A stretch of DNA of 64,000 nucleotides from Phyllobates terribilis (lineage: Eukaryota). The notes beneath the pieces were generated by a model. It was not told the DNA's origin. It saw nothing but the letters and a program-made list of their open reading frames with translations, and searched no databases. This document shows positions 1 to 64,000 of this stretch, piece by piece. Both the position numbers and the translations under genes were made by a program. The first letter of the stretch is position 1, and the number at the start of each line of letters is the position of its first letter. The stretch spans positions 231,322,001 through 231,386,000 of the forward strand of contig NW_027362762.1 of the NCBI RefSeq assembly GCF_046119375.1, in the 5' to 3' direction.

Positions 1-2465
1 GATCAGTTTGATTTTGTATCAGTTTGAGCCCCATATGAAGGATGCCAAATGGGAGTTGATCATGGCAATGACCTTTAGTGGAACTATGGAGGCTGAATGT
101 TTAAGAACATATAGGAATTTAGGGAGGACTATCATTTTAATGACATTGATTCTCCCGGCTACTGACAGAGGGAGGGCACCTCATATTCTAATTTCCCCTG
201 CAAGTATGAAAAAAGAGGAGATACAGCATATCCAAAGATATCTGAGGCACCATAGAAATCTTTAGGAGGAGATATAGTTAAATCATGGAGGTGCATATGG
301 TTTCTTGCTATGTGTATACCTAGTATTTAAAGTGGGATGCTATTCGTAGCCTGCAAAATTAATTCCCTACTTTCCATCTTTAGTGCTTAGAGGTAACAAC
401 ATGGATTTCAGCCAGTTTATTTTCAGTCAAGACAACCATTTAAATTTATCAATCAGATCCATTACCAAGGGCAGTGTAACTCTTGGACTGGCCATAAACA
501 AGATTAAATCATCCACATATAACCCCAAGTGGTCCTCACGGGAACACACTTTCATCCCTTGATACCATACAGTCTGACGGATCCTTACAGCTAGTGGTTC
601 CATGACAATGGCAAACAATAGGGGGGACAGAGAGCACTACTGTCTTGTCTCTTCCCAAGGACATCAAACCTTTTATCAGGACCTTAGCTTTGGAGATCGA
701 TACAAAACTGCAATCCAGACTGGTCCAAAGCCAAATTGTAGAAAGGCCTTCTCAAGGTAGGCCATCTCGACTGAATCAAATGCCTTGGCAGCATCAAGAG
801 ATGCCAAGACCCAATCTTAGTGTCCTTTCCAACTCAATTTGCACTCTCCTAATATCATCGGACGTAAACCGACCTGGAATAAATCCATACTGGTATGCAT
901 GAATAATTTTGTGAATTACTTTATTTAGTCTATTCGCTTGAATTTTGGTCAATATTTTATAATCTATAATTGATAGGGAAATTGGTATATATGTAGCTCC
1001 TCTTTGGAAGGCTGATCCAGGTTTAATATAACCACAATATTAGCATCATAGAAAAATTAGGGTAGAAAGCCTAGATCCAGTGCGGAATTATATACTTTAA
1101 GAAGCTAATGAGCAAATTTGTCTAAATATCTTAGATAAACTTCCAAAGAGAGTCCATCTGGACATGGAGACTTCCCTCGTGCCAATTCTCTGTCAGCTTC
1201 CATTATCTCCTCCTCAGTAATAGGAGTCTCTAGGACTGCAGCAGTCTCCTCTATGAGGGTCGTGAAATTTATACCATCCATATATTCCTGTAGAGTCTCC
1301 TCCGGGCACTCAGCCTGAGTGCATACAGTTACTGGTAAACATGAGATAACACAGACAGAAGCTCACAAGAATCAAACACAACCATCCCCCCAGGATCACT
1401 AACCCAAATGACTGGAGGAGAGGTAGTATTATTGTTAATTATATGCCTAGCAGACTCCCAGTCTGACTACCAAGCTCAAAAAAGAATTGTCTGGTAAAGA
1501 ATAGGTGTCTATCCGCTTTGTCTTTTAAAAGTTGTAGGTATTTTGTACCAGTCTGAAGCCAGCTGTATTTACTTGGGTCAGAGGGGTTAGCCACAAAAGC
1601 AGCCTTTAATGAACTACATCATGAGGCTAACTCCTCCTCCCGAGAGGAATAACTTTTAATAAAGTAGACGGTGGATCTCAAACATCCCCCTCAAATCCCC
1701 CTTGAAGGCCTTCCAGCACACCTTTACATCTCCCTCTCGAGTGTGTATTTCCCAAAACACTTGAATTTGGTCAATTATTCTATCATTTTCCACAATTAAG
1801 GGCAAACCAGAAGGGATGTGTCTTAGATTTACTACACATTTCAGGTGAGGGAGAGCTCGGCTCCAATAATATTGGAGAATGATCTGAATTGCCCTAGGTA
1901 AATATTACAGGTGTGACACGAATTCAAGTGTCTCCACACTTCTGAACACATAGTCAGTTTTGAACACCTTGTCCTTGACACGAAGGTCCATGAGCACCAT
2001 CTTACATAATTTTAACAAACAGTTTATCTATTTGAGGGTCCATTAACAAGTTAAATTCCCCTAAACACAATGTTGGAGCAGAGGGATATGTGGCTGTGAA
2101 TATACCAGCCTCTTTTAAGACTTCCTGATTAGCAGGAAGGGGATTGTATAACAAAGATAACAAGGGGTGACAAGGATATACATGAATGAAAATATAGTGA
2201 CCATCGGCGTTAGACTGTAAAGATATTACCTTCCACCTAAGTTCACAAGCACGCAAACTCCCTTGGAGTATGATATATGGTAGGTGTGTAAGGATCCCTG
2301 TACCCAGGGCTTCAACAAGAGACTACTTGTGCTTGGTGTGAGTTGGGTGTCCTGGAGGCACACCACCTGGGGGTTATATTTACGGAGAAAGGAAAAGATT
2401 TGAACCCTCTTCCTGGGTGTTCCCAAGTCCTTTATGTTCCACAGTAAGAAATGTATCTTAGTCAT
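1..2465 (-). pseudogene. L1-clade LINE ORF2 remnant (APE endonuclease + reverse transcriptase), broken by stops and frameshifts; continues off the window edge
   Basis: Minus-strand peptides: KIHFLLWNIKDLGTPRKR..VCLQDT (EN N-terminus, 2226-2465), LCLGEFN (GDFN motif), FAIVMEPLAVRIR..LYVDDLIL (RT YADD region, 427-618), and near 100-180 ALPLSVAGRINVIKMIVLPKFLY (typical post-RT L1 motif). Confidence 0.9.
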
Positions 2466-2989
2466 TATAAAGCAATTGACTGGAATACAGTTTGATACGT
2501 ATCCTTTTTAAGGAGCTGGGGATTCCTTCCCAGAGACCCACAGAGCCCATGTACATAACATTAAACCTATTCACTATAGTAATAGAAAATGATGCAAAAC
2601 ATAATGCACGCAAAGAAACCATCAATGCAAGAAACATATGCAACATATAACATGTCAGGCTCAACTGGAGCCGTAGAACAAAGTAGCTGAACCCAAACTC
2701 ACAAATTGGAGCCATGAGGTAACAAATGCCTCGTGCTTGTGAAGACAAACATTAGAGGGGTCCATACGGTGGCATGGAAGCCATCACTGCAGGGACTGTA
2801 TATCCTGCTGGAAAAGATTGGGAGTAAAGTCCGTCCTTACTAGACAGAGTAAATGGGTTGGGGAGGACTCGAATCCAAGTAATCCATTGGAGTTACTTAA
2901 AAAAAAAATCAAAGTAGAAAACCAGAAAATGTAGTTATCCTGCTGGATTCTAGTGCTTCATCTTTAATTTCTTGGTAAGACAGTCATCA

Positions 2990-5730
2990 GCCTAGGTAGA
3001 GGAGGTAAATAAATGGGTCCATCTCCATCAGCCATTCATAGCCGAGCAAGGTATGGTGAGTTGGGCTTCACTAAAGGCCTTGCGATCTGTCTCCCCCCAG
3101 TCAATGGACACAGTCTGGTCAGGGATACTCACGGCCACTGGCTTAGAGGTGAATGATAGAAGCTTGGGGTGCAGGTTATCCTCGGGAGGAGTGGCAGATG
3201 GTGGCAGAAGGATCCACATCAGAAAGTTGCTTGGCTTTGCTGTGGGTGATGACTGACAAATTGGCAGGACAGTCCTTGTCCTAGGTCGTTCCCCAAAATA
3301 ATAGGTGTGGGGAGGCTGTCCATGAGTCCCACTTCGAACTCTCTCTGGTCGGTACCCCAGTCCGACTGCACACGTGCTAGAGGAATGTCTGAGCGCTGAC
3401 CTCCAACCAGGGAGATGGTCACTTGGCTGCCAGGTAAATAGTGTAATGATGGGACAATATCTGGGCTAACCAGGGTGATGGAAGACCCAGTGTTCCAAAG
3501 TCCCTGGGCCAGGATTTCATGACCTTGATGGGCTGGATGTGGTGATGGAGGTTGACTGGTGTAGGGTGGCCAATCCGCGTTAGAGTATGGATGGGATATA
3601 CCACTTTCTCAGCTGCTGGTGTGTCCCAGGGGTAGCGTCCCTCAGACTCGGGAGGCTCACTTTGGTAGATTCTGACTGGCTGGGCTGGCAGACGGGCTCC
3701 AGGCATGTGACCCTGTCCCTGGGGACAATCTTTGGCCACGTGTCCAAGGCACCCGCATATATAACAGCACTGTGGGTTGGGCAAATCATGGGTACTGTTG
3801 GTGACCATTGGTCCTGGTGGATTTTCTGCTGGTTAGGGAAATAGTCCTGCTTGAGGGATGGCTGGCCAGTCTAATCTTTGGTTGAGGTGTCTTCTGGGAT
3901 CAATGGGCATATCAGCTCGTCAGCAGGGTCGATAGGCTGAGTAAACTCATCAATGCTTGCTCTGGGGTGTTGGGCTTCTGATTTGCTACCCACTCTCATA
4001 TTTCTGGGGCAATTTTCTCCATAAGTTGCTTGAGCATGATCAAGTCCTATAGGGCAACAGCAGAGTCTGCAGCTCTACCATTGAGCCAGCGGTTGCAGTG
4101 TCGTCGGAGTTGACTGCCAAATTCTACATAGGAGTAGAGGAGACAATGTCCAAAACTTAGTGCAATATCTCTCGAGGTGAGGGTAAAAAGGGCCAACAGG
4201 GTGCCCTTAATAGTTCTATACTAAAGGCAGCCCTGAGGCCCAAGCGACCGGGCAGCATCCCGTGCCGGCCAGTCAAACTAGTACACAGGTATTTAGCACA
4301 ATCCACTGTGGACACCTGGTGCATCAGTATCAGAGTCTCAAAATCTTGCAGATGTTCATCGACTTCGGTGTTGGACTCATTAAACATAGGCACATATCTG
4401 TAGTGGAGATGAGTTCCTTGGTGGGGAACCATTATGGGAGTAGGATTCAGCGCTGGTGGCAGGGATACTGGAACTCCTAAAACTGATTCCATAACACAAG
4501 CCCTTTCCCAACACCATGTCCTAATGCAACCAACAACTTCTGCATTCGGGCTGCTGGGGATTGGGTTGAATCCAGACTGCCACTGGGTCCTTGCTCTGGT
4601 AATTCCTCTAAGTCCATCTCAGTGGAGCTTTGTTCATCTTCCACAATGTTCTGAGCATCCCAATGGACCAATTCCTTGATCAAATCCTACCGATTGTCGG
4701 TGGCCTGGTATTAAATCCGTCGAAACTGGCATAGCTCCTGTAGTTGTCATTTCTTGTTGCGGCTGTGCATCTTCTTCGGTCCTCTTCTTTAGGCAGTGCT
4801 GGTAGGGTTGGACATAGTGGCATCTGAAACCTTCTGTGTATGCCTCACCTACTGTCTGCTGGGTCTGTCTACATGCCTCCCTGGTTGTGGAGCTCTGTGG
4901 ATGGTGTGTGCTAACAATAGTCTCCTGCAGCTCCCTCAGATATGTTGGGCTGTGTAGTATCTCACTGTTTCCACCAAAATGTGAAGACCCTGGGTCTTCC
5001 ATGGTCATAAAGCTACTCAGACAATGCAGTGTGCGGGTTAAACAGAGTGGCAATACTTTATTGAACCACAAAGCGGATGATAAACACACAGAACCCTCCC
5101 AGCAAATACCCAAGATGGTACAACATTACACAGTCTCACCCTTCCTTCTCCGCCCGCCTGGGATAGAACAGCTGCGACTTTGGAGACTTTCAGGGCTGAC
5201 TACCTCAATCAGTGGCCCCCCACTGCTGGCGGGCCCCCACAGAGAGACGGTAGCGGCAAGCTTAGGAAGCTAGCTGTCCATCGCGGTACAAGGCCAGGAA
5301 ACCCGATGGTCCCAACCTGGCCTCTCCGAGAGTTTCCATGGAGTCAGATGACCGGCAGGTCCCAATCTGGCTTCTCCGAATGTCTCCATGAGTTCCAGGA
5401 AACCGGTGGGTACCTCTTGGCAACCACAAACAACATATCTATGGGGCCAGGTGATTTCCTCATCCCACCCATTGTCTCCCCAAAATGTACCCATGGTCTC
5501 TCTGATGGTCAATGGAGCAGATCCGTATCTTTCCAGTCAGGGCCGTACCCTTAGGCCGGAATCGTGTAAAATCCAAATCTGTGTCTCTTTGGATGGATCT
5601 GCCATGTTATCAATCTACTTTCCTGAAGGATGTCTCTCATTCTTGTAAAGTCTTTCTGATGCTCCTTGATTCTGCTTGCAGCAGTACAGACATCCATGTT
5701 TTTATTTACATCTGTGTAAGGTCATAAGTC
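2990..5730 (-). mobile_element. Truncated Gmr1-like Ty3/Gypsy element with SCAN-type capsid; 5' LTR about 4980-5730
   Basis: Minus strand: LTR end TCACA (4984-4980), TTT spacer, PBS-like TGGTGG (4976-4971), AATAAA near 5057. Gag, zinc knuckle and protease peptides follow. Most of pol is deleted. The distal LTR boundary is uncertain. Confidence 0.75.
3028..4680 (-). pseudogene. Degenerate gag (capsid N-part, SCAN-like domain, CCHC knuckle), aspartic protease and a short RT-RNaseH linker fragment
   Basis: EVDEHLQDFETLILMHQV (gag). My translation of about 4140-3945: YVEFGSQLRRHCNRWL..*DLIMLKQLMEKIAPEI*EWVANQKPNTPEQA (SCAN pattern). CYICGCLGHVAKDC is CX2CX4HX4C. IPLARVQSDWG..EVGLMDSLPTPIILGNDL is the protease C-part. 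Confidence 0.8.
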
Positions 5731-6060
5731 ACAGGTCAGGGTTAGGGAGGGCATTACTCACATGGCTCAGCTCTCATTGTTTGAGCTAATCTATTTAAAT
5801 AGTTGCTATAGTAGGGGGGCTCTTGTAAATAATTTATCCGGGTGCTGTCACACTGCTCTTTCAGGAAGTCCGATAATGCAGAAATTATTTTGATGCAGTC
5901 GACTCTCCAAGTAATCTGCTTTTTTATGTCAAAGCTCTGATCTCCCAGTGAGGTCTCATACAGCATTAGGCATCCCTTTTGTGAGGTCATCTAGAGCCCA
6001 GAGCAGATCCTCCACCTCAGACACACTCAGGGACGTCAGTGACGACGTAGCCACACTTCT

Positions 6061-6640
6061 TGTGACGAGAACTTTGGCTCCAAAATTGATGATCCCAAGT
6101 ATTGAAGTATTGGGTCACACAATGAATGGATAGATAGTCAGAGTACTGTGTTGTAAATTGGAGCAGGTTCCTTGTTCAGAATTTTCTGTAGCCAGGAATT
6201 AACTCCCAGCGGACTCAATTACAAGGTTAATTCAAGTCCCAGGCAGACGTTTGTTTTTTACAGTGAGCTGGTTGAGTGTAGACTGCAGGTAGCCAGGTAA
6301 CCTAGGAGTCTGAGTAGTGAGAAGGGGGGTAGCTTCCCCAGCACACATAATATAACTGATTCTCTGGCAGTCAGAGAGTTTTCTGCACTTATCTCCTGGG
6401 ACGCCCATGTAAAGACAGACTTCAGCTTACAGCACTTCAGGAGGTTGTGAGTCAAGTGTCAGTGTGGCTGGACACCCAGGGACAATATGGTGCTGGCAGA
6501 AGAAAGTCTTGATCACATCTACCTTCTGGATTCAAGTAGGCACCACCAGCAGAGACTCTCTCAATCTCAGGAAACAGTACAGAAGGATTTTTAACAGGAT
6601 TATAAGGATATAACTTGAATTCCAGCAAGAGCTCCTGTCA
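6061..6640. mobile_element. Possible solo LTR remnant (unclassified)
   Basis: Begins TGTGACG and ends near TGTCA, with higher GC than the flanks. No TSD found. Confidence 0.25.
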
Positions 6641-7330
6641 GGGTTATAATGTTTAATAACAACATTACAGCGACTGAAAACTTAGAGGCCCAATAGTTTC
6701 TCTTCAAGATGCTCTCGGCGCCATATTTTTGGACTATTACAACTAATGCAGATTGCTATCTGCATATAATGCTCTTGGTTAATTTGCCAATGATTCTTGT
6801 ACCTCATTCCAGAGAATTACTTTACCCATTACTTTCAGCACATTACCTACTTGAGGCTAGCAGTCCGCTGTTAAATTATTACGACACCACATATTTCACA
6901 CATTGCGCATTTTTCCATGTTGTCCCAGCCCTGCACAGTTGGTGACCATTGCTCATTTTTGCCAAACAAATTATAAAGACCAATATTCATATCTCCTATA
7001 TATACATATATAAAATTAAAAAATTCATGATGCGCATGACCGGGCTGACTAGATAATGAAAGGCAACAGCCGATCAGCGGCCACTTATTGGCTTCAGTGG
7101 TCATGTGAACTATCAAAGTCACATTACCACAATGAAAGACATTGCCAACATTGCAGATCCAGGAGGTGAGTATTGGCTTTTATATTGTATGTGGGTCATG
7201 TTAGTAGTTAATAGTTAAGTAGGTGTTTAAAGTAGTGGGCAACCCCTTTAATGAATTTTAGCAATGAACACTCTCATTCTGTATATGCACAACTATTCAT
7301 TTAACTTGTATTCTACCACATACACCTTAA

Positions 7331-7892
7331 AGGGGTTTTCCCACAAACAAAAGTTGATTTTAATCAAATGATCTTGGAATAATAGTAAGTTCCACAATTT
7401 GATGCCCTTAAATAAAATGTCCCTGTGCTGAGATAATCTTAAAAATGTGCCCCTGCTGTGTACTGTGTAATGGCTGTGTCTGGTCATACAGGGACATGGT
7501 CTGATCATACCACATCTCCTGGGCTGGGAAGGAAGCAAATAAGAGTGTACAGACATTACCGTACAGGATCACTGCTGATTCTTTTTGTGAGGTAAAACAT
7601 TTCACTGCCTGTTTTTAAACAATGTCTTGCTTAAAAGAAGGAATCAGCTGTGATGTGCTGCTGTAGTGTCTGTATATTCTCTTTTGCTTCCTCCTCTGCC
7701 CAGGAGATGCAGTATGATCAGACCATGTTCCTGCATGGTCAGACACAGCCATTACACAGTAAGCAGCAGGGGCACATGTATAAGATTATCTCAGCACAGG
7801 AACATTTTATTTAAACACATCTAATTGTGAAAATTATTAATATTCCAAGATCTATTGATTAAAATCAAGTTTTGTTCATGGGAAAACCTCTT
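7331..7892. mobile_element. T2/Kolobok-type MITE, almost entirely palindromic (fold-back)
   Basis: TTAA|AGGGGTTTTCCCACAAACAAAAGTTGATTTTAATCAA matches the reverse complement of TTGATTAAAATCAAGTTTTGTTCATGGGAAAACCTCT. The arms pair for more than 250 bp. Confidence 0.9.
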
Positions 7893-10194
7893 TTATTAAC
7901 CTGTTTTCCAATTTCAGGTATGTATGCAATTTTTTACACTTAGTTTTTAACCTTGCACTTTATCACTTGCATGTTTGTGTGTATTTCAACTCACTTTGCA
8001 CAATTTACAATCCTGTTCTGATTACTAAGCAATGCCTATGATGTTTCTACAAAATGGCAACCAATGGGGACATGGTACCTACTATATAATCATGATCCAA
8101 CACCTTTAACTCAAAAACCCTACATGATGATAGGGGCAAAAAGAGAGAGGTGGAGGCTAGTGTTCACATCTTTTCAAATCCCACAAACATTTGTATAGAG
8201 ATTGCATGCTCTCCATAATTTACAGTGGGATCCCTCTCACATTCCAAACATATACTGATTCTGAACCCCAACGGGTACAGTGATGATAATGTCTTTATCG
8301 CGCAGCAGAATATATTGGTATTTTATAAGCAAGCTTAATGAACACATGATTAGTATGCTTTATCATATTGTGTGATTTCAGTGTTGTTTCCAGCAAACAT
8401 TACCATACTACAACACTAAGGACACCTAGAGATTAATTACAATATTGTAGCATATTGATTGTGATACTAAAGGGGTAATCTAGTTGGGTGAAGACGTCAT
8501 CTATTTGCAAGATAGATGATAAATTCTAGAATTGTAGGATCCAACTACTGAGACCCCAATAATCCCAAGAATATGTAAATAGTAAACCCGATAAGGTCCA
8601 TAATATCACTGGATTCATTACAGGACAGCATTATAAACCACTGCATTTGCCTTTTCTTAAACAAAATGAGCCATTTAACTGCTACTATGGTCAATCATAC
8701 CTCAGTAAATTGTCTACAGTTCTGTACAATTACAAATAAGACCATATTGTTATTAACCTAAGACACTACAAATTGACAACTTCAGCTCTTCTACAATTTA
8801 TATACATGACAATTGGCATTATAGTATCTGATATCAGAAATTTTAATGTAATCCTCTCCTTATTTTTTGTGTTATATTATGCAAAATGAATTCTTTGTCT
8901 CATCACTGATTGCAGATCAAAATTTATCTAGCAGCAGTCAATCAGTGAACATCATCCTTTACCTATTCCTCTCCACCGTTATCTAATAATGCATGCTGAT
9001 TATTCAAATGTATCCAGTCATTTCCATATTTTCTACATTTAAAAAATAGTTTTTGTGTACATGAGTGGACATTTCATTTATTTTAGTGAGATTCCAATCC
9101 GTGACGCATGCCTCAGCTATAACAATCCTTTCTATTTTTGTAGAAATTTGATTCTTAATAACATTCATGTTCTCTAAGCCCATAACATCTCTGATATTCT
9201 TTAAGTACGTATATTAAAGAGGTTTGCTTCTTACTGACCTTCTTCTTTGACATAGACTTGATTCTTGCTCACTAATTTGTATTTCTATTAAAGGTTAAAT
9301 TTTAAGCCTTTACAGTCACTGAATAATCTGTGATCCAAAAACCTGTATTCCTATAATAGCAATATACCAGAACTGCAATCAAGTAAAAATGAAAGGCTCA
9401 AGTTCAGTATGTGACTCTGTTATGATATTCTTACTTCTGTGGTTTTTTTCTCTTTATGCATATAATGTTCATAAATATATTATATGCACTTTGAACAAAT
9501 ATATAAAAATACTAACTTAATCAAGGCTCACAAATTTAACATTGATGAAATCCAGGTTATCCAGGTTTGTGGAATCTATAGACTGACACAAATCTTTATG
9601 GCACAATTTCAATCAGACAAGATATATGTAGGCCTCAATAGAGCTCTCGGGTCCCATTGCAAAGGACACACCATGGCTCTTGTCTGTTTTAAATGTGTAA
9701 ATCCAGCTTCATTATGAAGAATATGGTGGCATATCATATGTAACAGTGCTTGGTGATCAACCCCGATGGTGGGCTTGCTGTCTTTTTTTTTCTGTTTGTA
9801 TATTTTTGTGGATTTTCTGTTTTTCATTAGACTTGCCTAACTTTGTTACAACTTGAATATTCTGTACACTGACCCAGCTACTAGCTACCTATTGATGCAT
9901 CAGGACTGTTTTGAGAATGGTAACCTATTTAAAAAAATGTAACTCTTAATATCAGTCACATATTAAGTGTAAAATCAGGATTTATCAGTTGTTATGCTAG
10001 ACCATTAAAAAAAGAATCATAACAATCTTTTTTTCACTGTATATGAATTATTTTGATATAGTAAATATTCAATTGCACATATCCAAATGTAAACACTTTA
10101 CAAAATCACTTTCACCATATTCACCCATGATGCATAGCAATCCGGGATGAGGGTATCAGCTGGGTTTCGTTAATATAGATTTTCACATGTTGAC

Positions 10195-10390
10195 TAGAGA
10201 TGAGCAGATTAATTCTCAAGATTCCGGTCCATCTTACAGGTCAGTGGTACCCAGCTGCTAGACCAGAGTTCAGTGAATAAATCCACTCATCTCTACTGTT
10301 GACCATACTGAGACACTGCAAGGTGGACTGTGACGTCTGCACACTTGTGCGATGTTTCGTGGAAATTCCCACTCAGTCATAGGTAATAAT
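10195..10390 (+). mobile_element. Isolated hAT-type terminus remnant
   Basis: TAGAGATGAGC at 10195, the same terminal motif as the element at 16490. No partner end found. Confidence 0.35.
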
Positions 10391-10399
10391 AAAGTTATT

Positions 10400-10950
10400 A
10401 TTAAAGTTAATTAAAGTCCAATTGACTGACCAACCACTGGTGCCATTCAGTATACCAATGTAAGAACAATTTTAGATGCCAAAAGGAACCCATATTACCC
10501 TCTCAAAATTCTTATGCTATACTACCTCTGTGACAGTTATTGCATTGTTCTCCGGGCTTTCACAATCTGCTGAACTTTGATTTCTCTACTGATCAACCCC
10601 TTGGATGGCTTTCTAGATTTGACACTGTAGTTTTGTTTACTTGAGTGCCTTATTGTAACACTCAAGTAGTGATTAGATGAATGGGCTGAAGGCCAGCAAT
10701 AGAAGTATGCCAGACACATTAGGTGCAAGCCGTCACGCTAATGCACACCCTTGGAGGCCAAGCTATTGTTCACTTGCTCCCACTAAAGGGAGGAGGACTT
10801 TTGCAGAGCCCTTCCCAGGTGCAAATAGCAGGGTGGCTGGTGACAGGGCACATTGGCCAAAGTTGGGTCAAACACACCGATAAACTATACCAGTAAGGCA
10901 GGAATGAACTAAAAAAACATGAGCTGTCAGAAGTTCACACATTCAAACAC
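10400..10950 (-). mobile_element. Highly decayed Tc1-like transposase N-terminal fragment
   Basis: Minus peptide SVKSRKPSKGLISREIKVQQIVKARR resembles the Tc1 GRPR/homeo-like region. Confidence 0.35.
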
Positions 10951-11737
10951 TTCATAAAAGTCTACATTCATTGTTGCATTTTGTAAAAAAAAAAATCCAA
11001 AACCATAGGAATAAGCCAACCAATATTTGCATGCAAATTAAAAAGGAGAAGATACCGTATGTGTATGAAATTTCTCTTTCCAATTTATTACTATAATTTT
11101 AATATTAGCAAGTCTCTTTAAAAAAATCTAATGTGTTAACCAATACTGATCTCCAGTGGAACTAATTGAAAGTGTCTTCTCCTCTGTTATAAGAAAACTT
11201 TTTAAATCCTGTTTGTCACTTGTAGTATGGGGCTCCACCATTTAAAAATTAGTAAAACTCTTGTTTTCTTACATCAATATGCATTTTCACTGTTGTAGCT
11301 ACATCATAGGTTTATAATTTCCATTAGTCAAATTTGTCTACTTCTCCTTTCTATTGTAGCAGAAAATCCCCTGCTGCTCCCCCATCTCCTTCTTCACACA
11401 GACTTAAGTGAGGATATCCATCTCCCAATTTACTCTGCTCTAACTTGGGATAAATCATGGCTGGATTTTATAATATAACATAAGACCAAAGTCAAGGACA
11501 TAATGTGCACCATCCAGTACTATTTCTTATACCTGGGTGAGTTTATTATTGGATACGTTTTTAAACAGATCATCACCAGTTAACAAAGAAGTTGTGGTGA
11601 TGATGGGGCACAAGTTGTGTCAAAAAACAGGAGCATATGAGAAGGGGGAAGATTTTGACAAATCAACTGTTTCTGTTTTAGATAACTATACTGTACTTTC
11701 CATACATGAAAGACACAAAAAGAAAAACTGCAGTTAA

Positions 11738-11980
11738 AGAGAACCTGTCAGCACGATTTTGAAAAGCAAAGTAAAGACATGGCTGTAATGACACTGTAAT
11801 ACTGATTACATTGATATGTTTGGTGAAGAAATCCGCTTTGTGGTTCTTCTTTAATCACCATTTGAAGTGTTCTGCTAATTAAATTAAGTGCACTGGGGCC
11901 GGATTGTGCACTTGGTCTCATTTTAATCTGTATTACAGCGCCATACCATTACAGCCATGCCTTTACTTTACAGGTTCTCT
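11738..11980. mobile_element. T2/Kolobok-type MITE
   Basis: TTAA at 11734-37 and 11981-84. TIRs AGAGAACCTGT..GTAAAGACATGGCTGTAATG / CATTACAGCCATGCCTTTAC..ACAGGTTCTCT. Confidence 0.9.
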
Positions 11981-14649
11981 TTAAACGTGGTTGAAGGGAA
12001 GGGAATAAAAAGTATTAATTAAAAATTAGAATTCTAGGATCTAATGGAAGAAAGGAAAGACTGGTAGTTAAATACTTTCCATTTTAACAGCTATCATGTT
12101 GAACCCTTGGACCAGAGGAGATGAAGGCCACTCAGATGTCTTTGCCTTGGGCACCAAGAAAGCTTAGGGCTATAGAATAAGTGTGTTAGTATACGAAAAT
12201 AATTTTCATGATACTGTTCATAATTTGTCACTGGCAAAGGAAATCAAAAATTGTTTAACGTTCTAAGGTTGTGATAAATTTGCAATTCATTCATCTCTTG
12301 TTTCAGTACATGCAGTAAATATCTAAAGTATTGTATAAAGTATGTGTAAACTGTAAAAGCCAAATAATTGAGCATTTTATAGGTAGTGAGTGGGGGTGTT
12401 AACCAAATTACACTCTGTTCTAATAACCCATAATTTTATTTAATGAGAAAATTATATAATTATGTGTGCCAAAGAGTAAACAACACATATAGGCCAAACT
12501 TCATAATATCTTACTTTTAGGTTTTTTTTGCTGTTTACCTGAAATTAATGTAACAAGCTTTAATAAAATATTCATAAACATTGTCATTGTCTCATAGCCA
12601 TGGGAGACGGGAACATATTTTGATCATAGCTTTTATACCGTATTTCAAAGCAAATGGCGTCTTTCATATTTAAGATTTTGTTTAATCAGCTCAGCGTGTT
12701 TCTATTGATAGAAAATAGTAAAATGCAGATGGAAGTTTGAAATTTTGTATGACATTTCCATGCCGTGATCTTCTTTTCATCAGAGAATGTAACACTGATT
12801 ACTGTTTCTTTTTTTTTTCCTTAACTAACGTTAAATATAAAGATCAGAATTTAAGAATTATATGTCATTTTCTTTCCATATTATTTTAAGTAATAAAGTA
12901 CTTTTTGCTCCCTTACACAATGTTTTAACATTTTTTAAATATATTATTATTTGAGGCATTTTTAAGATGAAAACATAGATGCCATATATGACAGATAGAA
13001 AAATTGTCCAGACCAATGAACATAAAAAGTTGAGGACTGTAAAGGTAATACACAAATGATTTATTTTTTTGAATTAGTACATGTAATATTAAAGAAAGAA
13101 ATAAATGTAAAGAAACAACAACAAAAAAATCAAAGTTTAAAATATTGGCTAAACAACAGATGTTCCTTCTGCTATATGGCATACACATTGCAGTTCAAGG
13201 ACCCTTTCTTGGGACTTCTGCCAAAACATTGGTTGATAGATAGTCTCAGCATGATGATAAAAATGAAGTATACTTTATCATGTATGCTGGTGATGGTTAA
13301 AGTAGGAATTTAAAAATCAGAATGTTTGACTAATGTTTGCCTTTGTATCTTATTTCTCAATAGCTCTACTTTGTTAGACTTGCCAATTAGGAGTCTTCAT
13401 TTTTACAAATTGAGCGTTTCATTTTTCTCCTTATTTTAATATTCAAATATTGCAATGTATTTCTCTTCACATATCCATAAATAGGTTTGTTTAATCTTTT
13501 CATAAACATGAATGTTTGGCAGCTTGATATACAGGATTACAAGTAATACATAATAACAAAAGTTTACTTTTTATTTTTTTATATATATGTACTTACATGT
13601 ATCAAAATTATATTTTCAAAAAGCAATAGTGCCATTTTTTACTCTTCTATGATCAAAGATCAAATCACTGTATACAGTATCTATTCTCCTCAACATTGAA
13701 ACACCAAGAAAGAAAAATGGGGAATTATAGAAATCACATGATTGTTGGACATATTAATGATATGCAAATCATGAAAAAATGAAACAAAAATTATTAATCT
13801 ATCTCAATTTGTTAAGTATCAGTATTATTTGCTTCAGTAGAGATAAGAAAATGTATTTCAATGAAATAGAGTTCTCCATTTTTTTGGAATTTGCTGCATG
13901 CAAATTCTGTAAAATGGCAGCCAGCTGCGCCTCCATTTCACTGACCCATAGAGGACTAGGCAAATGTTTTAAAAAATAAAAATACTAACCTCACAGATAC
14001 CCAATTTCCCTGTCCCGCAGCACATTGTCCATTCTTCTGCACCTCTTCTCTTTGATTTCCCTCATCACTCACATTCTCTTTTGAATCTTCACTCCCAGCC
14101 AAGTGTTCCACTTGGCTAAGGCCTCGGACATCATTGTGAGACATGCCATTGCGACAAAGTGCCATGATGTCACAATGTTACAATGTGCATTACCCAATTG
14201 ATGGCACAGCACGTAGTGATGTCCATTATAAACCTTGTCGAGCAGCTAGCTATGGCCTGCAGTAAAGAAGGCCAAAGAGAATGAGTGAATGAGTGTGATG
14301 GGGGAAGAAGAAAAGAAGAGGTGCTGTTGATCAGACAACTGGCTGTGGTGATGATGGGGCAGGTGAGCCGTGAAATGAGTATTATTTTTTTTCTCCTATT
14401 TTTATAGAAGTCTGGAGAGACAGCAGACCATAACACGGAAAATTAAATTTGCAGATAAAAACTTTGCTGCAAATCGAATTTTAATGTAAAATCCATGTGA
14501 TTTTCCAAATTTGAATCTTAGCATATCCGATCAACTCAAGAAAAGAGTATGTGTACCACTAGCAGAAATACACAAATTTACATAGAATAATACTGTAATA
14601 AGATAGCAGGATTCTAATAATAGTAACGATATCAAACAGTTACATTTAA

Positions 14650-14768
14650 AGTGGGGAAAAAATATTATTTAATCAGCCACCAATAGTGCAAGTTCTCCCA
14701 CTTAAAATGATGAGAGAGGCCTGTAATTGACATCATAGGTAGACCTCAACTATGAGAGACAAAATGAG
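14650..14768 (+). mobile_element. Tc1 terminal-repeat fragment
   Basis: AGTGGGGAAAAAATATTATTTAATCAGCCACCAATAGTGCAAGTTCTCCCACTTAAAATGATGAGAGAGGCCTG is a common fish/amphibian Tc1 end type. Confidence 0.65.
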
Positions 14769-14789
14769 CTAACAACGGTCTTTATTCAA

Positions 14790-15210
14790 CATAGTTACTA
14801 TGTTACATAAGTTGGCATGCTAACAATGCAATCATTAATAGTTGTCTAAGGGAAGTTCTGTCACTATGAAAACACTTGGGCGTGCAAATTGTCAAGATCA
14901 GCTGCTGGCAGTTTTCTTTGCAATTGCTGACTAATGGTGTACTAGATGTGCTTGTTGGGAGACAATTCCGGAGACACTGCAGGTCAGGGTAGCACATTTA
15001 GGTCATACAAGCTGCTCACAATGGCACAAGAAACATGCAGCCTGGTGTTGTATTGAAAAATGGCTCCAGAGGCACTTTGTAGAAACAGGTGAACCACTGG
15101 TTCAATGACCAAATCAAAGTAATGCTGAGTAGTTAGTGTACCTGGAATGAAGACTAAGAGGTCCGGCTATCATACATTATTCTACCCCATACAATATTAC
15201 AGGGAGTGAT
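14790..15210 (-). pseudogene. Tc1-type transposase catalytic-domain fragment
   Basis: My minus translation: VWGRIMYDSRTSLVFIPGTLTTQHYFDLVIEPVV..GAIFQYN..LNVLP*PAVSPELSPNKHI* (decayed QQDN and WPxxSPDLSPIE motifs). Confidence 0.8.
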
Positions 15211-15989
15211 GTTCCCTCGTGAAGGTATCTTTATGGTGTTGCCTATGTTATCTCCAGATAAAGATCAGAGACTGGAACTGTATGCAAGTAGTGATGAGCT
15301 CGCATGCTCGCTACTGCTGGGTGCTCGCCCTAGGATCTCACTGCTCGAGATGCTAGGAGCTCGCCGAGTATTTCCGGGGTTGCTCGGCGGGAGCTCAGGT
15401 CCCCTCCCTGCATGTTTGGTGCTCTTTACAGACCAATGAATATGTAGAGGTTGCCTGCCACTCACTGTAATGCCACTGCCATGTTGGTTGTGGCATTACA
15501 GTAATTGGCTGGCCACACAGCATCATCAGGTCTATATCAGACCTGGCTCCGCCGTGCTCGTCACAGTCACTCTGGAATCAGACAGTGTAGGGAGAGGTTC
15601 TGCTGAGCTAGGGAGAGATTTGCTTTTTTCTAGTTAGTGTAGGTGTACCAAACTATATTAAAGACACATATCCAGCTCAACAAACAGTCCTTCTGAGGAC
15701 TAATCCATTTGCAGCGATATCAGGCAGGCAGGGTGTATAGGCAGGCATTGTATATAGCAGACTGCAGTGCACATAGCACAAGAGGCTCCATTCTAGTTCT
15801 GTCTGCTGCTGCTGTTAGATATTTCTAAAAATAGGCCCAGGTCTCAGGGGGCAGGAATAATTATTTTTTGGATCTTAATCCTCATTATTTGCTTAAAAAG
15901 CAATGCAGAGAACACCGTTGTTTGAGCCATTTGCTTGTTGGCACTGCAGAATACAGGCAGGTCCTTTCCATATTACAACGCTAAAAATC

Positions 15990-16481
15990 CAGCTATTTAA
16001 AACTGTGGTTTGTCGGTCACACGGATCCCATATAATTGTGCTGAAAATACTGCCATTTCTGGCATCCATTAAAAAAAATTTTCAGTGTGTCAGTGAAGCA
16101 ATTGACACTAGTTTGCTGTTCAAAATAATTACCTACGGGCCAGGTATTTAAAACTGTATTTTCTCCATCACATGGATCACATATACGTTTTCAGATAATA
16201 CTGCCATTTCTGGCATCCATTAAAAAAAAATTTCAGTGTGTCAGTGAAGCAATTGACACTAGTTTGCTGTTCAAAATAATTACCTACAAGCCAAGTATTT
16301 AAAACTGTGTTTTCTCAGTCACATGGATCACATATACGTTTTCAGATAATACTGCCATTTCTGGCATCCATTAAAAAAAAATTTCAGTGTGTCAGTGAAG
16401 CTATTGACACCAGTTTGCTGTTCAAAATAGTTTCCTACAGGTCAGGTATTTAAAACTGTGGTTTGTCCATCACACGGATCA
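15990..16481. repeat. 151-bp tandem array (about 3 copies) in the outer hAT 5' region
   Basis: TGCCATTTCTGGCATCCATTAAAAAAAA recurs at 16051, 16202 and 16353. Confidence 0.9.
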
Positions 16482-17399
16482 CACATAAGTAGAGATGAGC
16501 GTTGTTCGACTCGAACTGTTCGCCAATCTCAAATTCGAGCTGTTTTGGGCGGTGTTCGAGCCGTTCGGCGAACAAGAACGATTTGAAAAAAATTCGGCTG
16601 TTCGAGGTTATGCTCGATAACTGTTCGTGCACCAAAATCATAACTAGATTTTTTCTCAGTAATGATGAAAATTAATGTTAATACGCAGTTTGAGTGTACA
16701 GAGGGGCGGGGGGGAGGGGCAGGGGATGGATCTCTGCAGGAATAATGAAGATCTCTATTTTTTTTTTCTCTTTCCCGCATTTACAGTGGGGAGGTGCAAT
16801 CTGTCAGCCTATCAGCAGCGCACACACGGAGCGAAGTGCTTTTTTTCACACAAGCAAGGGCATGTGTCATTGGCAGTGTATGTCACATGTCCTTGCCCTA
16901 TAAGACCCAGCCATTTTCCCCGTCACCACCATTTTCTCACTGCTGCAGCTGCGTGTTAGACGGCACAGCTGTTGCTGTGTGCGCTATACCTTGTTAATTT
17001 CAAGCCAATTTTCGCACAAATCTACAGATAGCATGGGAGTAGGCAATAGTTCTGATTGCAGTCCTTTTAAGGACTAGGTTACAGCATTTCCTACGACTTT
17101 TATCAGGCAGGTCTGTGCTCTTAAATAGATAGGTTGTGGGAGTAAAGACTAATTGTAATTGCAGTTCTTTTCAGGACTAAGTTACATCTGTTCCTATCAG
17201 TTTTTGCCAGGCAGGTCTGTGCCAGTGCTGTGCAAGTTTTTTTCACAGCATTTGGCTAAATCTAGCAAAGCTAATCCTTTCTGGCCTATTGCAGAGTGTG
17301 TTAGTCAGTGGAGTAGCCTATCTGTGTTGCAAGCTACACCACCTGTGTATAGAATACCAATTTTTTTACTGCACCTAGTGAAGTAAAACCTTTTGGGCA

Positions 17400-19345
17400 T
17401 AGCATTATTCTATTAGTCCATCTATACTGACCTCCATAAGGTTGCAAATGGAATATAATTTTTTTCTGCATCTAGCCCTGAAAAAATATTTGGCCTTCTA
17501 GCTGTGTGTGGGACTTGTTCTATTAGTCCATCTATACTAACCTCCATCAGGTTGCAAATTGAATATCATTTTTTTCTGCATCTACCTCTGAAAAAATATT
17601 TGGGCTTCAAGCAGTGTGTGGGACTTGTTCTATTAGTCCATCTATACTGACCTCCATCAGGTTGCAAACTGAATATAATTTTTTTCTGAATTGAGCTCTG
17701 ATAAAATATTTGGCCTTCTAGCAGTGTGTGGGACTTGTTCTATTAGTCCATCTATACTGACCTCCATCAGGTTGCAAATTGAATGTCATTTTTTTCTGCA
17801 TCTAGCTCTGAAAAAATATTTGGCCTTCTAGCATTGTGTGGGACTTGCTTTATTAGTCCATCTATACTGACCTCCATCAGGTTGCAAACTGAATATAATT
17901 TTTTTCTGCATCTACCTCTGAAAAAATATTTGGGCTTCTAGCAGTGTGTGGGACTTGTTCTATTAGTCCATCTATACTGACCTCCATCAGGTTGCAAATT
18001 GAATATAATTTTTTTCCGCATCTAGCTCTGAAAAAATATTTGGCCTTCTAGCAGTGTGTGGGACTTGTTCTATTAGTCCATCTATACTGACCTCCATCAG
18101 GTTGCAAACTGAATATAAATATTTTCTGCATCTACCTCTGAAAAAATATTTGGGCTTCTAGCTGTGTGTGGGACTTGTTCTATTAGTCTATCTAAACTGA
18201 CCTCCATCAGGTTGCAAATTGAATATAATATTTTTCTGCATCTAGCTCTGAAAAATTGTTTGGCCTTCTAGCTGTGTGTGGGTCTTGTACTATTAGTCCA
18301 TCTATACTGACCTCCATCAGGTTGCAAATTGAATATAATATTTTTATGCATCTAGCTCTGAAAAAATATTTGACCTTCTAGCAGTGTGTGGGACTTGATC
18401 TATTAGTCCATCTATACTGACCTCCATCAGGTTGCAAACTGAATATAATTTTTTTCTGCATCTACCTCTGAAAAAATATTTGGGCTTCTAGCAGTGTGTG
18501 GGACTTGTTCTATTAGTCCATCTATACTGACCTCCATCAGGTTGCAAACTGAATATAATTTTTTTCTGCATCTAGCTCTGAATAAATATTTGGCCTTCTA
18601 GCAGTGTGTGTGACTTGTTCTATTAGTCCATCTATACTGACCTCCATCATGTTGCAAACTGAATATAATTTTTTTCTGCATCTACCTCTGAAAAAATATT
18701 TGGGCTTCTAGCTGTGTGTGGGACTTGTTCTATTAGTCCATCTATACTGACCTCCATCAGGTTGCAAATTGAATATAATATTTTTCTTCATCTAGCTCTG
18801 AAAATTTTTTTTGGCCTTCTAGCAGTGTGTGGGACTTGTTCTATTAGTCCATCTATACGGACCGCCATCAGGTTGCAAACTGAATATAATTTTTTTCTGC
18901 ATCTACCTCTGAAAAAATATTTGGCCTTCTAGCAGTGTTTGGGACTTGTTCTATTAGTCCATCTATACTGACCTCCATCAGGTTGCAAACTGAATATAAT
19001 TTTTTTCTGCATCTACCTCTGAAAAAATATTTGGGCTTCTAGCAGTGTGTGGGACTTGTTCTATTAGTCCATCTATACGGACCTCCATCAGGTTGCAAAT
19101 TGAATATAATATTTTTCTGAATCGAGCTCTGAAAAAATATTTGGGCTTCTAGCATTGTGTGGGACTTGTTATATTAGTCCATCTATACTGACCTCCATCA
19201 GGTTGCAAATTGAATATAATTTTTTTTATGCATCTAGCTCTGAAAAAATATTTGGCCTTCTAGCAGTGTGTGGGACTTGTTCTATTAGTCCATCTATACT
19301 GACCTCCATCAGGTTGCAAACTGAATATAATTTTTTTCTGCATCT
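17400..19345. repeat. 110-bp tandem array, 18 copies, upstream of the inner hAT transposase
   Basis: TATTAGTCCATCTATACTGACCTCCATCAGGTTGCAAA recurs at 17411, 17521, 17631, 17741 ... 19283. Confidence 0.95.
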
Positions 19346-19462
19346 AACCCAGACAATAGTTTTGGCCTAATACCATAGTTTGGCCACTCAGCTCTGCTCG
19401 GTTCACATCCATTATTTTTTTGTGCAAACAACTCCAGTGTTGTGAATTAGTTAACCACCAAA

Positions 19463-21769
19463 ATGAGTGGAAAAAGGCCTGCTGCTGGTGGAAAGGGGAA
19501 TAGGCGTGTTGGGAAGGGGAAAAAAGGTTGTGTCCGTGGATTAGGTGTTAAAGCAACAGTAACATCTGCAGAAGAAAGACCATCTTCCAGCAAAACTAAA
19601 ATGTCTACTTCTTTTAGCGGACAATGTGATAAGATCCCTTTCTTACGGCCACGTCAATCGCTACAAATTCCAGATGAGGCACTAAAACAGCAGGTGCTTC
19701 AACGGATATCAAGTGCTCCTTTAAGTAGGCTCTCCTCCACATCAACTTCAACATCACAAATACTCCAGTCCTCAGAGGTGTCACCCCAATTGCACTTGCT
19801 TCCACACAGCTCCCAAATCTCCAGCTGCCCGTCTGAGTATGAGGTAGAACAGATGGTTGAGTCTGCAGAGATGTTTGCTCATACTATAGCCTGGGAATCA
19901 GAGGTCGGCTCCAGCGCTTCTGTGAATCCAGACGAGGAAATGATCTGCACTGATGCCCAGAATCTTTATGAGTCGGATCCAGGACCAGACGCAGAAGGTT
20001 CTGACCATAATGTACACCCTCATTCCCAAACTGTAACTCCTGTTGGTGGAGACAATGAGGAAGACGATGATGAGACTCAAATACCTGATTGTAGCGACAA
20101 CTTTAGCTTTTTGTCAGGGCAGGAACAGGTTGGCTCTGAGGACGACGGGTGTGATAACACACAGGGTGATGATGATGAGTTTGGAGATCCCACTTACTGT
20201 CAACCCACAGTGAGCCAAGAGATGAGGTCAGCAGAGGAGGTGGAGGAGGATGCTAGTGACGACGAGGTCAGGTTGCGCCTTCCTGGACAGAGACGTAGTA
20301 CCGGAAGCACGTCAACAACTGCATCCTCAAACACAACTCTGCCTCTGACCACAAGTTGTGGTGGCTTTTCAGGTCGCATGGGTGCTAAGCCTTGCATAGC
20401 CTTGGCATTTTTTCAGATCGATAAAGATGACCCAACTCGTGTTATCTGTAACATTTGTCAACAAAAGCTTAGTAGAGGCCAAAAAATACATAGTTTGAGT
20501 ACTTCATGCATGAACCGGCAGATGGACATGAAGCATAAGTTGCAGTGGGAAGCTCACTGTGCTACAATGCCGGGCCAACCACCGTCTGCCCCATCTTGTG
20601 GATCTGCGGCCTCTTCATCCTCTGTGACTGGGTGGACAGCAGTCACACCTGTTTTGGGACTCAGACCTGCCACCGCTTTACCCGCAACAGCCAGTGTGAT
20701 GGGCAGGTCATCATTTTCTTTGGAGGTGGTAACACCAGCTGGTGTTGAGCGCTGTCCGACATCGATAGCACCACCTTTGGATCAAGGCAACCTAACATGT
20801 CTGCTTGCATCTTCCTCACAGTCCGGCAGTTTGCCGGGGACACCCTTATCAACCCCGGCTAAGCACAACAGCCAGCCCTCAGTCCATCAGATGTGGACAA
20901 GAAAAAGACCATTTCCTCCCAGCCATGAGAAAGCTAAGAGGTTGAATTTCACCATCTGCAGGCTCTTGGCTACAGAAATGCTGCCTTTCCGCCTGGTGGA
21001 CACAGAGGATTTTCGAGACCTTATGTCCGTCGCAGAGCCCCAGTACCAGATGCCCAGTCGGCACTACTTCTCAAAGAAAGGTGTGCCTGCGCTCCACCAG
21101 CATGTCGCACACAACATCACCGCTTCTTTGAGAAACTCTGTGTGTGACAGGGTGCATTTCACCACAGACACTTGGACGAGTAGGCATGGACAGGGGCGTT
21201 ACATGTCGATGACTGGGCACTGGGTAACTATGGTGACAGCAGTACAAGGAGCTGCTGTCCAAGTCTTGCATTCCCCACGAGTTGTGCGTCAATCCTCTTT
21301 ATGTCAAAGTTCCTCCACTGCTTCTGCCTCCTCAACCTCCTCTCGGTCCTCCACCTGCACCCAAAGCCTGTCTGGTCATGCCACAAGCTTTATAACTGCG
21401 CAGAAGGGATCCTGCACAACTCCTTACTATGCTGGCAGTAGGGCTCAACGTCATCAGGCAGTTTTTACTTTGAAATGTCTGGGAAATGTGAGTCACACAG
21501 CTGAGGAGTTGTGGTCAGCTCTGGAGAACCAATTTCATGAATGGTTGTCTGGACTGGACCTGAAACCAGGGAAGGCCGAGTGCGACAATGCTGCAAACCT
21601 GCGTGCGACCCTTCGCCGGGGCAATGTCACACACGTGCCTTGTATGGCTCACGTGTTGAACCTGGTTGTCCAGCAATTTTTAGCCCACTATCCAGGACTA
21701 GATGGCCTTCTGCAGAGGGCACGGTCGCTGTGTGCTCACTTCCGCCGTTCGCATCCCGCAGCTCAGTGA
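19463..21769 (+). pseudogene. hAT (Ac/ZBED-like) transposase, 768-aa open N-terminal part, C-terminus lost
   Basis: BED finger CNICQQKLSRG..MNRQMDMKH (first His changed to Gln), MLPFRLVD, HFTTDTWTS (D1), CDNAANL (D2), CMAHVLNLVV (CxxH). A stop at 21767 is followed by decayed HRLK*DVPT, and the hATC dimerisation domain is absent. Confidence 0.92.
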
Positions 21770-22179
21770 CTTACATCTCTACTGAAGTCGTTGGGCCAGC
21801 CACTTCACCGGCTAAAATGAGATGTGCCTACCCAGTGTGCAGTAATGATTCTATTAGGCCATCTATACTAAGCTCCACCAGATTTAAAATTACTAATCAT
21901 GTTTATCTGTATCTTGGCTGGAAAATGATTTGGGCTTTGTAGCAGTGTGCAGTACTGATTCTATTAGGCCATCTATACTAAGCTCCACCAGATTTAAAAT
22001 TAATAATAATTTTTAGCTGCATCTAGCCCGGAAAATAATTTTGGGGCTCCGAGATGCGCAAGACACATAAGTGCCTTCTTGCTGCATTACCTGCAACATG
22101 ACCCTCAGATTGTCAGAATTCGAAGTAATCCTGACTATTGGGTTGCCACACTCTTAGATCCCTCACACTCTTAGATCAA

Positions 22180-23536
22180 CCTTTTCATTTTAATAAAGAC
22201 CAAAAAAATGGTCATTTTTGAAATTATAAGCATTAGCAGGTTATTAGAAACTGAAGTCAAACAGTTTTCAACTCAAAACTTTATTCTAGGTGATGTTACA
22301 TTTGCACATAGGACCCCTTGTTCGAAAGGAGCTTCTGAACTCTCTCGTCCATTGAATTTGTCAGGTTTTGGATGGTTTCTGCTTCAATTGTTTTGCATGA
22401 GGACAGAATACCCTCCCAGAGCTGTTGCTTAGATGTGAACTGCCTCCCGCCATCATAGACACTCCTTTTGATGATGCTCCAGAGGTTCTGAATGGGGTAG
22501 AGGTCAGGGGAGCATGGGGGTCACACCATAAGTTTGTCCCCTTTTATGCCCATATCAGCCAGAGATGCAGATGTGTTATGTGCAGCATGAGACGGTGCAT
22601 TATCATGCATGAAAATGATCTTGTTGTGGAATAAACGGTTCTTCTTCTTGAACCATGGCAGGAAGTGCTGTTTGAGAAACTCCACATACATTATGGAGTT
22701 CATCTTTACCCCTTAAGGGATCCTAAAGGGGCTGACAATCTCTCTCCCCATGATTCCAGCCCAAAACATTACTCCACCTCCTCCTTGTTGGCGCTGTAGC
22801 CGTGTTTGCGTGGGGTGTCCATCAACCAGCCATCCTCCACTCCATCCATCTGGACCATCGAGCGTTGCACGGTACTCATCCGTGAACAAAACAGTTTTGA
22901 AATCAGTCTTCATGTAATGTTTGGCCCACTGGAGCCGTTTCTGCTTGTGTGCAGTGGATAGAGGAGGTCGACAGGATGGCGTACGCACAGCTGCAAACCT
23001 CTGAATGACCCTGAATCTTGTTGTTCGGGGGACGTTGGAGGCACCAGCAGCTTCAAAAACTTGTCTGCTGCTATGACAAGGCTTTTTTGACACAGCTCTT
23101 TTAACCTGACGTAATTGCCTGTAGGAAAGAGTCCTCAATTTGCCCTTATCAGCACGCACATGTGTGTACTGTGAATCAGCTACATACTTCTTGATTGCCA
23201 AGACTCTTCATCCTGATCATCGCACAATGTTGATTGTAGTCATGCCTTTACCTAAACTCTCCACAATTTGTTGTTTCTCAGCAGCCGACACATCCTTTTT
23301 CTTTCCCATTTTGGCAGAAAATGTACGCTGCTTAATAATGTGGGACAGCCTTCTTAAGTAGTCTTGCCGTTCATTGGACACACCTGCCAAACTAATTAGC
23401 ACAGGTGTCTGCAATTACTTACAGTGATATAAAGAGCCCTGTCACACATCACCATCAATGAGTTTAACTGACAAACAAACAAATTCTTCCCTTATCACTC
23501 CTAAACATTTTTTGCATAATAATTTGGAGCACAGTG
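22180..23536 (-). mobile_element. Tc1-like DD37E (TRT-type) transposon, decayed, one end truncated
   Basis: TIR CACTGTGCTCCAAATTATTATGCAAA plus TA at 23537-38. Peptides MGKKKDVSAAEKQQIV, VLFTDEYRATLDGPDGW, and HDNAPSHAA..KLMV*PPCSPDLYPIQN, with 37 residues between the second D and the (mutated) E position. Confidence 0.85.
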
Positions 23537-23589
23537 TACATGTGCTTTTCCACAAAACACCAGTGGTTCACGTAGTGAATCTTACAGTT

Positions 23590-25420
23590 CTAACTTGCCA
23601 ACCGTGGTCTGTATGGAGTTGTTCAATAAAGGGCCCAAAATTAAGATAACATAGACGGGAGAGGTCTCTATGAATAGGAATTCCTAAGAATTTGATACCC
23701 TGTGAGGGCCAGGCAAAGGGAAGGTTGGACTGGATGGAATCCTGTATGGAGTAGGGGAGGGAGACATCAAGGGCCTCAGACTTCGCTGTATTAATTTTAA
23801 AATTTGACCATGTAACAAAGTGATCTATTTCAGCCATAACAGCCTGCTGATGGATATATGTGATTGACATCATCAGCAAATGCAGAGCACTTGTACACGG
23901 TGCCTCCCACCTCAATCCACCTAATATTGGGGTTATGGCGAATTGATGAGAGCAGGTGCTCCGTCACTAGGATGTATAAGAGAGGGGACAGAGGACATCC
24001 CTGCCTTGTCCCATTGGTGATTATGAAAGGTGATGAAAATGTTCTGACGTGCCCCCTGGGCCTTGGGACATCCGGAGCCGGACCCTTTTTGGTGGATGCT
24101 GGTGGCTGTAGTCTCCGTGGCGGCGACCCGGTTCCGTGGCTCAGGGCGGTCAAAGCAGTGGCGGAACTATTTATGTGGTTTTGATGTTTAAATGTCCGAC
24201 TACGCCACCCGTGGATTGCGGTCAGAGTGAACCGCCGATGCAGGGCAGACCGCTGAGGCTGGTGTTGTGGGTGCAGCAGAGCATAGCATAACTCGCCACG
24301 GGAGGAGTATAGCCTCAGGGCAGTGTATGCGGAGGATGGGGTGATGGTGCAGGGCAGCAGCAGTAATGACACGGGGTCAGTGATGCAGTTCAGGGCCTTT
24401 ACTCACAGTTCTTATTATCCAGACCACTTCTGCAGGTAACGGCTGCCCACGTCGTACTGTGCTCACCAGGTGAGGTTCTCAGACAACTCCCAGATAACTT
24501 TGGAGCGCTTCACAGGACCCCCTTTGTGTGTCCTTTATCTGGCCTTTCTTACCAACACTTCTGTCCGGCTGCCTCAGGCCTCCTCTTGGTAAACCTGGCG
24601 CCAGTTTCCCTGACCCTATGTGCTGCCCTCCTAGCGGGTGTAGCGAGGGGCTGTGCCACATAAAATGTCACAGCCTCCGGTTTCTAGCTGAGGGTCATTT
24701 CCCACCTCCACTAGTTTCGGGGACCGGTCTCCCCCTTTGGCCGGACCCCTCCACGCAGGTGGATTCGGGCGTGCGGTGGCGACTCGCCCGTCCAAACTCC
24801 TGGGATCCCTTTGTTCCTCATTCCTGGAGCCTTCTCCGCTCCTCTTCCTTCCTTCTCCCTCTTCCAGGCCTGGGCCTCTGTTACTAGGCCCGCCTCCAGA
24901 GCAGAGCTCATGCAGAGCCCCTGCTCCCTGTCCCTTCTGCTCAGACTTCTCTGCACAGAACTAAGATGGTGCCCACCTTTTATACTCCCTTCTCAATGCA
25001 CCCCGGAACTGCTTCCTCCTTGCTCCTGCACAACAGGCTTCCCCTTCCTCAGTGTTCCCTCCCCCCACTCCAGCCAGGGACTGGGACTGTCGTGCCGATT
25101 TCAGGGGCATATTGGTCGCCCTGCCCCACGGCAATGTGGTGTAATGCATGCAGGTGTCGGGGTCCTGATCTACACTCCATCCTTACCTGAGAGTGAGATA
25201 TCACACCTCCGGGTGAGGTGCAATACCTCTGCAGCAACCGAGCCCTCGGGGTGCTACAGTTTCCATTTATCTTCAGCCTAGGTGACGCATTGCGATACAG
25301 GGCTGTGATTTTGGCAATAAAAGGGTCCCCTAGACCCCTACACCAAGCTTTTTAAGAGAATAATATATGGCGTGCCAGGAGACTCTATGGAATGCTTTCT
25401 CAGCATCTAACGAGAGTATC
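23590..25420 (-). pseudogene. L1 reverse-transcriptase fragment interrupted by a solo LTR
   Basis: LDAEKAFHRVSW and ITALYRNASPRLKING (25260-25420), then FSSPFIITNGTRQGCPLSPLLY..SAFADD (below 24044) and FKINTAKSEAL. Confidence 0.9.
24045..25258 (-). mobile_element. Solo LTR of a Gypsy family related to the 55012-62969 element
   Basis: TG...CA ends. Flanks GTTC / GTTTC form a 4-bp TSD with a 1-nt slip, and removing it restores the L1 frame KINGTFSSPF. 24045-24340 resembles 55012-55290. Confidence 0.85.
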
Positions 25421-26356
25421 TAATTACAAATTTTTAACTGCATATAGCCCAGGAAATACTTTGTGCCTAGTAGCAGTGTCTGCTAGTCAGCGGATTATCC
25501 CGGCTGTTAAGCAAGCTACACCACCTGTAGTTTGGACACTTAATTTTTTCAAAGGAAATGCTTCGGGACCAAGGGATACTCAGTGAAGAGCATCAGGAGG
25601 CACCCCAAGGCACCCCAAGGCATAAGGTAGGATGCCTTGCGGTGGACAGCTGAGCTCGATCCTTATAAAAGCTTTTTAACTGCAGCAGCTTTAGTGGACG
25701 CTACTGGAGCTGGAATTACGCGGCTGCTGGCATGAGACTTGCCCTTCAATAGATCCTTGTAAAAGTATTTAAAGTGTATTCATTCAAAATAGAGAGACAA
25801 TTTAAATTAAAAAGCTTAGAGCTGCCTCCACCACATTGGGGCTCGCTCGACCCACCAGCGGACAGGCACCAGTGTTGGGAGAGGGGGGCTGGCCGTCAGG
25901 GTTCACCGCGGCTCTGGCACAAACCCGGCGACACGGAGGTGGCACGGGCAGGAGCGGACTGGCCGTGTCGGCTTCTCACTTTTTGGATTTTAGAAGGGCA
26001 TGAAATGCCTATATCTGTGTCTCCCCCTCCTTTTACTCCTTCACCTCTTTTCTTTTCGCATGACTATATGTCACTTTTCCATGTGTTAGTTAAGTCTTCT
26101 GAGCAGTTTGTCAGCTTTTGGACACCTTTGAAGGTGTTTTCTATGTGTTTCTATGTGTTTTTGTTTGCCTGCCATTGGTTTTAACACTGTTCGAAGGTGT
26201 TCGATGAACAGTTCGACGAACAGTTCGGCGAACACACGGGTGTTCGACAAACCGAACCGAACTCGAACACTACTGGGGTGGCTCAAAACTACATATAAGT
26301 TCGCTCCAAATTCAGTCATTTGTAGTGAGCATGGAAGATATTGTCCTTCATTTAAA

Positions 26357-29300
26357 ATGGGCAAGGCACGTGGCAAGGGACGCGGAACTGGACATGATGG
26401 TGATGGTGCATGCAGATCCAGTGGGCAAGGTGAAATTGTGCCACTCACATGTTCTCGCTCGACCTTCCTGTCCCAATTAATAGGGGACCGCAGAACACCA
26501 CTATTGAACACACAGCAGTGTGAAAAGATTATTGGTTGGATAGCAGATAATGCTTCCAGTCTCTTAGCCACAACCACCACCACCTTGTCTTCCACACAGT
26601 CAAGTCTCAGTAGCCATGAGTCTGGACTGCATATTCTTCACCCTGAACCTCTTTCCTCCCACCGTGTCGAGTGCCCAGAGACAAGTGATCCCACAACTTG
26701 GACAGCTGTTCCCTTTTCCATTTATAGATTTGGGCCTCTCGCCTGGTCCACTTGAAGCAGGACAAGAGGAGATCGCATGCTGTGATGCACAAACATTTGA
26801 GCAGCCACGGTCAAATGAAGGAGACAGTGGGAAAGTGTCACAAGAGGTGGACGATGATGAGACACAATTGCCAAAAAGTCAGGAGGAGGACTAGAGTGGG
26901 AAGTGGAAGACGAGGTGGTGGATTATATAGTAATTGACCCAACCTGGCAGGTAGACACGCAGAACGTGGAGAGCAGCACAAAGGAGGAGAGAGGCAGGAA
27001 GAAGCAATGTGATGGCTGCAGAAAGAAGGCAGGCAACCGTTCCCGGTAACCCCAATACAAAGGAAGTTGCCAGTACAACTGTTAGGTCTTCCCGAGTCTT
27101 GTTGTTTTATAAAGATTCTGCCAATAACCCCAAAATGGCCATTTGCACAACCTGCCAGGCCAACATAAGCAGGAGTGGGAAAACCACTAGCCTGACCACC
27201 ACCAGCATGATCAGGCACATGGCAGCAAAGCACCCGACTTTGTGGGCCCTACCCCAGGGTCCAGGAACAGTGTCTGCAGGTGGCACCTCTGCTTATTCCG
27301 CTGTTGTGCAGGCAAACAAATCCCCTGTCTATGGTGCATGAAAAGATGCCTCCTGTCCGGCAACTGTCATTACACACTCTCAAGTAGCAGCATCAGGAAG
27401 CACGTCCACGTCTTTGTCCCAGCGTAGCGCTCAGTTGTCCAGTCCTTGGAACACAAGAGCAAATACGCAGCTCCACAGGCCACACTACTAAATTCTCACA
27501 TTTCGTGACTGCTAGAAATGTTGCCTTTTAGGCTCATTGAGACGAAAGCATTCCACAACCTGATGGCAGCGGCCGTTCCTCGGTACTCGGTCCCCAGCAA
27601 TCACTGTTTCTCCCAGTGTGCCGTCCCCGCATTATACAAGCAGGTGTCCCAAAACATTAGCCGTTCCTTCAACAACGCAGTTACAGGGAAAGTCCACCTA
27701 ACCACGGACAGGTGGACAAGTGATTGTGGGCAAGGAAGGTACATCTCGCTTACTGCACACTGGGTTAACATAGTGGAAGCCGGGACCCAGTCTGACCTTG
27801 AGATGGAACACGTCCTCCCGATGCCAAGGATCGCAGGCCCTAGGTCAATCAGTGTTGCCCCAACAGTCTACAGCTCCTGCACCTCATCCTCCTCAGCCTC
27901 CTCCTCCTCTTCAGCCTCCATCTCTGAAATGACCACATCAGTCACAAGCTAGAAGCACTGCAACACTGCCTTGGCCAAGCGGCAACAGGCTGTGTTGAAG
28001 CTAATATACTTAGGTGACAAACCACACAATGCTGAAGAGTTGTGGACAGCTCTGAAAGCGCAGGCAGATCTGTGGCTCACACCGCTAAACCTACAGCCAG
28101 GCATGGTCATGTGACAATGGCTGGAAACTGTTGGCGGCTCTGAGGCGAGGCGAGCTCACACACATACCATGCCTGGCCCATGTGCTTAACCTCGTGGTTC
28201 AGCAATTTCTCAAATCCTACCCGGAGCTGCCGGATCTGCTTTATAAAGCATGCCGCCTGTGTTCTCATTTTAGAAAGTCACCTACAGCTTCCGCCACCCT
28301 TGCCATGCTTCAGCAGCATTTGCAGCTTCCTGCTCACAGACTGGTTTGTGATGTCCCCACGTGTTGGAACTCTACACTGCAGATGTTGGGAAGGATTCGT
28401 GAGCAGAAGAGGGCAGTTGTTGAGTACCAGCATCAACAAGGCCATCGGTATTCAGCTCAGACTTCATACATAAGACCTCAGAAGTGGACATGGATGTCAG
28501 GTATATGTACCATCCTCAAAAACTTTGAAAACTCCACCCAGATGGTGAGCGGTGATGACGTCATATTTAGTGTCACCATCCCGCTTCTCTGTCTTCTGAA
28601 ATGCTCTCTGCTCATAATCAAAGAGGATGCATTGCAGGTGGAGCACGATGAGATGGAGCAAGGAACCATACAGGGTGATTACACACAGCCCAGCCTCATC
28701 TCATCCTAACATGGATTGGGTGACAATGAGGAGGATGAGGAGGAACAAGAGCTAGTTTCATGCACTATAGACAGCACTACCTGCACAACTGTCATACCGT
28801 CTGTTCAGCGTGGATGGCCAGAGGACAGAGAGGAGGAGGAGAGCATGGTCAGTCATCCGCTTGGTGAGGACACGGAAGTCTTGCCTCTTAGTAGTATGGC
28901 ACGCATGGCTGAGTTTATGTTATGCTGCCTTTCCCATGACCCTCGCATTCTCAACATTTTGGGTGCCCATCATTACTGGTTGGTGACACTTCTAGACCCA
29001 CGCTACAAGGAGAACTTTATATCTTTTTTTCCTGAGGTGGACAGGTCTACAAAAATGGGGCTGAACCAGAAGGCCCTTGTAGCGAATCTATTAAAAAAAT
29101 TCCCATCTGAAAACCCTGGCGGCAGAGGGAACACTTCATTGGACAACCAAGGAGTACAGGCGAGAGAGACACAACTTCAATCCAGTAGAGGCAGGGGAAC
29201 ACTGTCAAAGTTCTGGGGGAGGTTTCTCAGTCCCTCCTATCGCACAGGCCCTGAGGCGCGGGGTACTCTCACAAGGAGTGCAAAGTTTGGGAAGATGCTG

Positions 29301-29597
29301 AGGGAATACCTTTCCGACCGTACCAACGTCTTCCGTGATTCCTCTGTGCCTTATAATTATTGGGCATCCAAGCTGGATACATAGAATGAACTGGCTCTCT
29401 TTGCCTTGGAAGTCCTGGCCTGCCCTGCCGCCAGTGTTTTATCAGAGCGGGTTTTTAGTGCCACTGGTGGAATTATAGCTGATAAGCGCATCCGTCTGTC
29501 AACTGAAGATGCTGACAGGCTGACTCTAATAAAAATGAACAAGGGCTTGATTGGGCCAGACTTCTCAACACCACCGAATGATAGCAGCGTAACATAA
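26357..29597 (+). pseudogene. hAT transposase pseudogene of the outer element (many stops and frameshifts)
   Basis: MGKARGKGRG start, BED finger CTTCQANISRSG..MIRHMAAKHP, MLPFRLIE, HLTTDRWTS, HIPCLAHVLNLVVQQF, CDVPTCWNST, TLLDPRYK, and the hATC motif VLACPAASVLSERVFSATG. Confidence 0.93.
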
Positions 29598-30009
29598 ACT
29601 CAAATCCAGTGTCTTTTTTTTGGAGGTGTATTCACATGCACCTTTTCACACCCATACATGGGTACACGCTTCCTGATTTTGTCTATTTGCTCTTGTCCTC
29701 CTCCTTCTCCTCATCCTCCTCCACCATATCACCAGGGTGACCGTGGTCCATGATGCAACACCCACATAATTTTTTTAAAGGGTGCTTATGATGCCCATAA
29801 AAATTTTTTTTTATACAGTATGTTCATGTATACCCCGCAGAGGTAAATGTTTGTCAGCCCATACACATAGTGCATGTGCATTACAAGTATAGGAGGCCCG
29901 CTCCTTTCTAATGGGAACATTTTTTTATGAGGCCCTCCTCCACGGCTCTTCCAAGGGGCATTGGAGTTCCTCCATATTTTTGGCAACCCTTGCATTCACT
30001 ACATAGGCC

Positions 30010-30340
30010 AACACTATGGGAGACTCTCTTCTTTCTATTGGAAATTTGTTGTTACTGTAGCCCTGCTCTATGTCTCTTTAAATTGTTAGTGGGGTTTTTC
30101 CTAAATTTGGTCAGCCGCTAGACTCACTGCATACCCTATAACTGTATAGCAGACTCTTTCCTTTCTAATGGGAATTTGTCCTTACTGTGGCACTGTTCTA
30201 TGTGTCTTTAATTTCTTAGTGGGGATTTTCCTAAGTTTGGTCATCTGTTGGACTCACTGCATACCCTAAAACTGTGTAGCTGACTCTCTCTTTTCTAATG
30301 GGAACATGTCATACTTGTTACTGTGGCCTTGCTCTATGTG
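30010..30340. repeat. About 130-bp degenerate tandem repeat (about 2.6 copies) in the hAT 3' region
   Basis: GACTCT..TTTCTA(A/T)TGG recurs near 30022, 30151 and 30281. Confidence 0.75.
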
Positions 30341-31129
30341 TTTTTCAGATTCCCTCCATCATCAATGAAACAGGATGTGTCTGATGACACCACTTTGCCA
30401 GATAAGGTTGTAAAATGTTAAAATTGTCATTTGCCGGTGAATGCATTTGCCTTAAAGAATAACGTTAAAAAAAAAAAAAACAGTAGAATCTTTCTTTTGT
30501 ATAAAAAGTCGCCAATGTAAACTCAATGTAATCACATTGTTTAGCTCCTGCACCTCCTCCTCCATCTCCGAAATGATCACATTAGTCACAAGCTGAAAGC
30601 ACTGCAGAACTGCCTTGGCCAAGCGGCAACAGGCTGTGCTGAAGATAACATGCTTAAAGCTTAGGTGACAAACCGCCAGAGATGCAGAGCTTTTGAAAGC
30701 TGTAACACAGCAGCTTGATCTGTGTCTCTCACCGCTGAACATACAGCAAGATATGGTCGTGTGTGACAATGGGTGGAACCTGGTGACGGAGAAATGACAG
30801 CCGGAGTAGATACGGTTTCCCTCTATGCCAGTCCTTTTTCTCAGCTTAAGAATATGGCTGTGGTGAAATACAGCTTCCACTGAGAAGCTGTTTCAGATTG
30901 AAAAAAATTGTGCCCACCAGAGGATTTGATTTTGAGGGCTCACCTTTCTCCCCCGCTCAAGAGCCCCATAGCAACTGCAAAGTTAGCGCTATCATGAACC
31001 CTCCTGATGTAGAAACCAGGGCACACCAGAGGATTCTCTGGTGGAACCGTACAACCCTGCCGAGAAGCAGTACTGGCTAAGAAAAGTGTGTGGGAAGGTT
31101 CCTGGACACTCTATGGCTGCTTTTTTACT

Positions 31130-31262
31130 GAGGTGGAAACCCACACAAACATGGGGAGAAAATACAAAGTCCTTGCAGATGTTGTCCTTGCTGGGATTTG
31201 AACCCATGATCCCAGCGCTGCAAGGCTTCAGTGCTAAACACTGATCCAATGTGCTGCCGTTC
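31130..31262 (-). mobile_element. 5' part of a tRNA-derived V-SINE-like element
   Basis: Minus: CGGCAGCACATTGGATCAGTGTTTAGCACTGAAGCCTTGCAGCGCTGGGATCATGGGTTCAAATCCC (A/B boxes). Same family as 48835-49119. Confidence 0.8.
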
Positions 31263-31544
31263 ACCCTCTAATATCTAACAGGCTTGAGAAACTTGCACCT
31301 ACTGTCACTCTATCGTCAGCTCCTTTGTGAGAAACTAATGTATTTGGGCAGCCACTCAGTCTACCAAATAAAATTCCTGAGAAGGAAATTGGGGAGGGCT
31401 TCGCTACTGGTACTGGGGGCAGTGCTAATACCATGGCGTCGTACCATAGTTTACTGGAAATATTCCAGGCTGGTAGTAGGCAAGCAAATTCAAACAGAAA
31501 AGTACCAGTAGCAATGTTCAGGGACCAGGGCTTGTAGAAGACGT

Positions 31545-32860
31545 AGACAACTCCGGGAGAAATAGTGACGGCTGGGGACCAAGTATGGACACGAGGCATG
31601 AGGCATGAGGCTGTGAAAAGCTTCCACCTCCACAAGACTAAAAGGCAACATTTCAAATGCAAGCAGCTGCCCAGAAATCTGGCAGTTTAGTATTGCAGCC
31701 TGTGGGTGGGTGGCTGGCTGCATACTTGCTCTTGCATTCCAAGTAACAGAAAACTAAGCAGATGGTGGCCTCTATCATCATCATGGCCTCACCTCGGCAC
31801 TATGAACTCTCCTGAAGGAGAAGCCAGGGCCCACCGGAGGAGTCTCCGGTTTTCTGGTGGGTCCGTCCAACCCTGCCGAGAAGCAGCCCTCAGAAAAGGT
31901 TTGGGGGAAGGTTCCCGGACACTCTATGGCTGTTTTTTTAATGTAGATCAGACATCCTTATGCATGTTATTTCTCAAACCGGATTGCAGATCAGGCCATT
32001 GCCCATCTCTAGTCTTGTAATTAAATGCGCAAAGAAAGATGTTTGTGTGTCAAAGCACCACCGAGAAGTGAGAGTTGATGTTGGACGGTATGCCATTGCT
32101 TCTGCAAAAGCTGCTTCAGAGGGCTTCCTGGGAGAAATGACACCGAGAGTAGATACGGTTTTGCTCTATGCCAGTCACCGAGCTAAAGAATATGGTTGTG
32201 GTGTAATACAACTCTCAGCAAAAAAAGCTGTGGACTGGCTCTGTACCGTCCCTGGCCACATTCACCTGTCCACGTGTTTGTGGTTAGGCGGTCCTTCCCA
32301 GTAAGTGCACTGGGGAGGGCATGGGTAATTTTTGTGGGACCCGTGCTTGTGGAAGGCGGAGATGACACCGGGAGAAACAGTGGTTGCTGGGGACCGAGTA
32401 TGGACACCCAGCCGCCGCCGGCATGAGGTTATGAAAAGCTTCCGCCTCCACGAGCCTAAAAGGCCACATTTCAAGTGAAAGAAGCTTTAGAGGACTTCCT
32501 GGGAGAAATTCCAGCTGGGTAGATATGGTTTCCCAAGTCCTTTCACCAAGCTAAAGAATATGGTTGTGGTGAAATACAACTCAGCAAAAAAAGCTGTGGA
32601 CTGGCTCCATACCGTCCCTGGCCACATTCACCTGTCCACGTGTTTGTGGTTAGGCGGTCCTTCCCAGTAAGTGTACTGGGGAGGGCACGGGTAATGTTGT
32701 TGGACCCGTGCTTGTGGAAGGCGGAGACGACACCAGGACAAATAGTTGCGGCTGGGGACCGAGTATGGATACCCGGTCGCCGCCGCTATAAGATTGTGGA
32801 CAGCTTCCGCCTCCACGAGCCTAAAAGGCCACATTTCAAGTGCAAGCAGCTGTCAAAAAT
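31545..32860 (-). other. Three inverted (antisense) partial copies of the hAT transposase coding region inside the 3' subterminal region
   Basis: Minus-strand pieces read EMLPFSLVEVEAFHSLM..YLVPSRHYFSR, MWPFRLVEAEAFHNLM..YSVPSNHCFSR and RLTTNTWTGECGQGRY, matching 27510-27745. Confidence 0.85.
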
Positions 32861-33779
32861 TTGGCAGTATAGTATTGCAGCCTGTGGGTTGGTGGGTGGC
32901 TGGCTGCATACTTGCCCTTGCATTCCAAGGAATGGGGAAGGGACAACTGAACGCTGCACTGGGACAAGGACATGGACAGTGATTGTTGCAAGTCTGCAAT
33001 GACAGGTGCATGGCGGGAGGCATCTTTGCATGCGCCAAGGATCACTCACTTATGATGGGCACACTTTTAGGCAGTGACCTGGGAGTCAAAGATGCTTCCA
33101 TGGGTCTTCCCCATGCTGTTCCCATGTATTTTCAGCACTGTATGCATGTGTCTGATGATTTGTCACACACCACATGGAAAAATAAGGTTGTAAAATGTTA
33201 AAATGACATTTCCAAGTGAATGCATTTGTCTTGGTTGAAAGCAATGCAAAAGGGCAAAAATGCATCAAAAACACTACGTGTGAACATAGCCCAAGGTGTG
33301 GAAGAGTATTTTTGGTTTTGGTTATTTATTTTGCCTTATATACAAGTCATTACCCCTGAAATGATGTTCCTTAACATATTTCCCAGGAAAATCCATTTTG
33401 GTTTTGTTTTTGTATGTTTTATTGTGAGTCCGTAAAAGTGGTGTAATACCTCTGACAACGTTGACAGCAGTGACCCGGGAGTCAAAAATGCTTCCAGGGG
33501 TCTTCCCCATGCTCTTCCCTTGTCATTTGAGCACTGTTCCCATCGATTTGGACAATTTTTAGGCCCTCTGCACACTGCCGCGAAGAGCCGCCTGAAAAAT
33601 GCTTGAGTTTCCCATAGACTTACATTGGGCTCGTTGCTCGGGTCGAACACCCGAGTATTCCAATTTGTTTGACCAGAGCAACGAGCAACCGAGCATTTTA
33701 GTGCTCGCCCATCACTATATGCAAATATGCTTAGAAGAATTGATGCTTTCACGCTGTGAAGGTAAAAGGTTGGTCAGAC

Positions 33780-35552
33780 CATCTTGCGGGAGGATAAATG
33801 TTAATCTAATGGAAATGTAGAGTCCCTGTCGGTGGAGATAAGGGGAGGGGGAAAAAATAATAAATTACTGATAAGGGTTTGTTTTAAGTCTCCAAAAAGA
33901 ATGGAAGCAGTGGAGAATATCCTCGTAAAGCAAAGAGATAAAGCAGCGACTCAAGGAGAAGTCATTATTATGGGGGACTTCAACTACATTGAAATACATT
34001 GGGGGACAGAAACCTACATTTCAAGCAAAGCTAAAAGGTTTTTGACAACTATGAGAGACAATTACCTTTCACAACTCGTTCAAGACCCAACAAGAAGGGG
34101 GGCACTGCTAGACCTTATATTAACCAATAGGTCAGACCGCATATACGAGTTAGGGGTCACTTGGGTAATAGTGATCACAAAATAATAAGTTTTCATGTAA
34201 CCTTTAATAAGATGTGTAGTAGAGGGGTTACAAGGACACTAGACTTCAGGAAGGCAAATTTCCAACGATTGAGAGATGATCTTAGTGCAATAAACTGGGA
34301 CGATATCCTGAGAAATAAAGCTACACAAAGCAAATGGGAGACATTTATTAGCATCCTGAATAGGATCTGTGTACAATATATACCCTTTAGGAATAAACAT
34401 GCTAGAAATAGGAGGAAACCACTATGGCTAAATAGAGCTGTAAGGGGCGCAATAAGTGACAAAAAGAAAGCATTTAGAGAACTAAAGCAAGTAGGTAGTG
34501 ATGAGGCATTAAATAAATATAGAAAATTAAATAAATTCTGTAAAAACAAATCAAGGCAGCAAAGATTGAGGCTGAGAGAATCATTGCCAGAGAAAGTAAA
34601 AATAATCCCAAAATATTCTTTAACTGCATAAATAGTAAAAAACTAAAAAATGATGGTGTTGCCCCCCTTAAAAATAGTCTGGGTGAAATGGTGGATGAGG
34701 ATGAGGAAAAAGCCAATATGCTAAATTATTTTTTTTCAACCGTATTTACACAAGAAAATCGCATGACGGAAAACATGATTAGTGATAACAAAAATTGTCC
34801 ATTAAATGTCACTTGCTTAACCCAGCAGGGCTAAAGTTGACAAATTCCCGGTCCCGGATGGGATACACCTGCGAGTACTGCAGGAATTAAGTAACGTCAT
34901 AGACAAACCATTATTTTTAATGTTTAAAGATACCATAATAACAGGGTCTGTACCACAGGACTGGCATATAGCAAATGTAGTGCCAATATTCAGAAAGGGG
35001 ACAAAAATTAAACTTGGAAATTATAGGCCAGTAAGCTTAACCTCTACTGTGGGTAAAATCCTGGAGGGTTTCCTAAGAGATGCTATACTAGAGTATGTGA
35101 AGAAGAATAACCTCATGACCCAATATCAACATGGGTTTACAAGGGACCGCTCCTGTCAAACTAATCTGATCAGTTTTTATGAGGAGGCAATTTCCGGACT
35201 GGACCAAGGAAATGCAGTGGATGTTGTGTATATGGACTTTTCAAAAGCTTTTGATACGGTTCCACACAAAAGGTTGATACATAAAATGAGAACAATGGGG
35301 ATAGGGGGAAAATATCTGTAAGTGGGTTAAGAACTTGCTCAGTGATAGGAAACAAAGGGTTATTAATGGAAAACACTCAGACTGGGTTTCAGTTAACAGT
35401 GGGGTACCAAAGGGGTCAGTATTGGGCCCTTCTTTTTAACATATTTAGTAATGATCTTGTAGGGGGCATACAGAGTAGTAGTTCAATATTTGCAGATGAC
35501 ACTAAACTCTGCAGGGTAATCAATACAGAGGAGGACAATTTTATGTTACAAT
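33780..35552 (+). pseudogene. CR1 LINE ORF2 fragment (endonuclease C-part + RT), truncated at both ends
   Basis: VIIMGDFNY, LSQLVQDPTRRGALLDLILTN, ANVVPIFRKG..NYRPVSLTSTVGKILE, QHGFTRDRSCQTNLISFYE, YMDFSKAFDTVPH, FADDTKL. Confidence 0.95.
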
Positions 35553-37679
35553 AAACATGTATATCCAGTACATGTAAGTATACTGCTTAAAGCATGTATT
35601 TAAATATTTACAGTTCACCGACTTTTCTGTTACCCTGCACTGTTCCAATCTTCTTCTGAACCATGTAACTGCGATTCAGCTTAGCCGTCTCACACAGCGT
35701 CTGCTGAGTGGACCAGTAGCTGCTTTCCTAATGTAAGACTATGAGACTCAGATCTTTGCTCTTACAGGCTTACATTGAAGAAGCGACTTCCAGTCCTTTC
35801 AGGAGATGCTGTGTGGGATTAGGAAATGCATTTATTTCTGAGAGTTATTCTTTAACTATTAATACATTTTCCCTGTAACATCTCTAAAAATATTTCTCAG
35901 TGAACTACTAAGCCATATGATATCTTTGAGGCATTTTATGAAAGATATAGTATAATATATTTCTTAATAATACATATATCTGGGATAAATAAGAATCTCA
36001 AGTTCTTCTCAGCACATAACTAGAATTATGATCATGGGAAGAGTTGCATATTTATATTACATAATATAATGCATATTACAGTTCATTAGTTTACATTTTG
36101 GAAAATTCTGTAGATGCACTATATATTTAATTAAAAAAGTATGAAGCTTCATTATACACTGTTAATTAGAAGTTTGTGAACCCTTCAGATATTGATGCAT
36201 AAGGGGGTCACTACAGACGCTGAAGGCAAAGGTTCATATACTTATGTCACTCACAAACATGGGATTTTGAATAATTTTTCTCATTTAAATATTAGCAAAC
36301 GCTAATTTTTTTTACTTGTTTTATTGGGTTCTCTTTATCATCTTTTAGGACTGGGAAAAATTGGTGTAATTTTATGTGAAGTTTATGCAAAAATATGGAG
36401 AGTGATGAAGGTTTCATAAACTCAACTTTTGCAGCATTTCTGAGAAAAACATACTGTAAAATCTGCACAGGAGACTAGTTGGACAGGTGGTGTCCTGTGG
36501 TTTCCCCCTACTCGCTGCCCTGGGGAGATAGATGTCTCCCTATATATGCATGCATGCAGGTAGGGACATGTCACTGAAGAGTAGCAGTTGGAAAGAACCC
36601 GCTGGGTCCCACCTCTCTGACTAGTCTTTTCTGTGGCTTGGTCCTCAACAGTTGTTAAAGTATGTTTTTCTCTGAAATGGTGCAGTGTTTACTAGTCATA
36701 CATACCTGGATGAAATCATACAGCCAATGTGTGATACATGTTGTGGTGGATCGGGCAGCATGTATCAGCTGCCAGGCTCCCTTTAAAATCTAGGTGGTTA
36801 ACAAACCAGCAAGAATTATATGGGACAGAACATACTTATAATTGACAGTACTCGGCAGAGAACAAACAGTGGATTCTAGCATCTAGTGACACTGTAATGT
36901 AATTTAACGCACAACAATCAATATAAACATGTAACAAATATAAGAACAAGACAACAATTATAATGTCATTGAAAAGTAAAAATGTAATCACTTGCATACA
37001 ACCTTAGGTGTATCACATCAAAAGAGAGCTAAATAAATATTGACATAAGGAGGAAGTAATCAGAGAAAACAGCATACCACTCCATTATTTGTCCTGTCCA
37101 CCATGGAATCTATGTGGTGCTAAATGTACACCTAGTTAGCAAAAAAATACAAATATAAATAACCTTTTGCATATAGAATACATATTATTTTCTTATGTAA
37201 TATGAATTGCACACAGCAAGAACTGATCAGTTTCCATAGTAACTTGTATTTGTGGAAATTACCATGTTGTCTACATGTGCTTTTTTGCTTTCCAGTGGAA
37301 AAACATGCTATCATTTGGTATCATAAAAATAAGAGGGAAAATGTACGTCTTTAAAACTCTTAATGATAATGACTTAAAGAGAAAAGTATGTTCTAGAGGA
37401 TTTCTAAAAAGTAATCAATAGAAGAATAGTCACTCCTCTGATTACAAGAGGAGGCTGCAAGGAACCTAATAATTGCTGAACAGACTTACCATCATGATAT
37501 CATTTCACATTGTTAGGATGAAATATAAAGTGCTACTGGACCTCTACTGTAATTTATAAGATTATCAAGTCATATAAAGAAAGCACAGAATCACAGGCCA
37601 CAAGCCAAATGCACTGATACAGGGCATGAAACAGAAATAGTTTATATCGAGTGGACATTTTTGCACATAATACACACCA

Positions 37680-37680
<1 letters not shown>

Positions 37681-37713
<33 letters not shown>
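37681..37713. repeat. (ATT)11 microsatellite
   Basis: Read directly. Confidence 0.95.
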
Positions 37714-37715
<2 letters not shown>

Positions 37716-37778
37716 AGAGTTGGTAAGAAATTTTATTAAAACTCTCATCATTCTTGAAAAGAGATCTGCTGCATTTAA

Positions 37779-38177
37779 AGTGATTGTGCAGGACATTTAT
37801 ATTGATGGATTTTCCTTAGGATCGGTCATCAGCAGCTTATTGGTGCAGATGTGACACTGACACACCCGTTAATTAGCTGTTCTTGGTACTGGCAGTGGCC
37901 AGGTGTAGAGCAGCACAGCACAGCCCAATGAACTGTATAGTGGCCATAGCCAAGTGCTGTCATCTTCCCTCTATTTAAATCAGTACGTGGCAGTTCCCGG
38001 CCTCAGCCACTATGCAGTTGACTGAGCTGTGTGGTTCTGCTCTGCAACTGAGCATATCCTGCTGTCACCTGACCAGAAACAGCTGATCGGTGGGTTGCCA
38101 GGTGTTGCACTCCCAACAGGATAGGCCTAAGATATCCTAAGGATAAACCATCAATATAAAAGTCCTGGACAACGATT
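37779..38177. mobile_element. T2-type MITE
   Basis: TTAA flanks. TIRs AGTGATTGTGCAGGACATTTATATTGATGG / CCATCAATATAAAAGTCCTGGACAACGAT. Confidence 0.75.
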
Positions 38178-38495
38178 TTAAAGAGATCCTGTCATCAGAA
38201 TTATCCACGTTGAACTAAAGGTATGTTCATAATGACGCTATCATAATGATTTAATAAATACCTTCAGTGTAGAAATCTGCAGCCTGGTTTTTGTTAAATC
38301 ATGATTAGAAGTTTCAGATTCCTAAACTCTTTATGCGTCTGGGCAAGACTGTGGGGCAGGACTGTGGGTAGGGTCTTCAGCTCTGCCATTGCCTCTCCGC
38401 TGCCTATGGTGTCATTATCTTCTTCCTCATTTAAATGTCGTGCCAGTGCCATTATAGCTGCAGGCTGCCCTTGTGCTGATTGGTCTCATGGTAAG

Positions 38496-39766
38496 TGTAA
38501 CATACCTGGGGGCGTCCTTGCATAGTGGTCCATCTCCCACTGTGCAAGAGCGCGCACTTGATCTCCAGTCCAGTTTGCTAGCCTGGCTTCCCTCCATGCA
38601 GTCTGTTTGCCTCTGTGTCTGCTGCTTAAGGGCAGCGCCCGATCACTTCCTGCTTTTTGTACCTGCTGCAGGCACACCACTTGTGGGTCCTCAGCCTATT
38701 GCTGTCTGCCATCTGGTATTTAACCCAGCTGCTCCAATGAATCCCTGCCTGAGCATTGTGTTCTGTCAGTTGGCCTTTGGTCACTGATATGCCAGGTCCC
38801 GTTTATGTTTCCTGCCTTCGGTATCAGTTCCCGTGTCTGAACTGTGTCCTGTCTGTATTATCTTCTAGCCTGTTGTCTTCTGCCTATCCTGGAGGCTGTA
38901 TTTCCAGGCCTGTGTGAACCCGCTCCTGTATCTTGCTGCTGTGTCTGTTCTTGTCTGAATACTCTCCTAGCCTGTTTTGTTTTTCTCTATGTCCGTACTT
39001 TCCCTTTTTCTGCAGAGTCTGAACTCGTACCTAACTCCTGCTCGTTGTCACTGTACTTCCGTTTGTGAGTTTGTGGTCCACTCGCTACTTCTCTGCAAGT
39101 ACCCTGTGGGTATCTGGTTCTGCCTTTCCCTTCTAGTCTGTTCCGTGTGTACAGAGCCCTGTCCCCACCACGTTTGCGGTTTTCGCTTTGCTCAGCTCTG
39201 TCCACCGCGTCTGCGGTTTTCGCTTTGCTCAGCTCTGTCCACCGCGTCTGCGGTTTTCGCTTTGCTCAGCTCTGTCCACCGCATCTGCGGTTTTCGCTTT
39301 GCTCAGCTCTGTCCACCGCGTCTGCGGTTTTCGCTTTGCTCAGCTCTGTCCACCGCGTCTGCGGTTTTCGCTTTGCTCAGCTCTGTCCACCGCATCTGCG
39401 GTTTTCGCTTTGCTCAGCTCTGTCCACCGCGTCTGCGGTTTTCGCTTTGCTCTGCCCTGTCCACCGCATCTGCGGTTTCGAATTTGTCTCCCAGTCTGTA
39501 CTGGACCCTACCCAGCCTGCTCTAGTCTACCTGTTCCTGTATTCCCCGGTGTGGGTCAACAGCCGTGTCCGGTGTCTGACCTGGAGTAGACCCTGGTTCC
39601 TCTGCTCGGTTCCTCCCTGGTGCACTGGCGTCATATGCCGTCGTGTTACCTTGGTTGGATCGGGCAGATACTTAGTTACGCCCCTCCAGGCACTCGCTGG
39701 TTCATTGCACAGTGGAATCACTAGATAAACACGCACACGCCAGTCAGTCCGGGTGTGTGCATTACA
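38496..39766 (+). repeat. 5' LTR (1271 bp), TATA-like TATTTAA at 38717
   Basis: Direct repeat of 42176-43778, about 97% identical by eye outside the VNTR. Confidence 0.93.
39159..39480 (+). repeat. 37-bp VNTR in the 5' LTR, about 9 copies
   Basis: Unit TCTGTCCACCGCGTCTGCGGTTTTCGCTTTGCTCAGC. Confidence 0.95.
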
Positions 39767-39768
39767 GC

Positions 39769-39778
39769 ATGCTCAGGC
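39769..39778 (+). promoter_or_regulatory. Putative self-priming primer-binding site
   Basis: ATGCTCAGGC, 2 nt after the LTR end, is the exact reverse complement of GCCTGAGCAT at 38747-38756, 30 nt after the TATA-like motif. There is no TGG tRNA-type PBS here. Confidence 0.75.
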
Positions 39779-39816
39779 CATGGTTCCCGTTGAGCCCCAC
39801 GGCCTTCGCTCTCTGA

Positions 39817-42180
39817 GTTGTTTTCCAGCGAATACGTGCATTAAAAATAAATAAAATTTTTTTTTTTTCCTTAGCTGAGTTCCAGGCGAATTACGCACCC
39901 GTCCAGATCGATCTTTCTGCACTCGTTCCTGCGGATCCGCTACGTTACTATGGGGATCCAAGACAGAGTCGTGCATTTGTGGAGCAATGCATGCTACACT
40001 TCAAGTTCTACCCTCTATGTTTTCCCACAGATCGGCCTAATGTGGGATTCATGATGTCTTACCTAGAGGGTGATGCCTTTAATTGGATCACACCCCTATG
40101 GGACTCACAGGATCCAATCGTCCTGGACATAATGGCCTTCCTGGTGGCCTTTCTAATGGTCTTCGATGATCCTAACCCGGAGGCTCCTGTTGAAGCTTCA
40201 CTTCCCAATATCCCGGAGCAGCCCCGATGGGTAATGTGTGTGGGTAGCGCAATAGTCCTCCAGCCCAATGAGACTACTGCCCACCCAGAATCCTCACAGG
40301 GTGACTACACTCTCCGGAATACTTCTCCCAACCTCAAGAGGCAGTCCAGATGTGCTAGACGTAGAGGCAAGCCGTCACGCCAGGGTCTGTCCTCCCTGAG
40401 TCCTCATGACCCCAACCTTGAAGTCCCTACTGAAGCTTCATCTCCCTGTATCCCGGAGAAGCCCCAACGGGTAATGTGCGTGGGTAGTGCACCAGTTCTC
40501 CTGCCCGAAGAGACTGCTGCCCACCCAGAATCCACACTGGAGGACCCCCTGTTGCCTCCTGAATCCCCCGGGATACCACTTGATAACTATTGGAGAGAGA
40601 CTTCCCTATACTCTGCACCTGTTACCTCGCCCGCTTCGTCCAGGGAGTCCGACCTAGTGTTCTCCGAAGCAGAGGTTACCCCCGAGTCTCTACACCCGTC
40701 CGATCAGGCGGAGGATCTCCTGTTGTCTCTTGAACCCTTCGGGGTGCTACCTGGTTGCGAATGGACATAGACTTTCCTATACTCGGTACCTGATACCTCG
40801 GCTGCTTCATCCAGTGAGTCCGACCTAGTGTACTCCGAAGCAGAGGTTACCCATGAGTCTCTTCACCCCTCCGACCTGGCAGAGGACCTCCAGTTGTCTC
40901 CTGAGCCCTTCGGGGTGCTACCTGGTAGCGAAAGGACAGAGACACTCCTATACTCTGTACCTGATACCTTGCTCGCTTCATCCAGTGAGTTCAACCTAGT
41001 GTACTCCGAAGCAGAGGTTACTCCCGAGTCTCTACACCCCTCCGACCAGGCGGAGTACCTCCAGTTGTCTCCAGAACCCTTCGGGGTGCCACCTGATGGT
41101 GAATGGACAGAGACTTTCCTATATCCTGGATCTGATACCTCGCCCGCTTCATTCAGTGAGTCCAACCTAGTGAACTCTGAAGCAGAGGTTACCCCCGAGA
41201 CTCTACACCCCTCCGACCAGGCGGAGGAACTCCAGTTGTCTCCTGAACCCTTCGGGGTGCTACCTTATAGCGAATGGACAGAGACTCTCCTATACTCGGT
41301 ACCTGATACCTCGGCTGCTTCATCCAGTGAGTCTGAACAAGTGTACTCCGAAGCAGAGGTCATCCCCGAGTCAATACACCCCTCTGACCAGGCAGAGGAC
41401 CTCCAGTTGTCTCCTGAACCCTTCGGGGTGCTACATGACAGCGAATGGACAGAGACTCTCCTATACTCGGTACCTGATACCTCGCCCGCTTCTTCCAGTG
41501 AGTCCGACCTAGTGTACTCTGAAGCAGAGGTTATCCCCGAGTCTCTACACCCCTCCGACCAGGCGGAGGACCTCCAGTTGTCTCCTGAACCCTTCGGGGT
41601 GCTACCTGATAGCGAATGGACAGAGACTCTCCTATACTCGGTACCTGATACCTCGGATGCTTCTTCCAGTGAGTCCGACCTAGTGTACTCCGAAGCAGAG
41701 GTTACCCCCAAGTCTCTGCACTCTTCCGACCCGGCGGAGGACCCCCAGTTGTTTCCTGAATTCTCCGGGGTACCACCTGATAACAAAGAGACAGTGACTT
41801 TTCTACACCTTGTACCTGATACCTCGCCCATTTCATCCTGTGAGCTTGACAAGATGTACCCCGAAGCAGAGGTTACCCTCGAGTCTTTGCACCCCTCCAA
41901 CCCGTCTGAGGGCTTTCAGTTGTCTCCTGAACCCTCTGGGGTGCTACCTGATAATAAGTGGAGAGAGACTTCCTTGTGTGCTATTCCTGGTACTCCACCC
42001 GTTTCGTCTGTTGCTGAGGATGGCTGGATAGGAGGTAGCATCCTAGCTAACCAGAGGAGACCAGTTTTTCCGGTGGACAGTGGAAGTGATCTCCTTGAAG
42101 TAAAGGATTGGCCCTCGAATTCCCTGCGGAACATTCTGGCAGGCCTGAAGAAGAGGGGGCGTAAGGGGGGGGTACTGTAA
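39817..42180 (+). pseudogene. Gag capsid N-domain (PEG10/RTL/LDOC1-like) fused to Pro/Ser/Glu-rich repeats; one frame with a single internal TAG (40768-70)
   Basis: PLRYYGDPRQSRAFVEQCMLHFKFYPLCFPTDRPNVGFMMSYLEGDAFNWITPLWDSQDP..FLVAFLMVFDDP is the sushi gag pattern. ORFs 39979-40770 and 40828-42180 are in the same frame, and the intervening codons are open. The TAG corresponds to GAG in sister repeats. The start codon is unresolved. Confidence 0.85.
40555..42000 (+). repeat. 171-bp (57-aa) coding tandem repeat, about 8.4 copies
   Basis: Unit YSVPDTSPASSSESDLVYSEAEVTPESLHPSDQAEDLQLSPEPFGVLPDSEWTETLL, with register points at 40606, 40777, 40948 ... 41803, 41974. Confidence 0.95.
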
Positions 42181-43778
42181 CATACCTGGCGGCGTCCTTG
42201 CAAAGTGGTCCATCTCCCACTGTGCAAGAGCGCGCACTTGATCTCCAGTCCAGTTTGCTAGCCTGGCTTCCCTCCATGCTGTCTGTTTGCCTCTGTGTCT
42301 GCTGCTTAAGGGCGTCGCCCGATCACTTCCTGCTTTTTGTACCTGCTGCAGGCACACCCCTTGTGTGTCCTCAGCCTATTGCTGTCTTCCATCTGGTATT
42401 TAACCCAGCTGCTCCAATGAATCCCTGCCTGAGCATTGTGTTCTGTCAGTTGGCCTTTGGTCACTGATATGCCAGGTCCCGTTTATGTTTCCTGCCTTCG
42501 GTATCAGTTCCCGTGTCTGAACTGTGTCCTGTCTGTATTATCTTCTAGCCTGTTGTCTTCTGCCTATCCTGGAGGCTGTATTTCCAGGCCTGTGTGAACC
42601 CGCTCCTGTATCTTGCTGCTGTGTCTGTTCTTGTCTGAATACTCTCCTAGCCTGTTTTGTTTTTCTCTATGTCCGTACTTTCCCTTTTTCTGCAGAGTCT
42701 GAACTCGTACCTAACTCCTGCCTGTTGTCACTGTACTTCCGTTTGTGAGTTTGTGGTCCACTCGCTACTTCTCTGCAAGTACCCTGTGGGTATCTGGTTC
42801 TGCCTTTCCCTTCTAGTCTGTTCCGTGTGTACAGAGCCCTGTCCTCACCGCGTCTGCGGTATTCGCTTTGCTCAGCTCTGTCCACCGCGTCTGCGGTTTT
42901 CGCTTTGCTCCGCTCTATCCACCGCGTCTGCGGTTTTCGCTTTGCTCAGCTCTGTCCACCGCGTCTGCGGTTTTCGCTTTGCTCAGCTCTGTCCACCGCA
43001 TCTGCGGTTTTCGCTTTGCTCAGCTCTGTCCACCGCGTCTGCGGTTTTCGCTTTGCTCAGCTCTGTCCACCACGTCTGCAGTTTTCGCTTTGCTCAGCTC
43101 TGTCCACCGCGTCTGCGGTTTTCGCTTTGCTCAGCTCTGTCCACCGCGTCTGCGGTTTTCACTTTGCTCAGCTCTGTCCACCACGTCTGGGGATTTCGCT
43201 TTGCTCAGCTCTGTCCACTGTGTCTGCGGTTTTTGCTTTGCTCAGCTCTGTCCACCGCGTCTGCAGTTTTCGCTTTGCTCAGCTCTGTCCACTGCGTCTG
43301 CGGTTTTCGCTTTGCTCAGCTCTGTCCACCACGTCTGCGGATTTCGCTTTGCTCAGCTCTGTCCACCGCGTCTGCGGTTTTCGCTTTGCTCAGCTCTGTC
43401 CACCGCGTCTGCGGTTTTCGCTTTGCTCAGCTCTGTCCACCGCGTCTGCGGTTTTCGCTTTGCTCTGCCCTGTCCACCGCATCTGCGGTTTCGAATTTGT
43501 CTCCCAGTCTGTACTGGACCCTACCCAGCCTGCTCTAGGCTACCTGTTCCTGTATTCCCCGGTGTGGGTCAACAGCCGTGTCCGGTGTCTTACCTGGAGT
43601 AGACCCTGGTTCCTCTGCTCGGTTCTTCCCTGGTGCACTGGCGTCGTATGCCGTCATGTGACCTTGGTCGGATGGGGCAGATACTTAGTTACGCCCCCCA
43701 GGCACTCTCCGGTTCATTGCACAGTGGAATCACTACATAAACACGCACACGCCAGTCAGTCCGGGCGTGTGCATTACA
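42176..43778 (+). repeat. 3' LTR (1603 bp) with about 18 copies of the 37-bp VNTR (42839-43492)
   Basis: It is 332 bp longer than the 5' LTR, about nine extra 37-bp units. Confidence 0.93.
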
Positions 43779-45305
43779 GTAAGCTTCAGGAAAATGGCAC
43801 TGGTGGCAGCGCATGCAGAGACTTAGATCTTGACTCAATGACAAGCTGAGATCTCATTCTGCACATGCGACAACAACGTCGCCAATTTAGTGCAGACCAC
43901 CTAAGGTCGATCCGTGCATATGCCACCATATCAATATGTACAAGCCCCGCCCGCAGCTAGGGCACTGGAAGAGTGAAATTTAAATGAGGAAGAAGATAAA
44001 GACACTAGAGACAGCGGAGGGGCCGTGGCAGAGCTGAAGACTCGCCTCACAGTCCCAACCCACAGACCCCAACCAACACAATCCTGCCCTGATACATGAA
44101 GAGTTTAGGAATCCAAAAGTTCAAATGGTGATTTAGCAAAAACCAGGCTGCGGAGTTCTAAACTGAACGTATCTATTAATTCAGTATGACGGCGCCATTA
44201 TGTCCATAGCTTTAGTTTAATACAGAAAATCCTGATGACATATTCTCTTTATGCTATATTTTATATAGTAAAAATGGCTATTTTTTATGCAGGAGCATTT
44301 CATATTAGTTAATTATTTAATTATTATATCTCTTAACAGACAGAACTTCTTTCTATGGTCCGGTTCTGACCTCAGGGTGTAATATTTATACAAATATTAT
44401 TCATTTAAAATGTACCTGTTATTTCAGGCAACATTTCAGAATAAGCTATTAAGAATGTGAACTTGAGGAATAACAATTTGTCTGGCAAATATATGGCTTG
44501 AATCAGTCCTATTCTATATCTAATTTTAGTTTTCCGTAAGCTACTGGGTGGAAACTACTGCTATGATGTCTTGTCACACAAAAATATGAGGAATTCTTTC
44601 GCCCATGTCTCTATGTAGTACATGTTCAGAAGTTTGTGTAGCATAGAGCTTATTACACAGCAGGAATGAGCAATACAGTTATGAATCTAACTCTGCGATG
44701 AGGCAAAACACTTACTTGTTAGCGGTAGCAGGAACTGTCTCCCTGCCTGTTTCACTCTTCTCTTCTTTCCGCCTTCTCTCACCTATCCATAGATTTCTAT
44801 AAGCAGCTGTAATCTGATCCTACAGTGAGGTGGCAGTGTGTATTATTTTGACCATAAGGGATTTTAGCATATTTTCATACAGAATGATGAATGAAAGAGA
44901 ATGAAGTGACTCATAAGTGGAGAGAGAAGCATATTTCTGTGATAAGTCATATATTACAAAGTTTAGCTTAGTTTTAGTTAAGTTTTGTTAAATTTTTTAA
45001 CTATTGGGAATTAGTGAAAGACATTCATTTCAAACTTTGAAGTCGTAAAGCAGAATCAACAATTCCTAAAAGGATTAAGCATGGTTTGAGCCTGCAAATG
45101 ACTAGCTAAACAATAACAGTTACAGAGGTAGTGTACTACAGAGGAGGCATATTGATAATGGGTAATTCTTTTTAACCATAGTATAATATTTTATGCCTAA
45201 TGTGTTTGAGAGAAACATCATTTAGTGATGACCTTCAGGGGAAATTTTAGTATGTTGACTTCTTATTGATCACAGAAGCTCTTCCCGCATCACTGGTTAT
45301 TTTAA

Positions 45306-45728
45306 AGGAAATCTGGTAGTAGATTTTTGTTATGTAATCTGAGAGCAGCATGATGTTGGGACTGAGACTGATTCCCATGATATGTCACTTACTGGGCTGT
45401 TTACAGTTGTTTTAATAAATTTGATGTTAATAACCAGGAGACTATCACTAGAGAGCTAGTTGCCTCCTAGTCCTCCTGCTCTGTGTAACACTGCCACTGA
45501 TTAGCAACTTTCTGCCTATGCACAGTGTACACAGAAAGCTGCCAATCAGTGATGTGGGTGGGGTTACATAGAGCTCAGCATTCTGAGCACTGCTAGCTAT
45601 GTAACAGAGAAAACTGTGATTTTAGCACAACTGCTGCACTCAATAAGTGATACATGGCTTGAATAAGGGTCTCAGCCCCTATATCATACTGCTCTCAGAG
45701 GTAGAAAAATCCTGATGACAGATTCCCA
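45306..45728. mobile_element. T2-type MITE
   Basis: TTAA flanks (45302-05, 45729-32). TIRs AGGAAATCTG..GATTTT / AAAATCCTGATGACAGATTCCCA, with paired internal arms. Confidence 0.75.
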
Positions 45729-46029
45729 TTAAAGAATACAAAAGGGCTACAAATGCAAGTAAAGGTATTTAGCATATTATCTTGTAACAAAATGTAACAG
45801 AGTTATCAAAAAATCATGTTTAGACTACATCCTCCGGATGATTAGTTAATGACATTTGTGTCGCTTGATATTTACTGGATCTCGTTACCTGCTTTCTATA
45901 ATACTTAACAGGTATGCACTAAAGCCTATTTATTTCCCTAGAGCAATGGAGAAAGTGCTGGCTAGATGGTGAAACAATGATTATTACTGTGGTTATGCCA
46001 ATAGCTACATCACTGTACTTGTATTTACT

Positions 46030-46321
46030 TGAGTAATATGGCTGCTTGTCTTTAACTCATTTATCAAATGGCTGACTTTCCCTAGATGCTGGATTAATAT
46101 GGCTGCCCATCTCCAGGTGATGTATTAACATGGCTGCCTGTCTTCATGCGAGTTAATAACATGACTGCCTGTCTTTTGGTCACATATTTCATGGCTGTAT
46201 GTCTTTAGGCGATGTATAATATTGCGGCCTGTCTCCTGTATATGACGTACTGTATACCATGATTGTATGTCTAGAGGTAATGTATCAATATGACTGCCTG
46301 TCTCTAGATGATGTGTAACAT
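46030..46321. repeat. Degenerate about 33-bp tandem repeat (continues at 51099-51150)
   Basis: Recurring AA(C/T)ATG(G/A)CTGCCTGTCT(C/T) units. Confidence 0.65.
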
Positions 46322-46573
46322 ACAAAACCTAAGATAAAAGCAAAATGAACAAATACACTGCAGTAAATTAATAAATAAATAGCAATAGTGCATGAAAACA
46401 TAGGGTTCTTAGTTGACATAATTTTGATAAAAAAAATGTAAAAGCCATCCCACCATGTCAAGGTGGTCGTAACCTCTACTATTAAAACCTTATCATATGT
46501 CAAGTGATGTACTGTGAATAAGGGCTGAGAAAGACTGAGACAAGACTAATGGACACCCAGCCATGGGGAACTA

Positions 46574-48166
<1,593 letters not shown>

Positions 48167-48346
48167 TATATGAATGTAATGTCCAGTTCAAGGAAAACCG
48201 AGGACACACCCTTATTTGCACAAAGCTCAAAAAATATGAAACCAAAACCTAAAGAGATGAACTGGAATAAAAGTTGGTGTGCACGCAGCGTGTAGGCGCA
48301 TGTTCACACTTGCCACTAAACAGAAATAAAGTCACTATCATTGTAC

Positions 48347-49232
48347 TGTAGCATGATTTCCTGGGGCAATAGGTTCTTTTCCTGTCCCTCAAGCAACAAC
48401 CCTAGTCTATCCCTGTACCCCAGATTACCTCTGAAGGTGGAGATACTGGGGTCTCAAACCTTGCTATTCTCCTAAATGCACGCTGATCTGTTTCTCCCCC
48501 ACCCAGGGAGGTATAGAAGCACATAAGATAACACAAATCTGACAGACTGGGGTAACAGACAGGGATAAAAGAAACCAAAAATCATACAAATACACTCACC
48601 AAACAACCGAGTGGAAATCAAGGGAACAGTAGGAAGGGTAAATCAAATGGGAGAGGATTAGAATAAACACACAATACCAAATCCATGCAGATATCTGCTG
48701 TTAAGTACACCAACCGACTGCTACTAATTCAGAATTCTCTTTCACCACCAAACCAGGAAGTAGCAACTATTACCAGCAATTCCCTAGTGCAACAGGTGAG
48801 CATATATACCTGAGAGGAGTGGCCAACAAAGTGTTTTATTTATTATTTAAATTATTTATTTTACTCACTTATATAGCGCCATTAATTCCACAGTGCTTTA
48901 CAGACATTATGGGCACTGTCGCCATTGGGGCTCACAATCTAAATTCCCTACCAGTATGTCTTTGGAATGTGGGAGGAAGCCAGAGAACCCAGAGGGAACC
49001 CCACGCAAACACGGGGAGAACATACAAACTCCGTGCAGATGTTGTCCTTGGTGGGATTTTAACCCAGGATCCCAGTGCTGCAAGGCTTCAGTGCTAACCA
49101 CTGAGCCACCATGCTGCCCTATAGCTGAGACAATTCAGAACAGAGAGCTCCAGGAGATAGAAAGAACTGATTTATCCTTGCAATAACAGAGCAAGGAAAA
49201 CAAATACTGCTAATTGGAAGGTAAAGCAGATC
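48347..49232 (-). mobile_element. LTR-like remnant (probably sushi-type) carrying the SINE
   Basis: Begins TGTAG. The AG-rich plus strand resembles the complement of the CT-rich sushi LTR. Ends unclear. Confidence 0.3.
48835..49119 (-). mobile_element. tRNA-derived V-SINE-like element with (AATA)n tail
   Basis: Minus: GGGCAGCATGGTGGCTCAGTGGTTAGCACTGAAGCC (A box)..GGGTTAAAATCCC (B box), core GAGTTTGTATGTTCTCCCCGTGTTTGCGTGGGG, and tail GCGCTATATAAGTGAGTAAAATAAATAA. Confidence 0.9.
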
Positions 49233-49234
49233 TA

Positions 49235-50833
49235 CAGTGGGTATGGAAAGTATTCAGACCCCTTTAAATTTTTCACTCTTTGTTTCATTGCAGCCATTTG
49301 GTAAATTCTAAAAAGTTCGCTTTATTCTCATTAAAGTACACTCCATCTTGACTGGAAAAAAACAGAAATGTAGAAATTTTTGCAAATTTATTAGAAAAGA
49401 AGAACTGAAATATCACATGGTCATAAGTATTCAGACCCTTTGCTCAGTGTTGACTAGTACAGCCATGAGTCTTCTTGGGAATGATGCAACATGTTTTTCA
49501 CACCTGGATTTGGGGATCCTCTGCCATTCTTCCTTACTGATCTTCTTCAGTTCCGTCAGGTTGGATGGTGAACGTTGGTGGACAGTAATTTTCAGGTCTC
49601 TCCAGAGATGCTCAATTGGGTTTAGGTCAGGACTCTGGCTGGGCCAGTCAAGAATGGTCACAGAGTTGTTCTGAAGCCACTCCTTTGTTATTTTAGCTGT
49701 GTGCTTAGGGTCATTGTCCTGTTGGAAGGTGAGCCTTCGGCCAAGTTTGAGGACCAGAGCACTTTGGTGAGGTTTTCATCTAGGATATCTCTGTACTTTG
49801 CCGCATTCATGTTTACTTCAATTGCAACCAGTCGTCCTGTCCCTGTAGCTGAAAAACACCCCCATAGCATGATGCTGCCACCACCATGTTTCACTGTTGG
49901 GATTGTATTGGGCAGGTGATGAGCAGTGCCTGATTTTCTCCACACATACCGCTTAGAATTATCACCAAAAAGTTCTATCTTCATCTCATCAGACCAGAGA
50001 ATCTTATTTCTCATAGTCTGGGAGTCCTTAATGTAATTTTGAGCAAACTCTATGTGGGCTTTCATATGTCTTGCACTGAAGAGTTGCTTCCATCGGGCCA
50101 CTCTGCCATAAAGGTCTGACTGGTGGAGGGCTGCAGTGATAGTTGACTTTGTGGAACTTTCTCCCATCTTCCTACTGCCTCTCTGGAGCTCAGCCACAGT
50201 GATCTTATTTACCTCTCTCACCAAGGCTCTTCTCCCACAATTGCTCAGTTTGGCTGGACGGCCAGGTCTAGGAAGACTTCTGGTGGTCCCAAACTTCTTC
50301 CATTTAAGGATTATGGAGTCCACTGTGCTCTTAGGAATTTTGAGTACTGCAGAAATTCTTTTGTAACCTTGGCCAGATCTGTAACTTGTCACAATTCTGT
50401 CTCTGAGCTCCATGGGCAGTTCCTTTGAGCTCATGATTCTCATTTGGTCTGACACGCACTGTGAGCTGTGAGGTCTTATATAGACAGGTGTGTGCCTTTC
50501 CAAATCAAGTCCTATCAGTTTAATTAAACACACCTGTACTCCAATGAAGGAGTAGAACCATCTCAGCAAGGATCACAAGGAAATTGACAACATGTGACTT
50601 AAATATAAGTGTCTGAGTAAAGGGTCTGAATACTTATGACCATGTGATATTTCAGTTTTTCTTTTTAATAAATTTGTAAAGATTTCTACATTTCTGTTTT
50701 TTTTTCAGTCAAGACGGGGTGCAGAGTGTACTTTAATGAGAAAAAAAATGAACTTTTTAGAATTTACCAAATGGCTGCAATGAAACAAAGAGTGAAAAAT
50801 TTAAAGGGGTCTGAATACTTTCCGTACCCACTG
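49235..50833 (-). mobile_element. Tc1 transposon of IR/DR (Sleeping Beauty/Frog Prince-like) type, full length, transposase frameshifted
   Basis: TA TSDs. About 200-bp TIRs with AGTATTCAGACCC direct repeats (near 49248 and 49427, mirrored near 50622 and 50808). Peptides [46 protein letters not shown]. Confidence 0.95.
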
Positions 50834-52010
50834 TAATACATGCAGGGGTTTGTGGAACCAGACACCGCAATTTTCTGACACCCTTCAAGGGATGCCTTTC
50901 ACGATTTTTGATCAAAATTATGATAACTAAGTAGCTTATATTATTGTCATGCACTATTGCTATTTATTAATTTACTGCAGGTATTTGCTTATTTTGTTTT
51001 TATTTTAGGTTTTGTCTGTTTAGAGGCCAGTGTGAGCATACGCCTACACGCTGCATGCATGCCATCTTATATTCCAGTTCATCTCTTTAGGTTTTTGCAT
51101 GATGTGTAACATGCCTATCTGTCTCCAGATAATTTCTAACATGGCTACATGACTAGATGAAATTGGCTTTCTATTATTTTTTTCTATTTTTTCATCAGGT
51201 TTCCGCACCATCCTTTATTTGCTACATTTTCCTCTTTATTTGATGCACTTTTGGTGCAGATTTGATGCTGCATTTTAATGTATTTCTTTTGTACAGAAAA
51301 GCTTTGTTTTTTAACTAAAACATGAAACTGTATTTTTTACATGAGTTATTTTGGCGCTCAAAAAAAAATGTTGAGTGTTAAGCCTCTTTAAGCACAAAGT
51401 GGTCATGAGTTTCCACTTCCACTTTGCCTGGAGAGTAACATGCAGATACTTTTCTAACTAGAAAACGCAGTGGAAAAACACAGCAATTACACTAGGAACA
51501 TCAATTTTTTGCCTTTGGAGATACCACTTTAACGGTATTGGCACACAATCACTTTTTCAGGTGAATTCTGCCTGAAATCTGCAAAGAAAAAGCATTGCAG
51601 AACCACTGCAAAAAATGAACATAGTGAACACAATGTACAAACGACAATGCTATGCACATGTTCAGCATTTTGCAACTTCTTTTAACCGCTCCAGGATTCA
51701 GACAGCATGAAGCTGTTAAAATAAGTATCTTTGGGTGGCTTTCACTAGGAAGCTGCCCACCACTTTAGTGTTAAAGTACAGAGAAAAGACTCCGGTGGTG
51801 GAGATGTTGAAAAAAAGATTGCAATACCGCCAGCAAAGTTGCTTCAGGAAAACGACTGCCAGTGATTATCAGAAGGGGATAGAAAAACTAGGCAAGGGCT
51901 TCGGCGTCTTATAGACATCGTCTTGTAGACATCGTGTGCACATACCCTAACTCTACTTTTTAAACTCATTACATTTTTAGGAAGACTAAACATCTACTTG
52001 GCTGAACTGT

Positions 52011-52014
<4 letters not shown>

Positions 52015-52047
<33 letters not shown>
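52015..52047. repeat. (AAT)11 microsatellite
   Basis: Read directly. Confidence 0.95.
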
Positions 52048-52049
<2 letters not shown>

Positions 52050-53078
52050 ATATGTATATATATATTTAGTTGACAATTCAGGAAAGAAAAGTATTGTTAG
52101 GTTGGGTAACTATGACCAAACACATGATATATAAAAAAAAACAGTATATACAGTATTATCAAAACTAATGGCTTTTTTTCCTTTACCTGATTTGCTTCAG
52201 TATCTTATATCCAAGAGAATGGTAAGTATTTTAGTGAGAGCAATGTTATCTGATTACGAAACAAGATTAAAGCAATATCTTGGATTGAATTATACTTTTG
52301 TGAACATGCACTATAGTACATAAATATTAAACATGATATATTTTTTTTGTAAAATGCAATGCTTTTTGTTGTATTTTATAAAGAAATTATTGGAAAAATA
52401 ATTATGTACCAAATCCTTATACGTTTACCATCTATTCAAAGGTGCACTTATGTTCTCGATATCCATTGATGTATTCAATCAAGGAAAATTCCATTGTTCT
52501 CAAATGTTGCAATCATAATTTCCTGTCATATTCTGTTCTTAAGTACTGTAAATGTACTTTTTCACTGGGATCTCTGGCTTTGTCAATAATATTCATATAT
52601 CCCTGAATTAAAAAAATGTTAAGTGTTTTGTGTAAAGTAAATTCAAGAAACTATGGATTCACTGAAAGCAAGATCCTGACTTTTGGGAATTATATAAAAT
52701 ATGTGCAGTAAGTAAATCTAAGATAGTACAATTTTGGCAAAACTAAATGCATCTTCTGGTCAAAGTCAGAAGTTTCCAGTAAGTTTAATATTTTATAACA
52801 TAAAACTGGAAGTTTAGATCTACAATTAATACGAAATACTGTTCCATTGTAACTATAGTTAGGGACATAATATCCAATAAATTGTCATAGCTGTTCCTAT
52901 CCTAATGTTCTCATTTTTGGCTGGCTTGAAAAAACTGTATTTACTTTTGGCAGAGGAAATGTCATTAATGTAGAAAGTTAGAAACCAAGGATCTCCATTG
53001 TACATATAAGTGTGTAAACCACTACAGTGTATTGCACAATTTTATAAACAAATACACCGATATGCATACATATATATA

Positions 53079-54200
53079 CAGTGGCATGTAAAAGTTTGGG
53101 CACCCCTAGTCAAAATTACTGTTATTGTGAACAGTTAAACAAGTTGAAGATGAAATTCTCTCTAAAAGACCTAAAGTTAAAGATCACACATTCCCTTTGT
53201 ATTTTAGGCAAAAAATATATCTATTTTCATATATTATCTTTTAAAAATTACAAAAAGGAAAATGAGCTAATGCAAAAGTTTGGGCACCCTTGGAGATTAG
53301 TGCACTCAGATAACTTTGATTGAGTCTTCAGAACTTAATTAGCCTGTTAGGGATATGACTTGTTCACTATCATCGTTAGGAAAGGTCCGGTGATACATAC
53401 TTCCTAATTCTATAAAAACTTAGCCTCCTCTAACTTTGTGCCAAAAAATGGCAGCCATGGGTTCTTCTAAGGAGCTGCCTACCACTCTGAAAATGAAAGT
53501 GGTGGAGGCCCACAAAGCAGGAGAAAGGTATAAGAAGATAGCAAAGCATTTTAAAGTTGCCCTTTTCTCAGTTTAAAATGCAATTAAGAATTTGCAGTTA
53601 ACAGGAACAGTGGAGGCCAAGATAAGGTCTGGAAGACCAAGCAAAACTTCAGTGAGAGCTGCTTGTAGGATTGATACAGAGGCAAATCAGAACCTTGCTT
53701 AACTACAAAAGACCTTCAGAAAGATTTAGCAGATTCTGGAGTTGTGGTACATTAATATATTGTAAATAGAGACACCTGCACAAATATGGCCTACATGGAA
53801 GAGTCATCAGAAGAAAACCTCTCCTGCGCCCTCACCATAAAATTCAGCTTCAGAAGTATGCAAAAGAACATCTAAACAAGCCTGATGTTTTTTGGAAATA
53901 ATTCTTCTGGACTGATGAAGTTAAAATAGAACTCTTTGGCAGCAATGATCAAAAAAGTATCTGTAGAGAAAAAAGGGCACAGAATTTCAGGAAGAGAACA
54001 TCTCACCAACCATTAAGCACGGGGGTGGATGAATTATGTTTGGGGCTGTGTTTAAGCCAATGGCATGGGGAACATTTCATGGGTAGAGGCAAGAATGTAT
54101 TCAATTAAATTTCAACAAATTCTTCATGCAAACATAGCACAATCTGTAAAAAAGCTGAAGTTGAAAAGAGGATTACTTCTACAAATGGATAATGAACACA
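53079..54200 (+). mobile_element. Tc1 transposon, 5' two-thirds, decayed; interrupted by later insertions
   Basis: TA|CAGTGGCATGTAAAAGTTTGGGCACCC with an inner DR near 53276. MGSSKELPTTLKMKVVEAHKAG from 53457, WTDEVKIELFG, and it ends at LQMDNEH. Confidence 0.9.
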
Positions 54201-56371
54201 GCCGGGCCAGCGGACGAGAGCACCCACTGACCCCCATGTCTCCACAAGGGGTCTGCAGGGTCATCATGCCATATGCAAAAGGGCTGTTGGGCCATCATAC
54301 TATATATAGGGATCTGTGGGATCATCATTAGTGATGAGCGAGCGCTAAAATGCTCGGGTACTCGTTGCTCGGGTCGAGCACATTGGAGTACTCGGGTGCT
54401 CGACCAGAGCAACGAGCCCAATGCAAGTATATGGGAAACATGAGCATTTTTCAGGCGGCTCCCCTCGGCGGTTTGCAAAGGGCCTAAAAATTGCCCAAAT
54501 CGATGGGAACAGTGCTCAAATGACATGGGAACATCATGGGGAAGAACCTGGAAGCATCTCTGACTCCCAGATCACTGCTGTCAACAACGTTGTCAGAGTA
54601 TTACGCCACTTTTACGGACTCACAATAAAACATACAAAAACAAAAGCAAAATGGATTTTCCTGGAAATATGTTAAGGAACATGCTTTCCAGGGTAATGAC
54701 TTGTATATAGGGCAAAATAAAGAGCCAAAAACAAAAATACTCCTCCACACCTTGGGCTATGTTCACACGTAGCGTTTTTGATGCGTTTTTGCACTTTTGC
54801 ATTGCTTTCAACCAAGACAAATGCATTCACCAGGAAATGTCATTTTAACATTTTACAACCTTATCTTGCCATGTGGTGTGTGACACATCATCAGACACAT
54901 GAATACAGTGCTGAAAATACATGGGAACAGCATGGGGAATACTTCTGGAAGCATCTCTGTGTCCCAGGACACTGCCTAAAAGTGTGACCATCATAAGTGA
55001 TCCTTAGCGCATGTGACTCGCCCCCTGGGCAGTGGGGCACCCGGAACTGGGCTTCTATGCGATGCTGGGGGTTGTAGTGGCAACCCAATCCCGTGGCTCT
55101 GGGTGGTCAGACCAAATTGTGGCAGTCTATTTATCAGTGTTTTGAATGTCCGACTACGCCACCCGTGGATTGCGGTCAGGGATGACCGCCGCTGCAAGGC
55201 AGACCACTGAGGCTGATGTTGGTGTGCAGCACAGGGGTAGGACAACTCCCCATGGGAAGAGTGTAGCCTCAGGGCAGTGTAGGTGAATGCTGGGGGTGAT
55301 AGTTCAGGCCGCAATAGTAAGTGTTCAGAGTCCGCTTCAAACAGTCCAGGGTCTTTATTGCAGATGTTATTACTGACCCAACAGGAGTACTGGTTAGGAG
55401 TGGGCCTGGGTATCTGAGAGCATTCAGACGAGCCCCACTGGTCGGGGTGAGTGTGTAGGCCTACAGTTCTCTCTATGCTCTTTCTGACTATCCCCCTCTT
55501 CGTGGTGTAATAGCCCACGTCCCTGAGCTGGCCGTGTACTTTGCCTGTATGGCTTGTGACTCGGGCCTTAGGTACCTTTTGCTTTCTCCTGCTGTACTGA
55601 TCTCTCTGTGTGGCAGAGACTCCAGGTTTCTTAGGCCAACGGACCTGAAATGCCTCACGGGTTGGTTCTCTGCTGCTGGGCTTGCAACCCTGACAGCCTC
55701 GGACCCCAATGTCCGGTGGTGATTCTCTCAGCCAGGACCGGCTCTCGTCGCCTCTGTCCATGGCTCGCAGTCTCTCCTCTGCCTCATGGACTCCTCAGCT
55801 GCGGCTGACCTGTCCCTTCCTCTAAGGAACCCTTCTGGACACTTCAGAAGTGGGTTCTGGTCTCTCTAACCCTGCCCCAGTTCCTGCTTTTATAGGGGCT
55901 GCCTGCTCCCCCTACTTGCCTGGGACAGGAGGTGCTGCATGCTAATGGTCCCTGACCAGGGATCCTCCCTCCTCCTCTCAGACACAGCCTTTAATATTTT
56001 TGGCATCCAGGCCTGGGGTGACACATTCCCCCCTAGAAAAATTTAGTACTCCGAGTCTAAACAGGAAACACAAATACAGGGTGTAAACAATAACATAACA
56101 TATATTCAAGCACATTTTGTCCTTAAGGTCACGGCGCTTCCGTGACCGGGTGTCCATATCACCCAACAAGGTGAAGTGTTCCACAGTGTGGGGACCTGTC
56201 CCTATAAACCCCAAGTTCCTGGCCTTCAGCGTGACGACAAGGCCGAGCTAGCTACTTTAGGCCACAAGGGGGCCACGCCGGACAGGTTTTTCTTCTGTGG
56301 CCATCTTCACAAGAGGGCACCAAGTGCAACTATCTACATGGTAGTTCCGGCCATTCAGTGTCCATGACCCC

Positions 56372-59300
56372 TCAGTCCATAGAACTAGAAAAACTGGAGA
56401 AAACACTATTAGTTATCAGGTAACAACCATAAAACATTAAATATTTACCGGTAAATGTAGACTTTGTACTTAGATCTTCCAGCGAGCTGGTACTTGACCC
56501 TCTAGTGCTCCCGGTTGACCTGCGTAACCCACTGTCTGGTGGTGGTCTAACCTGGCTTTCCCCACTAGCATTTAGGGTACAGCTACTAGCTGGGTTTACA
56601 GGCAGGGCAGGCAGCTGTCTGCGTGTCCTTTGGCTTACCGCAGGCATGGCAGGCTCACTGTCAGCAGAGGGTTGACTCTCCTGGGCTGCTGGCATGGGTT
56701 CTTCTGCCTCCGGGGCTGCTTTTTCTTCTTGTTCTTCCTGCTCTCCTGTAGGCTCCTGCTGGGGAGGTTGAAGGAAGTGTAGGACGGGTACCACTACGGC
56801 ATCATTTATCCGAGTCCAGGACCGGGCGAGCTCTCCGAGAACGGTGCTGACCATTTCTTCCATGTCCACTGTGGCCTCAAGGTAATCTTGATCTTCACTT
56901 AGACTCTGCAGTTGCTCGGGGCACCGTTTTAGGTGGTCTCTGGAGACAGTGCTAGTGGTTTCTCCTCCTTCCTTGGTAATTACACATACCTTCAGGTTAT
57001 CATGGTTGTACGGCAGCACTGTGTACGGGTCACTCTCCCACTGGTCATCTAGCTTGTGAAGCCTTCTCTTCCACTTCAGGACCTGCTCACCAGGTTCCAG
57101 GAGACCAGCAGGGGCGTGTTGGTTGAAAAGCCTCTCTTGTTTTTCTCTCGCTTAAGCCAGACTCCTCTCCACACTCTCCTGTACCTTCTTGTACTGTAGC
57201 CGCCGTTCCGTATCCCAGTCCGCATCTGGGGAGGTGTCCTCGGGTGTCAGGACTCCCATCTCCAGGTCCATAGGCAGCTTACCTGGTCTTGCTCGCATCA
57301 GGTAAGCCAGGGTGCAGTTGGTAGCATTTACCGGGATATGGTTGTACAAGTCTATCAGGTCTGGCAGTTCTCCGGCCACAGGCTGCGTTCTTCCAGGGGC
57401 AATGTCTTGAGGAGATCAATGACGATATCATTCATTTTCTCACACAGCCCGTTGGTTTGCGGGTGGTAAGGCATTGTCCGAATCTTCCTACAGCCATAGA
57501 GGTTGCAGAACTCCTGGAAGTCTTCCGCCTCAAACGCTGGACCTTGATCTGTCAAGACCTGTTCCGGATACCCGTGTGGATGGCAGAAGTGTTGTTGGAA
57601 AGCTCTGGCCACCGTTTGGGCTGTCAAGTCTTTAACCGGGACCACCACAAAGAACCGGGAGTAATGGTCCACAATCGTGAAGGCATAGATGTAGCCGGAC
57701 CGGCTTGGAGCCAACTTCACATGGTCCAGAGCTACCAGCTCAAGAGGCTGCCTGGTGACGATGGGCCTCAATGGTGTCTTCTGGCTGGTACGGTCGTTCC
57801 TTCTGAGGTGACATGGGCCGCAGTCCCTGCACCACTTCTCTATGGCCCCTCTCATACCAATCCAGTAGAACCGCTCTCTCAGTAGGAACTCCAGTTTCTT
57901 CCACCCGAAGTGTCCCGCTCTGTCATGGTAGGCCTCCAGGACCATTGCTGCATCCCATCTCGGGACCACTACCTGCCAGGTAAGCTCGTGCGTCCGGTGG
58001 TTGACAAGCCTTCTGCACAGCTTACCTTCGTAGAGGAATAGCCTGCTTTTCTCCTTCCATAACTGCTTGGCTTCCTCTGGAGCATCCGGGCCAGGGCTAG
58101 CGTCTGCCTGGGTCAACAGGTCTTTCACCAGGTGAACTGCAGGGTCACTATCTTGCGTTTCAGCCCAGCCGTGGTGGGGTAAGGGGTTGAACATGACGGT
58201 GGTTAGGTCTTTGTCTCTTACCCGGTGAGAATACTGAGTGGCCCCATACCGGTGGAACGCAGTTAGCTCTACTTCCTCCAGCTCATCCGAGTCTTCTTCT
58301 CCTTTGGGTAGGTGGGGCATTCTTGATAGAGCGTCTGCATTGGCGTTGGTTCTGCCTGCCTGTTATTTGATTGTGAAGTCATAATTTTATAGCCGAGCCA
58401 TCCACCGCTGTTCTAGGGCACCTAGTCTTGCATTGTACAGGTGTGTCAACGGGTTGTTGTCCGTGTACACAGTGAACTTTGCGGAGGCCAGGTAATGTTT
58501 AAACCATTCTGTGACGGCCCACACCACTGCCAAGAATTCTAGCTTGAAGGAGCAGTAATTCTCCGGGTTCCTTTCAGTGGGCCTCAGCTTCCGGCTGGCG
58601 TACGCGATCACCCTTTCTCTGCCCTGTTGGTTTTGGGACAGTACGGCTCCTAGCCCCACATTACTGGCGTCTGTGTGGAGGATAACAGGCTGGCCATAAT
58701 CGGGGTAGGCCAGGATCTCATCCCCCGTGAGGGCCATTTTCAACTAGCCGAAGGACTCCTCTTCCGGCTTGTCCCACTTGAAGGGTGGCTTGTGACTTCT
58801 GGATTTAGACTGACCTATCAGGAGGTCCTGCATTGGAGCTGCCATCTTAGTGAACCCGCGGATGAACCTTCGGTAGTAGCCTACCAACCCGAGGAATTGC
58901 CTCACTTCTTTGATGTTAGAGGGGCTTGGCCAGCTCTTGATGGCTGTAACCTTGTCGGGTTTGGGGGCTACTCCCTCAGCACTCACCACGTACCCTAGGT
59001 ACTGTACTTTCGGTTTTAACAGGTGACACTTTAAGGGCTTCACTTTCAGGCCATAGCCTGCCAGGGCTTCGAACACCTCGGCCAGGTGCTTTAGATGGTC
59101 CTCGTAAGTCTTTGAATAGACAATCACGTCGTCCAGGTAAAGTACGACCGTCTCGAAGTTTCGGTGCCCTAGACAGCATTCCATCAGCCTCTGGAAGGTC
59201 CCAGGTGCATTGCAGAGCCCGAATGGCATACAGTTGAATTCACTCAATCCCATCGGGGTGGTGAAGGCGGTCTTCTCCTTGTCAGCCTCTGCCACAGGAA

Positions 59301-60673
59301 CCAGCCAGTACCCCCTAGTAAGGTCCAAAGTAGAGAAGAAATTAGCTGATTTTAGTGCGGCTAAAGACTCCTCTATCCTAGGTAACGGGTACGCGTCTTT
59401 ATGGGTGATACGATTGATTTGCCTATAGTCCACGCACATTCTCAAGGTACCATCTTTCTTTTTTACCAGAATCAAGGGGGCTGCCTAGGGGCTACAGCTG
59501 TCTCTAATGACCCCGGCTTCTTTCATTTCTCTCAGCATGCCCTTTGCGTTCTGATAGTGTGCAGGGGGTACAGGTCTGTATCTCTCTTTTATTGGTGGGT
59601 GGCTCCCCGTGGGGATGTGGTGTTCTACCCCTTTCACCCTGCCGAAGTCTAGCGTGTGCTTACTAAAGTTTCTCTCGTACTCCTGAACCACTGGGTAGAC
59701 TCCTTGTTTTTGGTGCGAGGGAGTGGAGTCAGCCCCCACATGGAGTTTCTGGCACCAGTCCTCCTTGTGCTTCTGGCAGCCATTATTCTCCACCGGTGGA
59801 GATGGAGGCAAGTGATCCACGACCCTGAGAGCATTGTGTTCGACCGCAAACAATTTGGCTAATGTAGCGTACCGGGGCAAGTGTACTTCCCTTTCCCCAA
59901 TGTTTAAGATCCAGACAGGCACCCTTCCATGGTGGACATCAACCACCCCCCGGGCTGTCAAAATGGTGGGCCTGCTGTCTGAGTACACAGGTAGTACCAT
60001 GGCTTGGTAGTCTCTCCCTCTTAACCCGATTGCAGTCCGACACCAGATCATCATTTCACTTTTGGGAGGCATGGCAATGGGGAACGGGTCGCTCATCCTC
60101 ACGCTACCGATCTCACCACCAGACAGTTCTACCTGTTGCCGTCTGATCAGTGCTTTTATCTCTTTCTGGAGGACCCTCTGTTGGCTGGAGCTCGCAGTCA
60201 TCGCCACCTGCTGCAAAATTACAATCACTTCTGAAAGACAATTTTCAATCACGTTAGTACCCAAGGTTATTTTAGGGTGACTTTCTCGACGGTCAATGTC
60301 CACAATGATCACTCCCTTCAACTTTACCAATCTTAATGCTCATCTCTCTGAACCCCACCTGAGGCACGGACTGGCCATTGCTGGCGATGACACTCAAGTC
60401 ACTGTCTGGATAGCGGGTTATATCAGTGTCACTCCGGTACTGCTTGAAAAGTACATAGGGGATGGTAGTCACTTGGGATCCAGTGTCCAGCAGTGCACTC
60501 ATGGGGATACCGTCCAGCACTACGGGTAAAACCGGGCGTCCCCCTTCGTACTTATCACTGCAAGTAGAAGGGCCTGGTGACCTTATGCCTGGTGGTTGAC
60601 CTTCTGCCCCAGGTCGGACCCATTTAAAGTACAGTATTTGGCTACGTGTCCCGGCTGGCTGCAACGGCGGCAA
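56372..60673 (-). pseudogene. Gypsy pol: protease, RT, RNase H, integrase and C-terminal extension, with several stops and frameshifts
   Basis: ALLDTGSQVTTI, LRMCVDYRQIN, YLDDVIV, HTDASNVGLGAVL, YHDRAGHFG..WCRDCGPC (HHCC), VALDHV, LTDQGPAFE, YHPQTNGLCEKMN. Confidence 0.95.
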
Positions 60674-61575
60674 ATCGGCTGTCCATCCTCAGTGTGCCGA
60701 TCGGCGGGCCTCCCTCTGAACGACGGGAACCTCCTCCATCGACGCCACGGGACATCCTCCGGACTGGAAGCCAGCTTGATTGGTCCTGACAGGTCCATCT
60801 GTAACGACTGTACGGTCCTGGTCAATGCAGCAACACTCTTTGTTAGTTCCTGGACCTGATGGTGCTGGTTTGCAAGCGGGGATGGGTTTAGGGCCTGCGC
60901 ATCAGCCCCCACAAGGTCTGCAGGGTAGGGCGCTGCCTCCTGGTGGTAAGTAATGGCAGGGCACCGGGAAACTGCAGCGCCACCTGGTGCGGGTTCTCCG
61001 AGCACCCGGATGGCCCTATCTTTGAACTGTGCAAAAGTCAAATCGGGGTTCTGTTGGGCCATGAGGCGCAGCTGGGTTCTGTGGATGCTGGACAGCAGAC
61101 CTTCTATGAACTGATGAGTCAACAGTTTATCGGTATCCTGCACACTGCCAGGGTCAGCTTGTTTGATTACTCCCAGAGCTTCTTGCAGGTTTAAGGCATA
61201 GTCTCTGATACTATCTTGGGCTCGCTGCTTACAGCCATAGAACCGCATTTTGATCTCTGCTGAGGTACGGGTGTCAAAGGTACCCCGCAGCCGGGTCAGA
61301 ATGTCCTTTACAGTCCTTTCCTCCTCATCTGACCATGATTTCACTTCCTGCTGGGTTTCACCGGTTAGCTGCCCCGTCAGAATGCTTACTTTCTGTTCTT
61401 CTGTCAGGGGATAAACTTTAAATAAACTGTGCAGTCTTTCCTTAAAGTCAGTTAATGTATGGGATTCCCCTGAGTATTGGGGCAGCCAGGCTGCTCCGGG
61501 GATGTAGGGCATGGAGAACGGCATCACCGCTGCTGCAGCCACGCTGGTGGTAGAAGGTCCCTCCGCGTCCGACAT
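60583..61575 (-). CDS. gag: Gypsy Gag (330 aa, PNMA-like capsid region + CCHC knuckle), open
   Basis: Uninterrupted ATG-to-stop ORF downstream of the PBS; CRRCSQPGHVAKYC. Confidence 0.9.
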   Translation of the reverse strand: MSDAEGPSTTSVAAAAVMPFSMPYIPGAAWLPQYSGESHTLTDFKERLHSLFKVYPLTEEQKVSILTGQLTGETQQEVKSWSDEEERTVKDILTRLRGTFDTRTSAEIKMRFYGCKQRAQDSIRDYALNLQEALGVIKQADPGSVQDTDKLLTHQFIEGLLSSIHRTQLRLMAQQNPDLTFAQFKDRAIRVLGEPAPGGAAVSRCPAITYHQEAAPYPADLVGADAQALNPSPLANQHHQVQELTKSVAALTRTVQSLQMDLSGPIKLASSPEDVPWRRWRRFPSFRGRPADRHTEDGQPICRRCSQPGHVAKYCTLNGSDLGQKVNHQA

Positions 61576-61910
61576 CTTCCTCCCCCCTAGTTAACCGTGG
61601 CCTACCTACCGGTGATCCTCTTCTGTAGGCCTCGGCTCCGCTCACGATGCTCTGGGCGAGGACCTTGCATCGCTCGGTGATGACATCGGCGTCCGCTGGA
61701 TCTCCTTCCAGGACCTTGCGCAGCGTCTCAGCAAAGGGCGGAGCTTCAGGTCTCGCGCGGTTATGATGTCCACGCCCCTATTCTTCCCGCGTGGCATCCC
61801 GAAGATGGCACCCGATGGCAGGAAACGGCTCCGAATGGCGGGAAACTTCACTCAGGTAAGTATAAAGTCTTTTTCAGGCACGCAATACCCGTTTGTGGCG
61901 GGTTGGTCAC

Positions 61911-61929
61911 AATCCTGCCGACTACGCCA
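61911..61929 (-). promoter_or_regulatory. Primer-binding site complementary to the tRNA-Ser 3' end
   Basis: Plus strand AATCCTGCCGACTACGCCA equals the vertebrate tRNA-Ser 3' end including CCA, adjacent to the 5' LTR. Confidence 0.92.
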
Positions 61930-64000
61930 AAGCTGACTTGCCCCCTGGCCGTGGGGCACCCGGAACCGGGCTTCTATGCGATGCTGGGGGTAGTAGTGGC
62001 AACCCGATCCCGTGGCTCAGGGTGGTCAGACCAAATTGTGGCAGTCTATTTATCAGTGTTTTGAATGTCTGACTACGCCACCTGTGGATTGCGATCAGGG
62101 ATGACAGCCGCTGCGAGGCAGACCACTGAGGCTGATGTTGGTGTGCAGCACAGGGGTAGGACTGTTGGTGTGCAGCACAGGGGTAGGACAACTCCCCATG
62201 GGAAGAGTGTAGCCTCAGGGCAGTGTAGGTGAATGCTGGGGGTGATAGTTCAGGCCGCAATAGTAAGAGTTCAGAGTCCGCTTCAAACAGTCCAGGGTCT
62301 TTATTGCATATGTTATTACTGACCCAACAGGAGTACCGGTTAGGAGTGGGCCTGGGTATCTGAGAGCATTCGGGCGAGCCCCACTGTTCGGGTTGAGTGT
62401 GTAGGCTTGCTGTTCTCTCTATGCTCTTTCTGACTATCCCCCTCTTCGTGGTGTAATAGCCCACGTCCCTGAGATGGCCATGTACTTTGCCTGTATGGCT
62501 TGCGACTCGGGCCTTAGGTACCTTTTGCTTTCTCCTGCTGTACTGGTCCCTCTGTGTGGCGGAGCCTCCAGGCTTCTTAGGCCAAGGGACCTGAAATCCC
62601 TCGTGGGGTGGTTCTCTGCTGCTGGGCTTGCAACCCTGACAGCCTCGGACCCCAATGTCCGGTGGTGATTCTCTCAGCCAGGACCGTCTCTCGTCGCCTC
62701 TGTCCCTGGCTCGCAGTCTCTCCTCTGCCTCATGGACTCCTCAGCTGCGGCTGACCTGTCCCTTCCTCTAAGGAACCCTTCTGGACACTTCAGAAGTGGG
62801 TTCTGGTCTCTCTAACCCTGCCCCAGTTCCAGCTTTTATAGGGGCAGCCTGCTCCCCCTACTGGCCTGGGACAGGAGGTGCTGCATGCTAATGGTCACTG
62901 ACCAGGGAACCTCCCTCCTGCTCTCAGACACAGCCTTTAATATTTGTGACATCCAGGCCTGGGGTGACACACATGCACCCGTCGTTGCAGACTTGCAACA
63001 ATCACAGTCCACGTCCTTGTCCCAGTGCAGAGTTCAGTTGTCGTTACCCCATTCCTTGGAATGCAAGCGCAAGTATGCAGCCAGCCACCAAACAAACCCA
63101 CAGGCTGCAATGCTATACAGCCAAATTTTTGACAGCTGCTTGTACTTGAAATGTGGCCTTTTAGGCTCGTGGAGGCGGAAGCTTTTCATAACCTCATGCC
63201 GACGGCGTCAGGGTGTTCACACTCGGTCCCCAGCCACCACTGTTTCTCCCGGTGTCATCTCCGCATTCCACAAGCACGGGTCCCACAACATTACCCGTGC
63301 CCTCCCCAGTGCACTTACTGGGGAGGACCGCCTAACCACAAACACATGGACAGGTGAATGTGGCCAGGGACGGTACGGAGCCAGTCCACTGCTTTTTTTT
63401 ACTGAGTTGTATTTCACCACAGCCATATTCTTTAGCTCGATGAAAGGACTGGCATAGAGGGAAACCGTATCTACTCTGGGTGTCATTTCTCCCAGGAAGT
63501 CCTCTAAAGCAGCTTTTGCAGAAGCAATGGCAGCCCTTCCAACATCAACTCGCACTTCTCGGTGGTGCTTTGACACACAAACATCTTTCTTTGTGCATTT
63601 TATTTCATGACTACAGAGTTGGGCATTGGCCTGATCTGCAATCCGATTTTAGAAATAACAAGCATAAGCACGTCCGATCCACATTTAAAAAAGAGCCATA
63701 GAGTGTCATGGAACCTTCCCAACCACTTTTCTTAGCCAGGACAGCTTCTTGGCAGGGTTGGACTGTCCCACCAGAGAATCCTTGGTGTGCCCTGGTTTCT
63801 ACATCAGGAGAGTTCATGATAGCGCTAACTTTGCGGCTGCTATGGGGCTCTTGAGCGGGGGAGGAAGGTGAGCCCTCAGAATCAAATCCTCTGGTAGGCC
63901 AATGTTTTTCAATCTGAAACAGCTTCTCAGTGGGAGTTGTATTTCAGCACAGCCATATTCTTTAGCTCAGTGAAAGGACTGGCATAGAGGGAAGCCGTAT

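Follow-up and report, generated by a model that had tools for sequence, protein, structure and literature searches.

A pol-less LTR retrotransposon family of Phyllobates terribilis with a constrained capsid N-lobe and a long frame kept open through acidic repeats

The 10.6-Gb genome of Phyllobates terribilis contains a high-copy family of LTR elements, with thousands of copies, in which a single frame joins a capsid N-terminal lobe to acidic repeats; this layout is a property of the family and not of one copy. The N-lobe is under purifying selection in the transposing lineages only, and the reading frame is kept through the repeats and the tail although their sequence drifts. We lean towards the view that this pol-less family uses its N-lobe protein in cis: the protein would co-assemble with the capsid of an autonomous helper, and the family's own RNA would thereby be packaged and reverse-transcribed.

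The element in the window

The window is a stretch of 64,000 nucleotides from contig NW_027362762.1. The whole element (38496-43778, 5283 bp) is flanked by a perfect 5-bp target-site duplication (TSD), GTAAG, and its LTRs have the ends TGTAA...TTACA. Its features are as follows.

38491..38495, + strand: 5′ target-site duplication GTAAG, from sequence
38496..39766, + strand: 5′ LTR, 1271 bp, from sequence and LTR alignment
38717..38723, + strand: TATA-like box, with the inferred RNA start about 25-30 nt further downstream, from sequence with a putative role
38747..38756, + strand: self-primer at the inferred RNA 5′ end, perfect complement of the 10-nt primer-binding site (PBS), from sequence
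38989..39064, + strand: coding part of a predicted LTR exon, ATG + 76 nt, whose phase fits the acceptor downstream
39065..39070, + strand: predicted splice donor GTGAGT, with a second in-phase donor site 30 nt downstream
39165..39478, + strand: 37-bp tandem array in U5, 8.5 copies, by tandem-repeat detection
39769..39778, + strand: self-priming PBS, not tRNA-type, by complementarity to the RNA 5′ end
39780..39854, + strand: 24-codon ORF from the ATG just after the PBS (the helpers' gag start site), ending in an A/T run
39857..39874, + strand: predicted splice acceptor, T-tract and YAG, 32 nt before the capsid start
39907..40170, + strand: capsid N-terminal lobe, 88 codons, by profile, alignment and model; start codon missing in the window copy
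40171..40296, + strand: 42-aa motif, copy 1
40297..40410, + strand: basic linker, R/K-rich
40411..40533, + strand: 42-aa motif, copy 2
40540..41974, + strand: 8.4 units of 171 bp (57 aa)
40768..40770, + strand: premature stop in unit 2 of the window copy
41975..42175, + strand: remains of an integrase linker and of the end of a chromodomain, decayed, in the frame of pol and reaching over the polypurine tract (PPT), by alignment to helper pol
42149..42172, + strand: PPT, common to chromodomain-bearing autonomous relatives
42176..43778, + strand: 3′ LTR, 1603 bp, including the 37-bp array at 42846-43491 (17.5 copies)
43779..43783, + strand: 3′ target-site duplication GTAAG, from sequence

The sequence confirmed most of what a first-pass annotation had described here: two LTRs with a perfect TSD, one frame, a capsid N-domain, two 42-aa motifs (the 140-nt copies at 40166 and 40406 are 79% identical) and 8.4 units of 171 bp. 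In the stretches flanking the length-variable 37-bp array, the LTR pair is 98.5% (659/669) and 95.8% (275/287) identical. The single frame does run from 39817 to 42180 with one internal stop only, but its first 30 codons lie upstream of the family start codon (window 39907). Similarly, the terminal stop is within the first bases of the 3′ LTR in the window copy, but its position varies between copies with the length of the G-run in the PPT. The assignment to a sushi/PEG10-type capsid N-domain by profile was correct in that DUF4939 matched the window frame (E=1.4e-4), but the match is weak (22.1 bits, below the Pfam cut-off of 29). Neither Gag-complete nor PR-RT-RH-IN Pfam domains were found in the window frame or in one unbroken family ORF, and a capsid C-lobe and knuckle were absent from the element in the domain scan. 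The 10 nt behind the 5′ LTR complement 10 nt just downstream of the TATA-like box; this pairing of self-primer and PBS is perfect in 7 of the 9 copies examined, and an older subfamily (L164) has a compensatory change.

The window copy is dead: its start codon is lost, a premature stop interrupts unit 2, and it has private capsid residues, two of them at columns that are invariant across 18 family and 5 helper sequences. The earlier idea that this very copy makes its own protein was thus not supported.

Several other elements lie in the window. The LTR element is near the centre of an older inverted-repeat element (arms 38179-38439 and 43975-44251, 79-84% complementary); the older element is a probable non-autonomous DNA transposon. 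On the minus strand, 55022-62462 is occupied by another LTR element (LTRs 95-97% identical), whose broken frames encode a PNMA-like gag with knuckle, RT and integrase. A tandem array of 110 bp x 17.6 (17408-19346) lies next to an open frame of 772 codons that has a BED zinc finger (19451-21769), and two Tc1/Sleeping Beauty-type transposase frames (46897-47862 and 49688-50572) are on opposite strands.

The family and its autonomous relatives

The first-pass annotation had named uniqueness of the copy as evidence against its reading; the copy is not unique, and the motif of the PPT and tail has 5,195 exact matches in the genome. A DNA search of the genome gave 3,540 candidates, 40 of which were scored. 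We fetched the top matches, 20 PBS-variant matches and 40 of the first 100 PPT rows (16 variants and 24 by position); the last sample (n=40) consisted of 37 family members and 3 elements ending in a chromodomain. After 14 loci without a complete family-type internal region were set aside, 87 copies remained. From these we removed 9 loci that duplicate a single site, together with 2 copies bearing large insertions; the 76 analysed copies that were left were thus chosen by similarity or by the exact PPT motif. A perfect 5-bp TSD flanks 38 of 45 scored copies, and the median LTR divergence of these 45 is 1.33%.

In contrast to the broken window copy, 39 of the 76 insertions, all independent, have an uninterrupted frame between start codon and LTR, and the breaks are private. 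Among the position-sampled copies, a set biased to an intact motif, 18 of 23 are open. Of 81 scored copies, 78 have the start codon (position of window 39907); the anchor failed in six more, which were left unscored. The breaks of the 37 broken copies are scattered. Because the members of three checked break-sharing pairs are not nearest kin, repeated breaks point to recurrence.

Some copies depart from the common layout. Nine loci are capsid-less (L091, L101-L103 and L106-L110), seven of them with the same truncation. A mobile capsid-less subfamily was considered and rejected, because one flank, found on several contigs, is common to all nine; they are one insertion, carried to at least nine places inside a larger duplicated segment. 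A subfamily of four (L167-L170) has two tandem, diverged capsid N-lobes, with the frame open in all four and the first predicted donor lost. One copy (L058:2276-6598) contains, inside its repeat array, a LINE-like ORF with endonuclease and reverse transcriptase (domains judged by eye), and this insertion is in frame with the capsid, giving one open frame of 1440 codons. Eight loci (L043, L059, L060, L062 and L065-L068) are about 96% identical to the window element (38496-43778) in the internal region and only about 80% in the LTRs; therefore, LTR and internal parts were swapped between subfamilies. Head-to-tail tandem elements with one common LTR were seen at L036, L037, L063, L068, L093 and L197. 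Window 39480-40400 is matched by sequence runs of three organisms, and the runs of two cover all bins; therefore, the family is probably common to related species.

At 175 genome sites, a chromodomain end is followed by the same PPT motif. These autonomous-type relatives, here called helpers, are about 30-fold rarer than the family by motif count (175 vs 5,195), and the domain scan found Gag, PR, RT, RH, IN and Chromo domains in them. Two of 3 helpers have the self-priming arrangement, and a U5 stretch of about 100 bp is common to helpers and family at roughly 70-88% identity. An autonomous partner with matching LTR ends had been anticipated. The relatives share the PPT, a similar self-priming PBS and U5 with the family, but their LTRs begin TGTAG and those of the family TGTAA. 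The earlier proposal of a high-copy parasite of an autonomous sushi-type element was supported.

The capsid lobe of the family matches helper Gag with E of about 1e-22 to 1e-24 (46-49% identity), 17 capsid residues are invariant between family and helpers, and the helper capsid matches the PEG10 structure 7lga. In a tree, 25 family capsids split from 13 sampled autonomous capsids with branch support of 100/100. Over this lobe the sampled helpers reach no more than about 44-55% identity, and the true helper may therefore be absent from the sample. Among the best 150 of 766 matches in public proteins, matches were in the capsid lobe only, at about 50% identity at best; the closest named ones were from frogs, and none had its best stretch in the repeats. 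Single-sequence homologue searches found no homologue.

The remainder of the frame points to gag-pol descent. All of pol had been thought missing, but a decayed chromodomain end of integrase, read in the pol frame, makes up the last ~70 codons of the family frame: this tail can be aligned in frame with the chromodomain end of helper pol (0/300 shuffles). Moreover, an older copy (L165) contains a decayed gag C-end, protease and RT-start in one frame with capsid and units (remnant scores 55 and 167, 0/300 shuffles each), and its stretch from the equivalent of the basic linker (40297) onward aligns with the C-terminal half of gag. From these alignments, because the tail is a chromodomain end and L165 keeps gag, PR and RT remnants in frame, we regard the ORF as the product of an in-frame gag-pol deletion that was then hollowed out. 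The self-priming PBS, the sushi-type capsid, the chromodomain descent and the LTR, TSD and PPT with recent insertions are all present; judged from these sequence features, the element is a non-autonomous derivative of Tf1/sushi-type chromoviruses. Neither DNA nor protein-profile comparison matched the 57-aa unit to any of 20 autonomous loci. Its derivation from the RT-start remnant was rejected, because the proposed match did not pass shuffle tests; a captured host exon is one conceivable source.

Selection on the lobe and persistence of the frame

Variants in the 76 copies were classed column by column, those in at least 3 copies being called shared and singletons private. In the capsid lobe (88 codons), the shared variants comprise 30 synonymous and 27 nonsynonymous changes and 0 stops (omega 0.31, p=1.5e-5). 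In contrast, the singletons comprise 20 synonymous and 57 nonsynonymous changes and 1 stop (omega 0.95); the two classes differ (Fisher p=0.002), and shifted-frame controls gave omega values of 1.63 and 1.59. Because shared variants are constrained and private ones are neutral, selection acts on transposing lineages and not on inserted copies. The first-pass annotation had named a dN/dS near 1 as evidence against its reading; at the lineage level the value for the capsid is about 0.3.

Another possibility is that the frame is open because the copies happen to be young, or because the host keeps it as a gene, with no function for the element. The low median LTR divergence of the 45 scored copies agrees with youth, because open frames are expected if the founder was open. 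However, 11 subfamily pairs have capsid dN/dS of 0.19-0.46 at dS of 0.25-0.55, which largely refutes youth, and the neutral decay of individual copies shows that they are not kept by the host. We therefore hold this explanation to be very improbable.

The capsid signal might instead be inherited, if subfamilies repeatedly took gag pieces from a close, unsampled autonomous family in which the selection acted. The swapping of LTR and internal parts indicates that recombination is common, and only 150 of 88,990 capsid candidates were scored. However, all 150 scored matches are 89-100% identical to the query and the fetched ones have the family layout; the 25 family capsids stand apart from the 13 autonomous ones, and the best public-protein matches are only about 50% identical. 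Moreover, the frame is kept also through parts found in no autonomous element. We consider inheritance of the signal quite improbable, though not so remote as an accident of youth.

In a separate observation, the last helix of the lobe (window 40117-40170) is more hydrophobic than any helper-lobe stretch, with peak hydropathy of 1.3-1.9 in 7 copies vs 1.0-1.3 in 4 helpers.

Outside the lobe, the family variants showed no significant amino-acid constraint in the motifs, the basic linker, the units (omega 0.75-1.13) or the tail (0.90). The substitution pattern of the window's own units had been taken as a sign of selection. At the amino-acid level this did not survive, because their pooled dN/dS is 0.75 in frame vs 0.79 and 0.77 in the other two frames. 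Selection on the element's own ORF was thus upheld for the capsid lobe (omega about 0.3) and for the keeping of the frame, but not for the protein sequence of the repeats (omega about 1).

Shared stops over capsid, motifs, units and tail number 0 vs ~7.6 expected (Poisson p ~5e-4), 412 of 425 detected units are exactly 171 bp long, and the shared indels in the tail are of 3 and 6 nt. Exceptions to the kept frame are 4 stop alleles in 2-4 units each and, in the tail, one stop and one deletion of 1 nt, each present in two copies. The array varies from 1 to 10 detected units per copy; in one natural copy (L036) it is 20% D+E with a net charge of -89.

This pattern raises the alternative that translation of a long open frame itself matters, through RNA stability, escape from nonsense-mediated decay or delivery to assembly sites, and that the protein is mostly a by-product, the N-lobe being kept for folding or tolerance of the nascent chain. 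The repeats, motifs and tail have omega near 1 and yet are without shared stops or frameshifts; in old subfamilies decayed gag-pol occupies the same frame, and content was swapped while the frame stayed open. In contrast, an omega of 0.3 confined to the capsid lobe is not readily explained in this way, nor are the 17 residues invariant with helpers or the lineage that duplicated the lobe. On balance, we judge this explanation unlikely.

Expression, putative mechanism and known counterparts

The ATG directly behind the PBS was discarded as a start site for the protein, because only a 24-codon ORF (40 of 41 copies) or an 11-codon ORF (the remaining copy) follows it. In 10 copies, the unspliced leader is 1.2-1.8 kb long and has 4-9 upstream ATGs, and the LTR has one or two GT(A/G)AG sites. 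In most copies, a T-tract and YAG precede the capsid start by 32 nt. Of 72 scored copies, 55 have in the LTR an ATG, 76 or 106 nt ahead of the donor, from which a stop-free stretch leads in phase to this acceptor; in 5 copies that have a 1-nt deletion, a second acceptor is the one in phase. Under a single ancestral event, such agreement of phase has a prior of one in three. One subfamily lost the first donor and kept the second, 30 nt on. No comparable conserved donor was found in 20 helper LTR regions. Invariance of the donor was dropped as evidence, because the copies were chosen by that motif and the argument is circular. The predicted exon peptide showed no clear amino-acid constraint (6 synonymous and 11 nonsynonymous shared variants). 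No RNA run was listed among the public runs that contain the stretch. Contigs of such runs, compared with two repeat-free stretches, had no joint and, in the 24 listed out of 51, no loose end at the predicted donor; because these runs may be DNA, this counts neither for nor against splicing. From these predictions, the chances are about even that the protein would be made from a spliced mRNA starting in the LTR.

For the adaptor reading that we prefer, the helper would supply Gag, PR, RT and IN. The N-lobe would join helper capsomers and the basic linker, although without significant constraint, might bind RNA, so that family RNA enters helper particles and is then packaged and reverse-transcribed. 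The acidic array is likely a disordered spacer whose length and sequence matter little; it may be kept open because translation must reach the end, for mRNA stability or delivery.

AF2 gave a helical capsid-lobe model (pLDDT 87), for which the best Foldseek rows were capsids, none at E<=0.001. A predicted complex of the lobe with 4 helper capsid copies scored 0.42 vs 0.02 for the best control; the runs agree in at least 93% of contacts, and partner pLDDT is at least 74. Of 78 solved complexes, 51 reach the mark for such scores, as do 2 of 108 mismatches. At scores of 0.60 or below, 5 of the 78 solved complexes pass, as do all 4 passing mismatches; in the range of 0.42, a pass is more often wrong than right unless the complex was likely beforehand, and it can reflect likeness to solved capsids. 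The model thus lends weak support to co-assembly of the N-lobe with helper capsid. Action in cis is suggested by a single observation, that no dead lineage has transposed among the 76 copies, which were picked by similarity or exact PPT motif. If the protein is made from a spliced RNA without the PBS, co-translational capture of this RNA cannot be the mechanism, and cis would then mean the same locus or cell.

The N-lobe protein might instead be a dominant-negative modulator of helper assembly, which limits or redirects the helper and does not package its own RNA. RTL8, which is close to a capsid N-domain alone, acts in this manner on PEG10: as described in the accessible text, it enters PEG10 particles and lowers their yield (PMC11684626). 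In favour of this, motif counts put the autonomous relatives at about one thirtieth of the family, and many of those sampled are broken. However, selection is on transposing lineages while private variants are neutral, and poisoning of its own helper would not be selected in cis unless output shifts to the parasite, in which case this explanation merges with the adaptor reading. Restriction of the helper, which had also been suggested from the sequence, thus fits the pattern of cis selection less well than self-promotion does, and a pure modulator seems to us improbable. A more elaborate form of the adaptor would be a spliced gene with its first exon in the LTR, an N-lobe in the helper shell and a tunable acidic 57-aa array that serves as an RNA-like decoy on helper nucleocapsid, so that particles fill with parasite RNA; this version is conceivable but rather doubtful.

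Non-autonomous LTR elements are usually treated as protein-less. Pol-less gag-bearing LTR elements, cis-acting deletion-fusion proteins and half-capsid host genes have nevertheless already been described in the parts of the literature accessible to us. The best reading, by analogy, is an adaptor modelled on the cis-acting fusion of mouse IAP 1Δ1. In the portions available, this element is described as having one gag-pol fusion ORF formed by internal deletion; it depends on Gag and Pol supplied in trans and is helped in cis by the fusion protein, and new insertions are dominated by this subtype (PMC6466679, PMC7411935). On that description, the family is similar in its in-frame gag-pol fusion by internal deletion. 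However, IAP 1Δ1 is a class II ERV with one 1.9-kb deletion and the family a self-priming chromovirus, in which constraint is confined to the capsid N-lobe, itself now only about 50% identical to that of sampled helpers through drift, and everything else has decayed or given way to an expanding acidic repeat.

Plant TR-GAG elements are non-autonomous LTR elements with a single Gag-derived ORF and, in the sections consulted, are reported to be still active (PMC4350172). As described there, they are <4 kb and encode a Gag precursor; in contrast, the window element is 5.3 kb and is without capsid C-lobe and knuckle, and the family has acidic repeats and a chromodomain remnant. In the accessible text, Xenopus 1a11 and Xretpos/lambda-olt 2-1 are LTR elements without pol homology; 1a11 encodes a 71-kDa Gag-like protein, and an LTR can act as a first exon (PMC4585706). 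Compared by description only, these have tens of ORF copies and are thought to have lost mobility, whereas the family has thousands of young copies. RTL8, LDOC1 and other half-capsid SIRH/RTL genes are presented, in the passages available, as the N-lobe alone of a sushi-type Gag (DUF4939) with variable disordered neighbours (PMC11684626, PMC11011659). On this account they are fixed host genes without LTRs, under host selection; in contrast, the family is mobile and LTR-flanked, and its copies decay neutrally once inserted. With Tf1/sushi (V-clade) chromoviruses, for which a self-priming PBS and a sushi-type Gag are described in the available text (PMC6317226), the family shares these two features, the chromodomain remnant and the 5-bp TSD; as far as that text goes, it differs in having no functional PR, RT, RNase H or IN. 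The layout had been put forward as undescribed. In full-text literature that covers few subscription journals and no supplements, we found no described element with a capsid N-lobe and acidic repeats, and a repeat-library entry is possible; this part of the claim holds for the literature accessible to us, but pol-less gag-encoding LTR elements and cis-acting fusions were known.

The family adds thousands of 5-kb insertions to the genome of P. terribilis. It offers a case in which half a capsid is kept by selection on the mobile element itself, before host domestication, with a neutral control within the family. Its natural series from decayed gag-pol in frame to capsid lobe and repeats bears on the origin of N-lobe-only genes, and also serves the question of how parasites out-compete helpers (~30:1 by motif count). 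If the version with a spliced gene and an acidic decoy is true, the family would be a protein-armed satellite of a vertebrate retrotransposon and a living intermediate toward half-capsid genes of the RTL8/LDOC1 type.
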